Source: Planctomycetota bacterium
GTDB lineage: Bacteria > Planctomycetota > B15-G4 > SIAN01
NCBI GenBank assembly: GCA_031409275.1
Contig: JANNXA010000004.1
Span: forward strand, 1-46,660
DNA length: 46,660 nucleotides
Direction: 5' to 3'
Position numbers and translations under genes: made by a program. The notes under the pieces are model-generated. The model was not told the DNA's origin and searched no databases. It saw only the letters and a program-made list of their open reading frames with translations. This document shows, piece after piece, positions 1-46,660 of this stretch. Each line of letters opens with the position of its first letter. Within the stretch, counting starts at the first letter, position 1.

Positions 1-1
1 C

Positions 2-1036
2 GAAGTCGGCGAGTGGGGACGCCCGCCTCCATGGCCTGCGGCTCCCGGCCACGGCCGCTCCCGCACCGAGCGCGGCATCACGTCCGCCGAGCGCCTCCTT
101 CTTATCGACTGGGCCACGGGCGGCGCGCCGCGCGGCGCGCCCGACTCGCCGCCGCTGTCGGTGCCGCCGGTCGCGCGCAGCAGCGACGGCTGGCGGATCG
201 GCGAGCCCGACCTCGTCGTCAAGACCGCGACCAGGATGAATCTGCCCGCGACCGGCGTGCTGCCCTACCAATACGCCCTGCTTCCGTACGTCTTCCTCGA
301 GGAGACCTGGGTAGCGGCCGTCGAGATCCGCGCGAGCAACCCGCGCGTCATGCACCACTGCAACCTCGCCCATGTGCGCGTCGGCGAGGAGTACCGCACC
401 GAGAACTTCATCACGGGTCAGGTCCCGGGCGGCGATCCGCTGGTGCTCGAACCCGGAGTCGCGGTACGGATCCCTGCGGGATCGATCCTCGCGCTGCAGA
501 TCCACTATGTGACCAGCGGCAAGGTCGAGCAGGACGAGATCTCGGTCGCCCTGCGCTACCCACGCTTCCCGGTGCAGAAGCAGATGCGCCATTTCGAGAT
601 CGCCGACTTCCGCTTCACGATCCCGCCCCACGCGAGCGCCCATCCGGTGAGCGCCGCCGCGACCTTCGACGTCGACGCCATCGGCATCGGCATGTTCGTG
701 CACATGCACACGCGCGGCCGCGACATGCGCTTCGAAGCGCTCGCTCCCGACGCCGCGCCCGAGACCCTGCTGCTGGTGCCCACCTACGACTTCGACTGGC
801 AGGCGTCCTACCGCTGGTTCCCCGGGCGGCAGCGCTTCGCCGCCGGTACCCGCGTCCACTGCCTGGCCCACTACGACAACTCGCGCTTCAATCCGTTCAA
901 CCCCGACCCGGCGGCGAGCGTCCGCTTCGGCCAGCAGACGACCCAGGAAATGATGTACGGCTTCCTCTTCTGGGTCGCCGCCGACGAGCACCTTCATCTC
1001 GACGTCGATCCGACCAGCGGCCGCGCACGGAGCTGA
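2..1036 (+). CDS. C-terminal part (5' truncated by window) of a redoxin/cytochrome-associated copper type II monooxygenase-like protein
   Basis: The frame is open from base 2 (EVGEWGRPPPW...LLIDWATGGAPRG) into the 161..1036 ORF. Motifs VMHHCN, HMHTRG, YDFDWQ and EMMYGF are typical of the PHM/monooxygenase-like fold. Confidence 0.7.
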   Translation, partial: EVGEWGRPPPWPAAPGHGRSRTERGITSAERLLLIDWATGGAPRGAPDSPPLSVPPVARSSDGWRIGEPDLVVKTATRMNLPATGVLPYQYALLPYVFLEETWVAAVEIRASNPRVMHHCNLAHVRVGEEYRTENFITGQVPGGDPLVLEPGVAVRIPAGSILALQIHYVTSGKVEQDEISVALRYPRFPVQKQMRHFEIADFRFTIPPHASAHPVSAAATFDVDAIGIGMFVHMHTRGRDMRFEALAPDAAPETLLLVPTYDFDWQASYRWFPGRQRFAAGTRVHCLAHYDNSRFNPFNPDPAASVRFGQQTTQEMMYGFLFWVAADEHLHLDVDPTSGRARS

Positions 1037-1119
1037 ACTGGCGTCGGCCGCTGCGCGGGCTACGCTGCTCGCCGTTGATCGATCGGCCCCACTCCAAGCG
1101 AAACGGCGCCCCTTCCAAC

Positions 1120-1650
1120 ATGCTCGAAGCCAAGCCGGCCAAGATCCGCTCCCATCACCTCATCCACTCCAACGTCGGTCCCGCGAAGGGGCAGATCGAA
1201 GGGGCGACGATCAAGGAGCTGAAGCTCTGGCCCGATGACCGCGGCCACTTCGGCGAGATCTTCCGCGACAACGAGGAGGTCGTCGCCGGCTTCACGGTGA
1301 AACAGTCGTCGCTGACGCTGACGCGCCCGAACGTGATCAAGGCGTTCCACTTCCACCTCGATCAGGATGACCTCTTCGTTCCGCTGCGCGGCACCGTGCG
1401 CATCGCGCTGGTGGACTGCCGCGTGCAGTCGCCGACCTTCGGCATCGCCAACTCGATCTTCGCCGGCGCGCAGTACCCCAAAGCGGTCCGCATCCCGCGC
1501 GGCGTAGCGCATGGCTACGAGGTGCTGCCAGGCGACGACCTGCTGATGGTCTACTACACCGATCAGCACTACAACCCCAAGGATGAGTACCGCTTCCACC
1601 ACGACGATCCGGCGATCGGCTTCACGTGGTGGGGCATCGAGAATCGATGA
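1120..1650 (+). CDS. dTDP-4-dehydrorhamnose 3,5-epimerase (RmlC/RfbC) family cupin
   Basis: C-terminal 176 aa of the 13..1650 ORF, ATG at 1120. Motifs DDRGHFGE, IKAFHFH, IPRGVAHGY and DDPAIGFTW. Confidence 0.85.
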   Translation: MLEAKPAKIRSHHLIHSNVGPAKGQIEGATIKELKLWPDDRGHFGEIFRDNEEVVAGFTVKQSSLTLTRPNVIKAFHFHLDQDDLFVPLRGTVRIALVDCRVQSPTFGIANSIFAGAQYPKAVRIPRGVAHGYEVLPGDDLLMVYYTDQHYNPKDEYRFHHDDPAIGFTWWGIENR

Positions 1651-2117
1651 GCGCGCGTCGTCGCGCCTCGAAGGCGAAGTCGCCGCGCCGCGCCGCGCCG
1701 TCGGTGGCGCGCTGGACCGACATCGTCGTCGCCGTCGTGCGCGACGGCGAAAGGTTGCTGGTGGCGCGCCGGCCGGTCGCGGCGCCGCTCGGCGGCTACG
1801 ACGAGTTTCCGGGCGGCAAGCGCGAAGGCGATGAAACGCTGGAAGCGACCTGCGTGCGCGAGGTGCTGGAGGAAACCGGTCTCGCGATCGCCGTCGACAA
1901 ACTGCTTGCCGTCTCGTGGTTCGAGGGCGACGGGGGCCGTCTCGCGCTGAGCTTCTTCCAATGCCATCCGCTCGGCGCCACCGAGCCGAACGAAGAGGCG
2001 CGCACCCAGCGGCAGGCGCGCTGGATCTTGCGCAGCGAACTGGCGCAGCTGAACTTTCCGCCCGCGAACCAGAAGGTGATCGAACTGCTGCTGGCCGAAA
2101 CTGCGGCGACGTCGTGA
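1647..2117 (+). CDS. Nudix hydrolase, MutT-like
   Basis: Nudix box GGKREGDETLEATCVREVLEETGL and FPPAN near the C-terminus. ATGA overlap with the upstream stop. Confidence 0.88.
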   Translation: MSARRRASKAKSPRRAAPSVARWTDIVVAVVRDGERLLVARRPVAAPLGGYDEFPGGKREGDETLEATCVREVLEETGLAIAVDKLLAVSWFEGDGGRLALSFFQCHPLGATEPNEEARTQRQARWILRSELAQLNFPPANQKVIELLLAETAATS

Positions 2118-3181
2118 CGCCGCCGGCCGCCGCCTGGTCGAGCTTCGCCCCGGGCCGCCTCGCCCTGTTCGGCCACCACGATGAAGAACTCGGGCTCGCG
2201 ACCTTGACCCTCGCGATCGACCGTGGCGTCACGCTTCGCGCCCAGACGCAAGGCGCCGGCGGCGTGCGTTTCACCGGAGCCACGCCGACCTGCGCCGCGC
2301 CGCTGCTGCGCGCCGCGACGACGGCGCTCGAGGAGGAGGGGCTCGCCTCCGCGCTGCGCGAGCTGCACGCCACGATCGAGGTCGATGACGCGTTGCCCGC
2401 CGACTGGGAAGCGGGTCGCGACGAGGCGCTCGCCGTCGCGCTGCTCGAGCTCCTGCTGGCGCCGCTTGGCGTCGCGGGCGCGCGCTGGCGCGAGCCGCGC
2501 CGACTCGGCGAACTCGCCGGTTCCGTCGCGACCGCAGTCGACGCGTCGGCATCGCGCGCGGCGGCGCTGGCGAGCGCGCTGCATGGGCTCCACCACTGCC
2601 AGCCGGGGCCGACCCCGTTCGTGCAGCGGTTGGTCGCGCCGCTCGAAGCGTTCGTGCTGATCGACGCGGACGACGCGGTCGCGGCGCGCGCCGCCGCAGC
2701 GGCCGCGCGCGCACGGCGACGCGAAGCGATCGCGCGATGGCGCGAGGAGGTTCCGGGACTCGACCTCGTCCCGCTCTCCTTCGACGCGGCGTGGAACCTC
2801 CTGGTCGACCATCCCGATCGCGGCAACCCGGACTTCGCAGGAGCCTCGCGCGACGAGCTGGTGCTGGCGGCGCTGCATGGGCGCGACCTGCTGCTTGCGG
2901 CCGGGCGCGTCGCGGCGGAGTCGCCCTTCGATCACGCCCATTTCGGCGAACTGCTCGAGCGCAACGAGGCGCAGCAACGCGCCGCTCTGCGCCGCACCCG
3001 CGGTCCGGATGGCGCGCTGCGAGCGGCGCTGCAGGCGGCGGGCGCGCTCGGGATCGGGGCGCATGGCGGCGCATGGCTCGCGTACGCCGCCGAGGATGCA
3101 CCGCGTCTCGTCGCCGCCGCGAGCTCGCTTTCGCGGCGCGCGTGCGCGGTGTCGGTCAGCGCTTCACCGCGCCAAGCGTGA
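2114..3181 (+). CDS. Divergent GHMP-kinase-fold protein (galactokinase/mevalonate kinase-like), possibly inactive
   Basis: N-terminal APGRLALFGHH resembles APGRxxLFGEH and the C-terminus has FGELL...AGALGIGAHGG. The PxGxGLGSS ATP loop is missing. GTGA overlap with the Nudix stop. Confidence 0.55.
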   Translation: MTPPAAAWSSFAPGRLALFGHHDEELGLATLTLAIDRGVTLRAQTQGAGGVRFTGATPTCAAPLLRAATTALEEEGLASALRELHATIEVDDALPADWEAGRDEALAVALLELLLAPLGVAGARWREPRRLGELAGSVATAVDASASRAAALASALHGLHHCQPGPTPFVQRLVAPLEAFVLIDADDAVAARAAAAAARARRREAIARWREEVPGLDLVPLSFDAAWNLLVDHPDRGNPDFAGASRDELVLAALHGRDLLLAAGRVAAESPFDHAHFGELLERNEAQQRAALRRTRGPDGALRAALQAAGALGIGAHGGAWLAYAAEDAPRLVAAASSLSRRACAVSVSASPRQA

Positions 3182-3512
3182 GCGGATCCTTCGGACCACC
3201 GCACGCTTCGCAGCCGCAGAACGCGCGCATGCGATCGTAGGTGTAGATCCCGGTCGCATGGCCGTCGCTCCACTGGATGCGCAGGCCATAGTTGCCGACC
3301 GCCTCCATCTCGAGCGGCGCGACGTCGGCAGGGATCAGCTCCGGCTTCACCATGACCTCGCCGGTCCACTCCTGGATGCAGTGGGCGCACGGGCAGGCGA
3401 GCCGCAGATCACGCACGTCGTAGCGACTGGCGTGGCCGTCGCTCCACTTCACGCCGAGCGTGCGTGCGTCGGCCTGGAACAGTTCGAGGGGCGCGACGAT
3501 GGGCTTCGCCAT
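3156..3512 (-). CDS. DUF971 / GBBH-like N-terminal domain protein
   Basis: WSDGH..Y...LRLACPCAHC...VGNYGLRIQWSDGHATGIY signature. ATG at 3512. Confidence 0.88.
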   Translation of the reverse strand: MAKPIVAPLELFQADARTLGVKWSDGHASRYDVRDLRLACPCAHCIQEWTGEVMVKPELIPADVAPLEMEAVGNYGLRIQWSDGHATGIYTYDRMRAFCGCEACGGPKDPLTLGAVKR

Positions 3513-3519
3513 CGCGCGC

Positions 3520-4758
3520 TCAGTGCTTGCAGCCGGGCCCGTGCGCATGGCCATGACCGTGGTCATGGTCATGGTCGCCGCCGGGTCCGTGCGAATGGCC
3601 GTGGTCGTGGGCCGCGGGCGTCGTAGGCGCGGTGCCCGCGGCGCCGGCGGCTCCGGGCGCGTTCCAGAAGAGTTTCACGTTCGCCTGTGCCGGCGCCTGC
3701 GCGTTGGCGATCGAGAGCTGCGCCGCCATCGCGCCGGCGATCTTGCGATACGCCTCGCTCACCGCCGACTTCGGATTGCGCAGCATGATCGGCTGACCGC
3801 TGTCGCCGCCGAGGACGACCTCGGGATCGAGCGGTACTTCGCCGAGGAAGGGCACGCCCAGGCGCACCGATTCGCCCTGCCCGCCGCCGTGGCGGAAGAT
3901 CTCGGTCTTCTCGCCGCAGTGGCCGCAGACGAAGAAGCTCATGTTCTCGACGAGGCCGAGCACGGGCACGTTCACCTGCTCGAACATCTTCAGCCCTTTG
4001 CGGGCATCGAGCAGGCTCACGTCTTGAGGGGTGGTGACGATCACGGCGCCGGCGAGCGGCGCCTGCTGGCAGAGCGTGAGCTGGATGTCGCCGGTGCCCG
4101 GCGGCAGATCGATCAGCAGGTAGTCGAGCGTGCCCCACTCGACCACGTTCAGGAACTGCTGGATGAGCCCCGACACCATCGGCCCGCGCCAGATCACCGG
4201 CGTGTTGTCATCGGAGAGGTAGCCCATCGACATCGACGCGAGGCCATGCGCGACGATCGGGAGGATCTTCTTGTCCGGCGTCATCTGCGGCCGCTTCTGC
4301 ACGCCGAGCATCATCGGAATGCTCGGACCGTAGACGTCGGCGTCGAGGATGCCGACCTTGGCTCCGCGCTCGGCGAGGGCGAGGGCGAGGTTGACCGCGG
4401 TCGTCGACTTGCCCACGCCGCCCTTGCCGGACGCGACCGCAACGACGTTTCGAACCCCGGGCAGCGTCACCTTGCCGCTGAAGTTGCGGCCGGTGGTGGT
4501 GGCGGTCATGTTGACTTCGACCTGCTTCACTCCGGGCAGCGCGGCGACCTTCTTCTCGCACTCCGCCTTGAGCTGCTCCTTCACCGGACACGCCGGCGTG
4601 GTCAGGTCGACGTCGAAGCGGACCTTGCCGCCGTCGATGGCGAGGTTCTTGACGAAGCCGAGCTCGACGATGTTCCGGTGGAGGTCGGGATCGTTGACGC
4701 TCTTCAGGACGTCGAGCACTTGCGCCGACGTCACGGTCGATTTCGAGCTGCCGAACAT
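3520..4758 (-). CDS. apbC: Mrp/ApbC/NBP35 iron-sulfur cluster carrier ATPase with N-terminal DUF59 and His-rich tail
   Basis: Motifs DPDLHRNIVELG, LTTPACP, SGKGGVGKST, DADVYGPS, WRGPM, DLPPGTGD and ENMS..CGHC. GAGG RBS before the ATG at 4758. Confidence 0.93.
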   Translation of the reverse strand: MFGSSKSTVTSAQVLDVLKSVNDPDLHRNIVELGFVKNLAIDGGKVRFDVDLTTPACPVKEQLKAECEKKVAALPGVKQVEVNMTATTTGRNFSGKVTLPGVRNVVAVASGKGGVGKSTTAVNLALALAERGAKVGILDADVYGPSIPMMLGVQKRPQMTPDKKILPIVAHGLASMSMGYLSDDNTPVIWRGPMVSGLIQQFLNVVEWGTLDYLLIDLPPGTGDIQLTLCQQAPLAGAVIVTTPQDVSLLDARKGLKMFEQVNVPVLGLVENMSFFVCGHCGEKTEIFRHGGGQGESVRLGVPFLGEVPLDPEVVLGGDSGQPIMLRNPKSAVSEAYRKIAGAMAAQLSIANAQAPAQANVKLFWNAPGAAGAAGTAPTTPAAHDHGHSHGPGGDHDHDHGHGHAHGPGCKH

Positions 4759-4863
4759 GCGGACCTCGCTGTCGCGGCGCATCGCCGCTTGGATTCGAAA
4801 AGGGGCGCGCACTCTAGCGATGGCTGAAGCCGACCATGCGCGACCCGACCGCGACAAGGGCCA

Positions 4864-5340
4864 TCAGCGGAAGAGGGAACCGACCTCGAAGCGCGCGATG
4901 GCTGCAACGAGGTAGCGGCCATCGTCGCCTTCGCGCAGCGCGAGTTCGACGTCGAGGCGAAACGGCGCGCCACCGCCACGCTGCAGGGCGGCCAGGCCGC
5001 TCCCCTCGGCGACAACGCGAGGCGTGCCGTCCGCGTCGAACGTCAGCGTCGTCGCGCCACGCGAGAGATGGAGTTCCGAAAGCCTGGGCAAAAGCGCATG
5101 CAAGGCGGCCGGGAGCGACGTGTGATTCGGCAACCAGGGCAGCGTGCGCGACCACTCCACCTCCTCGGTGCACCAAAATAGGACGGCCGCCTCGTCGCGC
5201 GCCTCGAACGCCGCCTCGAGGCCATCGAGCGTCGCCTCGACGCGCTCTTCGTCGCTCTCGATGCACCAGTCGATCAGCAATGGCAGCAGCACCAGCGCGG
5301 CCGCGGCGGCGATCGCGAGGCGGCGGGTCCGCGCCGTCAC
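4864..5340 (-). CDS. Hypothetical membrane-anchored protein, possibly NTF2/SnoaL-like fold
   Basis: Hydrophobic N-terminal segment followed by SDEERVEATLDGLEAAFEARD. Co-oriented between the flanking genes. The GTG start at 5340 is uncertain. Confidence 0.55.
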   Translation of the reverse strand: MTARTRRLAIAAAAALVLLPLLIDWCIESDEERVEATLDGLEAAFEARDEAAVLFWCTEEVEWSRTLPWLPNHTSLPAALHALLPRLSELHLSRGATTLTFDADGTPRVVAEGSGLAALQRGGGAPFRLDVELALREGDDGRYLVAAIARFEVGSLFR

Positions 5341-5368
5341 GGTGTGCGCCGTAGCGCGCCGGCGCAGC

Positions 5369-6376
5369 TCATGAGCTGCCCGATGGGCGAATCGAACGAA
5401 TCGCCGCGACGACGGCCGCGTGCAGAGGCCCGTTGGTGGCAACGATGCCCTGGTTGCGTTCGAGTTTGCGTCCGGTCGTGAAGTCGAGCGCTTTTCCGTC
5501 GACGTCGGTCACGCGCCCGCCTGCCTCCTCGATGACGCGCACCCCCGCGGCCTGATCCCATAGGTTCTCGCGATAGTCGGCGGAGGTCGGTAGCCGCAGG
5601 TAGATCTCGCCGTCGCCGCGCGCGAGGACCGCGTACTTCGCCTGGCTGTCGAGCCGCACACTCGCGGCGCCGCAGCGCAGCGCCTGCCGCACCTGCTCGT
5701 GGCCACCATGGTCGCCGTGCGCCGCCTCGACGCTCTCGACGATGCGGGCGACCGTCGGGTCGGTGCACGTGGAGGCGCGAGCCGCCGCCGCAGCACTTGG
5801 AAGCGCCGCGGCACCGAGCGGCCTGATCTCGACCCCCTGGCCGCGCACCGCGATCAGGAGACAGCCGGGGGCGCCAGCGAACGCGAGGTTCGGGCAGGCG
5901 AGCGCGCCCACCTCGACCTCGCCTCGGTCGAGCAGCGCGAGCGCGACGGCGTACTGCTCGCCGCGCAGGACCCCCTTGGTGCCGTCGATCGGGTCGAGGC
6001 ACCAGAAGCGGCCGCGGCCGCCGTTGCTGCGCGCGCGATCGATCCAGCCGAGCACATCCGCGTCGGTCGCCGCCGGCACCTGAACGCGCACCTCGGCGCA
6101 GACTTCGGCCGCGATCGTTGCGCGACCCGCTTCGCGCAGTTCGGCGGCGTCTTCTTCCCCCATCACCTCGTCGCCGGGGAAGTGGCGCGCGAGTGTCCTG
6201 CAAACGAGCGCCTGCGAGCCGAAATCGGCGATCGTCACCGGGCTCTTGTCCCCTTTGGTGAGGGAGGCGCCCGCCACTTTGCGGCGCTGGACGCGCTCGC
6301 AAAGTCGTGCGGCTTCCGAAACAGCCTCGATCGCCGCCGTACGTTCAGGATCGTATTTCGAACTTTTCGTGCTCAT
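5369..6376 (-). CDS. 3'(2'),5'-bisphosphate nucleotidase, HAL2/SAL1-like inositol monophosphatase family
   Basis: Motifs KGDKSPVTIADFGSQA, GEED, LDPIDGTKG, SQAKY and WDQAAG..IEEAGGRVTD. Confidence 0.9.
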   Translation of the reverse strand: MSTKSSKYDPERTAAIEAVSEAARLCERVQRRKVAGASLTKGDKSPVTIADFGSQALVCRTLARHFPGDEVMGEEDAAELREAGRATIAAEVCAEVRVQVPAATDADVLGWIDRARSNGGRGRFWCLDPIDGTKGVLRGEQYAVALALLDRGEVEVGALACPNLAFAGAPGCLLIAVRGQGVEIRPLGAAALPSAAAAARASTCTDPTVARIVESVEAAHGDHGGHEQVRQALRCGAASVRLDSQAKYAVLARGDGEIYLRLPTSADYRENLWDQAAGVRVIEEAGGRVTDVDGKALDFTTGRKLERNQGIVATNGPLHAAVVAAIRSIRPSGSS

Positions 6377-6650
6377 CTCGCACCTTTCGAGCGTTCGTTT
6401 CTGGCGAACTCCCCTGAGACGCCCCAGAGAGCCGCTTCTTCAAGGTTCTATCTTGGCTAGGATGCCCCACGGTTTCTCCCCCCTGCCCGAGCAGTCGGGT
6501 CGCCACTCGAGGGGAACGAGTGCGGCGGCCACGCGATCCGAACGCGAACCCGGTTTGGCATTACCCCGGTTCGGAGAGCGATGGCCAGGTGGGATCGGCG
6601 GACAGCGCCCCTGGGGACCTCACTCGCGGGCGCCCAATCAAGGGACTCCC

Positions 6651-6932
6651 ATGGCTGATGCGAAATCGGGTGGCAAGAAGGCGACTCCTGCGGTTCTGAT
6701 GATCCCGGTAACTCCCGATGAGTTGCTCGCGAAGGTCGTCGGTAGCGCGCCGCTGTCTCGGAGCGAGGTGACGAAGAAGCTCTGGGACTACATCAAGGCG
6801 AAGGGTCTGCAGGACCCGAAGAACAAGCGCATGATCAACGCCGACGACGCCCTCAAGGCGGTCTTCGCCGGCAAGGCGCAAGTCTCGATGTTCGAGATGA
6901 CGTCGCTGGTCAACAAGCACATCAAGGCGTGA
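6651..6932 (+). CDS. Stand-alone SWIB/MDM2 domain protein
   Basis: Sequence LAKVVG..PLSRSEVTKKLWDYIKAKGLQDPKNKRMINADDALKAVF...SMFEM. ATG at 6651 after AAGGGA. Confidence 0.92.
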   Translation: MADAKSGGKKATPAVLMIPVTPDELLAKVVGSAPLSRSEVTKKLWDYIKAKGLQDPKNKRMINADDALKAVFAGKAQVSMFEMTSLVNKHIKA

Positions 6933-7077
6933 ACCGAGCGGCGTAGCCACGCCGCCCGCAACCGTCTCCGGCATGGGGTGCACGCGCGCGCGTGCGCCCC
7001 ATGCGGGCGTGTTGCGCGATGCGATGGGCGGCAACCGCGACGCTTCAAGACGCTTCACATCGTCTGGCGACGGTCGG

Positions 7078-8004
7078 TCACTCGCCGGCGGCGATCGCCT
7101 CGAGCAGGCGCTTGGCCGCCAGAATTCCGTCCGTCTCAGCGAGGCGCTCGCCCTCGTACTCGATGCCGACGTACCCGCGATAACCGGCCGCGCGGACGAT
7201 GCCGAACATCCGCGCGAAGTCGGTCCGGGTCTCGCGCCCCGCTTCGTCGAAGTCATGGCACTTCGCCGACACCGCTTTCGCGAACGGCATCATCGCGGCG
7301 ACGGCGGCGTAACGATCGACGTCGTCCGGGAAGTTGCCGAAGTCGGGAAGAGTCCCGACGTTGGCCATTCCGACCCCCCGCATCACGGCGACGAGGTCGT
7401 CGGGGTAGGACGACATCCCCCAGTGGTTTTCGCAGAGCACGTTCAGCCCGCGCTCGGCGGCCATCGCTCCGAGCCGCTTCAAGCTGTCGATGCAACGATC
7501 GCGGTCGCCTGAATTGGCTGGACGTCCGCTGCTGTTGACGCGAATCGAATGGCAACCGAGATTCGCGGCGATCTCGATCCACTTGTGATGGTTGGCGACC
7601 GCCTGCAATCGATCGAGCTCGCTCTCGGCCGAGAGGTCGCCCTCGGCGTCGCACATGATCAACAGGATCTTCACGTCGTGACGCCGCGCGTTGGCCAGCA
7701 GCTCCTGCTGCGCGCGCCAGGTCGGCGACGGGAACATCGTGTTCACCAGCTCGATCGCCCCGATGCCGAACTCCTCGCGCGCGACCCGCGGGAAGTCGGC
7801 GAGCGGCAGCTTGCCCTCCTGGAAGTGGCGCCGATGAAGCGACCAGCCCGCCAGCGAGATTCGGAACCACGGCTCCTCGCGCGCGGCACGCGAAGCTTCG
7901 ACCGGCCGCGCGGAGGCGGCGGGAGCGGCGCTCATCAGCAACGGCGCCGCGGCCATCGCCGCTCCTAACGACCCGAGCGAGTGCAGGAATTCACGTCGAT
8001 CCAC
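7078..8004 (-). CDS. Tat-exported sugar phosphate isomerase/epimerase (xylose isomerase-like TIM barrel)
   Basis: DRREFL twin-arginine signal. Motifs CENHWG, TLPDFGNF, VSAK and VGIEYEG. AGGAGA RBS before the GTG. Confidence 0.85.
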   Translation of the reverse strand: MDRREFLHSLGSLGAAMAAAPLLMSAAPAASARPVEASRAAREEPWFRISLAGWSLHRRHFQEGKLPLADFPRVAREEFGIGAIELVNTMFPSPTWRAQQELLANARRHDVKILLIMCDAEGDLSAESELDRLQAVANHHKWIEIAANLGCHSIRVNSSGRPANSGDRDRCIDSLKRLGAMAAERGLNVLCENHWGMSSYPDDLVAVMRGVGMANVGTLPDFGNFPDDVDRYAAVAAMMPFAKAVSAKCHDFDEAGRETRTDFARMFGIVRAAGYRGYVGIEYEGERLAETDGILAAKRLLEAIAAGE

Positions 8005-8157
8005 GGCGACTCTCCTGGGGCGGCGCTCCGCATCACCGAGTGCTCTGAATGAACAGCGGGGCGCAGCTCGGTCTAGAGCCGCGCCCCGCTGGTGTTCGAT
8101 CATGGACGGCTGTCTCGGGCCGACGCGCCAGCGCTCAGCCGCGCGCGTCGACGTCGA

Positions 8158-8742
8158 TCACTTCATGTCCTTCATGTAGCTCTTCAGGCCGTCGAAGTTC
8201 GGCTTCATGGCCTTGGCGCCCGCCTTCCAGTTGGCCGGGCAGACCTCGCCGTTCGCCTTCGTGTAGTGGAAGGCCTCGATCAGGCGCAGCGTCTCTTCGA
8301 CATTTCGACCGACGGCGAGGTTGTTCACGGTGGCGTGCTGGACCACTCCGTCGGGATCGACCAGGAAGAGCGCGCGCAACGCGATGCCGGCATCGGTGAG
8401 CACGCCGAGCGAGCGCGCCAGATTGCCGCCGAGATCGGCGAGGAGCGCCATCTTGATGCCCTCGACGCCGCCCTCCGCGCGCGGCGTCTTCTGGTAGACG
8501 CGATGGCTGAAGTGGCTGTCGACGCTGACGCCGTAGACCTTGGCGTTCAACTTGTCGAATTGAGCGGCCGCATTGTCGTAGGCGACGATCTCCGTCGGGC
8601 AGACGAAGGTGAAGTCGAGGGGATAGAAGAGCAGGACCGACCACTTGCCCTTCAACGCGGAGTTCTCGACGGTCGAGAATTCGCCAGCCGTGCTGGCGTT
8701 CAACTTGAAGGCCGGCAACTGCTTGCCAACGATGCTGTCCAT
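8158..8742 (-). CDS. ahpC: Typical 2-Cys peroxiredoxin (AhpC/Prx1)
   Basis: Motifs FYPLDFTFVCPTE and GEVCPANW. Confidence 0.93.
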   Translation of the reverse strand: MDSIVGKQLPAFKLNASTAGEFSTVENSALKGKWSVLLFYPLDFTFVCPTEIVAYDNAAAQFDKLNAKVYGVSVDSHFSHRVYQKTPRAEGGVEGIKMALLADLGGNLARSLGVLTDAGIALRALFLVDPDGVVQHATVNNLAVGRNVEETLRLIEAFHYTKANGEVCPANWKAGAKAMKPNFDGLKSYMKDMK

Positions 8743-9042
8743 TCGGAATGACTCCTGTACGGGGTGATGAGGTTTCGCGGTTGAGCCGGGCGGCGCCGCG
8801 AGGTTTCGCGGCGCGCCGCGGCCGGACGCGCTGAAGCCGTCGAGGCTCCATCGCTCGCCGCAGCGCTGCTGCGCGCCATGTCGAAGCGGAGCAAGCTACG
8901 GTCCGATCGGACCGAATTCCACGAGACGTGCACCGCCACCGCGAGCGCTCGCGCGGGCGCTCTCTCGACAAGCGGGCCACGGATCGTTTTTCTAGCGGCC
9001 CGCGCGCGCCGTCTCGGCGATCGCCATGGGAGGCTTCCGGAG

Positions 9043-10968
9043 TTGCTCACCAATCCTGAGAGTCGCAGTTGGAGCAGCGAGCAAAGCGATCAGCTCTACT
9101 CGCTGTCCGCCTGGGGCCGCGGCTACTTCCGCATCAACGAGGCGGGCAACATCGAGGTCCATCCTCGGCCCGAGAAGAGCAAAGGCTCGATCGACCTGAA
9201 GCAGCTGATCGACGACCTGCGCCGCCGCGGGATCCCGCTGCCGGTGACGGTCCACTTCGACGGCATCCTCGAGGATCGTGTCGAACACATCTTCGGCTGC
9301 TTCAAGCGCTCGATCGGCGAGTACGGCTTCAAGGGACGCTACCGCGGCGTCTATCCGATCAAGGTCAACCAGCACCGCCAGGTGGTCGACGTGCTGCTGC
9401 GCACCGGCCGTCCGCACGGGCTCGGGCTCGAGGTTGGCAGCAAGCCGGAGCTGCTTGCCGTGCTTGCGTTGATGGACAACCCGGACGCGCTGCTGGTGTG
9501 CAACGGCTACAAGGACCGCGTCTTCCTCGAGACGGCACTGCTCGCGACGCGCCTCGGCCATCAGCCGATCATCGTCATCGAGCGCTTCACCGAACTCGTC
9601 GAGCTGATCCAGATCGCGCGCGACCTCAACATCAAGCCGGTCGTCGGCCTGCGCGCCAAGCTGATGTCGAAGGGCTCGGGCAAGTGGGAGAGCTCCGGCG
9701 GCGAGCGCAGCAAGTTCGGCCTCACCGCGACCGAGATCACGGAAGCGGTCGAGCTGATGCGCCGTGAAGGCTGCCTCGATTCGCTGCAGCTGCTCCATTT
9801 CCACCTCGGCAGCCAGATCACCGCCATCGCCAACCTGAAGACCGCGCTGCGCGAAGGAGCGCGCCTCTACGTCGAGCTCTGCAAGCTCGGCGCGAACATG
9901 CAGTTCCTCGACGTCGGCGGCGGCCTCGGCGTCGATTACGACGGATCGCGCACCAACTTCGTGGTGAGCAAGGACTACTCCGATCAGGAGTACGCCAACG
10001 ACGTCGTGTGGATCGTCCAGGAGATCTGCGACGGCGCCGGAGTCCGCCATCCCGACCTCATCTCCGAGTCGGGACGCGCCCTCGTCGCGCACCACTCCGT
10101 GCTGATCGTCGACGTCATGGGCGCCAACGTCATGAGCGATCGGCCGCCGCCGGCCCCTCCGGCCGCTGACGTCCACCCGGTGCTGAAGAACCTCTGGGAA
10201 GCGTTCCAGAGCATCAACGGGCGCAACTTCCGCGAGACGTTCCACGACGTCGCCTCCACCAAGGACGAGATCCACACGCTCTTCATGCACGGGATCCTCG
10301 GACTGAAGGATCGCGCGTACGCCGAAGAGCTCGACATCGCGACCCGCAGCAAGGTGCTGAAGCTGGTGCGCAAGCTCGACGAGATGCCCGAGGAGCTCGA
10401 GCACCTCGAGCGCGACCTCGCCGACACCTACTTCTGCAACTTCTCGATCTTCCAGTCGCTGCCCGACACCTGGGCGATCAAGCACCTCTTCCCGACGCTG
10501 CCGATCAGCGGCCACAAGAACCGCCCGTCGCGCCACGCCGTGCTGGCCGACATCACCTGTGACTCGGACGGAAAGGTCGACCGCTTCATCGACTTGAAGG
10601 ACGTGAAGGAGACGCTGCTCCTCCACCCGGTCGAGTCCTCGACCGGCCCGTACGAACTCGGGTTCTTCCTGGTGGGCGCCTATCAGGAGATCCTCGGCGA
10701 TCCGCACAACCTCTTCGGCGACACCTCGGCGGTCCACGTCGACGTCGCCGAGGATGGGACCTACGACATTCGCCACCTCGTCGAGGGCGATCGCGTCAGC
10801 GAGGTGCTGGCGTTCGTCGAGTACAGCAAGCGCGATCTCATGGAGCGTGTGCGGCGCGCGGCGGAGGCGGCGCTGAAGAATGGCCGCATCACGTTCGAGG
10901 AGTCGGGACGACTGCTCAAGCGGTACGAAGAAGGGATGGAGTCCTACACCTACCTTTCGCGAAGCTGA
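9043..10968 (+). CDS. speA: Biosynthetic arginine decarboxylase
   Basis: Motifs YPIKVNQ (PLP lysine), LEVGSKPEL, CNGYKD, HFHLGSQI, DVGGGLGVDYDG, ESGRA, TCDSDG and GAYQEILG. Probable TTG start at 9043 after GGAGG. Confidence 0.95.
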   Translation: MLTNPESRSWSSEQSDQLYSLSAWGRGYFRINEAGNIEVHPRPEKSKGSIDLKQLIDDLRRRGIPLPVTVHFDGILEDRVEHIFGCFKRSIGEYGFKGRYRGVYPIKVNQHRQVVDVLLRTGRPHGLGLEVGSKPELLAVLALMDNPDALLVCNGYKDRVFLETALLATRLGHQPIIVIERFTELVELIQIARDLNIKPVVGLRAKLMSKGSGKWESSGGERSKFGLTATEITEAVELMRREGCLDSLQLLHFHLGSQITAIANLKTALREGARLYVELCKLGANMQFLDVGGGLGVDYDGSRTNFVVSKDYSDQEYANDVVWIVQEICDGAGVRHPDLISESGRALVAHHSVLIVDVMGANVMSDRPPPAPPAADVHPVLKNLWEAFQSINGRNFRETFHDVASTKDEIHTLFMHGILGLKDRAYAEELDIATRSKVLKLVRKLDEMPEELEHLERDLADTYFCNFSIFQSLPDTWAIKHLFPTLPISGHKNRPSRHAVLADITCDSDGKVDRFIDLKDVKETLLLHPVESSTGPYELGFFLVGAYQEILGDPHNLFGDTSAVHVDVAEDGTYDIRHLVEGDRVSEVLAFVEYSKRDLMERVRRAAEAALKNGRITFEESGRLLKRYEEGMESYTYLSRS

Positions 10969-11136
10969 CGAGCGAAGTTCGCAGCTCGCCTGGCCGGCGC
11001 AGCCACCCTTCGTCGCGCGGCGAGGGGGTCGGGCAGGGTCGCAAACGGCGCGCTAAACTCCCGGGCCCGATTCCGGCCCCGACGCCGCCCATCCGGGCAC
11101 GCGGCGGGGTCTTCCGTTTTTGGCTAGAGCCGACTC

Positions 11137-13134
11137 ATGGGCGCTGCGAAGACCTTCTCCCTGACCCCAGGCAAGCGAGTCCTCTTCCTCACGAAGGACC
11201 CGGAACTGCTGCGCCGCCAGCTCGCCGGCGAGCTTGACCTCACCATGGACCAGGTGTCGGTTGAAGCGCTGCTCGACGACATCAACACCGATGCGATGAC
11301 CCCGGCCTGGGTCTGCTTCGACCACGACCCCGCCGAGATCGCCAAGAACGCATACGCGGGCCTGATGCTCGGCGGCAAGCGGCTCTTCGCGCAGGAGGCG
11401 CTGAAGCGCGGCAACTTCGAGGTGATCGTCAGCGGCTTCCGCAAGGGCACCGGCTCGTCGCGCGAGACGGCCGTGCAGGCCGAGAAGTGGTCCGGGATCC
11501 GCCTCGCCATCGCCGCCTCCTTCGCGCCGATCCACGCGCGCAACAACATCAACCAGGGCGTCCTGATGGGCGACCATGCGATCCTGCGCCGGCTGCAGAA
11601 GGGCGAGGCGATCGCGCTCGAGGAGTTCACGCGCGGCAAGGATCCGATCACCAAGCTGCTGATCGAGCACGGCGGACTGTTCAAGTTCTCCGCGGCGATG
11701 AAGCGCGGCGAAGTGAAGCTGCCGTTGCCGGCGACTCCCCGCCGGCCGATGAACATGGCAGAGAAGATCATCGCGCGTCACGCCGTCGGCGGCGGCCCGA
11801 CGCTGGCAGTTCAGCCGGGCGACGCCCTGCTGATCAAGGTCGACGCGGGCTACTCGCACGAGTTCACCACCGCCCAGGTGCACGAGTTCCTGAAAGAGGA
11901 GTTCGGCGCGGGCTACCAGGTCGCGAACCCGGCCAAATTCGCCGTCTTCGAAGATCACCTGATCTACGCCGACGGGGTCGCCGCGATGGCGCCTTACTCG
12001 GCGAAGATCGAGACGCTGCGGGTGCTGCAGCGCGACTTCCAGAAGCACACCAAGGTCCTCGACTTCTCGGCGAAGGCTGGCGTCTCGCCCGGCATCTGCC
12101 ACCAGATCGCGCGCGAGAAGATCATCGGCCCGGGCGAGATCGTGAACGCGACCGACAGCCACACCTGCATGGGTGGCGCCAGCAATGCGCTGGCATGGGG
12201 CTGCGGCGCGACCGAGTACGCCGCGCTCGTCCACGCCGGATTCACCTTCGTGCGCGTCCCCGAGTCGATCCGGTTCGAGCTCTCCGGCCAGCTCGCTCCC
12301 GGCGTCACCGCGAAGGACCTGATCCTCTTCCTGCTGTGGAAGTACGCCCGCGAGCAGCAGACGCTCGACCGCGTGATGGAGTTCGGCGGACCGGGGCTGA
12401 CCTCGCTCTCCGTCGATGAGCGAGCGACGCTGACCAACATGGCCACCGAGTGCTCGGCATTCACCGGCATCGCCGAGTGCGACGCGAAGACCGTCGACTG
12501 GATCGCCGCACGCCGGCCGGGCGTCGATCGCGCACAGCTCGCACGCGACGCGGTCCTCCCCGATCCGGGCGCGACCTACGCCGGCGGGGTGCACGCCATC
12601 GACCTCGCATCGATCCGCCCGATGGTCGCCAATCCCGGCGACCCCGACCGCGGCGTCCCTTCCGATCCGACCAACGGCGAGTTCATCGACGAACTGCGCG
12701 CGACGCCGATCCAGATCGCCTACGGCGGCAGCTGCACCGCCGGGAAGGACGACGACATGGACTTCTATGCCGCCGTCTGCCGCGAGGCCGACGCGTCTGG
12801 ACGCAAGGTCGCCAAAGGAGTCGAGTTCTTCCTGCAATTCGGTTCGGCCGACGTGCAGGAGACGGCGCGCAAGAAGGGGTACCTCGACCTCTTCTCGCGA
12901 GTCGGCGTGAAGGTGATCCAACCTGGCTGCGGCGCGTGCATCGGCTGCGGCCCCGGCGTCTCCGTGAACGGCGAGCAGGTGACCGTCAGCGCCATCAACC
13001 GCAACTTCAAGGGGCGCAGCGGCCCGGGCCGGCTCTACCTCGCATCGCCGCTGACCGTGGCGGCCTCCGCGTTTGCTGGCCGCATCGTCTCCTTCAGGCC
13101 CGGCATGTTCCGCGAGCCGGTCACCGCCCGCTGA
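11137..13134 (+). CDS. Aconitase-family hydratase with swivel (LeuD-like) domain fused N-terminally to the LeuC-like large domain
   Basis: N-terminal DINTD, GTGSSRE and SFAPIHARN, then DSHT, GSCT, GCGACIG (three Fe-S Cys), NRNFKGR and LASP. Confidence 0.85.
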   Translation: MGAAKTFSLTPGKRVLFLTKDPELLRRQLAGELDLTMDQVSVEALLDDINTDAMTPAWVCFDHDPAEIAKNAYAGLMLGGKRLFAQEALKRGNFEVIVSGFRKGTGSSRETAVQAEKWSGIRLAIAASFAPIHARNNINQGVLMGDHAILRRLQKGEAIALEEFTRGKDPITKLLIEHGGLFKFSAAMKRGEVKLPLPATPRRPMNMAEKIIARHAVGGGPTLAVQPGDALLIKVDAGYSHEFTTAQVHEFLKEEFGAGYQVANPAKFAVFEDHLIYADGVAAMAPYSAKIETLRVLQRDFQKHTKVLDFSAKAGVSPGICHQIAREKIIGPGEIVNATDSHTCMGGASNALAWGCGATEYAALVHAGFTFVRVPESIRFELSGQLAPGVTAKDLILFLLWKYAREQQTLDRVMEFGGPGLTSLSVDERATLTNMATECSAFTGIAECDAKTVDWIAARRPGVDRAQLARDAVLPDPGATYAGGVHAIDLASIRPMVANPGDPDRGVPSDPTNGEFIDELRATPIQIAYGGSCTAGKDDDMDFYAAVCREADASGRKVAKGVEFFLQFGSADVQETARKKGYLDLFSRVGVKVIQPGCGACIGCGPGVSVNGEQVTVSAINRNFKGRSGPGRLYLASPLTVAASAFAGRIVSFRPGMFREPVTAR

Positions 13135-13170
13135 CCGCGCAGGCGCCGCCCGACACCGTTTCCACCTGAG

Positions 13171-13427
13171 CACTGCGACGCGCGCCTCGACGAAGCAGAT
13201 GCACCCTCGCCGCCTTGCGAACCGGGCGCCGAGGTTGCCGATGCGAGGAGGTGCGTCCCGAAGCTGTGTCCAAAAAGACACTGCGATGGGCGCCGCGACG
13301 AAGCAGATGCACCCTCGCCACCTTGCGAACCGGGCGCCGAGGTTGCAGTTGCGAGGAGGTGCGTCCCGAAGCTGTGTCCGAAAGGACACTGCGATGGGCG
13401 CACCGACGAAGCAGATGCACCCTCGCC
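13171..13427. repeat. Tandem 108-bp structured intergenic repeat (about 2.4 copies)
   Basis: CACTGCGA at 13171/13279/13387 and CGACGAAGCAGATGCACCCTCGCC at 13188/13296/13404. Internal inverted repeats are present. Confidence 0.93.
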
Positions 13428-13440
13428 GACCGGTTCCCGC

Positions 13441-14388
13441 TTAGCGGAGCTGGCCTTCGACGAAGGGCACCTCATGCACCTTGGGATGCATGATCGGCCC
13501 ATGGCCGAAGTAGCCCTCTTCGCCGAACAGCTCGCCGTGGTCGGCGGTGATCGTGATGTAGGTGTTCTTCGGGCAGATGTCGAAGAGCTTTTCCATGACG
13601 GTGTCGACGTACTTCACCGTGTTGATCTGGCGTTGCCGCAGCTCATCCATCTCGCTCTGCACGAAGAAGCTGTCGTTCTGGTGAACGAGCCGTCCTTCGA
13701 CGACCTCCTTGTCGAGCCCCTTCAAGACGCCGTTGATGCCGCTGATCCGCGGGAACTTGTTCGAGTCCTCGGTCGGCAGCGCGAACGGGTAATGCGTCTC
13801 GCCCACGTTCAGCAAGTAGAAGCTCGGCCGCTCCTCGCTGAACTTCAAGGTCGGCAGCATCGCCGCCATGTCGTTGTGCTTGTCCATCAGCTGGAACGAG
13901 TCGAAGTCGCGATTGATGCAGGTCGTCGGATTGAGGACCGGCAGCGACACGCGCGCGTGAGTGAAGTAGCCGAGCTCCTTGCGCAGGAACGTCGGCATGT
14001 AGAGCGACGGCACCAGCTTGCCGAACTCCATGCCGTCGGTGCCGTAGCGACGGTTGTAGTTGAGGAAGTCGTGCTTGTAGTACTCGGAGGCGAAGACGTT
14101 CGGCGGCGACGTATGCGGCAGGAGCCCCATCAGCAGGTTGTAGTGCGACGGCGCGGTCCAGCTCGCGTAGCTGTAACGCTTCTCCACCGGCCCGAGCTTC
14201 ATCATCGCCTTCGGCTGGGCCGCCATGAACGAGTCCCAGCGGCACGAATCGAGCGTGATGACGATGTAGTTGTTCTTGCCCTTCGGTTCCGGACGGACCA
14301 GCGTTCCGGCCTTCGGCGGCAGCGCCTTCGGCGGCAGCGCTTTCTTGGGTTCGTCCTTCTTGCCGAAAAGTCCGTCGAAGATTCCCAT
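13441..14388 (-). CDS. Sulfatase/alkaline phosphatase superfamily metalloenzyme
   Basis: Motifs ITLDSCR, ASWTAPSH, ETHYP, ITADHGELFGE..GHG and HEVPF. ATG at 14388. Confidence 0.8.
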   Translation of the reverse strand: MGIFDGLFGKKDEPKKALPPKALPPKAGTLVRPEPKGKNNYIVITLDSCRWDSFMAAQPKAMMKLGPVEKRYSYASWTAPSHYNLLMGLLPHTSPPNVFASEYYKHDFLNYNRRYGTDGMEFGKLVPSLYMPTFLRKELGYFTHARVSLPVLNPTTCINRDFDSFQLMDKHNDMAAMLPTLKFSEERPSFYLLNVGETHYPFALPTEDSNKFPRISGINGVLKGLDKEVVEGRLVHQNDSFFVQSEMDELRQRQINTVKYVDTVMEKLFDICPKNTYITITADHGELFGEEGYFGHGPIMHPKVHEVPFVEGQLR

Positions 14389-14461
14389 GTCGTCGTCTCT
14401 CGTCCCTAGCGTGGCGTAGAAACCGAATCGCGCGCCGAAGTAGCCGGCCCTGCGGGTCGCG

Positions 14462-15232
14462 TCAAGGAACCGTTGGGACGCTCGCGCCGGCTGGCCCATC
14501 GCTACCACCGGCACGCACGCGCGGCGCCGGTGGTGGAAGACTATTCCCGCCGTCCGCGCGCCAGGCACCGAGCGTCGCCAGAAAGGCCTCGGTGCGGACG
14601 CACAACGCCCGCTCGATGCGCGCCGCCGGATCGAGCTCGCGACGCAGCAGTTCCAGGTCGTCGCCCGTGTCGACGTCGAGCCAGGTCGGCAGCCGATGCG
14701 CTCGCATCTTGGCGGCTGCGGCTCGGCGCAGCGTCTCGTCCAGCACGGAGGTCGTGCTCATGGCGAAGCCGCGGAACAACTCCGGATGCGGCGAGCGCAT
14801 GCCGACGAGGTAGTAGCCGCCCCCGCGATCCGGCCCGAGCACCAGGTCCGCCCCGCGCTCGAGCGCGTCGAGCGCCTCGCCGATGACGGCCGCGGGCAGC
14901 GTCGGGCTGTCGCTGTTGCGCATGGCGACGGCGCCGTAACCCTCCGCGAAGAGCTCAGCGAACGCGGCGATCATTCGCTCGGAAAGCGTCGGCCCCACCT
15001 GCGATCGCACGACGTATCGCCCCTCGGCGATCTCGGCGAGCCGCGGCAGCGAATCGGGCGGCCACGCGTAGATGAATCGGTCCGCGCGAGCGGTGGCCGT
15101 CGTATCGAGCACGTCCTGCAGGAACGCTCGGTAGAGGCCTGCCGCCGCCGCCGCCCCCAGAGTGGGAATCAACCGCGTCTTCGCGAGGCCCGGGCGGGGA
15201 TCCTTCGCCATGACGATCAGCGCCCGCCGCAT
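14462..15232 (-). CDS. DUF2064 / TIGR04282-type glycosyltransferase (CofC-like fold)
   Basis: Motifs MAKDPRPGLAKTRL, Q.G..LSERM, SDSPTL, LGPDRGGGYYLVG and LDVDT. Confidence 0.85.
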   Translation of the reverse strand: MRRALIVMAKDPRPGLAKTRLIPTLGAAAAAGLYRAFLQDVLDTTATARADRFIYAWPPDSLPRLAEIAEGRYVVRSQVGPTLSERMIAAFAELFAEGYGAVAMRNSDSPTLPAAVIGEALDALERGADLVLGPDRGGGYYLVGMRSPHPELFRGFAMSTTSVLDETLRRAAAAKMRAHRLPTWLDVDTGDDLELLRRELDPAARIERALCVRTEAFLATLGAWRADGGNSLPPPAPRVRAGGSDGPAGASVPTVP

Positions 15233-15310
15233 CACCCTCTCCCCGGAGAAGCCGGGGAGCGTATCGCGCGCGGCACGCTTTGCGCGACGCCGACTGAAGC
15301 TAGAGTCTTG

Positions 15311-15327
15311 TTGAGACCGAGTCTTAA
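15311..15327 (+). promoter_or_regulatory. Putative Fur-box-like operator upstream of feoA
   Basis: Imperfect palindrome TTGAGA-CCGAG-TCTTAA resembling TTGAGA-N5-TCTCAA, in an AT-richer patch 26 bp before the feoA start. Confidence 0.55.
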
Positions 15328-15353
15328 GATCAGGACCGAGGATCTGCGACCCC

Positions 15354-15581
15354 ATGAAGCTGCTCCCGCTACCCGCCGTTGACCGCGATGAAGAGGCGAC
15401 CATCGAGTGCCTCGCCGCCGCCGGTCCGTTGCGCGCGCGTTTGCAGGAGCTCGGCCTGCTGCCTGGGGCGCGCATCCGCGTCGTCGCCGCGGGATCGCCG
15501 TGCATCCTCGTGGTCGGCGGCACGACCCGCCTGTGCCTGCGCGCCGACGAAGCCGAGTCGATCCTCGTCCAGGTCGGTTGA
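15354..15581 (+). CDS. feoA: Ferrous iron transport protein A
   Basis: RLQELGLLPGARIRV...TRLCLRADEAESILV. Confidence 0.85.
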   Translation: MKLLPLPAVDRDEEATIECLAAAGPLRARLQELGLLPGARIRVVAAGSPCILVVGGTTRLCLRADEAESILVQVG

Positions 15582-15594
15582 GCCGCCGCCCACG

Positions 15595-15822
15595 ATGACG
15601 ACGCTCGACCAGTTGCGGCCCGGAGCTCGTGGCCGCGTGGCCAAGGTGAATGCCGCCGGTCCGACCGCGCAACGCCTCGCCGAAATGGGATTGGTGGAAG
15701 GGACGCTGATCCGCCTGGTGCGGATCGCCCCGCTCGGCGACCCGCTCGAAATCGAGCTGCACGGCTACTTCCTGTCGCTGCGCAAGGCCGACGCCCGCGG
15801 CGTCGAACTCAGCGACGCCTGA
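15595..15822 (+). CDS. feoA: Ferrous iron transport protein A (second copy)
   Basis: RLAEMGLVEGT..RIAPLGDPLEIELHGYFLSLRKADA. ATG at 15595. Confidence 0.92.
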   Translation: MTTLDQLRPGARGRVAKVNAAGPTAQRLAEMGLVEGTLIRLVRIAPLGDPLEIELHGYFLSLRKADARGVELSDA

Positions 15823-15826
15823 CCGC

Positions 15827-18061
15827 ATGAACTCCCCCACTCCACCGTCGGTTGCGCGCGGCGCGTGGCGCATCGCGGTGCTCGGCAACCCCAACTCCGG
15901 CAAGAGCACGCTCTTCAACGCGTTGACCGGGCTGTCGCAGAAGGTGGGCAACTACCCCGGCGTCACCGTCGAGCGCAAAGCGGGAATCGCGGTCACCGCG
16001 GAGGGGCCGCTCGAGTTGATCGACCTGCCCGGCACCTACAGCCTCGCGGCCCACTCGCCGGACGAGATGGTCGCGGTCGATCTCCTGCTCGGGAACGTGA
16101 CAGGAGAGCGGCGACCCGACGCGATCCTCGCCGTCGTCGACGCGAGCAACCTGGAACGCAACCTCTACCTCGTCGCGCAGTTGATCGAGACCGGCCTGCC
16201 GGTCGTGATCGCGCTCAACATGATCGACGTCGCGCGCGCCCGCGGGATCCGAATCGACCTGGCCTTGCTCGCGACGCGAATCGGCACTCCGGTGGTCGCC
16301 ACGCGCGCTGACCGCGGCGAAGGACTCGCGGAGCTGCGAGCCGCGCTGGCGGAACGGGCGCGCGCTCCGCAGCCGGCACGTCCGCAGATCGTGTACGACG
16401 AGCCCGCGGCGTTTCGCGCCGGACTCGCCGCGCTCGAACGCGACGTCGCACCGGCATGGTCGAGCGCCATCGGGCGACCGCTGCATCGGGTCGAGTTGAT
16501 GCGCGCGCTGATCGACGTCGGCGGACACGCCGAGCGGCGCCTTCTTTCGGCGCTTCCCGCGACCGCGACGGCGCTCGCAGCGGCGCGCGCGCAGGAGGCT
16601 GGCGCAGTCCCTCTGTCGGCGCTCGAGGCGCAATCGCGCTACCGGTTCCTGCGTCAGCTGACCACCGGCTGCATCGAACGGCCGACGACACCACCCACGA
16701 ATTGGACCGACCGCCTCGATGCGGTGCTGACGCACCGACTCTTCGGCTCGCTCTTCTTCGCGGCGGCGATGGTGCTGCTTTTCCAGTCGATCTTCACCTG
16801 GGCAACTCCGGTGATGGATGCCGTCGAAGCGCTCTTCGCAGCGATCGGCGGGCAGCTCGCGCAACGCCTCCCGCCTGGCGCGCTGACGAGCCTGCTGATC
16901 GATGGCGTCATCGGCGGCGTCGGCGGCGTCGTGGTCTTCCTGCCGCAGATCTTGATGCTCTTCCTCTTCCTCGGAGTCCTCGAGGACTGCGGCTACATGG
17001 CTCGCGCAGCGTTCCTCATGGATCGCCTGATGACGCGCGTGGGGCTGTCGGGGAAGTCGTTCATCCCGATGCTCTCGGGATTCGCGTGCGCGGTGCCGGC
17101 CGTGATGGCGGCGCGCGTGATCGAGGATCGCCGCGACCGACTCGCCACCATCCTCGTCACGCCGTTGATGACCTGCTCGGCGCGACTGCCCGTCTACGCC
17201 ATCCTGATCGCCGGCTTCATTCCGCCCCATCGGGTGCTCGGCAACTTCATCGGCCTGCCGGCCCTGACGCTGCTCGCGCTGTATGTCCTTGGCGTCGTCA
17301 CCGCGATGGCATGCGCGCTGCTGTTCAAGCGCACGCTGCTGCGCGGACCGCCGCCACCGTTCGTGCTCGAGCTCCCGTCGTACAAGTGGCCTTCGCCGCG
17401 CGCGCTCGCGCTGCGGCTGCTCGATCGAGCCAAGGCGTTCCTGACGCGCGCCGGCACCGTCATCCTGGCCATGAGCCTCGTCGTATGGGCGGCCGCGTGG
17501 TTCCCGCGTTCCGCGGAACTCGAGCAGCGCTTCGCCGCCGAGCGCGCACCGATGGAGGCTGCGCTTGCCGCGGCCGACGATTCGAGCCGCGCGCCGCTCG
17601 AACTCGGGCTGGCGCACATCGACGCCGCGCACGATGCGGCACAGCTCGAGCAGAGCGTGCTCGGGCGCCTCGGCCACGCGCTCGAGCCCGCGTTCGCGCC
17701 GCTCGGGTGGGACTGGCGCCTCACCGTGGCCGCGATCGCCTCCTTCCCAGCTCGCGAGATCATCGTCTCGACGCTCGGCACGGTCTTCAGCCTCGGCGGC
17801 GACGTCGACGAGGAGTCGAGCGACCTGAGGGCGCAGCTTCAGGCGGCCAAACGCAGCGACGGCACGCCGCTCTTCGACGTGGCCGTGGCGCTGTCGGTGA
17901 TGGTCTTCTTCGCGCTCTGCTGCCAATGCGGAGCGACGGTGGCCACGATCCGCCGAGAGACGCAATCGTGGGGATGGGCGTGGTTCACGTTCGGCTACAT
18001 GACGGTGCTGGCATGGATCGGCGCATTCGCGACCTTCCAGGTCGCTCGGTGGCTTGCGTGA
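15827..18061 (+). CDS. feoB: Ferrous iron transport protein B
   Basis: Motifs GNPNSGKS, NYPGVTVE, DLPG and NMID, with membrane domain GFACAVPA, TCSARLP and ELPSY. Confidence 0.96.
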   Translation: MNSPTPPSVARGAWRIAVLGNPNSGKSTLFNALTGLSQKVGNYPGVTVERKAGIAVTAEGPLELIDLPGTYSLAAHSPDEMVAVDLLLGNVTGERRPDAILAVVDASNLERNLYLVAQLIETGLPVVIALNMIDVARARGIRIDLALLATRIGTPVVATRADRGEGLAELRAALAERARAPQPARPQIVYDEPAAFRAGLAALERDVAPAWSSAIGRPLHRVELMRALIDVGGHAERRLLSALPATATALAAARAQEAGAVPLSALEAQSRYRFLRQLTTGCIERPTTPPTNWTDRLDAVLTHRLFGSLFFAAAMVLLFQSIFTWATPVMDAVEALFAAIGGQLAQRLPPGALTSLLIDGVIGGVGGVVVFLPQILMLFLFLGVLEDCGYMARAAFLMDRLMTRVGLSGKSFIPMLSGFACAVPAVMAARVIEDRRDRLATILVTPLMTCSARLPVYAILIAGFIPPHRVLGNFIGLPALTLLALYVLGVVTAMACALLFKRTLLRGPPPPFVLELPSYKWPSPRALALRLLDRAKAFLTRAGTVILAMSLVVWAAAWFPRSAELEQRFAAERAPMEAALAAADDSSRAPLELGLAHIDAAHDAAQLEQSVLGRLGHALEPAFAPLGWDWRLTVAAIASFPAREIIVSTLGTVFSLGGDVDEESSDLRAQLQAAKRSDGTPLFDVAVALSVMVFFALCCQCGATVATIRRETQSWGWAWFTFGYMTVLAWIGAFATFQVARWLA

Positions 18062-18071
18062 GGCGCCGATC

Positions 18072-18242
18072 ATGACGCTCGGCGAAGTGGCGGCGCTCGC
18101 GATCGCGGTCGCGGCACTCGCGTGGCTCGTGCATCACGCTCGGCGCGGACGCGACGGCGGCGACGGTCACAGCGGCGGTTGCGACCAATGCCCGACGCGC
18201 AAACCGGGAACGGACGCGCCGCCGGTCCACCCGATGAGGTGA
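18072..18242 (+). CDS. FeoB-associated small Cys-rich membrane protein
   Basis: One hydrophobic helix followed by GGCDQC, directly after feoB. Confidence 0.7.
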   Translation: MTLGEVAALAIAVAALAWLVHHARRGRDGGDGHSGGCDQCPTRKPGTDAPPVHPMR

Positions 18243-18297
18243 ACCGACGGCGCCGGGGTCATTCAGGCGCAGGTGGCGCCGCGAGCGTGCATCCCGT

Positions 18298-19329
18298 TCA
18301 GGTCAAGTCCTTGAAGGTGAACTTGCGGACGATCGCTTCCTTCGCGGCCTCCTTGCCGTCGATCTCGCAGTACGGGTAGATGAAGAAGTTGCGCGGACCG
18401 GACGCGGCAGCCGGCACGAGCGGCACATCGCGGCCGGTCGTGAACTCGACGCGGTCCTTGGTCAGGCCTCCGAAGTAGAAGTCGGCCATCTCCGGCTGCT
18501 TGTCCGCGACCTTGTCCGCCTCGCTGATGTCGACCGGCGTCCAGCCTTTCTGATCGACGAAGAACTCGGCCCAGCAGTGGTAGCCGCCGACCTCGCCTTC
18601 GGTCTTGTCGGTGGGAATCGACGCACCCATCAGGAAGCGCGCGGGCACCTGATTCGCACGCGTGAGCGACATGAAGTAGGCGTGGAAATCGGTGCAGTTG
18701 CCGTAACCCGCAGAGCAGGCCCACTCCGTCGACCCCGTTCCCCAACCGGTGCCGTCCTTGCTGTAGCGCATCTTCTGCAGGACGTGGTCATAGGCCTCGC
18801 GCCCGATCCCGAGCGGATCGCTCTTGCTCGGCTTGAATCCGCCGGAGAGGGTCGCGACTTCGGGGCCGACCGGGACGAGCTTCGAACCTGCGAGGTAGCG
18901 GGCGCGATCGGCCGGCGACAAAGAAGCCCCCGTGTCAGCCGCGGCGAAATCCGACTTCTCTTCGAGGCGGACCACGTCGAAGCTCAAGCGCACGGTCAGC
19001 GGCAGCTGCGCCGCCGGCACACGCGCGTGGAAGATCTTGTTTCCGAGCGTCGGCTCGACTTCGATCGAGTAGCCGTTCGGCGCGACCACCCCGTTGAGCT
19101 TTACGGTTTGAAACGGGGCATCCTGCGCGACCGGAAGCCACAGGTCGACTTGAGACGCACCCGCCGGCGCCTCCTTGACCGTCGCCTCATAGTTGAACTC
19201 GAAATGGCGGGACTTCGGATTCTTGAGTGTCGGAGCCGCCGATGCTCGGTTCGTTCTCAGCTCCGAATCGGCGGCGCAAGCCGCGGCCAGCAGCCCCAGG
19301 GCGATCGACGCGCATTTCGTGAGATTCAC
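18298..19329 (-). CDS. Transglutaminase-like domain lipoprotein
   Basis: Lipobox LAAAC. Catalytic triad motifs GNCTDFH, YHCWAEF and WTPVD. GTG start after AAGGAA. Confidence 0.88.
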   Translation of the reverse strand: MNLTKCASIALGLLAAACAADSELRTNRASAAPTLKNPKSRHFEFNYEATVKEAPAGASQVDLWLPVAQDAPFQTVKLNGVVAPNGYSIEVEPTLGNKIFHARVPAAQLPLTVRLSFDVVRLEEKSDFAAADTGASLSPADRARYLAGSKLVPVGPEVATLSGGFKPSKSDPLGIGREAYDHVLQKMRYSKDGTGWGTGSTEWACSAGYGNCTDFHAYFMSLTRANQVPARFLMGASIPTDKTEGEVGGYHCWAEFFVDQKGWTPVDISEADKVADKQPEMADFYFGGLTKDRVEFTTGRDVPLVPAAASGPRNFFIYPYCEIDGKEAAKEAIVRKFTFKDLT

Positions 19330-19696
19330 GGGCGGTTCCTTTCCAGCTGGAATTCGAATCGCGAGGAATCGTAACTGACGACGTCGGAAATCGGTTTTTC
19401 CAAGATCCCGCCGTGCTCCGCCCGTACGAACGACGGCTGCGTGGCATCTGCCACCGATCTCCGCTAGAGGGCGGGACAGTAGTTTTGAATCCGAACCAGT
19501 CCTTCCGCCCCCAGTGCGGATTCCGTCAAACTTCCTAGAAGGATCTGCAGTAGCAGTCGTCACAAGTCGAGTCGTCTTGAGGCGGAACTGGCGCGAACAC
19601 CGCGCGTAGCTGCTTCCGCCTGGCGAACGCTCAAGGATCCTCGTGGGTCCGAGCGCCCGCGCGACCGAACCAGCGCAATCCAGTGAGTCCTCCCCG

Positions 19697-19984
19697 ATGA
19701 ATGAAACGCCTGCCCCCCTCCCGACCTCTCGTCCGGCACTGCCCGAGCTGCCGGTACCGCCGTTTCCTTGGAGCGAGAACGTCGAGTACGTCCTCGCCCG
19801 CTACGAGCGGCAGCTCATCAACCACGCGCTCGCGAACGCCGACCACGTCAAGCGGCGCGCGGCGATGCTGCTCGGGATCTCGCGCTACGCGCTCGAGCGT
19901 CGCCTCATCCGCGTCGCCCAGCTCCTCGACGGCGCGCCCGCGCAGTCGAACAAGGCCGCAGCCGGTGGTGGTCCGTCGAGCTGA
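19697..19984 (+). CDS. Small stand-alone Fis-type (HTH_8) DNA-binding protein
   Basis: YERQLINHALANADHVKRRAAMLLGISRYALERRL. Confidence 0.75.
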   Translation: MNETPAPLPTSRPALPELPVPPFPWSENVEYVLARYERQLINHALANADHVKRRAAMLLGISRYALERRLIRVAQLLDGAPAQSNKAAAGGGPSS

Positions 19985-20138
19985 GTCATCGTGAGCGAAC
20001 GCGGATCGGCGAGCTGCATCGCGGGGGATGCAGCCTCGCTCAGACGGTCGTTGCAACGTGGCGAACGCGCAGCCGCACTTCGCGCTCCTTGATCGACCGT
20101 GCCGCGACCGCTTCAATCCTGCTCGAAGTTCCGACCGC

Positions 20139-20214
20139 GCGGGTGTAACTCAGTTGGCAGAGTGTCAGCTTCCCAAGCTGAATGTCGAGGGTTCGAACCC
20201 CTTCACCCGCTCCA
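20139..20214 (+). tRNA. tRNA-Gly (anticodon CCC)
   Basis: Acceptor stem GCGGGTG/CACCCGC, anticodon arm TCAGC-TTCCCAA-GCTGA, T-loop GTTCGAA and encoded CCA. Length 76 nt. Confidence 0.97.
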
Positions 20215-20325
20215 TTTCTAAGGCACGCTGAAGGCGCGACTTAGCGCCGCCGGCCCGCGCGGGCCGCGCAGCACGAGAGTCCCGGATTCGGGGGTAGTTA
20301 CCCCGGAAAGGGACGCGAGGCTGCA

Positions 20326-21495
20326 ATGAACGACCACGTTCCGGCGTACGTGCACCACCGACCGACGGGCCAAGCGCGGGTCCGCATCAAGGGTCGGGAC
20401 TTCTACCTGGGCCCGTTCCGCTCGAAGGCGAGCCGGATCGAGTACGACCGCCTGATCGGCGAGTGGCTCGCGAACGGCCGCCGGCTCGCGCAGCCCGATC
20501 GATCGTCCGAGGTGACCGTGAACCGCGTGCTCGCCGCGTTCATCGATCACGCCGAGCAGCACTACCGCAAGAACGGCCAGCCGACCGGCGAGGCTCAGAA
20601 CTTCGTCTACGCCCTCGCCCATGTCCGCCGGCTCTACGGCCAGCGCCCCGCCACCGAGTTCCGCGGGCTCGCGCTCAAGACCGTACGCGAGAAGATGATC
20701 GCCGCCGGCGACTGCCGCAATCGGATCAACCGGCAGGTCAGCCGGATCAAGCACGTCTTCAAGTGGGCCGTCGCCAACGAGCTGATCCCGCCGGACAGCT
20801 ACCAGGCACTCGTCACCGTCGAGGGGCTCGATCGCGGGCGCTCGAACGCGCGCGAGTCCTTTCCGGTCCGGCCGGTCGACGAGCAGTACGCGCGGGCGAT
20901 CTTCCGATTCGTCTCGCCGCAGGTGCGCGCGATGATCGAGCTCCAACTCCTGACCGGGATGCGGCCGGGCGAGGTGGTCCTCATGCGCAACGGCGACATC
21001 GATCGATCGCGGGCGACTTGGGTCTATCGACCTGCGACGCATAAGACCGAGCACCACGGCTTCCAGCGGCAGGTCGTGCTCGGCCCTCGGGCGCAAGAAG
21101 TCATCCGGCCGTTCCTCAAGCAGGACGGCGGTGCCTATCTATTCAGCCCGAAGGAGGCGCAGGCCATCCGCCACGCCCGACAGCGGGACGAACGGCGGAC
21201 GCCGCTCACCCCAAGCCAGCGCGCCCGGAAGCCGATGAAGCGTCCGCGCATTGCCCCGGCGGACCACTACCCACGCGAGAGCTACGCGAACGCGATCCGC
21301 CGCGCCTGCCTCTTCGCCGGGGTGGTCCGCTGGCATCCGAACCAACTGCGCCACACCGCGGCCACGATGCTGCGCAAGCGGTACGGGCTCGAGGTCGCCC
21401 GCGCGGCGCTCGGCCATCGGTCGGCGGTGACGACCGAGCGGTACGCCGAGGTCGACACCGAGCGCGTCGCAGAGGTCATGCAGCAGGTGGGGTGA
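20326..21495 (+). CDS. Tyrosine recombinase/integrase
   Basis: Catalytic motifs TGMRPGE, HKT, HPNQLRH, LGH and ERY. N-terminal arm-binding-like domain HHRPTGQARVRIKGRDFYLG. Confidence 0.95.
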   Translation: MNDHVPAYVHHRPTGQARVRIKGRDFYLGPFRSKASRIEYDRLIGEWLANGRRLAQPDRSSEVTVNRVLAAFIDHAEQHYRKNGQPTGEAQNFVYALAHVRRLYGQRPATEFRGLALKTVREKMIAAGDCRNRINRQVSRIKHVFKWAVANELIPPDSYQALVTVEGLDRGRSNARESFPVRPVDEQYARAIFRFVSPQVRAMIELQLLTGMRPGEVVLMRNGDIDRSRATWVYRPATHKTEHHGFQRQVVLGPRAQEVIRPFLKQDGGAYLFSPKEAQAIRHARQRDERRTPLTPSQRARKPMKRPRIAPADHYPRESYANAIRRACLFAGVVRWHPNQLRHTAATMLRKRYGLEVARAALGHRSAVTTERYAEVDTERVAEVMQQVG

Positions 21496-21534
21496 GCGCA
21501 CCGTCACGCGGTCGGCAGCGCAGAACAACATGGA

Positions 21535-22377
21535 GTGGTCGTGAAACGTCCACGTCGAAAGAGTGCGGCTGCGCCGACGGCTGTCCCCACGCCTGCCCGC
21601 AGAGCGACTAGCAGCCGGCCCCTCCCGCCGGTGCGCCTCGCGCTCGACTATTCATTCGACGTACTCCGCCAACTTTCGCGGCTCAAGAGCACCATGTACT
21701 TCGCGACTCAAGGCAGCGCTGAACCCGAAGTTGCCAAATGGCTTGGCGGCGAGGTGATCGATGCGTGCCACGAATTGGTGACCATGCGCAACACGATGCG
21801 TGATTGGCTCGATCGCACCCGAGCCCACCTCTGCCTCCGCGCGGCTGCTAGGGTGACGCAGGACGTGGGACGACTTGCGTTCCGGCTACGACGGGTCGTC
21901 CTGAACATCGTCTCAACTTGGGTGGCTCCGCTCTTGAAGCCACCAGCGATTCCGAAAACGTTGCCACCATCGCTTCAGAACTTCTTCAAGATCTTCCCCT
22001 CGGGTGTCCCGCCGCGGCAGTTCATGCTCGATCTCAATGAGTACCTCGTGCGGATCGACGTGACCAGCTTGCTCGCAAGCGCCGACATGCTCTTGGCACA
22101 GATCCCGCAAGCCGAAACGCTTACGCGAAATCAGACTGAGTTGCTCACGTTCCTGAAGACGCACGGTCCCCACAAGCGGAACACACTGGCGGACGGGCTC
22201 AAGACCGATGCATCGGGACTGTATTCGATCGCCCGTTGGGGGCTCTCCGACCTGATGCACCGAGGCATCGTCGAAAACGGTGACCTGGGCTACTTCGTCG
22301 TGACGCCATCTGAAGCGCCACCCCGCCCAGAGCTCGGAGCAGGCCACGCCGCCGATGCGCCACCGGCGGCCGACTGA
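21535..22377 (+). CDS. Hypothetical protein with probable C-terminal winged helix-turn-helix
   Basis: 280-aa ORF in the int-xis-primase cluster. The C-terminus LTRNQTELLTFLKTHGP...LSDLMHRGIVEN..GYFV looks like a wHTH. The start may be the GTG at 21541. Confidence 0.6.
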   Translation: MVVKRPRRKSAAAPTAVPTPARRATSSRPLPPVRLALDYSFDVLRQLSRLKSTMYFATQGSAEPEVAKWLGGEVIDACHELVTMRNTMRDWLDRTRAHLCLRAAARVTQDVGRLAFRLRRVVLNIVSTWVAPLLKPPAIPKTLPPSLQNFFKIFPSGVPPRQFMLDLNEYLVRIDVTSLLASADMLLAQIPQAETLTRNQTELLTFLKTHGPHKRNTLADGLKTDASGLYSIARWGLSDLMHRGIVENGDLGYFVVTPSEAPPRPELGAGHAADAPPAAD

Positions 22378-22381
22378 AGGC

Positions 22382-22415
22382 TCTGCCACCAAGTCTGCCA
22401 CCAACTCGCCACCAG
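22382..22415 (+). repeat. Three 12-bp-spaced direct repeats (core GCCACCA)
   Basis: TCTGCCACCAA-G-TCTGCCACCAA-C-TCGCCACCAG upstream of the DUF1580-like gene. Confidence 0.75.
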
Positions 22416-22485
22416 ACGTTTCCGCCTCGCGCCCGCACACTTGCCCTCACTCGTCCAGCATTTCGCTGGCGACGGAGGGCAATCG

Positions 22486-22785
22486 ATGGAAACCGACGAA
22501 CCGCTCATCACGCTCACCGAAGCGACGAAGCTCAAGTGGCTGCCGCGTCGCCGCAAGGGCGCGCGACCCCACCTGAGCACGATCCTGCGCTGGATCCTCC
22601 ACGGCGTCGGAGGCGTGCGACTGAACGCGTGGAAGGTCGGCAACGCTTGGTGCACGACCGAGCGCAGCCTCCGCGACTTCTTCGCTCGGCTCGCGGCCCA
22701 GCCGGCGTCTTCCCCCGCGCAGGCTTCATCGAGCGACGCTGACCGACGTGCCGAGGAGACACTCGACCGGGCGGGCGTTCGATGA
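22486..22785 (+). CDS. DUF1580-like small DNA-binding protein (excisionase/AlpA-like)
   Basis: LITLTEA...PHLSTILRWILHGVGGVRLNAWKVGNAWCTTERSLRDF. GGAGG RBS before the ATG at 22486. Confidence 0.8.
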   Translation: METDEPLITLTEATKLKWLPRRRKGARPHLSTILRWILHGVGGVRLNAWKVGNAWCTTERSLRDFFARLAAQPASSPAQASSSDADRRAEETLDRAGVR

Positions 22786-22926
22786 CCCGGACTATCGGCA
22801 ACGCCTGCCAGCGTGGGGCACTCGCACGTCCAGGACTGTCGCAGCCCAATCGTGCGCTTTCTGGAGTCCGACGGGCCGCATCGATTGCGCGAGTGATCTC
22901 CGACCGGCTCAGTTCGGGGACACGCA

Positions 22927-25338
22927 ATGGCTCGTAGGAGTCCGGGCGTCGTCGACTTCCGAGTCGACGAAGCCCTGAAGGCATTTGACCGGGGCTGGAA
23001 GCTCACGCCGCTGCGCGGAAAGCAGCCATTTCTCAAGAACTGGCAAAACCTCGATGCGCCGGATCGCGCGACGGTCGAACGATGGGCCCGCGAGGGAAAC
23101 GTCGGGCTGCGGACCGGCAGTGCCTCCGGCGTCGTCGTCATCGACGACGACACGCCGGACGGATCTGGCACGGACCAGCTAAACCTACCGCCAACGCAAA
23201 CTGTCATCACGGGGAGCGGCAAGCGGCACCTCTACTTCAAGCGACCGGCCACGGGCCTCAAGAACTCCGTCAAGAAGATCGCGTCCCACGTCGATGTGCG
23301 CGGCGACGGCGGCCAGGCCGTCTTCGTCGGGTCCATCCATCCCGAGACTCAGCAGCCCTACCGGTGGTCGCCAGGTCGGTCACCCGACGATGTCGAACTT
23401 GCCGAGGTCCCAGAGTCGATTCTTCAGCGTCTCGCCGGCCGCCGGCCGCGCCCTCGGCCAACGACGGATACCGCTCGACGCCTCTCGGGGAGAGACCTCG
23501 GCCGTCTTCGAAGGTACGCAACAAGCCAACTACTCCATGCCGCAGAGCGAATCGCCGCAGCGCCTGAAGGGCAACGCAACGAGACTCTGAATCGCGAGAC
23601 GTTCGGCCTGGCACGCCTTGTCGGCAGCGAGCTTCTCCATCGCAGCGACGTCGAGCAGCGGTTGCTGGCCGCTGGTGTGCGATCAGGTCTGCCCGAAGGC
23701 GAAGTACTCAGCACGCTCAAGAGCGGCCTCGACGCCGGGATCGTCGAGCCACTGTCGCTGCCGGACCTGCTTGCAACTCTTTCCAGATCGACATCGCCAT
23801 CGGAGACCGACAAGGCGCGTCCAACCATCCTCGTCGAAGGTGGACGCCTATCGGAGATCGTCGATCAAGCAGAACAGGCACTACTGGCCGGCGGAGGCCC
23901 TCCCGTGTTCCAGTACGGCGGAGTGCTGGTCCGCGCCGTCCGAGTCCAGGGCGGTGAGCTTGCTCGGGATCCACTTGCGCAATCGGGTGCTTTGCTGCTG
24001 CGACCGATCGAGCTTTCGTACTTGCGCGAGCAATTCACCAAGGCAGCTCGGTTCGAGTTCCTGCGGGGTGACGGCGTAGAGGTGATCGACGCGCCCGAGC
24101 GGGTGGTCACCACCTACCTCGGTCGCGAAGGCCAGTGGAAGGTGCCTGTACTCCTCGGCGTCATCGAAGCACCAACGTTGCGTACGGACGGATCGATTCT
24201 CGATCAGGCAGGCTACGACCGAGAAACCGGTCTTTTCTTCGATCCTGGGAGCACCCAATTCGAGGTCGTTCCGTCAACGCCCCTGCGCTCCGACGCAGTT
24301 CAGGCGCTCGCGCGGCTCAACGACTTGCTGAAGGGTTTCCCGTGGGTCGCAGACTCGGACCGAGCGGCCGCGCTGAGCGCGATTCTCACGGCGCTCGTCC
24401 GCCGATCTCTTCACACGGCACCCCTCATTGCCATTCGTGCTCCGAAGATGGGTAGCGGCAAGTCACTATTCATTGACGTCGTCTCGCTCATCGCAACCGG
24501 CCGACCGGCACCCGTGATGAGTGTCGGACGAGACGAGGACGAAGATCGAAAGCGCCTCTTTGCCGCGCTGCTTGCGGGTTTGTCGATCATCTGCCTCGAC
24601 AACGTCAGCCGGGAACTCGGAGGCGACGCTCTTTGTTCGATGCTGACGCAGTCCTTCTACGAGGACCGAATGCTGATGTCGTCCAAGATCGCGCGGGTGT
24701 CAACCAGGGCCACGTTCTTTGCTACCGGCAACAACCTGACCTTTCGCGGCGACATGACGAGGCGAACGATTCCCATCGACCTTGACCCTAAGTGCGAGAA
24801 GCCGGAGGAGAGGAAGTTCGAGGTCAACCTCCATGAGTACATCCCAGCGCATCGAGGGGAGATCGTTCGAGATGCGCTGACGGTGCTTCGCGCGTTCGAC
24901 GTGGCCGGCCGGCCAACCCAATCGCTCCCGGCATTCGGGAGCTTTGAGCAGTGGTCAAGCTACGTACGGTCCGCGCTCGTCTGGGCAGGCGAAGCTGATC
25001 CGTGCGCGGGCCGCTCCCGAATCACGGACACTGATCCCGAGCGTGAGATTCTGGCAAGTATCCTCACTCACTGGTACGCGCTCTTCGGCGACCACGTCAA
25101 GACCGCGATCGACGTCATTCGTGAGGCCGGTGGCCCCGGCGGCACCGTACCCAACGAGCTTTGGGACGACCTCTGCGCGGTCTCCCTGGGACGCGATGGT
25201 GCCCCTGACGCGCGCCGCCTTGGACATTGGCTCAAGAAGGTCGAGTCACGGATTGAGCAGGGGCTGCAGGTGATCCGTGCTGGCGATCGACAGAACGCAG
25301 TTCTCTGGCGGGTCGTGAGAGTCGCCCCGCAACCGTGA
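22927..25338 (+). CDS. Bifunctional DNA primase/polymerase (Prim-Pol) fused to PriCT-like and P-loop helicase-like domains
   Basis: NVGLRTG..SGVVVIDDD, TGSGKRHLYF and DVRGDGG (Prim-Pol), PEGQRNETL (PriCT-like), GSGKS Walker A, LDNV and ATGNN. Confidence 0.88.
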   Translation: MARRSPGVVDFRVDEALKAFDRGWKLTPLRGKQPFLKNWQNLDAPDRATVERWAREGNVGLRTGSASGVVVIDDDTPDGSGTDQLNLPPTQTVITGSGKRHLYFKRPATGLKNSVKKIASHVDVRGDGGQAVFVGSIHPETQQPYRWSPGRSPDDVELAEVPESILQRLAGRRPRPRPTTDTARRLSGRDLGRLRRYATSQLLHAAERIAAAPEGQRNETLNRETFGLARLVGSELLHRSDVEQRLLAAGVRSGLPEGEVLSTLKSGLDAGIVEPLSLPDLLATLSRSTSPSETDKARPTILVEGGRLSEIVDQAEQALLAGGGPPVFQYGGVLVRAVRVQGGELARDPLAQSGALLLRPIELSYLREQFTKAARFEFLRGDGVEVIDAPERVVTTYLGREGQWKVPVLLGVIEAPTLRTDGSILDQAGYDRETGLFFDPGSTQFEVVPSTPLRSDAVQALARLNDLLKGFPWVADSDRAAALSAILTALVRRSLHTAPLIAIRAPKMGSGKSLFIDVVSLIATGRPAPVMSVGRDEDEDRKRLFAALLAGLSIICLDNVSRELGGDALCSMLTQSFYEDRMLMSSKIARVSTRATFFATGNNLTFRGDMTRRTIPIDLDPKCEKPEERKFEVNLHEYIPAHRGEIVRDALTVLRAFDVAGRPTQSLPAFGSFEQWSSYVRSALVWAGEADPCAGRSRITDTDPEREILASILTHWYALFGDHVKTAIDVIREAGGPGGTVPNELWDDLCAVSLGRDGAPDARRLGHWLKKVESRIEQGLQVIRAGDRQNAVLWRVVRVAPQP

Positions 25339-25477
25339 GTTCGGTGAGTAGGGTGAGTTCTTCCGGTCCGGTTTCGGCGACCGGCCATGCGTCGGCATCC
25401 CGGCCGTGGGGGTCCAGTACGAAAGCGGGGCCGATCCGAATCGACTGCCACGAACTCACGCAAGTCACCGAACTTGC
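25335..25477. repeat. Inverted arrays of 9-bp-spaced iterons; putative replication origin
   Basis: GTGAGT at 25335, 25344 and 25353. Inverted ACTCAC/AGTCAC/ACTTGC at 25454, 25463 and 25472. Confidence 0.65.
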
Positions 25478-25620
25478 CGTGTCAGTAGGACCGAGGCTCC
25501 CCCGTAGGCACCGCGGCGCCGCCTTTTCCGGCCCCGCGTGCGGCCCTGTCGGGGGGACTCCAGGTCTTCCGACGGCCGGTCGATTGGCGGAGTGCAACTA
25601 CCATTGCACCGCTCGGACAC

Positions 25621-26552
25621 CTACGGATGCGGCACGTCCACCCCAAGCACCTTCGCGAACGATGCGAAGAACGCCTCGTCCACCCGGAATGCCTTTACCG
25701 GCACGAGCCCGATCTCGAGTTCCTCGAGCATGTTGACCAGCTTCTGGCCATCGACCAAGTCGATCGGCGGCACGCCGTCGTGCACGGCCTCCTTCTTCGC
25801 CTCTGCGGTGAACGCCCCGGTGGTCAGGATGATGCCCTTGTCGGCCCGCCCGCCCATCGCCCCGCGGAACTCCCGCACCTGCGACGGGGTCACGCTCCGC
25901 GCGTAGCACTTGCACTGGAAGAGCACCTTGAAGCTCACGAGCGCGTCGAACTGCAGGATGCCGACGCCGTCGATGCCGCCGTCGCCCGCACGGCCGGTGA
26001 CACCGACGTTCTGGAAGCCGGCTTCGCGTAGCAGCCGCTGGCAGAACCGCTCGAAGCCGGATGGCGGCAGAGCTTGCAGGATCTCGATAACGCGCGTCCC
26101 GTGGTCGCCGACACTGCTCGCCGCGTCGTCGTCGGCCGGCGGAGCATGGTCTTCCGCGCCAGCTAGCAGGGAACCCTCGCCGGGATCCCTGCGCTTCGCT
26201 CAGCGGCCATGTCGGTTCGGACCTCGCGGAAGAGATCCAGCGCCTGCGCCGGAGTCAGCGACGGGGCATTGCGTCCCCTCTCCGTCAGCGTCCAGATGCC
26301 GCGCTTTGACGAGTCGAGGAGACCGGCGAGAACGAGGTAGAAGCGCGCCCACGCCATCTGGTTTTCGTGACGCGGGACGCCGCTCGACGTCTGTCTGTGC
26401 TGCGCGCGCCACAGCCTCAAGCCCGAGGGACTCCGCAACCCGCTCGTAGACCTCCTGCGGCCAATCCGAGCCACCGAGCGCCCGTACGGCATCGAGGACC
26501 GGGCCGAACATGGCCACGAACTTCGGCCCGGTGGCTGGCGGCTTCTCGCCAA
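25621..26552 (-). pseudogene. mrr: Mrr-family (type IV) restriction endonuclease, frameshifted
   Basis: Pieces lie in successive frames: GPKFVAMFGPVLDAVRALGGS / ENQMAWARFYLV.AGLLDSSKRGIWTLTERG / FERFCQRLL..GF..V.VTG..GDGGIDG..QCKCY..VREFRG..ILTTG..LVDG. Shifts occur near 26395 (CTGT duplication) and 26205. Confidence 0.88.
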
Positions 26553-26649
26553 TCTGCTCCCCCGTTCGTCGGGAGCGGTCATTCGGCGATCGGCCCGGCT
26601 GGGCCGCACCGAATCAGCGATCGGGCCAATCCGGTCGAGCTTGCCCCGC

Positions 26650-26665
26650 ACTGGTCTAGACCATT
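26650..26665. promoter_or_regulatory. Palindromic operator-like site ACTGGTCTAGACCATT
   Basis: Perfect 12-bp palindrome TGGTCTAGACCA (26652-26663) between the divergent mrr and XRE genes. Confidence 0.55.
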
Positions 26666-26688
26666 GCAGGGAGCAAGCTCCCGCGGCG

Positions 26689-26932
26689 ATGGGTTCCTCC
26701 AAGGCGCTTCAGACCCGGCGGTACCAAAGCGTTCCGCGAGCGCCTTCGGCAGGCCCGCAGCGACGACTCCGGACTCACGCAGGAAGAGGTCGCCGCGAAG
26801 GTCGGACGCCCGCAAACCTGGGTCTCGAAGTGCGAGCTCGGCGAGCGGCGCGTGGACTTTGTCGAACTCGAGGATCTCGCGGCCGCCTACGGGAAGCCGC
26901 TGCCCTTCTTTACGACGAAATCAAAGAGCTGA
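26689..26932 (+). pseudogene. XRE-family HTH regulator with +1 frameshift (not in the ORF track as such)
   Basis: MGSSKALQTRRYQ, then a shift at CAAAGCG (~26727) into AFRERLRQAR..SGLTQEEVAAKVGRPQTWVSKCELGERRVDFVELEDLAAAYGKPLPFF..stop. Confidence 0.82.
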
Positions 26933-27271
26933 GCTTCGCAGACGCGGGTTTGACGGCCCGCGCTGAGAGAACTACGTTGGCCGCCGTCGCCCACCTCTCC
27001 GATTCGTCGGACCTCGAACTACCCCTTCGAATCCGGCCGGGCAGACCGGAGAGGCGGGCGACTTGCTCGGCGGGAGCTGGCTGGCCAGCACGATGGAACG
27101 CGCGCCGATTCGAACTTCCAATGTTGGCGCCAGGCGAGGAGTGCCGACGAGAGACTTCGAAGGGCAGTTGGTGAGGCGGCAATACGAATCCCGCCGAGAT
27201 CGCGCGGATTCGTGGAAGCGAACCTCGGTTCCAGGACACTAGCCTCGCTCGCCCCAGAAAGCGGGGAGAGC

Positions 27272-28483
27272 ATGTCGTCCCTTACCTGGCTCGATTCCTC
27301 TGAGCACGATCGCCGCAGAGCGCTCGATGTCGTGAGCTTGTTCGCCGAGAAATCGACGGTCGACGAGATGGGGCTTGGCGGCGTGCGCGACGGGATCGCG
27401 GATGTCCTGTCGCCGGGGACGAGCACTGTTCAAACGCGGGCGAAGTACTTCCTCTTCGTCCCGTGGATCTACATGGACCTCGAAGCGCGTGGGGTGGCCG
27501 CGGTAGAGATGGCGGAACGGGGGCGGCGAGCCGAAATCAAGCTCAGCGACGCACTGGTGGAGTCGGTGGACACGGACGGCGTCATCGGGAAGGAAGCACG
27601 CGCTGGGCTCAAGCGGCTGCCGAGTGCGGTCTACTGGAGCGGCCTCGCTAGATGGGGTCTCCGCCTCGCTCAACTCTCGCAAGAGGCGTATCACCGATCA
27701 GTCGATCGGTTGCGAGCGGCGCGGAATGCCTCGACCGCGGACTACCGAGAAGCCGTCAACCTCTGCACGCCGCGCGCCTGGCATCCCGCGATCCCGAGCC
27801 CGCCGCGGGGCTTCCCAGCCGGCGCCACGCTTGCGCTTACGCGCGCCGAAGCCGAATACCTGCGCGAGCGGATCATGGCGCGCGCCCCAGCGACTCTCCT
27901 CGCGTTTCTCGTCGATCGGGGACGCCCCGCCGCGCCCGTGCAGTTCCCGTGGATACACCCTCAGGTGGCGGAGTTCCCGCAGAAGCTGCGCACCGAGCTC
28001 GTGCACGCCCGCAACTTCTCGGAAGCCATGCACGGATCCGCCCTCCTCTACAACCTCATGGTTGCGGAGGCGGTGAAGAACGGTGATTGGATCGCGGACT
28101 ACGTGAAGAGGCTCGACGTCTGGACCAGCGATATTGAGGGACGACTCGAGGCCATCCGGGCGTGGGACCGGATCTCGTTTTGGAATCTCGTCGCTTCGGG
28201 CGGGGCTCGCGGATCTCCCACAACTCGCGCCTTCGTGGAAACCTGGATCGATCTCGTCATCAAAGCGCCTGGCGCGGTCAAGGCGAGCCGCGCCGCGCGG
28301 CGGCTCGTCGAGGAGCGCGAGACTGCCCTCAAGGGCGCACTCGCACGCCTCCGCAACGCAAAAGCCCGCGACGCATGGGCCGGAGCATCCGGCGACTACC
28401 CAGCCGACTACCGTTGGAGAGTCACCCAGCGGGTCGTCGCGGATATCCACGCGGGCCTGATGGCGGGAGGGGACGATGCTTGA
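27272..28483 (+). CDS. DUF6361-like protein, first gene of a three-gene defence operon (Azaca ZacA-like)
   Basis: WLD.S...DEMGLGGVRDGIADVLSPGTSTVQTRAKYFLFVPW, GVIG, PSAVYWSGL..WG and YRW. GGGGAG RBS before the ATG at 27272. Confidence 0.75.
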   Translation: MSSLTWLDSSEHDRRRALDVVSLFAEKSTVDEMGLGGVRDGIADVLSPGTSTVQTRAKYFLFVPWIYMDLEARGVAAVEMAERGRRAEIKLSDALVESVDTDGVIGKEARAGLKRLPSAVYWSGLARWGLRLAQLSQEAYHRSVDRLRAARNASTADYREAVNLCTPRAWHPAIPSPPRGFPAGATLALTRAEAEYLRERIMARAPATLLAFLVDRGRPAAPVQFPWIHPQVAEFPQKLRTELVHARNFSEAMHGSALLYNLMVAEAVKNGDWIADYVKRLDVWTSDIEGRLEAIRAWDRISFWNLVASGGARGSPTTRAFVETWIDLVIKAPGAVKASRAARRLVEERETALKGALARLRNAKARDAWAGASGDYPADYRWRVTQRVVADIHAGLMAGGDDA

Positions 28484-30287
28484 CCCGCATGATCGTCGTC
28501 TGCTCCTCGATTCGATGCGGCCGCCCATCGGCTACGGCCTCGACCGCGCGATCGGCACGACGTTCACGCTCGACCTCCTCGCGCTTTTGACCACGCCGCT
28601 CGGGTTCACGCTCTTCGACTTCGAAGACGAGGAGGGTCGTCTTCGTCCGGATCCGATGGCGCTCCTCGAGGCACTTCGCCGGTACGCGGACCGTGTCGCG
28701 ATCTTCTGCCACGCGGGGCAGATCGCCGTCCCGCGCAAGGCGGAGCGACTTTTCGAATTCCTCGAGGGTTCGGTCTTCGAGGTGGCTCCCGAACGCGGAC
28801 TTTTCCACCCGAAAGTCTGGGTGCTCCGGTTCGTGTCGCCGGATCGGCCCGTCCGCTATCGGCTGCTCTGCACGAGCCGCAACCTGACCTTCGACCGGAG
28901 CTGGGACACAATCCTCGCGCTCGATGGCGAGGTCGTAGATCGAAAGCTCGCGTTCGCGGCGAACCACCCGCTCGCGGACTTCGTGAAGGCCCTTCCGGGC
29001 CTCGCCCGCGGTGTCTCCGACGCGGTTCGCCGGGACGTCGACATCGCGCAAGCAGAACTTCGACGGGTCGGGTGGGAGCTCCCCGAAGGCTTCGACGGCG
29101 TCCGTTTCTGGCCGCTCGGCATCGACGGTTACGACGCCTTCCCGTTCGAAGGGCGCGTCGACCGCCTCCTGGTGCTGTCCCCCTTCCTTTCGGACGGTGC
29201 CGTCACGAAGCTCGGAAGTCGCGGCGAAGGGAACGTGCTCGTCTCGAGGCTCGAGACGCTTCAAGCGCTCGATCCGGCGAGCCTCCGTGGATTCGCGCGC
29301 GTCTTCTACCTGAATCCGAGCGCCGAACCCGCCGAGTTGGATGACGACGAGGAGACGCGCTCGGCGATCCGCGGGCTCCACGCGAAGCTCTACGTCGCCG
29401 AGCGCGGTTGGGACGCACACGTCTGGACGGGCTCCGCGAACGCGACCGACGCAGCCTTCGGCGACAGCATCGAGTTCCTCGTGGAGATCGCAGGGAAAAA
29501 GAGCCGCGTCGGCATCGACACGCTCCTCGAACACGCAGACGGACGCACGACGCTCGGCGGCATGCTTCAGGCCTTCATCCCGTCCGAGCAGAGGAAGGAA
29601 GAGGAGGAGCCGGGCGCGGCGAAGATCGAGATGGCGCGGGCCGCGATGGCGCGCGCCAGGCTCGCGGCGCGCGTCGAGTCGATCGAAGGCGAAGCATGCA
29701 CGCTCGTCCTGCGGGTCGCCGATGGGCACGTGCCGAGCCTGCCCGAGGGCGTTCGCGTGTCCTGCTGGCCGATCACGCTCCGGGCCGGCGAACGCACCGT
29801 GGAACGCGGTGCGGACCCGCTCGCCGAGTTCGCGCTGGCCGTCGAGTCTCTCACGTCTTTCTTCGCGTTCGAGGTCGCCGCGCCGGGCGAGGCCGCCCGT
29901 CCGATCACATTCGTGCTCAACGTGCCCCTGGAGGGCGCGCCGGCGGATCGCCCGCAGCGGTTGCTCCGCTCGCTCCTCCGCGACCGTTCGCATGTCATCC
30001 GGTTCCTTCTATTCCTCCTCTCGGAGGATGCCCTGGCCACAAGCGATGGGTCCGTTGGCGGGCCGCGCGCAGAGGGGGCTTCGGGCTCCGCGTCGGCGTT
30101 CTTCGCCGGATCGACGCTCTTCGAGGCGCTCGTCCGCGCGCTAGACCGAAATCCTTCAAGGCTGGATCAAGTCGAGAGAATCGTCCGGGACCTCCGCTCG
30201 AGCCCCGAGCTCGAGGCCTCGCTGCCGGAGGGATTCCTCGGGATCTGGGAGCCAATCTGGGCGGCGCGGCAGAGGTTGAAGCGATGA
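28476..30287 (+). CDS. Phospholipase D superfamily (Tdp1/nuclease-like) protein (ZacB-like)
   Basis: Two HxK motifs: FHPKVW..SRNLT and LHAKLY..TGSANAT. GTTFTLDL at the N-terminus. Overlaps both neighbours. Confidence 0.85.
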   Translation: MLDPHDRRLLLDSMRPPIGYGLDRAIGTTFTLDLLALLTTPLGFTLFDFEDEEGRLRPDPMALLEALRRYADRVAIFCHAGQIAVPRKAERLFEFLEGSVFEVAPERGLFHPKVWVLRFVSPDRPVRYRLLCTSRNLTFDRSWDTILALDGEVVDRKLAFAANHPLADFVKALPGLARGVSDAVRRDVDIAQAELRRVGWELPEGFDGVRFWPLGIDGYDAFPFEGRVDRLLVLSPFLSDGAVTKLGSRGEGNVLVSRLETLQALDPASLRGFARVFYLNPSAEPAELDDDEETRSAIRGLHAKLYVAERGWDAHVWTGSANATDAAFGDSIEFLVEIAGKKSRVGIDTLLEHADGRTTLGGMLQAFIPSEQRKEEEEPGAAKIEMARAAMARARLAARVESIEGEACTLVLRVADGHVPSLPEGVRVSCWPITLRAGERTVERGADPLAEFALAVESLTSFFAFEVAAPGEAARPITFVLNVPLEGAPADRPQRLLRSLLRDRSHVIRFLLFLLSEDALATSDGSVGGPRAEGASGSASAFFAGSTLFEALVRALDRNPSRLDQVERIVRDLRSSPELEASLPEGFLGIWEPIWAARQRLKR

Positions 30288-33200
30288 CGGCGAGCGGGCA
30301 GAAGCCCGACTTCGCGCAGGTCGACGCCGGGCTCAAGGACTTCCAGCGCCGGACTGTCGAGTACGTCTTCGCGCGGCTCTACACGGACCCGGACCGAAGG
30401 CGCCGCTTTCTCATCGCCGACGAAGTCGGGCTCGGTAAGACACTTGTCGCGCGCGGGCTCATCGCCCGCGTCATCACGAAGCTCTGGGACGACGGCGTCG
30501 AGCGCATCGACATCGTCTACATCTGCTCGAACGCAGACATCGCGCGACAGAACATCGCGCGGCTTCGGGTCACGGCGGGGAACGACTTCGTGCTCCCGTC
30601 GCGCATCACGCTCCTGCCGCTGTTCATCCAAGACCTCAAGCGCAACCGGATCAACTTCGTCTCGTTCACGCCGGCGACGTCGTTCGACCTCAAGTCGAGC
30701 ATGGGGACGGTGGAGGAGCGCGTCCTCCTCTACTGGCTCCTCAAGGACGCGTGGAACCTCGAAGGCGCGGGACCGTTGAATGTGTTCCAGGGAAACGCCG
30801 GGGCGGAGCGGTTCCGGGAACGGGTGAAGTCGTGTCGCGACCAGTCCATCGACCCCTCCCTACGCACAGCCTTCGTCGAGGTCGTCGCGATCAGGCAGGA
30901 GCTGCGAGAGCGTTTCGAAGTGCTGCGCGAGCAGTTCGGCCGGCAGCGCATCCACATCCCGAGGGAGGAGACGGACGCGCGCGCGCGGCTCATGGGCGAG
31001 CTGCGGTCGACCCTGGCCCAAACGTGCTTGCGGGCTCTCGAGCCCGACCTCGTCATCCTCGACGAGTTCCAGCGCTTCAAACACCTCCTCGCTGGCGAGG
31101 ACGAGGCAGGGCAGTTAGCGCGGGGTCTCTTCGGATACTCGGAGGGGAACGAGGAAACGCGGGTCCTCCTCCTCTCGGCCACACCGTACAAGATGTACAC
31201 GACACCGGACGAGGCCGGTGATGAGGACCACTACGCCGACTTCCTGCTGACGCTCGAGTTCCTGCTGGACGATCGCGCGGCCCTGCGTGAGTTCCATGGA
31301 CTCGTCGGGGAGTACCGTCGGGCGCTCTACCGGATCGCCGACGAGGGCGCCGGACCGCTCGTGCAGACGAGACGCGAGCTCGAGGCACGACTTCGCCGGG
31401 TGATGGTCCGTACCGAGCGCCTCGCGGTCGCCGAGGATCGGAACGGGATGCTGACGGAGTTCTCGAACCGGCGTCCGGCACTCGAGGCCAGCGACCTGGA
31501 GGACTACGTCGCGCTGCAGCGGGTGGCGCGCGTGCTCGGTCATTCGGACACGATCGAGTACTGGAAGTCGGCACCCTACCTCCTGAACTTCATGGACCAG
31601 TATCAGCTCAAGGAGGATCTCGAGGTCGCGCAGGATGCAAGCGAGGAACTGCCTGCGCTCGTGGACGCACTTGCAAGCGGTGGCACCGCTCTCCTGCCGT
31701 TCCGAGACGTCGAAACGTACGCGAGGATCGATCCGGCGAACTCGAAGCTCCGCTTGCTTTTCGAGGACACGCTCGATCGCGGCGTCTGGCGGCTCCTGTG
31801 GATCCCGCCGTCGCTCCTCTATTACGAGCCGGCGGGACCGTTCTCGGACCCCACGCTTCGCGATGTCACGAAGAGGCTGATCTTTTCGTCCTGGCGCGTG
31901 GTTCCGAAAGTGATCGCGACGCTCTGCAGCTACGAGGCGGAGCGCCTGATGTTCCGGTCGCTCGAGGAGAAGACGGAGAACACGGCCGACGCTCGCGAGC
32001 GCAGAAAGCCGCTCCTGCGGTTCGCGCGGGACGAGGCGCGCCTGACGGGGCTGCCGATCCTCTCGATGCTCTATCCGTCGGTCGCGCTCGCCGCGGAATG
32101 CGATCCGCTCGCGCTCTGCCAAGGACTGCGTCCGCCGCTGAAGATCGTCCTCGCTAACGCCATCGCGCGCGTGGCGGCGCTACTCGCACGCTTGCCCGCA
32201 GAACCTAAGGGAACCGAAGACGAGAGCTGGTACTGGGCGGCACCTGTTCTCCTCGACCTGGCGCGCGACCGAGAGTCGACGCGTGCGTGGCTGTCACAAG
32301 AGAGGATTCATACGGTCTGGACGGGAGACGTCGAGCAGGACCCGGATGCCATCGATACGGCTTTCGCGGCGCACGTTGAGCAACTGCGCGCCGTCGCGGA
32401 CGGAAAGGTCACGCTGGGCGCGCGGCCGGCGGACCTCGCAGAGGTTCTCGCGCGCGCCGCGATCGCGGCGCCAGCGGTCTCTGCGCTACGTGCCTTGTCC
32501 CGGACGCAGTGCGGCCCCGGGCCGTTTCCTTCGCAAGCTGTGCGCAACGGGGCCGCGCGGATCGCGTGGTCGTTCGTGTCGCTCTTCAACCTCCCGGAGG
32601 TCACAGCGCTCCTGCGAGGGATGAACCGCGACGAGCCGTATTGGCGGCGGGTCCTCGACTACTGCGTCGATGGGTGCTTGCAGTCCGTGCTTGACGAGTA
32701 CGCGCACGTGCTGCAGGAAGCGCTCGGCCTGCTTGATCGCCAGGACGGCGCCGCCGCCACCATCGCGGAAGTGATCGCCGGGGCGGTCACGCTCCGAACG
32801 GCGTCTCTGTCCGTAAGCGACGTGACCGTGGACCCGGAGAAGAAAACGTTCGCGAACGAGCCGAAGCGTATGCGTGCCCGTTTCGCCGTCCGGTTCGGCG
32901 AGGAAGCTGTCGAGGGTGGCGGAGACGTGAGGACCCGCGCAGACCAGACCCGGGCGGCCTTCAACTCACCGTTCTGGCCATTCGTGCTCGCGTCCACATC
33001 GATCGGCCAAGAGGGGCTCGACTTCCACTTGTACTGCCACGCGATCGTCCACTGGAACTTGCCCTCGAACCCCGTGGACCTCGAACAGCGAGAAGGCCGC
33101 GTGCACCGCTACAAGGGCCATGCCGTGCGCAAAAACCTCGCGCTCCGGCACGGCGCGACCGTGCTCGCCTCACGGGCTCCGGACCCGTGGTCCGCCCTGT

Positions 33201-33508
33201 TCGACGCAGGGAGGAGCGACCATTCCGGAACCGACATCGTTCCCTTCTGGGTCTACCCCGTTCCGGGAGGCGCCCGCATCGAGCGCCACGTCCCCGCCAT
33301 CCCACTCAGCGCAGACCTCGATCGCCTCATCGCTCTGCGCCGTGCGCTCGTTCTCTACCGCATGGTCTTCGGCCAAGCCCGGCAGGAGGACCTGCTCAGC
33401 TACCTGCAGAGCCGCCTGCCAGCCGACCGCCTGGCCGAACTTCTGACGGAGCTGCGGATTGATCTGTCTCCCCCCGAGTCCCACAACGTGCGAGATGTCC
33501 CGCGATAG
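30284..33508 (+). CDS. SF2 (SNF2-like) helicase, 1074 aa (ZacC-like)
   Basis: Motifs ADEVGLGKT, DEFQ, LSATP, FNSPFWP, STSIGQEGLDFH and EQREGRVHR. ATGA overlap with the PLD gene at 30284. Confidence 0.9.
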   Translation: MTASGQKPDFAQVDAGLKDFQRRTVEYVFARLYTDPDRRRRFLIADEVGLGKTLVARGLIARVITKLWDDGVERIDIVYICSNADIARQNIARLRVTAGNDFVLPSRITLLPLFIQDLKRNRINFVSFTPATSFDLKSSMGTVEERVLLYWLLKDAWNLEGAGPLNVFQGNAGAERFRERVKSCRDQSIDPSLRTAFVEVVAIRQELRERFEVLREQFGRQRIHIPREETDARARLMGELRSTLAQTCLRALEPDLVILDEFQRFKHLLAGEDEAGQLARGLFGYSEGNEETRVLLLSATPYKMYTTPDEAGDEDHYADFLLTLEFLLDDRAALREFHGLVGEYRRALYRIADEGAGPLVQTRRELEARLRRVMVRTERLAVAEDRNGMLTEFSNRRPALEASDLEDYVALQRVARVLGHSDTIEYWKSAPYLLNFMDQYQLKEDLEVAQDASEELPALVDALASGGTALLPFRDVETYARIDPANSKLRLLFEDTLDRGVWRLLWIPPSLLYYEPAGPFSDPTLRDVTKRLIFSSWRVVPKVIATLCSYEAERLMFRSLEEKTENTADARERRKPLLRFARDEARLTGLPILSMLYPSVALAAECDPLALCQGLRPPLKIVLANAIARVAALLARLPAEPKGTEDESWYWAAPVLLDLARDRESTRAWLSQERIHTVWTGDVEQDPDAIDTAFAAHVEQLRAVADGKVTLGARPADLAEVLARAAIAAPAVSALRALSRTQCGPGPFPSQAVRNGAARIAWSFVSLFNLPEVTALLRGMNRDEPYWRRVLDYCVDGCLQSVLDEYAHVLQEALGLLDRQDGAAATIAEVIAGAVTLRTASLSVSDVTVDPEKKTFANEPKRMRARFAVRFGEEAVEGGGDVRTRADQTRAAFNSPFWPFVLASTSIGQEGLDFHLYCHAIVHWNLPSNPVDLEQREGRVHRYKGHAVRKNLALRHGATVLASRAPDPWSALFDAGRSDHSGTDIVPFWVYPVPGGARIERHVPAIPLSADLDRLIALRRALVLYRMVFGQARQEDLLSYLQSRLPADRLAELLTELRIDLSPPESHNVRDVPR

Positions 33509-33510
33509 CC

Positions 33511-33537
33511 CCGCCGAGGTTCAAATGAACCGCGCGG
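33511..33537. terminator. Possible hairpin between the convergent operons
   Basis: CCGC..GGTTCA-AA-TGAACC..GCGG immediately after the helicase stop. No strong U-tract. Confidence 0.35.
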
Positions 33538-33571
33538 AAACACCGTGACTGACATTGCGATTGCGCCTTAC

Positions 33572-36500
33572 TCACCCTCGAATCTCCACACACACACCGT
33601 GCAGCGGCAGGTGGATCCAGCGCATCGCCACCGCTCGCCCTGTCGCGCGCTCGAGCGCCTCGGCGTAGGCGGCGAGCTGCGCGCCATATGAAGCCGCGGT
33701 CACGAGCGCCTCATCGAGCGAGCCGCCGAGGCACTTGTGGTCCAGCAGCACGAGCCCCTCGCGCGTCTCGAGGACGAGGTCGGTGAACCCGTGCAACTCG
33801 CTGCCGTCAGCGAGTCGGTGTCGCAGCGGCCACTCGCGTCGCCAAGTGGCGCCGGGCCAGCGGCGGCCGATCCACTCGCGCAGCGCGGTCCCGGCGGCGG
33901 CGAGCGCTTCGGCCCGAAGCGCGCCTTCGACCGCGAACGCCTGGAGCAACCGCGCCGCCATCGCCACCCGCTCGACATCAGCAAGGTCCTCGCCATCGGC
34001 CGCGAAGAAGGCGTGGCAAGCGTTGCCAAGCGCGGCTGTGGCTTCGCAGGTCGGGACGGAGGCATCGACACCGATCCGTTCCGGAGTGCCGAGCGCGCCA
34101 CTCCCCAAGAAGCTCGACGGCGTGACGATCGCCGGCGGGAAGTCTCGCAGGCCGCGCGTGATGTAGCCCATACCCGACTCGCTCGGCGCCGGCGTTCCCG
34201 CGGCCATCACCGTCGCGCGGACGCGCGCTTCTATCCGGCGCCCCGCCCACGTCGCGACGCCGTCGTCGCCCGGCTCCGCGAGCGTCGACACGCCGGCAGC
34301 GTTCTCCAGGATCGCGAGCCCTCCGGTCAACAGTTCGCCGGGCTTGCTCGAGAACACGAGGAGGTCGCGCGCTCGCGTCCAGCCGACGTAGAGGAGTCGC
34401 AGCCGTTCGCTCGTCGAACGCTTCTCGACTCGCGCGTGCTCGGCGCCAGCGCTGACGGCCTGATGCAAGGCCGAGTTGCTCCCACTGCTCCGCGGCGCCC
34501 AGCCGCCGGACGAGAACGTCATGTACGGATCGGGCCAGTAGCGGAGCCAACGGCCGCCGAGCGGATCGTCGAGCGAGAACGCCGCCCGATCGCTCTCCAC
34601 ATGGAGGCCGAACGCGCTCGGATCGCGGCCCTCGTCGAGTCCGAAGAGCACGGTCACCGGCCACTCGAGCCCCTTGGCGCGATGCAACGTGCAGACCGTG
34701 ACCGCATCCTGGCCGGCCGGAGTGGCCTGCTCGTCGCGGTCGTCGCCCGACCCGGAGTCGGCGAGCGATTCGACGTGAGCAACCAGTCCCGCGACCGTGG
34801 GAGTCGCGCGCTCGGACGCACAGAGGTCGGCGTAGCGCACCGCGCGCGCGCGCAGCTGATCGAGGTTCGCGAGCCGCTGCGCTTCGGCGCCCCAGCGAAG
34901 GCAGAGCTCGCGCGCGCCGACCGCCTCGACGGCGGCGTCGAAGGCCGCGAGTAGTCCGGCGGACGGATTCGCCTCGCGCGCCGCCGCGATGCGCACGACC
35001 TCGGCGAGATCGACGAACGGACGGCCCTGCGCGTCGAGCAGCTGGCCGAGCCACGCGTCGGGATCGTGCGGCAGGCTGGCGAGCCGGCCGAGCTCCGCCG
35101 CCGCGAGCGTGTCGCGGCCATCGACCCAGAGGCGCAACGCCGAGATCACGACACGGGCCTCCGGCGTCGCGACGAGGCCCGACCGCCCGAGCACCGCGGG
35201 AACGCTCTGCGCTTCGAGCGCCGCCGCCACCGCGCGAGCGCCGGCATTCGTCGGGCAGAGGACGGCGAGGTCGGCGGGACGGGGGCTGCGCGCGACGCCG
35301 GTGACGAGGTCGCGAACCCTCACCTTCGCATCGCGCAGGAGTTCGCTCACGGCGGTCGCCAGCGCGCCGGCGAGTTCCGCCTTCCGGCGGCCCGCCAGCC
35401 GCCACACCTCCACCACCGGCCCGAGAGCATCGGGATCCTGCGTCCTTGGAGCTGGTCGCAGTCGCACGCGCGCCTCGGGGATCCCGTGCGCCGCGAACGC
35501 CGGCGCGAAGACGTCGGAGGTGAGGCGCACGAGCTCGGCGCGGCTGCGCCACGACTCCGCGAGCGTCTCGAGCGCCGCGGCACCGGGCTGCACCTCGATC
35601 GCCGCGACCGCGGCGTCCATCAGCGCCGGATCGGTGCCGCGGAATCCGAAGATCGCCTGCTTTTGGTCACCGACCCAGACGCTCCGCGGCGCGAGCTTGG
35701 CCAGCGCGAGGAAGAGTTCGAGCTGCAGCGGGCTCGTGTCCTGGAATTCGTCGACGAGGACGAGATCGACTTGCTCGGCGAGGATCTCGCGCACGTGCGT
35801 CCGTCCGAGCAGGTCGAGCGCGAGCCGCTCCTGGTCCTCGAAGTCGATCAGCCCCCACTCGAGCTTGTGGAGGCGGTACGTCTCGAGCGCCCGCGCGGCG
35901 AGCTCGAAGACGCCGGCGATCGCGGCGCGAAGGTCGGAGCGGAACTGCGGATGGCGATCGTGCGCGCTCGCGGCGGCGCGTACGCGGTCGAAGAGGTCGC
36001 GCGATTTCACGGCCGGCTCGGCTTCGGCGAGGCGCACCCACTCCAGCCACGCGATCGTGCCGTCGCGACGCAGCGACACGAGAGCGCGTTCGCAGAGGAC
36101 GCGCACGGCTTCCGTCTTCTTCGTCGCGTCGAGCGACCCGCTCCCCGCGAACTCCGCCAGCGCCTCGCTCAACGCGCACGCGATCGCGTCGCCATCGACC
36201 TCCGCCGCCGGCAGATACGCGAGCAGCGTCTCCACGCTCCGCGCCGCAGCGGCGCGCAGCGCGGCGGCGTCGAGCCGATTCGAACGCGCCTGCCGGACGA
36301 TCTCGCGCACGTGGTCGCGCCAGTCGAGGCCCGGCATCCGCTCCTCGAGGTCGAGGAGGTCGCTTGCGGAATCGATGACGCTCGCCAGGGCGCGCTCGAA
36401 CGCAGCGTGAGCCGCATCCTCCTCGAGTGTGCGCAGGTCGGCGGGAAGCCCGAGCTCGAATGCGAACTCGCTCACCAGCCCAGAGCAGACCGCGTGCACC

Positions 36501-36736
36501 GTGCCGATGCGCGCCGAAGCGAGCCGTTGCGCGAGGCCGACGTGCCCGTGCTCGAGCAGCCGCGCGCGCACGCGCTCGCGCAGCTCCGCCGCGGCCTTCT
36601 TCGTAAACGTCGTCGCGATCACCGCCTCCGGACGGACCGGGCAATCGGCGCGCGTGAGCGCGCGCTCGAGCTCGTCGACGAGGCGATGCGTCTTGCCGCT
36701 GCCGGCACTCGCCGAGATGACGTGAATCGCGTTCAT
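33572..36736 (-). CDS. UvrD-type helicase with C-terminal RecB-family nuclease (AddA-like), 1054 aa
   Basis: Motifs ASAGSGKT, TFTKKAA, DEFQD, VGDQKQAIFGFRG, TLHRAKGLEW and LYVGWTRA. Nuclease motifs GFTDL..LDHK..QLAAY. ATG at 36736. Confidence 0.9.
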   Translation of the reverse strand: MNAIHVISASAGSGKTHRLVDELERALTRADCPVRPEAVIATTFTKKAAAELRERVRARLLEHGHVGLAQRLASARIGTVHAVCSGLVSEFAFELGLPADLRTLEEDAAHAAFERALASVIDSASDLLDLEERMPGLDWRDHVREIVRQARSNRLDAAALRAAAARSVETLLAYLPAAEVDGDAIACALSEALAEFAGSGSLDATKKTEAVRVLCERALVSLRRDGTIAWLEWVRLAEAEPAVKSRDLFDRVRAAASAHDRHPQFRSDLRAAIAGVFELAARALETYRLHKLEWGLIDFEDQERLALDLLGRTHVREILAEQVDLVLVDEFQDTSPLQLELFLALAKLAPRSVWVGDQKQAIFGFRGTDPALMDAAVAAIEVQPGAAALETLAESWRSRAELVRLTSDVFAPAFAAHGIPEARVRLRPAPRTQDPDALGPVVEVWRLAGRRKAELAGALATAVSELLRDAKVRVRDLVTGVARSPRPADLAVLCPTNAGARAVAAALEAQSVPAVLGRSGLVATPEARVVISALRLWVDGRDTLAAAELGRLASLPHDPDAWLGQLLDAQGRPFVDLAEVVRIAAAREANPSAGLLAAFDAAVEAVGARELCLRWGAEAQRLANLDQLRARAVRYADLCASERATPTVAGLVAHVESLADSGSGDDRDEQATPAGQDAVTVCTLHRAKGLEWPVTVLFGLDEGRDPSAFGLHVESDRAAFSLDDPLGGRWLRYWPDPYMTFSSGGWAPRSSGSNSALHQAVSAGAEHARVEKRSTSERLRLLYVGWTRARDLLVFSSKPGELLTGGLAILENAAGVSTLAEPGDDGVATWAGRRIEARVRATVMAAGTPAPSESGMGYITRGLRDFPPAIVTPSSFLGSGALGTPERIGVDASVPTCEATAALGNACHAFFAADGEDLADVERVAMAARLLQAFAVEGALRAEALAAAGTALREWIGRRWPGATWRREWPLRHRLADGSELHGFTDLVLETREGLVLLDHKCLGGSLDEALVTAASYGAQLAAYAEALERATGRAVAMRWIHLPLHGVCVEIRG

Positions 36737-39339
36737 TCGCCGGCTCCGGCGAACGAGCGACCGCAGAGCGAGCCGAAGGAGCAGAACCCGCAGGGCGGCG
36801 CCAGGACGATTTCGTCGTCGACCACCTTCGAGTCGCGGGTGACGGGATCGTTCTCGGTCGCGACCCCGAGCGCCTCGACGCTCCCCGACTGCAGCGTCGC
36901 CCAGCGCCTCGAGTGCGTCGCCTCGAGCCGTCGCCACGTCGGCTCGGGCCCATCGCCGGCCACCGGCTCGGCTCCCGGAAAGTGCGTCGGCGAGGTCGTG
37001 AGCAGCCGCTGCGCGCTCATGATCAGGTAGGCGACCGGCGGGAATTCACCACCTTCGCGGCTGAGGAACGAGTAGGCGGCGAGCTGCAGCGCCGTGCCGT
37101 TCGCGAGGCTGTTCCGGCGGTACGACGCGCCACCCCACTTAAGGTCGACCACGCGCGTCGGCGACCCGATCAGCAAGTCGGGCGTCCCCTCGAACGCCGT
37201 CCCGAACGCGCGGCCCTGCCTCGCCTGCTCGCTCGCCACCACGCTCGTGCCCGTCGCGCGCAGCAGCACCGCGACCATCGCGGCGCTCTTCACCAGCGCG
37301 CGCCGCGCCTGCGCGCGCAGCGTCTCCGCGCCCGGGATCCAGAGCACCGCCGCGAGCCGCGGCGCCTCGCGGTCGAAGAGCGCCGCCGCGCGCGCCTCAG
37401 CCTCCTCGGGTGGCGGCGCGGCGGTGGCGAAGAGCCGCTCGATTAGCTCGTGCAGCAGGTTCCCGAGCAGCTGAGGATTGCTCGCCTCGCTCACGTGCGG
37501 CGGCTCCGCTTCGCGCAGCTTCCCCGGATAGTCGAGCGTCCACTTGAACGAGCAGCCGAGGAACGACTCGACGCTGCTCGGCGACTCGCGCTCGCGGCGA
37601 GCTATGCGGCCAGCCGTGACGTTCCAGTGGCGGCGTGGCGAGGAGAGCACCAACGCCTCGCGACGCGCGCGCGGCAGCCGGTCGGCGAACGATGGTTTCA
37701 CCAACCGCTGGACGGCGACGTTGCGCTTCTCGCTCGGCGAATCGAGGCGCGCGAGTAGCTCGTCCCAGAGCGGATGGGGATGGAGCAGCTCGCCCAACTC
37801 GTCGCGGCCGGGGCAGACGAGCAGTAGGGAACGGGTCGCGTGCTGCAGCGGCCGCTGCCACCGCTGCGCCTGCGCGGCGGCAAGGCGAGCCAGCGACGGC
37901 AGGTCTACTCCCTGCACGGCGAGCTCGTCGCGCTCCGCGCGCGAAAGCGGGAGCCTTTCGATCGACTCGGGAGCGCGCTGGTCGAACGACCACCAGACGA
38001 CATGCCGCGCCGCGCCCGCGATCGCGCCGGGCCGGCCGACGTGAGCGAGGCCCGCCTGCGCCGCGAACGGCGCGTCCCCCGCCGTCGCAGCGGTTGATTC
38101 GACGAGGAAGCGCTGCAGGAGTGGTGGCGAGAGCTCGGGCAGGCCGCTGCCGCGCAACAGCGCGAGGAACGCACCGCATTGCGCCAGTGCCGCGCGCGCT
38201 GCATTGGGCGCATCGGCCACCGATGCAAGGCGCGCGAGCCAGGTGCGCAGCAGTTCGGTGCGCGCCAGCGCGACGGCCGACGGGAAAGCGCTTCCGCGCG
38301 GGATCTCGGTGCGCCAGAGGAGGCCGAGCCGCGCCTCCACCCGCGCGCGTCGATCGGCCGCTCCGATCTTCGCCAGCCCTTCGGCCAGCGCCGAACGCCA
38401 CCCATCGCTGTCGACCGCCGGCCACTCGCGCAGCGCCTTGCGCAGCGGATAGGCCACCTCGGCAGGAACGAGCGAAGGCCGGAGCGACAGCAACTCGAAC
38501 GCGCGCTGCGGATCCTGGGGTCGCCATGCCATCTCGAGCACGAGCGGCAATAGTTGCAGCAGCGCGCCGTCGGACACCGCGTACGAAGTGCCGAGCGTCG
38601 GCAGGCCATGCCGTCGCAGCGCCCCATCGAGCAGCGGATCGGCGCCGACGACCACCGTCTGCCCGAGAGCGTCGGGGCCGAGTGCGGCGAGCCATGCCGC
38701 GACCTCCTCCGCCGCCTGGAGCGGTCCCGCCGGCCGCAGAAGCACGAGAGAGCCGTCGCCCTGCGGGTCGAACCCGGCCGCGCGAGCGTGCGCCAGGTCC
38801 CCTTCCGCCGACGCGACCGTGAGCGGCGCCGACTCGATGCGCGTCCCGCGGCGGGCGAGTCCATCGAACAGCCGTCGCCAGAGGAGCTCGAACTCCTCGA
38901 CGGGCGCGAGCAGCCGCACTTCGTCGACGTGCGCGCTGCGGCGCCCGAGCACCGCCGCAAGCGCGACGAGCCGGTCGGGCAGGCCCGGCGCCGCCGTGCG
39001 CACCACTTCGCCGAGCTCGCGCAATCGCGGCGCACGCCCCTCCCCGCGCCACCCAGCCATCGCCAAATGGTCGCGCCACTCAAGCAGCCGCCGCGCGCTT
39101 CCCAACGGGTCCATCCTCGCCGACGCGCTCCAGAATCCGGGCGTCGCCACGACGGCCGGAACCAGCAGCGCGGCTCGCTCACTCGCGCTCAATCTAGGCG
39201 CGGGCAACCCCAGCGCCGTCTCGAGTACCTGGGCCAACCGTTCCGCCCCAATCCAGTCTTCGCCCGCGGACGCCTCGCGACCACGAAGCGGCCCCGGCCA
39301 AGAGCCGGCCGAGAAGTCAGGGTCGAAGACGATGCGCAA
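36733..39339 (-). CDS. PD-(D/E)XK nuclease with degenerate helicase-like N-terminus and four-Cys Fe-S staple (AddB-like)
   Basis: SPSSVESFLGCSFKW, GTPDLL, VDLK, QLAAY and CGFCSFGSLC. 4-bp overlap with the AddA-like gene. Confidence 0.85.
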   Translation of the reverse strand: MRIVFDPDFSAGSWPGPLRGREASAGEDWIGAERLAQVLETALGLPAPRLSASERAALLVPAVVATPGFWSASARMDPLGSARRLLEWRDHLAMAGWRGEGRAPRLRELGEVVRTAAPGLPDRLVALAAVLGRRSAHVDEVRLLAPVEEFELLWRRLFDGLARRGTRIESAPLTVASAEGDLAHARAAGFDPQGDGSLVLLRPAGPLQAAEEVAAWLAALGPDALGQTVVVGADPLLDGALRRHGLPTLGTSYAVSDGALLQLLPLVLEMAWRPQDPQRAFELLSLRPSLVPAEVAYPLRKALREWPAVDSDGWRSALAEGLAKIGAADRRARVEARLGLLWRTEIPRGSAFPSAVALARTELLRTWLARLASVADAPNAARAALAQCGAFLALLRGSGLPELSPPLLQRFLVESTAATAGDAPFAAQAGLAHVGRPGAIAGAARHVVWWSFDQRAPESIERLPLSRAERDELAVQGVDLPSLARLAAAQAQRWQRPLQHATRSLLLVCPGRDELGELLHPHPLWDELLARLDSPSEKRNVAVQRLVKPSFADRLPRARREALVLSSPRRHWNVTAGRIARRERESPSSVESFLGCSFKWTLDYPGKLREAEPPHVSEASNPQLLGNLLHELIERLFATAAPPPEEAEARAAALFDREAPRLAAVLWIPGAETLRAQARRALVKSAAMVAVLLRATGTSVVASEQARQGRAFGTAFEGTPDLLIGSPTRVVDLKWGGASYRRNSLANGTALQLAAYSFLSREGGEFPPVAYLIMSAQRLLTTSPTHFPGAEPVAGDGPEPTWRRLEATHSRRWATLQSGSVEALGVATENDPVTRDSKVVDDEIVLAPPCGFCSFGSLCGRSFAGAGE

Positions 39340-39518
39340 CGGTCAGCTCCGAACGCGCGTTGATCACGCGAGTATGCGGTGGAATCCGAACGGCCGCCCC
39401 TGAACCGCCTTGTCGCGTCCGACTACGTGTTTGAATCAACCACTCGATCGCAGACCGATTCGGGCAAGACTGGTTACGCGCAAAGCGACGAGACGAGGAA
39501 TCGGTCGGCTATCAGCAC

Positions 39519-42500
39519 CTACGCCACGACCTCAACGAACTCCGCGACGACCCGCACCTGTCCCTCGTCGTCGCACGTCAATGTGATCGCCTTGAACGAC
39601 TTGTTTGCCGGTTTGAGCATGACCTCAATGTGCCGCCAGGCGCCGTCCTCGGCGGCGATCTTGGTGCTCTCGTAGCGCTTCACGGTGAAGCGCTCGTTCG
39701 TCTCGGGGTCGGCGGCATCGCGCAGCGCGACGAGCACGACCTTGCCCTGGCGGGTACCGGCGAGCTGCGAGGCGAAGAGGCAATGAGCCCCGTCGGGGAT
39801 GATCGGCTCCATCGACTTGCCGACCACTTGAGCGACGAACATCCCGGGCTGCAGCTTGCGCTTGGCGTCGATCTCGACCCATTCGTCTGCGAGCTCCTCG
39901 AGCGCCTGCGGCGAACCGAACCCGCCGGCAGCCGCCTTGAGGGGGATCAGGGGAACACACGTCACGAACCGTTCGCCGGCCTTCGGCGTCACAACTCGTA
40001 GCGCTCGACGCGCGGTCGGTTCGCCGCCTCGCTGAGCACGATCGAACCAGTCGTGGTCGGCGGCGACCCGCGCCTTGAGCCCGCCGTCGCCGAGGTAGCC
40101 GGCGAGCTTGCGGAAGTGGCGCGTCATCGCGTCGGGCTCGTCGAGTTCGACGACGGTGATCTCTAGGACCTCCCAGTCGTGGCTGCGGAGCCAGCCGCGG
40201 ATGCGCTGGTCGCGGTCGCGCGTTTCGGCGTTGCCGTGCAGGTGGCCGCTCAGGCCGTCGAGGTAGATGCTGATCTGCACCGGATCCCCGTCGCGCTCGC
40301 TGCGATAGATCACGTCGGGGGTCGTCGAGCCGATGGCTCGGTCGAGCAGGATCTGTTCGCCGCGAGTGCCTTCGGGAAAGCCTGCCGCGAGCAGCATGTG
40401 CCGGAGCTTTTGTTCGCACTCGTTGACCGGATGCGCGCCCGATCGGGCCTCGCCGACTGGCAGCGGCGACGGGATCTCGTGATCGAGTTGGAGCGTTCTT
40501 CCCCAGGCCTCGAGACGGTCGAGGGCGACGGTGCGATCGAGCTTCGAGTGATAGAAACTGTTGCGGAACGTCTGCAGGCAGTCGATGCAGGATGTGGCGC
40601 AGGCGGCGGGGCACTTCTCGACGACCTCATGCGCGGCCTGGACGATCTCGCCGAACCGCTCGAGGATCTGGTCGAGGAGCCCGGAACCGCCCGGCATCGG
40701 GTCCCAGAGCAGGGTGTCGACCTCTTCGCGATCGACGTGGCCGATCACGAGGAGCTGCAGGTCCTCCATGTCCATGTCGAGGACCTGCGTCGCGGCGATG
40801 CGCAGCGCCTCGAGGACGCTGTAGGCGATCGTGGCGTCGGCGCACTTCGGCAACGAGAGAACATCGGCCACGACGTCGGCGTAGAAGCCGACTGAGTCCT
40901 GCTTCAGACCGCAACGCTCCTCGTGCTTGGTCTTGAAGTCCAACCGCTGGCGCTCGGACGAGAGCGGCGAGACGCTCTGGCCGCAGACGGTGCAGACGGG
41001 GTAGCCCAAGCGATCCGCGCGGTCGGCGTTCTCGACCGTGGCGGTCGCGCCGACGTTCACGAGCCGCAGGCGGACGCCGCGCCGGTGCTGCAGAACCTGC
41101 TCGCCCCAGCGGTACTCCTTGCCCCCGTTGTGCTGGTCGCGCTCGAGGCCGTAGATCGCGACGCCCATCTGGAAACGCAACTCCTCCTCGTCGGAGATGT
41201 GCGACTGGTGGACCAGGTCGACGTCGCAGACCGAGATCGCGGTCAGCGCGGTGCTCCCCAGCGTGCTCGCCGCGGCTCCGACCGGGGTCGGTTTCACCGC
41301 TTGGCGCTCGGCTGACACCTCGTAGGTCGGCTCCTCGTTGCGCTCCCGGTCGACGTCACGATGGAAGCGACGAGCGACGAAGCGGTGGCCGTTCGCATAG
41401 ATCAGGTTCCCCGGGACGTACTCGCGGAGCGCGACGCTCGGCGGGCGCGGCAGGGCGAACTCCATCGCGCCGGTCCGCCAGAACGGGATGTCGGCGGTGC
41501 CGAGGATCGAGCCGACCTCGAGGCCGTAGCCGGGGAGGAAACCCTCGGCTGCGAGGACGCCGAACGTGTTTGTGTCCTCGTAGCCCTCCGCCTCGCTGCG
41601 CTGGCGGCGGGTCGCCCCTTTCAGCTTCTTGATGATCTGATCGCAGCGCCGGAACAAGGCGTCGTCTTCGGGTTCGAGCGTGCCCTGCTTCGCCCGATCC
41701 TGGTTCAGCCGCTCGATCTGCCGCAGCGCCCAGTGGAGCCGAGCCGCGAGTCGGCGCTCGACCTCCTGCAGGCCGCCGACGAAGCCGTCCACGTAGCCGG
41801 CGATCGCCGCGTCCTCGATCACCAGCCGATCGCTGTCGGGCCATCCTTGGTGGAAGACCTGCCTCACGTAGGCGAGGAGATCATCGCGGTTGTCCGCGAT
41901 CAGCCGCTCGAGCGTCGCGAAGTCGAACGGCGCCGTGCGGACGCGGCCGCCGTCGAAGAGGTAGGACGAGACCTGCTTCGGCAAGCTGGCTGACAGCGTG
42001 TCGCCGATCGTGGCGCGCGTCGGCTCCGCGCGAGCCGGATCACGCGCGTACTGATGCAAGCGGGTGATCATCGTCGCGTGGACGTGCTTCGCGACCATCT
42101 GCTCGTTGCGCAGATTGAAGGCCGGCGGATCGACGCGGCCGGAGAGCAGCTTCAGCGGATCGGTGAAGTAGGCGCGGTCGTGCGACACCGGCCGGCAGTA
42201 GGTCAGGTTGACGGCCATGCGGTGGCGGCGGCCGGCTCGCCCGGCGCGCTGCCAGTAGTTCGCCGGCAGCGGCGGCACGTTGCGCATCAGCACGGAGTCG
42301 AGCTGCCCGATGTCGACGCCGAGCTCGAGCGTCGGCGTGCAGACGAACGCATTCACCGCGTCGGAGTCGCCCTTGAAGAGGTTCTCCAGCCGCTCCCGCT
42401 CGTCGTGCGGGACCATCGCCGTGTGCTCCTCGGGGCGGAGCATCACGTAGCCCTCGTCGAGCAGCTGGAGGTCGTAGTTGTCGGGATCCTCCTGCAGGTA

Positions 42501-45449
42501 CTCGAGCTGGCCGTCGCAACGCCAAGCGGGGCAGCGTCCATGCGGCGTCCGGCGCGGAGATCGCCGGCGACAGGTCCGACAGCGCCACACGCCGTGATTC
42601 GCATGCAACCGCAGCACGTCGGCATCGACTTGGTAGACGCCGCTGACGTTCGGCAGCGCGCGCCCCTTCTCACCGGTCAGGACCACCGGCTTCAGGAACT
42701 CGGTTTCGCAGAGCATCTTGAACAGCGACTCGAGCACGCCGGGAATGTCCTCGGTCTCGACTCCCCACTTCCGCGCGATCTGCCGGAACGTCGTATCGCC
42801 GCGCTCGGAGAGCCACTGCGCAACCCACTCCGGGCGATCGTGTCCGTCGCGCGAGAGCTTCGTCCCCTTGGGCGCACCGGCCTGCGGCAGGTAGCCCTGC
42901 TGGATCTCGAGATCGCCCTCGCCCCAGAACTTCGAGAAGACGTGGTGCTCGGCGTCGTGGAGGACGCGCGTGCGACGGAGGTAGTCGAGCAGGTTCGCGA
43001 CGCCGTCGCGCAGTTCGTCGGGCGGCAGCCCGAACCGCCGCGAATGCTCGACGATCCACGGCAGCCCGGCGTGAAGCCCGTCGTACTCGACCTTCATCCG
43101 CCCCCAAGGTTCGAGGCCGAGCGACTGGCGCGACGAGAGCGTCACCTCGCGCAGCACCTGGATCCGCAGGAACTTCCGCCGCTCCCGCTCGTGCTCGCCG
43201 CCGCTGCCTTCCTTGCGCGCGACCTGCCAGACCTCGGGAATCAGCGCACGCGAGAGCGCCTCGTCCCGGTCGAGCGCCTGATCGACGCGAAGCGCCAGAT
43301 CGCCGACGGACAGAGCCCCCGACGCGATCCCCTCCGCCATCAGCGCGCGCAGGCGGAAGCGCCGCGCGTGGTCCTTCATCCAGCCGGCCTGGAACGCCGC
43401 GTCCTGGCGGTTGTCGCAGAAGACGAGCAGGCGGCGCCGCTCGGCATGCTGGACCATGTCCTGCGCGAGGACGTGCACGTCGGCGACGTTGGTGGCGCGC
43501 ACCGGGCGCGCGGGCTCGCGCCAGCGCGTGCCCAGTCGTCGCAGGTTCGTCCCGCAGGAGACGCAACTCGTGAGCAGCCCCGGATGATCCTCGCTCTGAC
43601 GAATCGCATGCAGTGCGACCAACGGCCCGACGAGTCCGCAATGGAGGCAGCGCGGCCCCGCCTCAGCATGCGCCGTCCCGCAATGGCGGCAGAGGTGGAG
43701 CAACGCCATTCGACGGTGGTCTTCGAGGTCGTCGTCGTCGCCCTCCCCGACGATCCGATCGACGAACAGGGCACGCCGGCCGCCCTTCGCCTGCTCGAGC
43801 GGTTCCCAGAAGGTCGAGTTTCCGTCCGCGCGCCCGCCCCCGGGCCTCTTACCGGTGAACTCGAAGCTCTCGAGGAGGGCGACGAAGTAGTGCTGGCCGC
43901 AGGTCGAGCATGTCGTGACCGGGAAGTGGGCGTGCTTCTCCCCACCGGCCTCCGCCTCGACCTCGTCCTCCGCCGCCAGCCAGAGTCGCGGACCGGCCGA
44001 GGCCCGGGGGAAGCTCACGACCGCGCCGCTGATGCCGCGGATGAAGCCGTGGACGACCGGCCGGACCAGCGGCCGGCCGTCCCTGCGCGCCGCCGCCCCG
44101 AGCGTGAGCCACGCGAGGAGCTCGGCCTCGCTCACGGCACGCCCGACCGCCTTCGAGAGTTCGAGTGCCAGCTCCGCGAGAGGACGCGGCGACACCAAAA
44201 GCTCGCTCATCCGGAACAGGAGTTCGTTGTGCGACAGCGCGTCGTGCAGGCGCTCCTTCCAGTCTCCTGCCGCGAGCGCCTCGCCCGCGAGGTCGCGATA
44301 GGCAGCACGGAGTGCCTTGCCGTCACCGGCGTCGTCCTCGACCGCCGTAACGCACGCACCGAGGCAGGAGGACGCCTCCTTCCCGGGCGCTGCAGGCAGG
44401 CGGCGTGGCGTCGCCCATGTCGCCGCTTCGTACGCCTCGCCGACGGTCACAACGTCGCCTGCCGGCACGCCGAAGAAGCGCGAGGCGAACTTGCGTGCCG
44501 CGTCGGGATCGTTGCGATCGACGATCGTCGCTGAGGTCGCCACGCAGACCGTGTCCTGCAAACCGCGGCCGCAGAAGCTACGGAGCCGGCGGATCAAGCA
44601 CGCTGTCTCGGCTCCCTGCGCGCCGGTGAACGTATGCGCCTCGTCGAAAACGAGGAAGTCGAGTCGCGCGCCGGCAAAGAGCTCGACATCGCGCTGGCGG
44701 GTGAGCAGCAGCTCGAGCTGCTTCACGTTGGTGAGCAGGATGCGGGGCTGCTTGCCGGGCGTCCGCATGATCTCGCGAGAGCAGACCTCTTCCGGCGGGA
44801 AGACCGTCTCGCTGCGCTTCTCACGACGGACGCGCTCAAGCGTCGCCTCGTAGTCCGCGCGCGAGGCCCCGGCAGGAAGGCGGATGCCCGCGACATCGCG
44901 CTCGAACTCAGGCGTCTTGCCGACGTACATGCCGAACGGGATGCCCGTGCCGGCCAGCAACCCGCGCAGTCGCTGGAGTTGGTCCTCGGCCAGCGCGTTC
45001 ATCGGGTAGACGATCACCGCGCAGATGCCCGACGGCGCCGCTGCGTCGCGCATCTCAAGGCACTTGCTCACGATCGGGTAGAGGAAGCACTCCGACTTGC
45101 CGGAGCCGGTGCCTGTCGAGACCAGCGTCGTCCGGCCCGATCGGATCGCGCGGATCGCCTCTTCCTGATGGCCGTAGACATGCGTGATGGCAGCCGGGAT
45201 CCGCTGACGCATGTGGGGGTGGAAGACCTTCTCGCGCACCAGATCATCGACCGCCACCCCCTGCCGAAACGGGCGCGACAGGCTCACGTACGGCCCCTTC
45301 AGCAGCGGCGAACTGCGCGTCTCGTCGAGCGAGAGCAGCGTCCGCATCTGCGCGAGCAGTCGCTCGTCGGCGAACGGATAGGCCGTGAGTTGGTAGCGCA
45401 GGAAGCTGCGGACGACCTTCTCGCTGTAGGCGATAGGGTTCAGAGCCAT
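39519..45449 (-). CDS. Giant DEAH-box helicase with DUF1998, DUF559/Vsr-like nuclease and C-terminal S24 peptidase-like domain (DruE/DrmAB-like)
   Basis: TGTGSGKS, YPMNAL, DEAH, SAT, TLELGVDIG and QRAGRAGR, plus many CxxC pairs. DUF1998 GGSG..CPAAC..SCIDCL. Nuclease TPDV..YLDG..H. S24 AAG/GKSMEP/TVKRY. Confidence 0.9.
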   Translation of the reverse strand: MALNPIAYSEKVVRSFLRYQLTAYPFADERLLAQMRTLLSLDETRSSPLLKGPYVSLSRPFRQGVAVDDLVREKVFHPHMRQRIPAAITHVYGHQEEAIRAIRSGRTTLVSTGTGSGKSECFLYPIVSKCLEMRDAAAPSGICAVIVYPMNALAEDQLQRLRGLLAGTGIPFGMYVGKTPEFERDVAGIRLPAGASRADYEATLERVRREKRSETVFPPEEVCSREIMRTPGKQPRILLTNVKQLELLLTRQRDVELFAGARLDFLVFDEAHTFTGAQGAETACLIRRLRSFCGRGLQDTVCVATSATIVDRNDPDAARKFASRFFGVPAGDVVTVGEAYEAATWATPRRLPAAPGKEASSCLGACVTAVEDDAGDGKALRAAYRDLAGEALAAGDWKERLHDALSHNELLFRMSELLVSPRPLAELALELSKAVGRAVSEAELLAWLTLGAAARRDGRPLVRPVVHGFIRGISGAVVSFPRASAGPRLWLAAEDEVEAEAGGEKHAHFPVTTCSTCGQHYFVALLESFEFTGKRPGGGRADGNSTFWEPLEQAKGGRRALFVDRIVGEGDDDDLEDHRRMALLHLCRHCGTAHAEAGPRCLHCGLVGPLVALHAIRQSEDHPGLLTSCVSCGTNLRRLGTRWREPARPVRATNVADVHVLAQDMVQHAERRRLLVFCDNRQDAAFQAGWMKDHARRFRLRALMAEGIASGALSVGDLALRVDQALDRDEALSRALIPEVWQVARKEGSGGEHERERRKFLRIQVLREVTLSSRQSLGLEPWGRMKVEYDGLHAGLPWIVEHSRRFGLPPDELRDGVANLLDYLRRTRVLHDAEHHVFSKFWGEGDLEIQQGYLPQAGAPKGTKLSRDGHDRPEWVAQWLSERGDTTFRQIARKWGVETEDIPGVLESLFKMLCETEFLKPVVLTGEKGRALPNVSGVYQVDADVLRLHANHGVWRCRTCRRRSPRRTPHGRCPAWRCDGQLEYLQEDPDNYDLQLLDEGYVMLRPEEHTAMVPHDERERLENLFKGDSDAVNAFVCTPTLELGVDIGQLDSVLMRNVPPLPANYWQRAGRAGRRHRMAVNLTYCRPVSHDRAYFTDPLKLLSGRVDPPAFNLRNEQMVAKHVHATMITRLHQYARDPARAEPTRATIGDTLSASLPKQVSSYLFDGGRVRTAPFDFATLERLIADNRDDLLAYVRQVFHQGWPDSDRLVIEDAAIAGYVDGFVGGLQEVERRLAARLHWALRQIERLNQDRAKQGTLEPEDDALFRRCDQIIKKLKGATRRQRSEAEGYEDTNTFGVLAAEGFLPGYGLEVGSILGTADIPFWRTGAMEFALPRPPSVALREYVPGNLIYANGHRFVARRFHRDVDRERNEEPTYEVSAERQAVKPTPVGAAASTLGSTALTAISVCDVDLVHQSHISDEEELRFQMGVAIYGLERDQHNGGKEYRWGEQVLQHRRGVRLRLVNVGATATVENADRADRLGYPVCTVCGQSVSPLSSERQRLDFKTKHEERCGLKQDSVGFYADVVADVLSLPKCADATIAYSVLEALRIAATQVLDMDMEDLQLLVIGHVDREEVDTLLWDPMPGGSGLLDQILERFGEIVQAAHEVVEKCPAACATSCIDCLQTFRNSFYHSKLDRTVALDRLEAWGRTLQLDHEIPSPLPVGEARSGAHPVNECEQKLRHMLLAAGFPEGTRGEQILLDRAIGSTTPDVIYRSERDGDPVQISIYLDGLSGHLHGNAETRDRDQRIRGWLRSHDWEVLEITVVELDEPDAMTRHFRKLAGYLGDGGLKARVAADHDWFDRAQRGGEPTARRALRVVTPKAGERFVTCVPLIPLKAAAGGFGSPQALEELADEWVEIDAKRKLQPGMFVAQVVGKSMEPIIPDGAHCLFASQLAGTRQGKVVLVALRDAADPETNERFTVKRYESTKIAAEDGAWRHIEVMLKPANKSFKAITLTCDDEGQVRVVAEFVEVVA

Positions 45450-45452
45450 TGC

Positions 45453-46528
45453 CTACGACTCTCCCGTCGCCGTGGGACTCGCCTGGGGACCCCGATCGCC
45501 GCTCTCAACATCCGGCGATTCGTCCATGGCGTCTTCAATTGCGCGACGCCTCGCCGACATCTTGAATCCCTGCGGGACGGGCTTGAACGGATCATCGTCG
45601 CGCGGCCAATTCTTCGCGCGCGACTGGAAACGTCGCAGTCCGTCGACGTTGAGCCGAGCAACTACTCCAAAGTCATTCTCACCGCCCTTGATTCGGCACA
45701 CGTCGCGCTCAAAGTCCTTCTTGGCGGGGCAGCGCACACGGCTGTCCCCGTAAAGCGCGTTGTTCACGACCGCTACGTATGCATGAATGTCGAGCGCAGC
45801 GGACTCAACCAACGGCGAGAACGTCTCAAGGTCCTTGTTCCAGGATGGAACCATGAGGCAGTCGACCTGCCCTTGGAACGCGGCCCGGAATCCGATGTGC
45901 TGAAGCTCCGAGCAGATCAGCACGCCGAAATCGAACCCGTGATGGCGGTAGACCCGAAGGTGGTTTTCAGGTCTTGGATCATCCTGCAACGCCCGCGATG
46001 ACCACAGCGTTCTTCCGTACGACCGAAGCAGTTCCTCCTCTTCCGCCGGAGCTGGCGCGGACTTCGGCTGCCGGATGAGCACTGCAGCATCGAATCCAAG
46101 CCGATCATCAGTCAGCGCAAGGACGGCCTCGTTCAGAAGTCGGCCGTTCCCAAAGTGCCGATACTCGACGCCGGCCACAACGCTGATTCTCGCGCCGAGC
46201 AGGCGATTGACGACACTCTCGACCCACCTCTGCGGCAACGCGAGTTCTGGCAGGAGCACGTAATCGGGCCTGGGTACTGTCCGTAGAATCGCATTCACGA
46301 GTCTCGCGACGCGCACGTAGCGGGCAGTGCTCAGGTCCGGGGCATTCGCCGCCGACGCTCTCCACGATCCGACGTCGACTCGGAGGTTCGCGACGAGAAT
46401 GCGCGGCGGATGCCCCTTCTGCGGCCGGCCGATAACCGCCAACCGCGGTCCAACATCGGTCGGTTCCTCGTCCGCCACGTCCGCCAGCGTGACAGATCTC
46501 GTCCAGATTCCGCGGAATGCTCGAGCTA
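45453..46528 (-). pseudogene. Carbon-nitrogen hydrolase (nitrilase) domain, likely the C-terminal remnant of an RT-nitrilase (UG1/DRT1-like) gene interrupted by IS630
   Basis: Triad motifs LPEL, QPK and LICSEL. LVESAALDIHAY, YGDSRVR.P, RIKGG and FKPVP.GF resemble the RT-fused nitrilase clade. The ORF's ATG (46535) lies inside the IS end. Confidence 0.7.
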
Positions 46529-46660
46529 GTGTCATGAGGTAGAAGTTCGTTGAACAATGTCACGGAGGCGTCGTACTCCTCTACAAGGAGCCGACGATGC
46601 CACGAGGACGCCCCCGCGCTGACCTGAAGCTGACGCCCGAGGAGCGCGCGACGCTCCAGG
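46527..46660 (+). mobile_element. IS630-family insertion sequence, left end (truncated by window)
   Basis: CTAG/TA target-like site followed by the IS630-like end TAGTGTCATGAGGTAGAAGTTCGT, then an RBS and a transposase start. Confidence 0.75.
46597..46660 (+). CDS. IS630 transposase N-terminus (partial)
   Basis: AAGGAG RBS, then MPRGRPRADLKLTPEERATLQ..., a typical IS630 transposase start. Confidence 0.72.
   Translation, partial: MPRGRPRADLKLTPEERATLQ

Follow-up and report, generated by a model that had tools for sequence, protein, structure and literature searches.

ARMADA Type I, the closest described system, combines in one operon a YprA-family helicase (ArmC), a BrxHII-like SNF2 helicase and a PglX-like methyltransferase, and its ArmC continues through DUF1998 into a C-terminal Vsr nuclease (Bell et al., bioRxiv 10.1101/2025.09.15.676423). 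The experimental tests in the available text of that paper concern Type II only. Druantia DruE and DISARM DrmAB are likewise YprA-family defense helicases, with partners and nuclease ends that differ from those of ArmC. The means by which restriction systems spare their own chromosome while it is being repaired are known for few enzymes. Peptidase family S24 (PF00717), with LexA, lambda CI and UmuD, forms the second point of comparison, and to our knowledge every self-cleaving S24 domain controls repressors or UmuD. RecA contacts LexA at F111, L113, V153 and D150–E152, with equivalents in UmuD and CI (PMC9926225), and restriction alleviation is required when unmethylated host sites arise through repair (PMC4231737).

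ARMADA Type I identity and operon

The window, that is, the whole stretch of 46,660 nucleotides analyzed here, is an entire contig carrying a defense island, and on sequence grounds its 1,976-aa ORF is the ArmC helicase of ARMADA Type I (Table 1). At least three of the five accessions looked up, MBN2437725, MFA5786294 and MBW0181487, appear as the Type I helicase in the available part of Table S1 (bioRxiv 10.1101/2025.09.15.676423); these orthologs are full length, bear an S24 domain, and are 68–70% identical to our ArmC. The YprA helicase, DUF1998 and the Vsr nuclease are shared with the described ArmC, and what differs is the additional S24 domain. The best PADLOC matches of ArmC were to DruE (E 5e-103), a label that reflects the nearest model and not membership because the PADLOC 2.0 matches included no ARMADA model; identity with DruE was rejected as the orthologs are tabulated as ARMADA Type I helicases. 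We likewise rejected ARMADA Type II, as the locus is without ArmD (RelE-GajB helicase). The gene order here equals the reversed order reported for some ARMADA Type I loci.

We compared 80 orthologous loci in GTDB. The genes recurring upstream encode a DrmD/BrxHII-like SNF2 helicase and an Eco57I/IIG-type methyltransferase, found in 32 and 41, respectively, of the 52 loci having at least 9 kb of upstream sequence. In our genome these genes lie on another contig, C8 (armA at 7351–10599 and armB at 2457–7262), which probably joins the window across an insertion sequence (IS): a single RT-nitrilase model is divided between them, with its RT half (10–597 of 907) at the end of C8 and its nitrilase half (610–902) at the end of the window, and both halves adjoin an end of a multicopy IS. 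The RT half lies at 132–2450 of C8 (L087), and the interrupting IS is about 1.16 kb long and could also be polar on armC. The RT-nitrilase was not found in the 80 orthologous loci and is cargo. Across these loci (L001–L080) the slot between armB and armC holds changing cargo, including AbiEi/AbiEii, DarTG, Fic, Septu-like and HEC ATPases, AAA systems and a RecD-like helicase. No conserved gene cluster was found downstream in the 80 loci, and the UvrD gene present here is AddA-like and missing from them.

Table 1. Features of the armC region, in window coordinates
Feature	Position	Strand	Basis
armC, YprA-family helicase-nuclease of ARMADA Type I (by sequence) with C-terminal S24 module, 1976 aa	39519..45449	-	
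SF2 helicase core with CxxC-rich inserts, aa 94 (DEAD) to 1075 (Helicase_C)	42225..45170	-	Pfam and sequence
MZB/DUF1998 zinc domain, aa 1547–1625	40575..40811	-	Pfam PF09369, E 5e-10
Vsr-fold nuclease, aa 1673–1802	40044..40433	-	Fold and conservation
LexA/CI-type S24 autopeptidase module (predicted), aa 1826–1975	39525..39974	-	Pfam, structure comparison
Predicted scissile Ala1841/Gly1842	39924..39929	-	Conservation
Predicted catalytic Ser1879	39813..39815	-	Conservation
Predicted catalytic Lys1924	39678..39680	-	Conservation
Acidic loop D1914–E1919 and Phe1921	39687..39710	-	Offset from catalytic Lys (inferred)
AddB-like and AddA-like pair, downstream of armC, island cargo	33572..39339	-	
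Nitrilase half of RT-nitrilase (UG5/DRT-type) gene, between armB and armC, IS-interrupted	45453..46529	-	
End of multicopy IS, CTAG at junction, 28-bp inverted repeat, breaks contig	46526..46660	.	

Fold and conservation of the C-terminal S24 domain

The motifs quoted for the helicase tail in the original prediction are all in frame in the armC ORF, with TPDVIY at residue 1710, IYLDG at 1728, HLHG at 1736 and WEVLEI at 1759, followed by PLIPL at 1833, AAAGGF at 1839, VVGKSMEP at 1875 and FTVKRY at 1921. The S24 fold expected there was borne out by both Pfam and structure comparison. Peptidase_S24 scored 24.4 bits on the whole of ArmC and 31 bits on its last 166 residues (cut-off 23.3), and in an AlphaFold2 model of the last 333 residues (70-row alignment, pLDDT 76.9) model residues 187–333 resembled lambda CI (8gmu; Z 12.0, rmsd 2.8, 118 aligned) and E. 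coli LexA (7zra; Z 11.3, rmsd 2.9, 120 aligned). Foldseek also matched the domain to LexA (E 2e-5). By sequence, a PDB search with the S24 domain alone found no relative, and an S24 profile gave weak LexA and UmuD matches (E 0.17–1.8).

The segment before the S24 domain had been described as DUF559/Vsr-like, and the Vsr half of that label stood: model residues 32–144 aligned with I-Bth0305I (Z 11.1, rmsd 2.6, 96 aligned) and Vsr (1cw0; Z 8.4, rmsd 2.6, 98 aligned). Pfam DUF559 gave no match in the C-terminal region of ArmC, and the label thus rests on fold. In agreement with the original prediction, Pfam, the model and fold comparison revealed no HTH in the last 333 residues. The S24 domain shares with LexA, lambda CI and UmuD the fold (Z 9.7–12.0), the Ser-Lys dyad, an Ala-Gly site with matching spacing and, as placed by offset, most RecA-contact positions. 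Unlike in the LexA and CI repressors, it is joined to no HTH and follows the Vsr nuclease and a 23-aa variable linker, so that its N-terminal cargo is a 1,840-aa enzyme. With an acidic DPxTG loop, Ala at the position six residues before the catalytic Ser (Ser-6) and 22–28% identity to solved members, the module represents a distinct S24 subfamily.

The residues expected of a self-cleaving domain, namely Ala1841/Gly1842, Ser1879 and Lys1924, are intact and nearly invariant. Among the 120 best full-length matches, query included (67–74% identity, one 66%), Ala1841 was found in 120, Gly1842 in 116, and Ser1879 and Lys1924 in 119 each; D1712, D1731, H1738 and D1747 of the Vsr domain were each conserved in 120/120, and the linker between the two domains was variable. 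Across 10 disjoint ortholog pairs, S24 gave a dN/dS of 0.139, compared with 0.109 in Vsr and 0.283 in the linker. The S24 domain is real and under purifying selection. A chance fusion of a repressor fragment, for which one may point to the few HTH-S24 repressors within the subfamily (2 by Pfam, 4 by BLAST), or an assembly artefact is extremely improbable, and both were ruled out by the dN/dS of 0.14 and by the domain's presence in 119 other full-length orthologs of 66–74% identity. In two runs that are possibly the source of this DNA, single contigs cover 39000–46549 without differences, which serves as an assembly check and not as independent support.

The domain is nevertheless optional. Among 71 loci with a scored Vsr domain, S24 was in frame in 55, in a split ORF in 1, absent from 14 and obscured by a contig end in 1, a sample that favors S24 because it was ranked by similarity to the full query. 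The 14 orthologs without S24 stop 1–14 residues past Vsr and retain no remnant; the enzyme therefore does not need the domain. A tree of 64 helicases, from which short or contig-cut rows were left out, required 8 changes in S24 state, gains and losses counted alike, with at least 6 on well-supported branches.

Distribution of the module among restriction and defense enzymes

A profile search with the S24 module retrieved 2,210 clusters at E ≤ 0.001 and 1,441 at E ≤ 1e-10. Among the best 150 of the 2,210 clusters, 132 domains span all four positions, and 124 of them retain the Ala-Gly bond, Ser and Lys unaltered, several of the exceptions being Cys/Ser/Thr swaps at the cut site. Position by position, the scissile Ala and Gly were each conserved in 131/135 distant clusters, and the catalytic Ser and Lys in 147/148 cluster representatives each. 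Among the closest relatives of the ArmC domain (60–70% identity) are segments that form the tails of Type I HsdR and of Type ISP enzymes. In a Pfam scan of 93 longer representatives, 46 had a second family and 47, mainly fragments, did not. The second families were ISP (11), Schlafen-g3 helicase (6), HNH (6), YprA (5), HsdR (5), and PLD, AlbA, McrC/LlaJI, IIG-type methylase, other SF2 and HTH (2 each) besides Type III (1); 44 of the 46 hosts were thus restriction or defense nucleases, helicases or RM-type methylases. Genome searches added a Type III Res, a Type IV enzyme, DISARM DrmC and DrmMI/ArmB-like methyltransferases (L115, P0237 and P0242).

A tree of 99 modules, again without short or contig-cut rows, required 43 changes of host, in comparison with a minimum of 14. 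Of 301 genomes from the same phylum, 19 carried the module, our genome among them; of 301 searched around a gammaproteobacterial locus, 6 did, counting the central one; and a Bacteroidota-centred search gave 1 match in 11 genomes. Phage records contained no match to the module, and plasmid records contained one, frame-broken. A 287-aa fragment (P0238) carries two tandem S24 modules.

Four EcoEI-type HsdRs (L122, L123, L127 and L128) have the module inside their nuclease domain, at residues ~73–230, where it separates the N-terminal helix from the D/ExK motifs; helix and motifs are contiguous in two aligned insert-free orthologs. A cut at such a module would therefore split the nuclease. By eye, L128 seems to carry Glu at the catalytic Lys position.

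The S24 domain might instead be kept for dimerization or RecA docking, with cleavage incidental or absent, a reading that we regard as quite improbable. It is in line with the fact that double-strand cutting by restriction enzymes often takes two nuclease domains. In LexA, UmuD and CI the C-terminal domains do dimerize (PMC9926225). Dimerization or docking would, however, have no need for the Ser, the Lys and the scissile Ala-Gly together, yet these are among the most conserved columns in many independent hosts.

The full-text literature searched, with subscription papers and bioRxiv supplements outside it, described no S24 fusion to restriction or defense enzymes in the parts available, and PMC12839542, PMC10853773, PMC8569181 and 10.1101/2025.09.30.679545 do not mention the fusion. 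The main text of the ARMADA paper has no mention of S24, LexA, peptidase or protease (bioRxiv 10.1101/2025.09.15.676423), nor do the available portions of its supplementary files mention S24, LexA, peptidase or PF00717. The fusion is already visible in automatic annotations. In the literature covered, the S24 domain is unreported for ARMADA, and the S24-bearing ArmC adds a new form both to ARMADA Type I and to the known uses of S24, with a regulatory mechanism that is potentially new.

A candidate RecA-triggered switch and the island neighbors

Positions equivalent to the RecA contacts were placed by their offset from the catalytic residues. Eight residues before the catalytic Ser (Ser-8), 145 of 148 modules have Phe, and at Lys-3 Tyr or Phe occurs in 138 of 150; the loop before the catalytic Lys contains at least two acidic residues in 138/147. 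In ArmC, the acidic loop D1914–E1919 and Phe1921 appear to stand where LexA, UmuD and CI have the acidic patch and the pocket residue that RecA contacts. The own genome encodes recA, clpX and two LexA-like genes.

The original prediction left open whether cleavage would turn the enzyme on or off, and the comparative evidence leans toward off. Our preferred reading, to which we give just short of an even chance, is that the S24 domain acts as a portable switch, predicted to cleave itself, that turns ArmC off once RecA-ssDNA filaments form on damaged host DNA. RecA-ssDNA would use the conserved Phe/aromatic pocket and the acidic loop to dock on the domain, and Ser1879 and Lys1924 would then cleave Ala1841/Gly1842 in cis. 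The cut would leave a 1,841-aa enzyme with a Leu-Lys-Ala-Ala-Ala end, which might be cleared by ClpXP, or else an S24-mediated dimer would be lost. Restriction would thus drop while repair produces unmethylated host sites, amounting to restriction alleviation built into the enzyme. The direction is favored because the domain is dispensable, because it is inserted within nucleases, and because alleviation is needed during repair.

In LexA-like proteins a ClpXP C-degron adjoins the cut (PMC5742171). A terminal Ala-Ala is necessary, not sufficient, for ClpXP, and the LKAAA end agrees just partly with the consensus of the ClpXP screen (PMC10862746). Ala-Ala precedes the cut in 128/135 clusters; as the LexA-like proteins of the own genome have the same context, it may reflect cleavage geometry and gives no independent evidence for a degron. 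Common to the off switch proposed here and to the ClpXP-dependent alleviation of EcoKI HsdR would be the proteolytic loss of a restriction helicase-nuclease when the chromosome is at risk. EcoKI, whose degron was described as unidentified (PMC4231737), is recognized during translocation, whereas in ArmC the degron would be produced by a dedicated cis-protease that senses RecA filaments. The precedent for an SOS link is weak, since EcoKI alleviation does not depend on LexA cleavage (PMC11109961). Also against an off switch, the methyltransferase hosts gain less obviously during repair, and phages or plasmids that induce RecA filaments could exploit the SOS link.

Were the switch to work in the opposite direction, S24 would restrain the nuclease or helicase, and a RecA-stimulated cut during phage replication would free the active enzyme, as in UmuD. 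The intact catalytic and RecA-contact residues fit this identically, and among the hosts, the Schlafen-type and HNH enzymes might serve as inducible effectors. We nevertheless find it unlikely, as a cut in the internally inserted HsdRs would detach the N-terminal helix of the nuclease, and Type I, Type III and ISP enzymes need to act on incoming DNA ahead of an SOS signal. YprA helicases work on ssDNA, in line with an on switch, but ARMADA II, as tested, protects without abortive infection (bioRxiv 10.1101/2025.09.15.676423).

The Ser-6 pocket position, Leu in LexA, UmuD and CI, is Ala in 125 of 148 modules, and the loop before Lys is longer than in LexA. The first of these differences speaks against the off switch, and both fit self-cleavage with a trigger other than RecA, be it a timer, contact of the enzyme itself with DNA or a different coprotease-like factor; IrvR is reported as a LexA-family exception to RecA control (PMC7101444). 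The Phe at Ser-8, the aromatic residue at Lys-3 and the acidic patch are, however, kept at the RecA-contact offsets, and we judge a trigger other than RecA to be just as unlikely as the on switch.

Returning to the RecA-triggered off switch, its extension to the whole mobile subfamily (the 1,441 clusters at E ≤ 1e-10) is slightly more doubtful than its action on ArmC: the module would be a plug-in SOS sensor carried by ARMADA, by DISARM and by all main classes of restriction enzyme, RecA filaments would cut and destroy the enzyme with no transcription step, and phages and plasmids would have a handle on it. If true, a portable S24 domain would couple DNA-damage signaling with immunity through the proteins themselves, and windows of raised gene transfer would be expected following DNA damage.

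The neighboring AddAB-like enzyme had been proposed as the ssDNA source, and a dedicated role was not supported. The 80 orthologous loci, among them 59 that span at least 3 kb downstream, contain neither subunit, and the AddB-like protein has matches in 2 of 61 genomes, own included. The enzyme is not a system partner; it may generate ssDNA in its own cell. The pair is patchy, with a close second copy absent from the genome, and may be defense cargo and not housekeeping repair.

The island comprises a tRNA-Gly, an integrase, a primase-polymerase, ZacABC, the AddAB-like pair, armC and the nitrilase fragment. A repeat search of 19500–46660 gave nothing exceeding chance. PADLOC matched ZacA, ZacB and ZacC (DUF6361, PLD and SF2 helicase) at 27212–33508 on the plus strand, convergent with the AddAB-like pair, and the tRNA-Gly followed by the tyrosine integrase and the primase-polymerase at 20139–25338 is likely the left end of an integrated element bearing the island.
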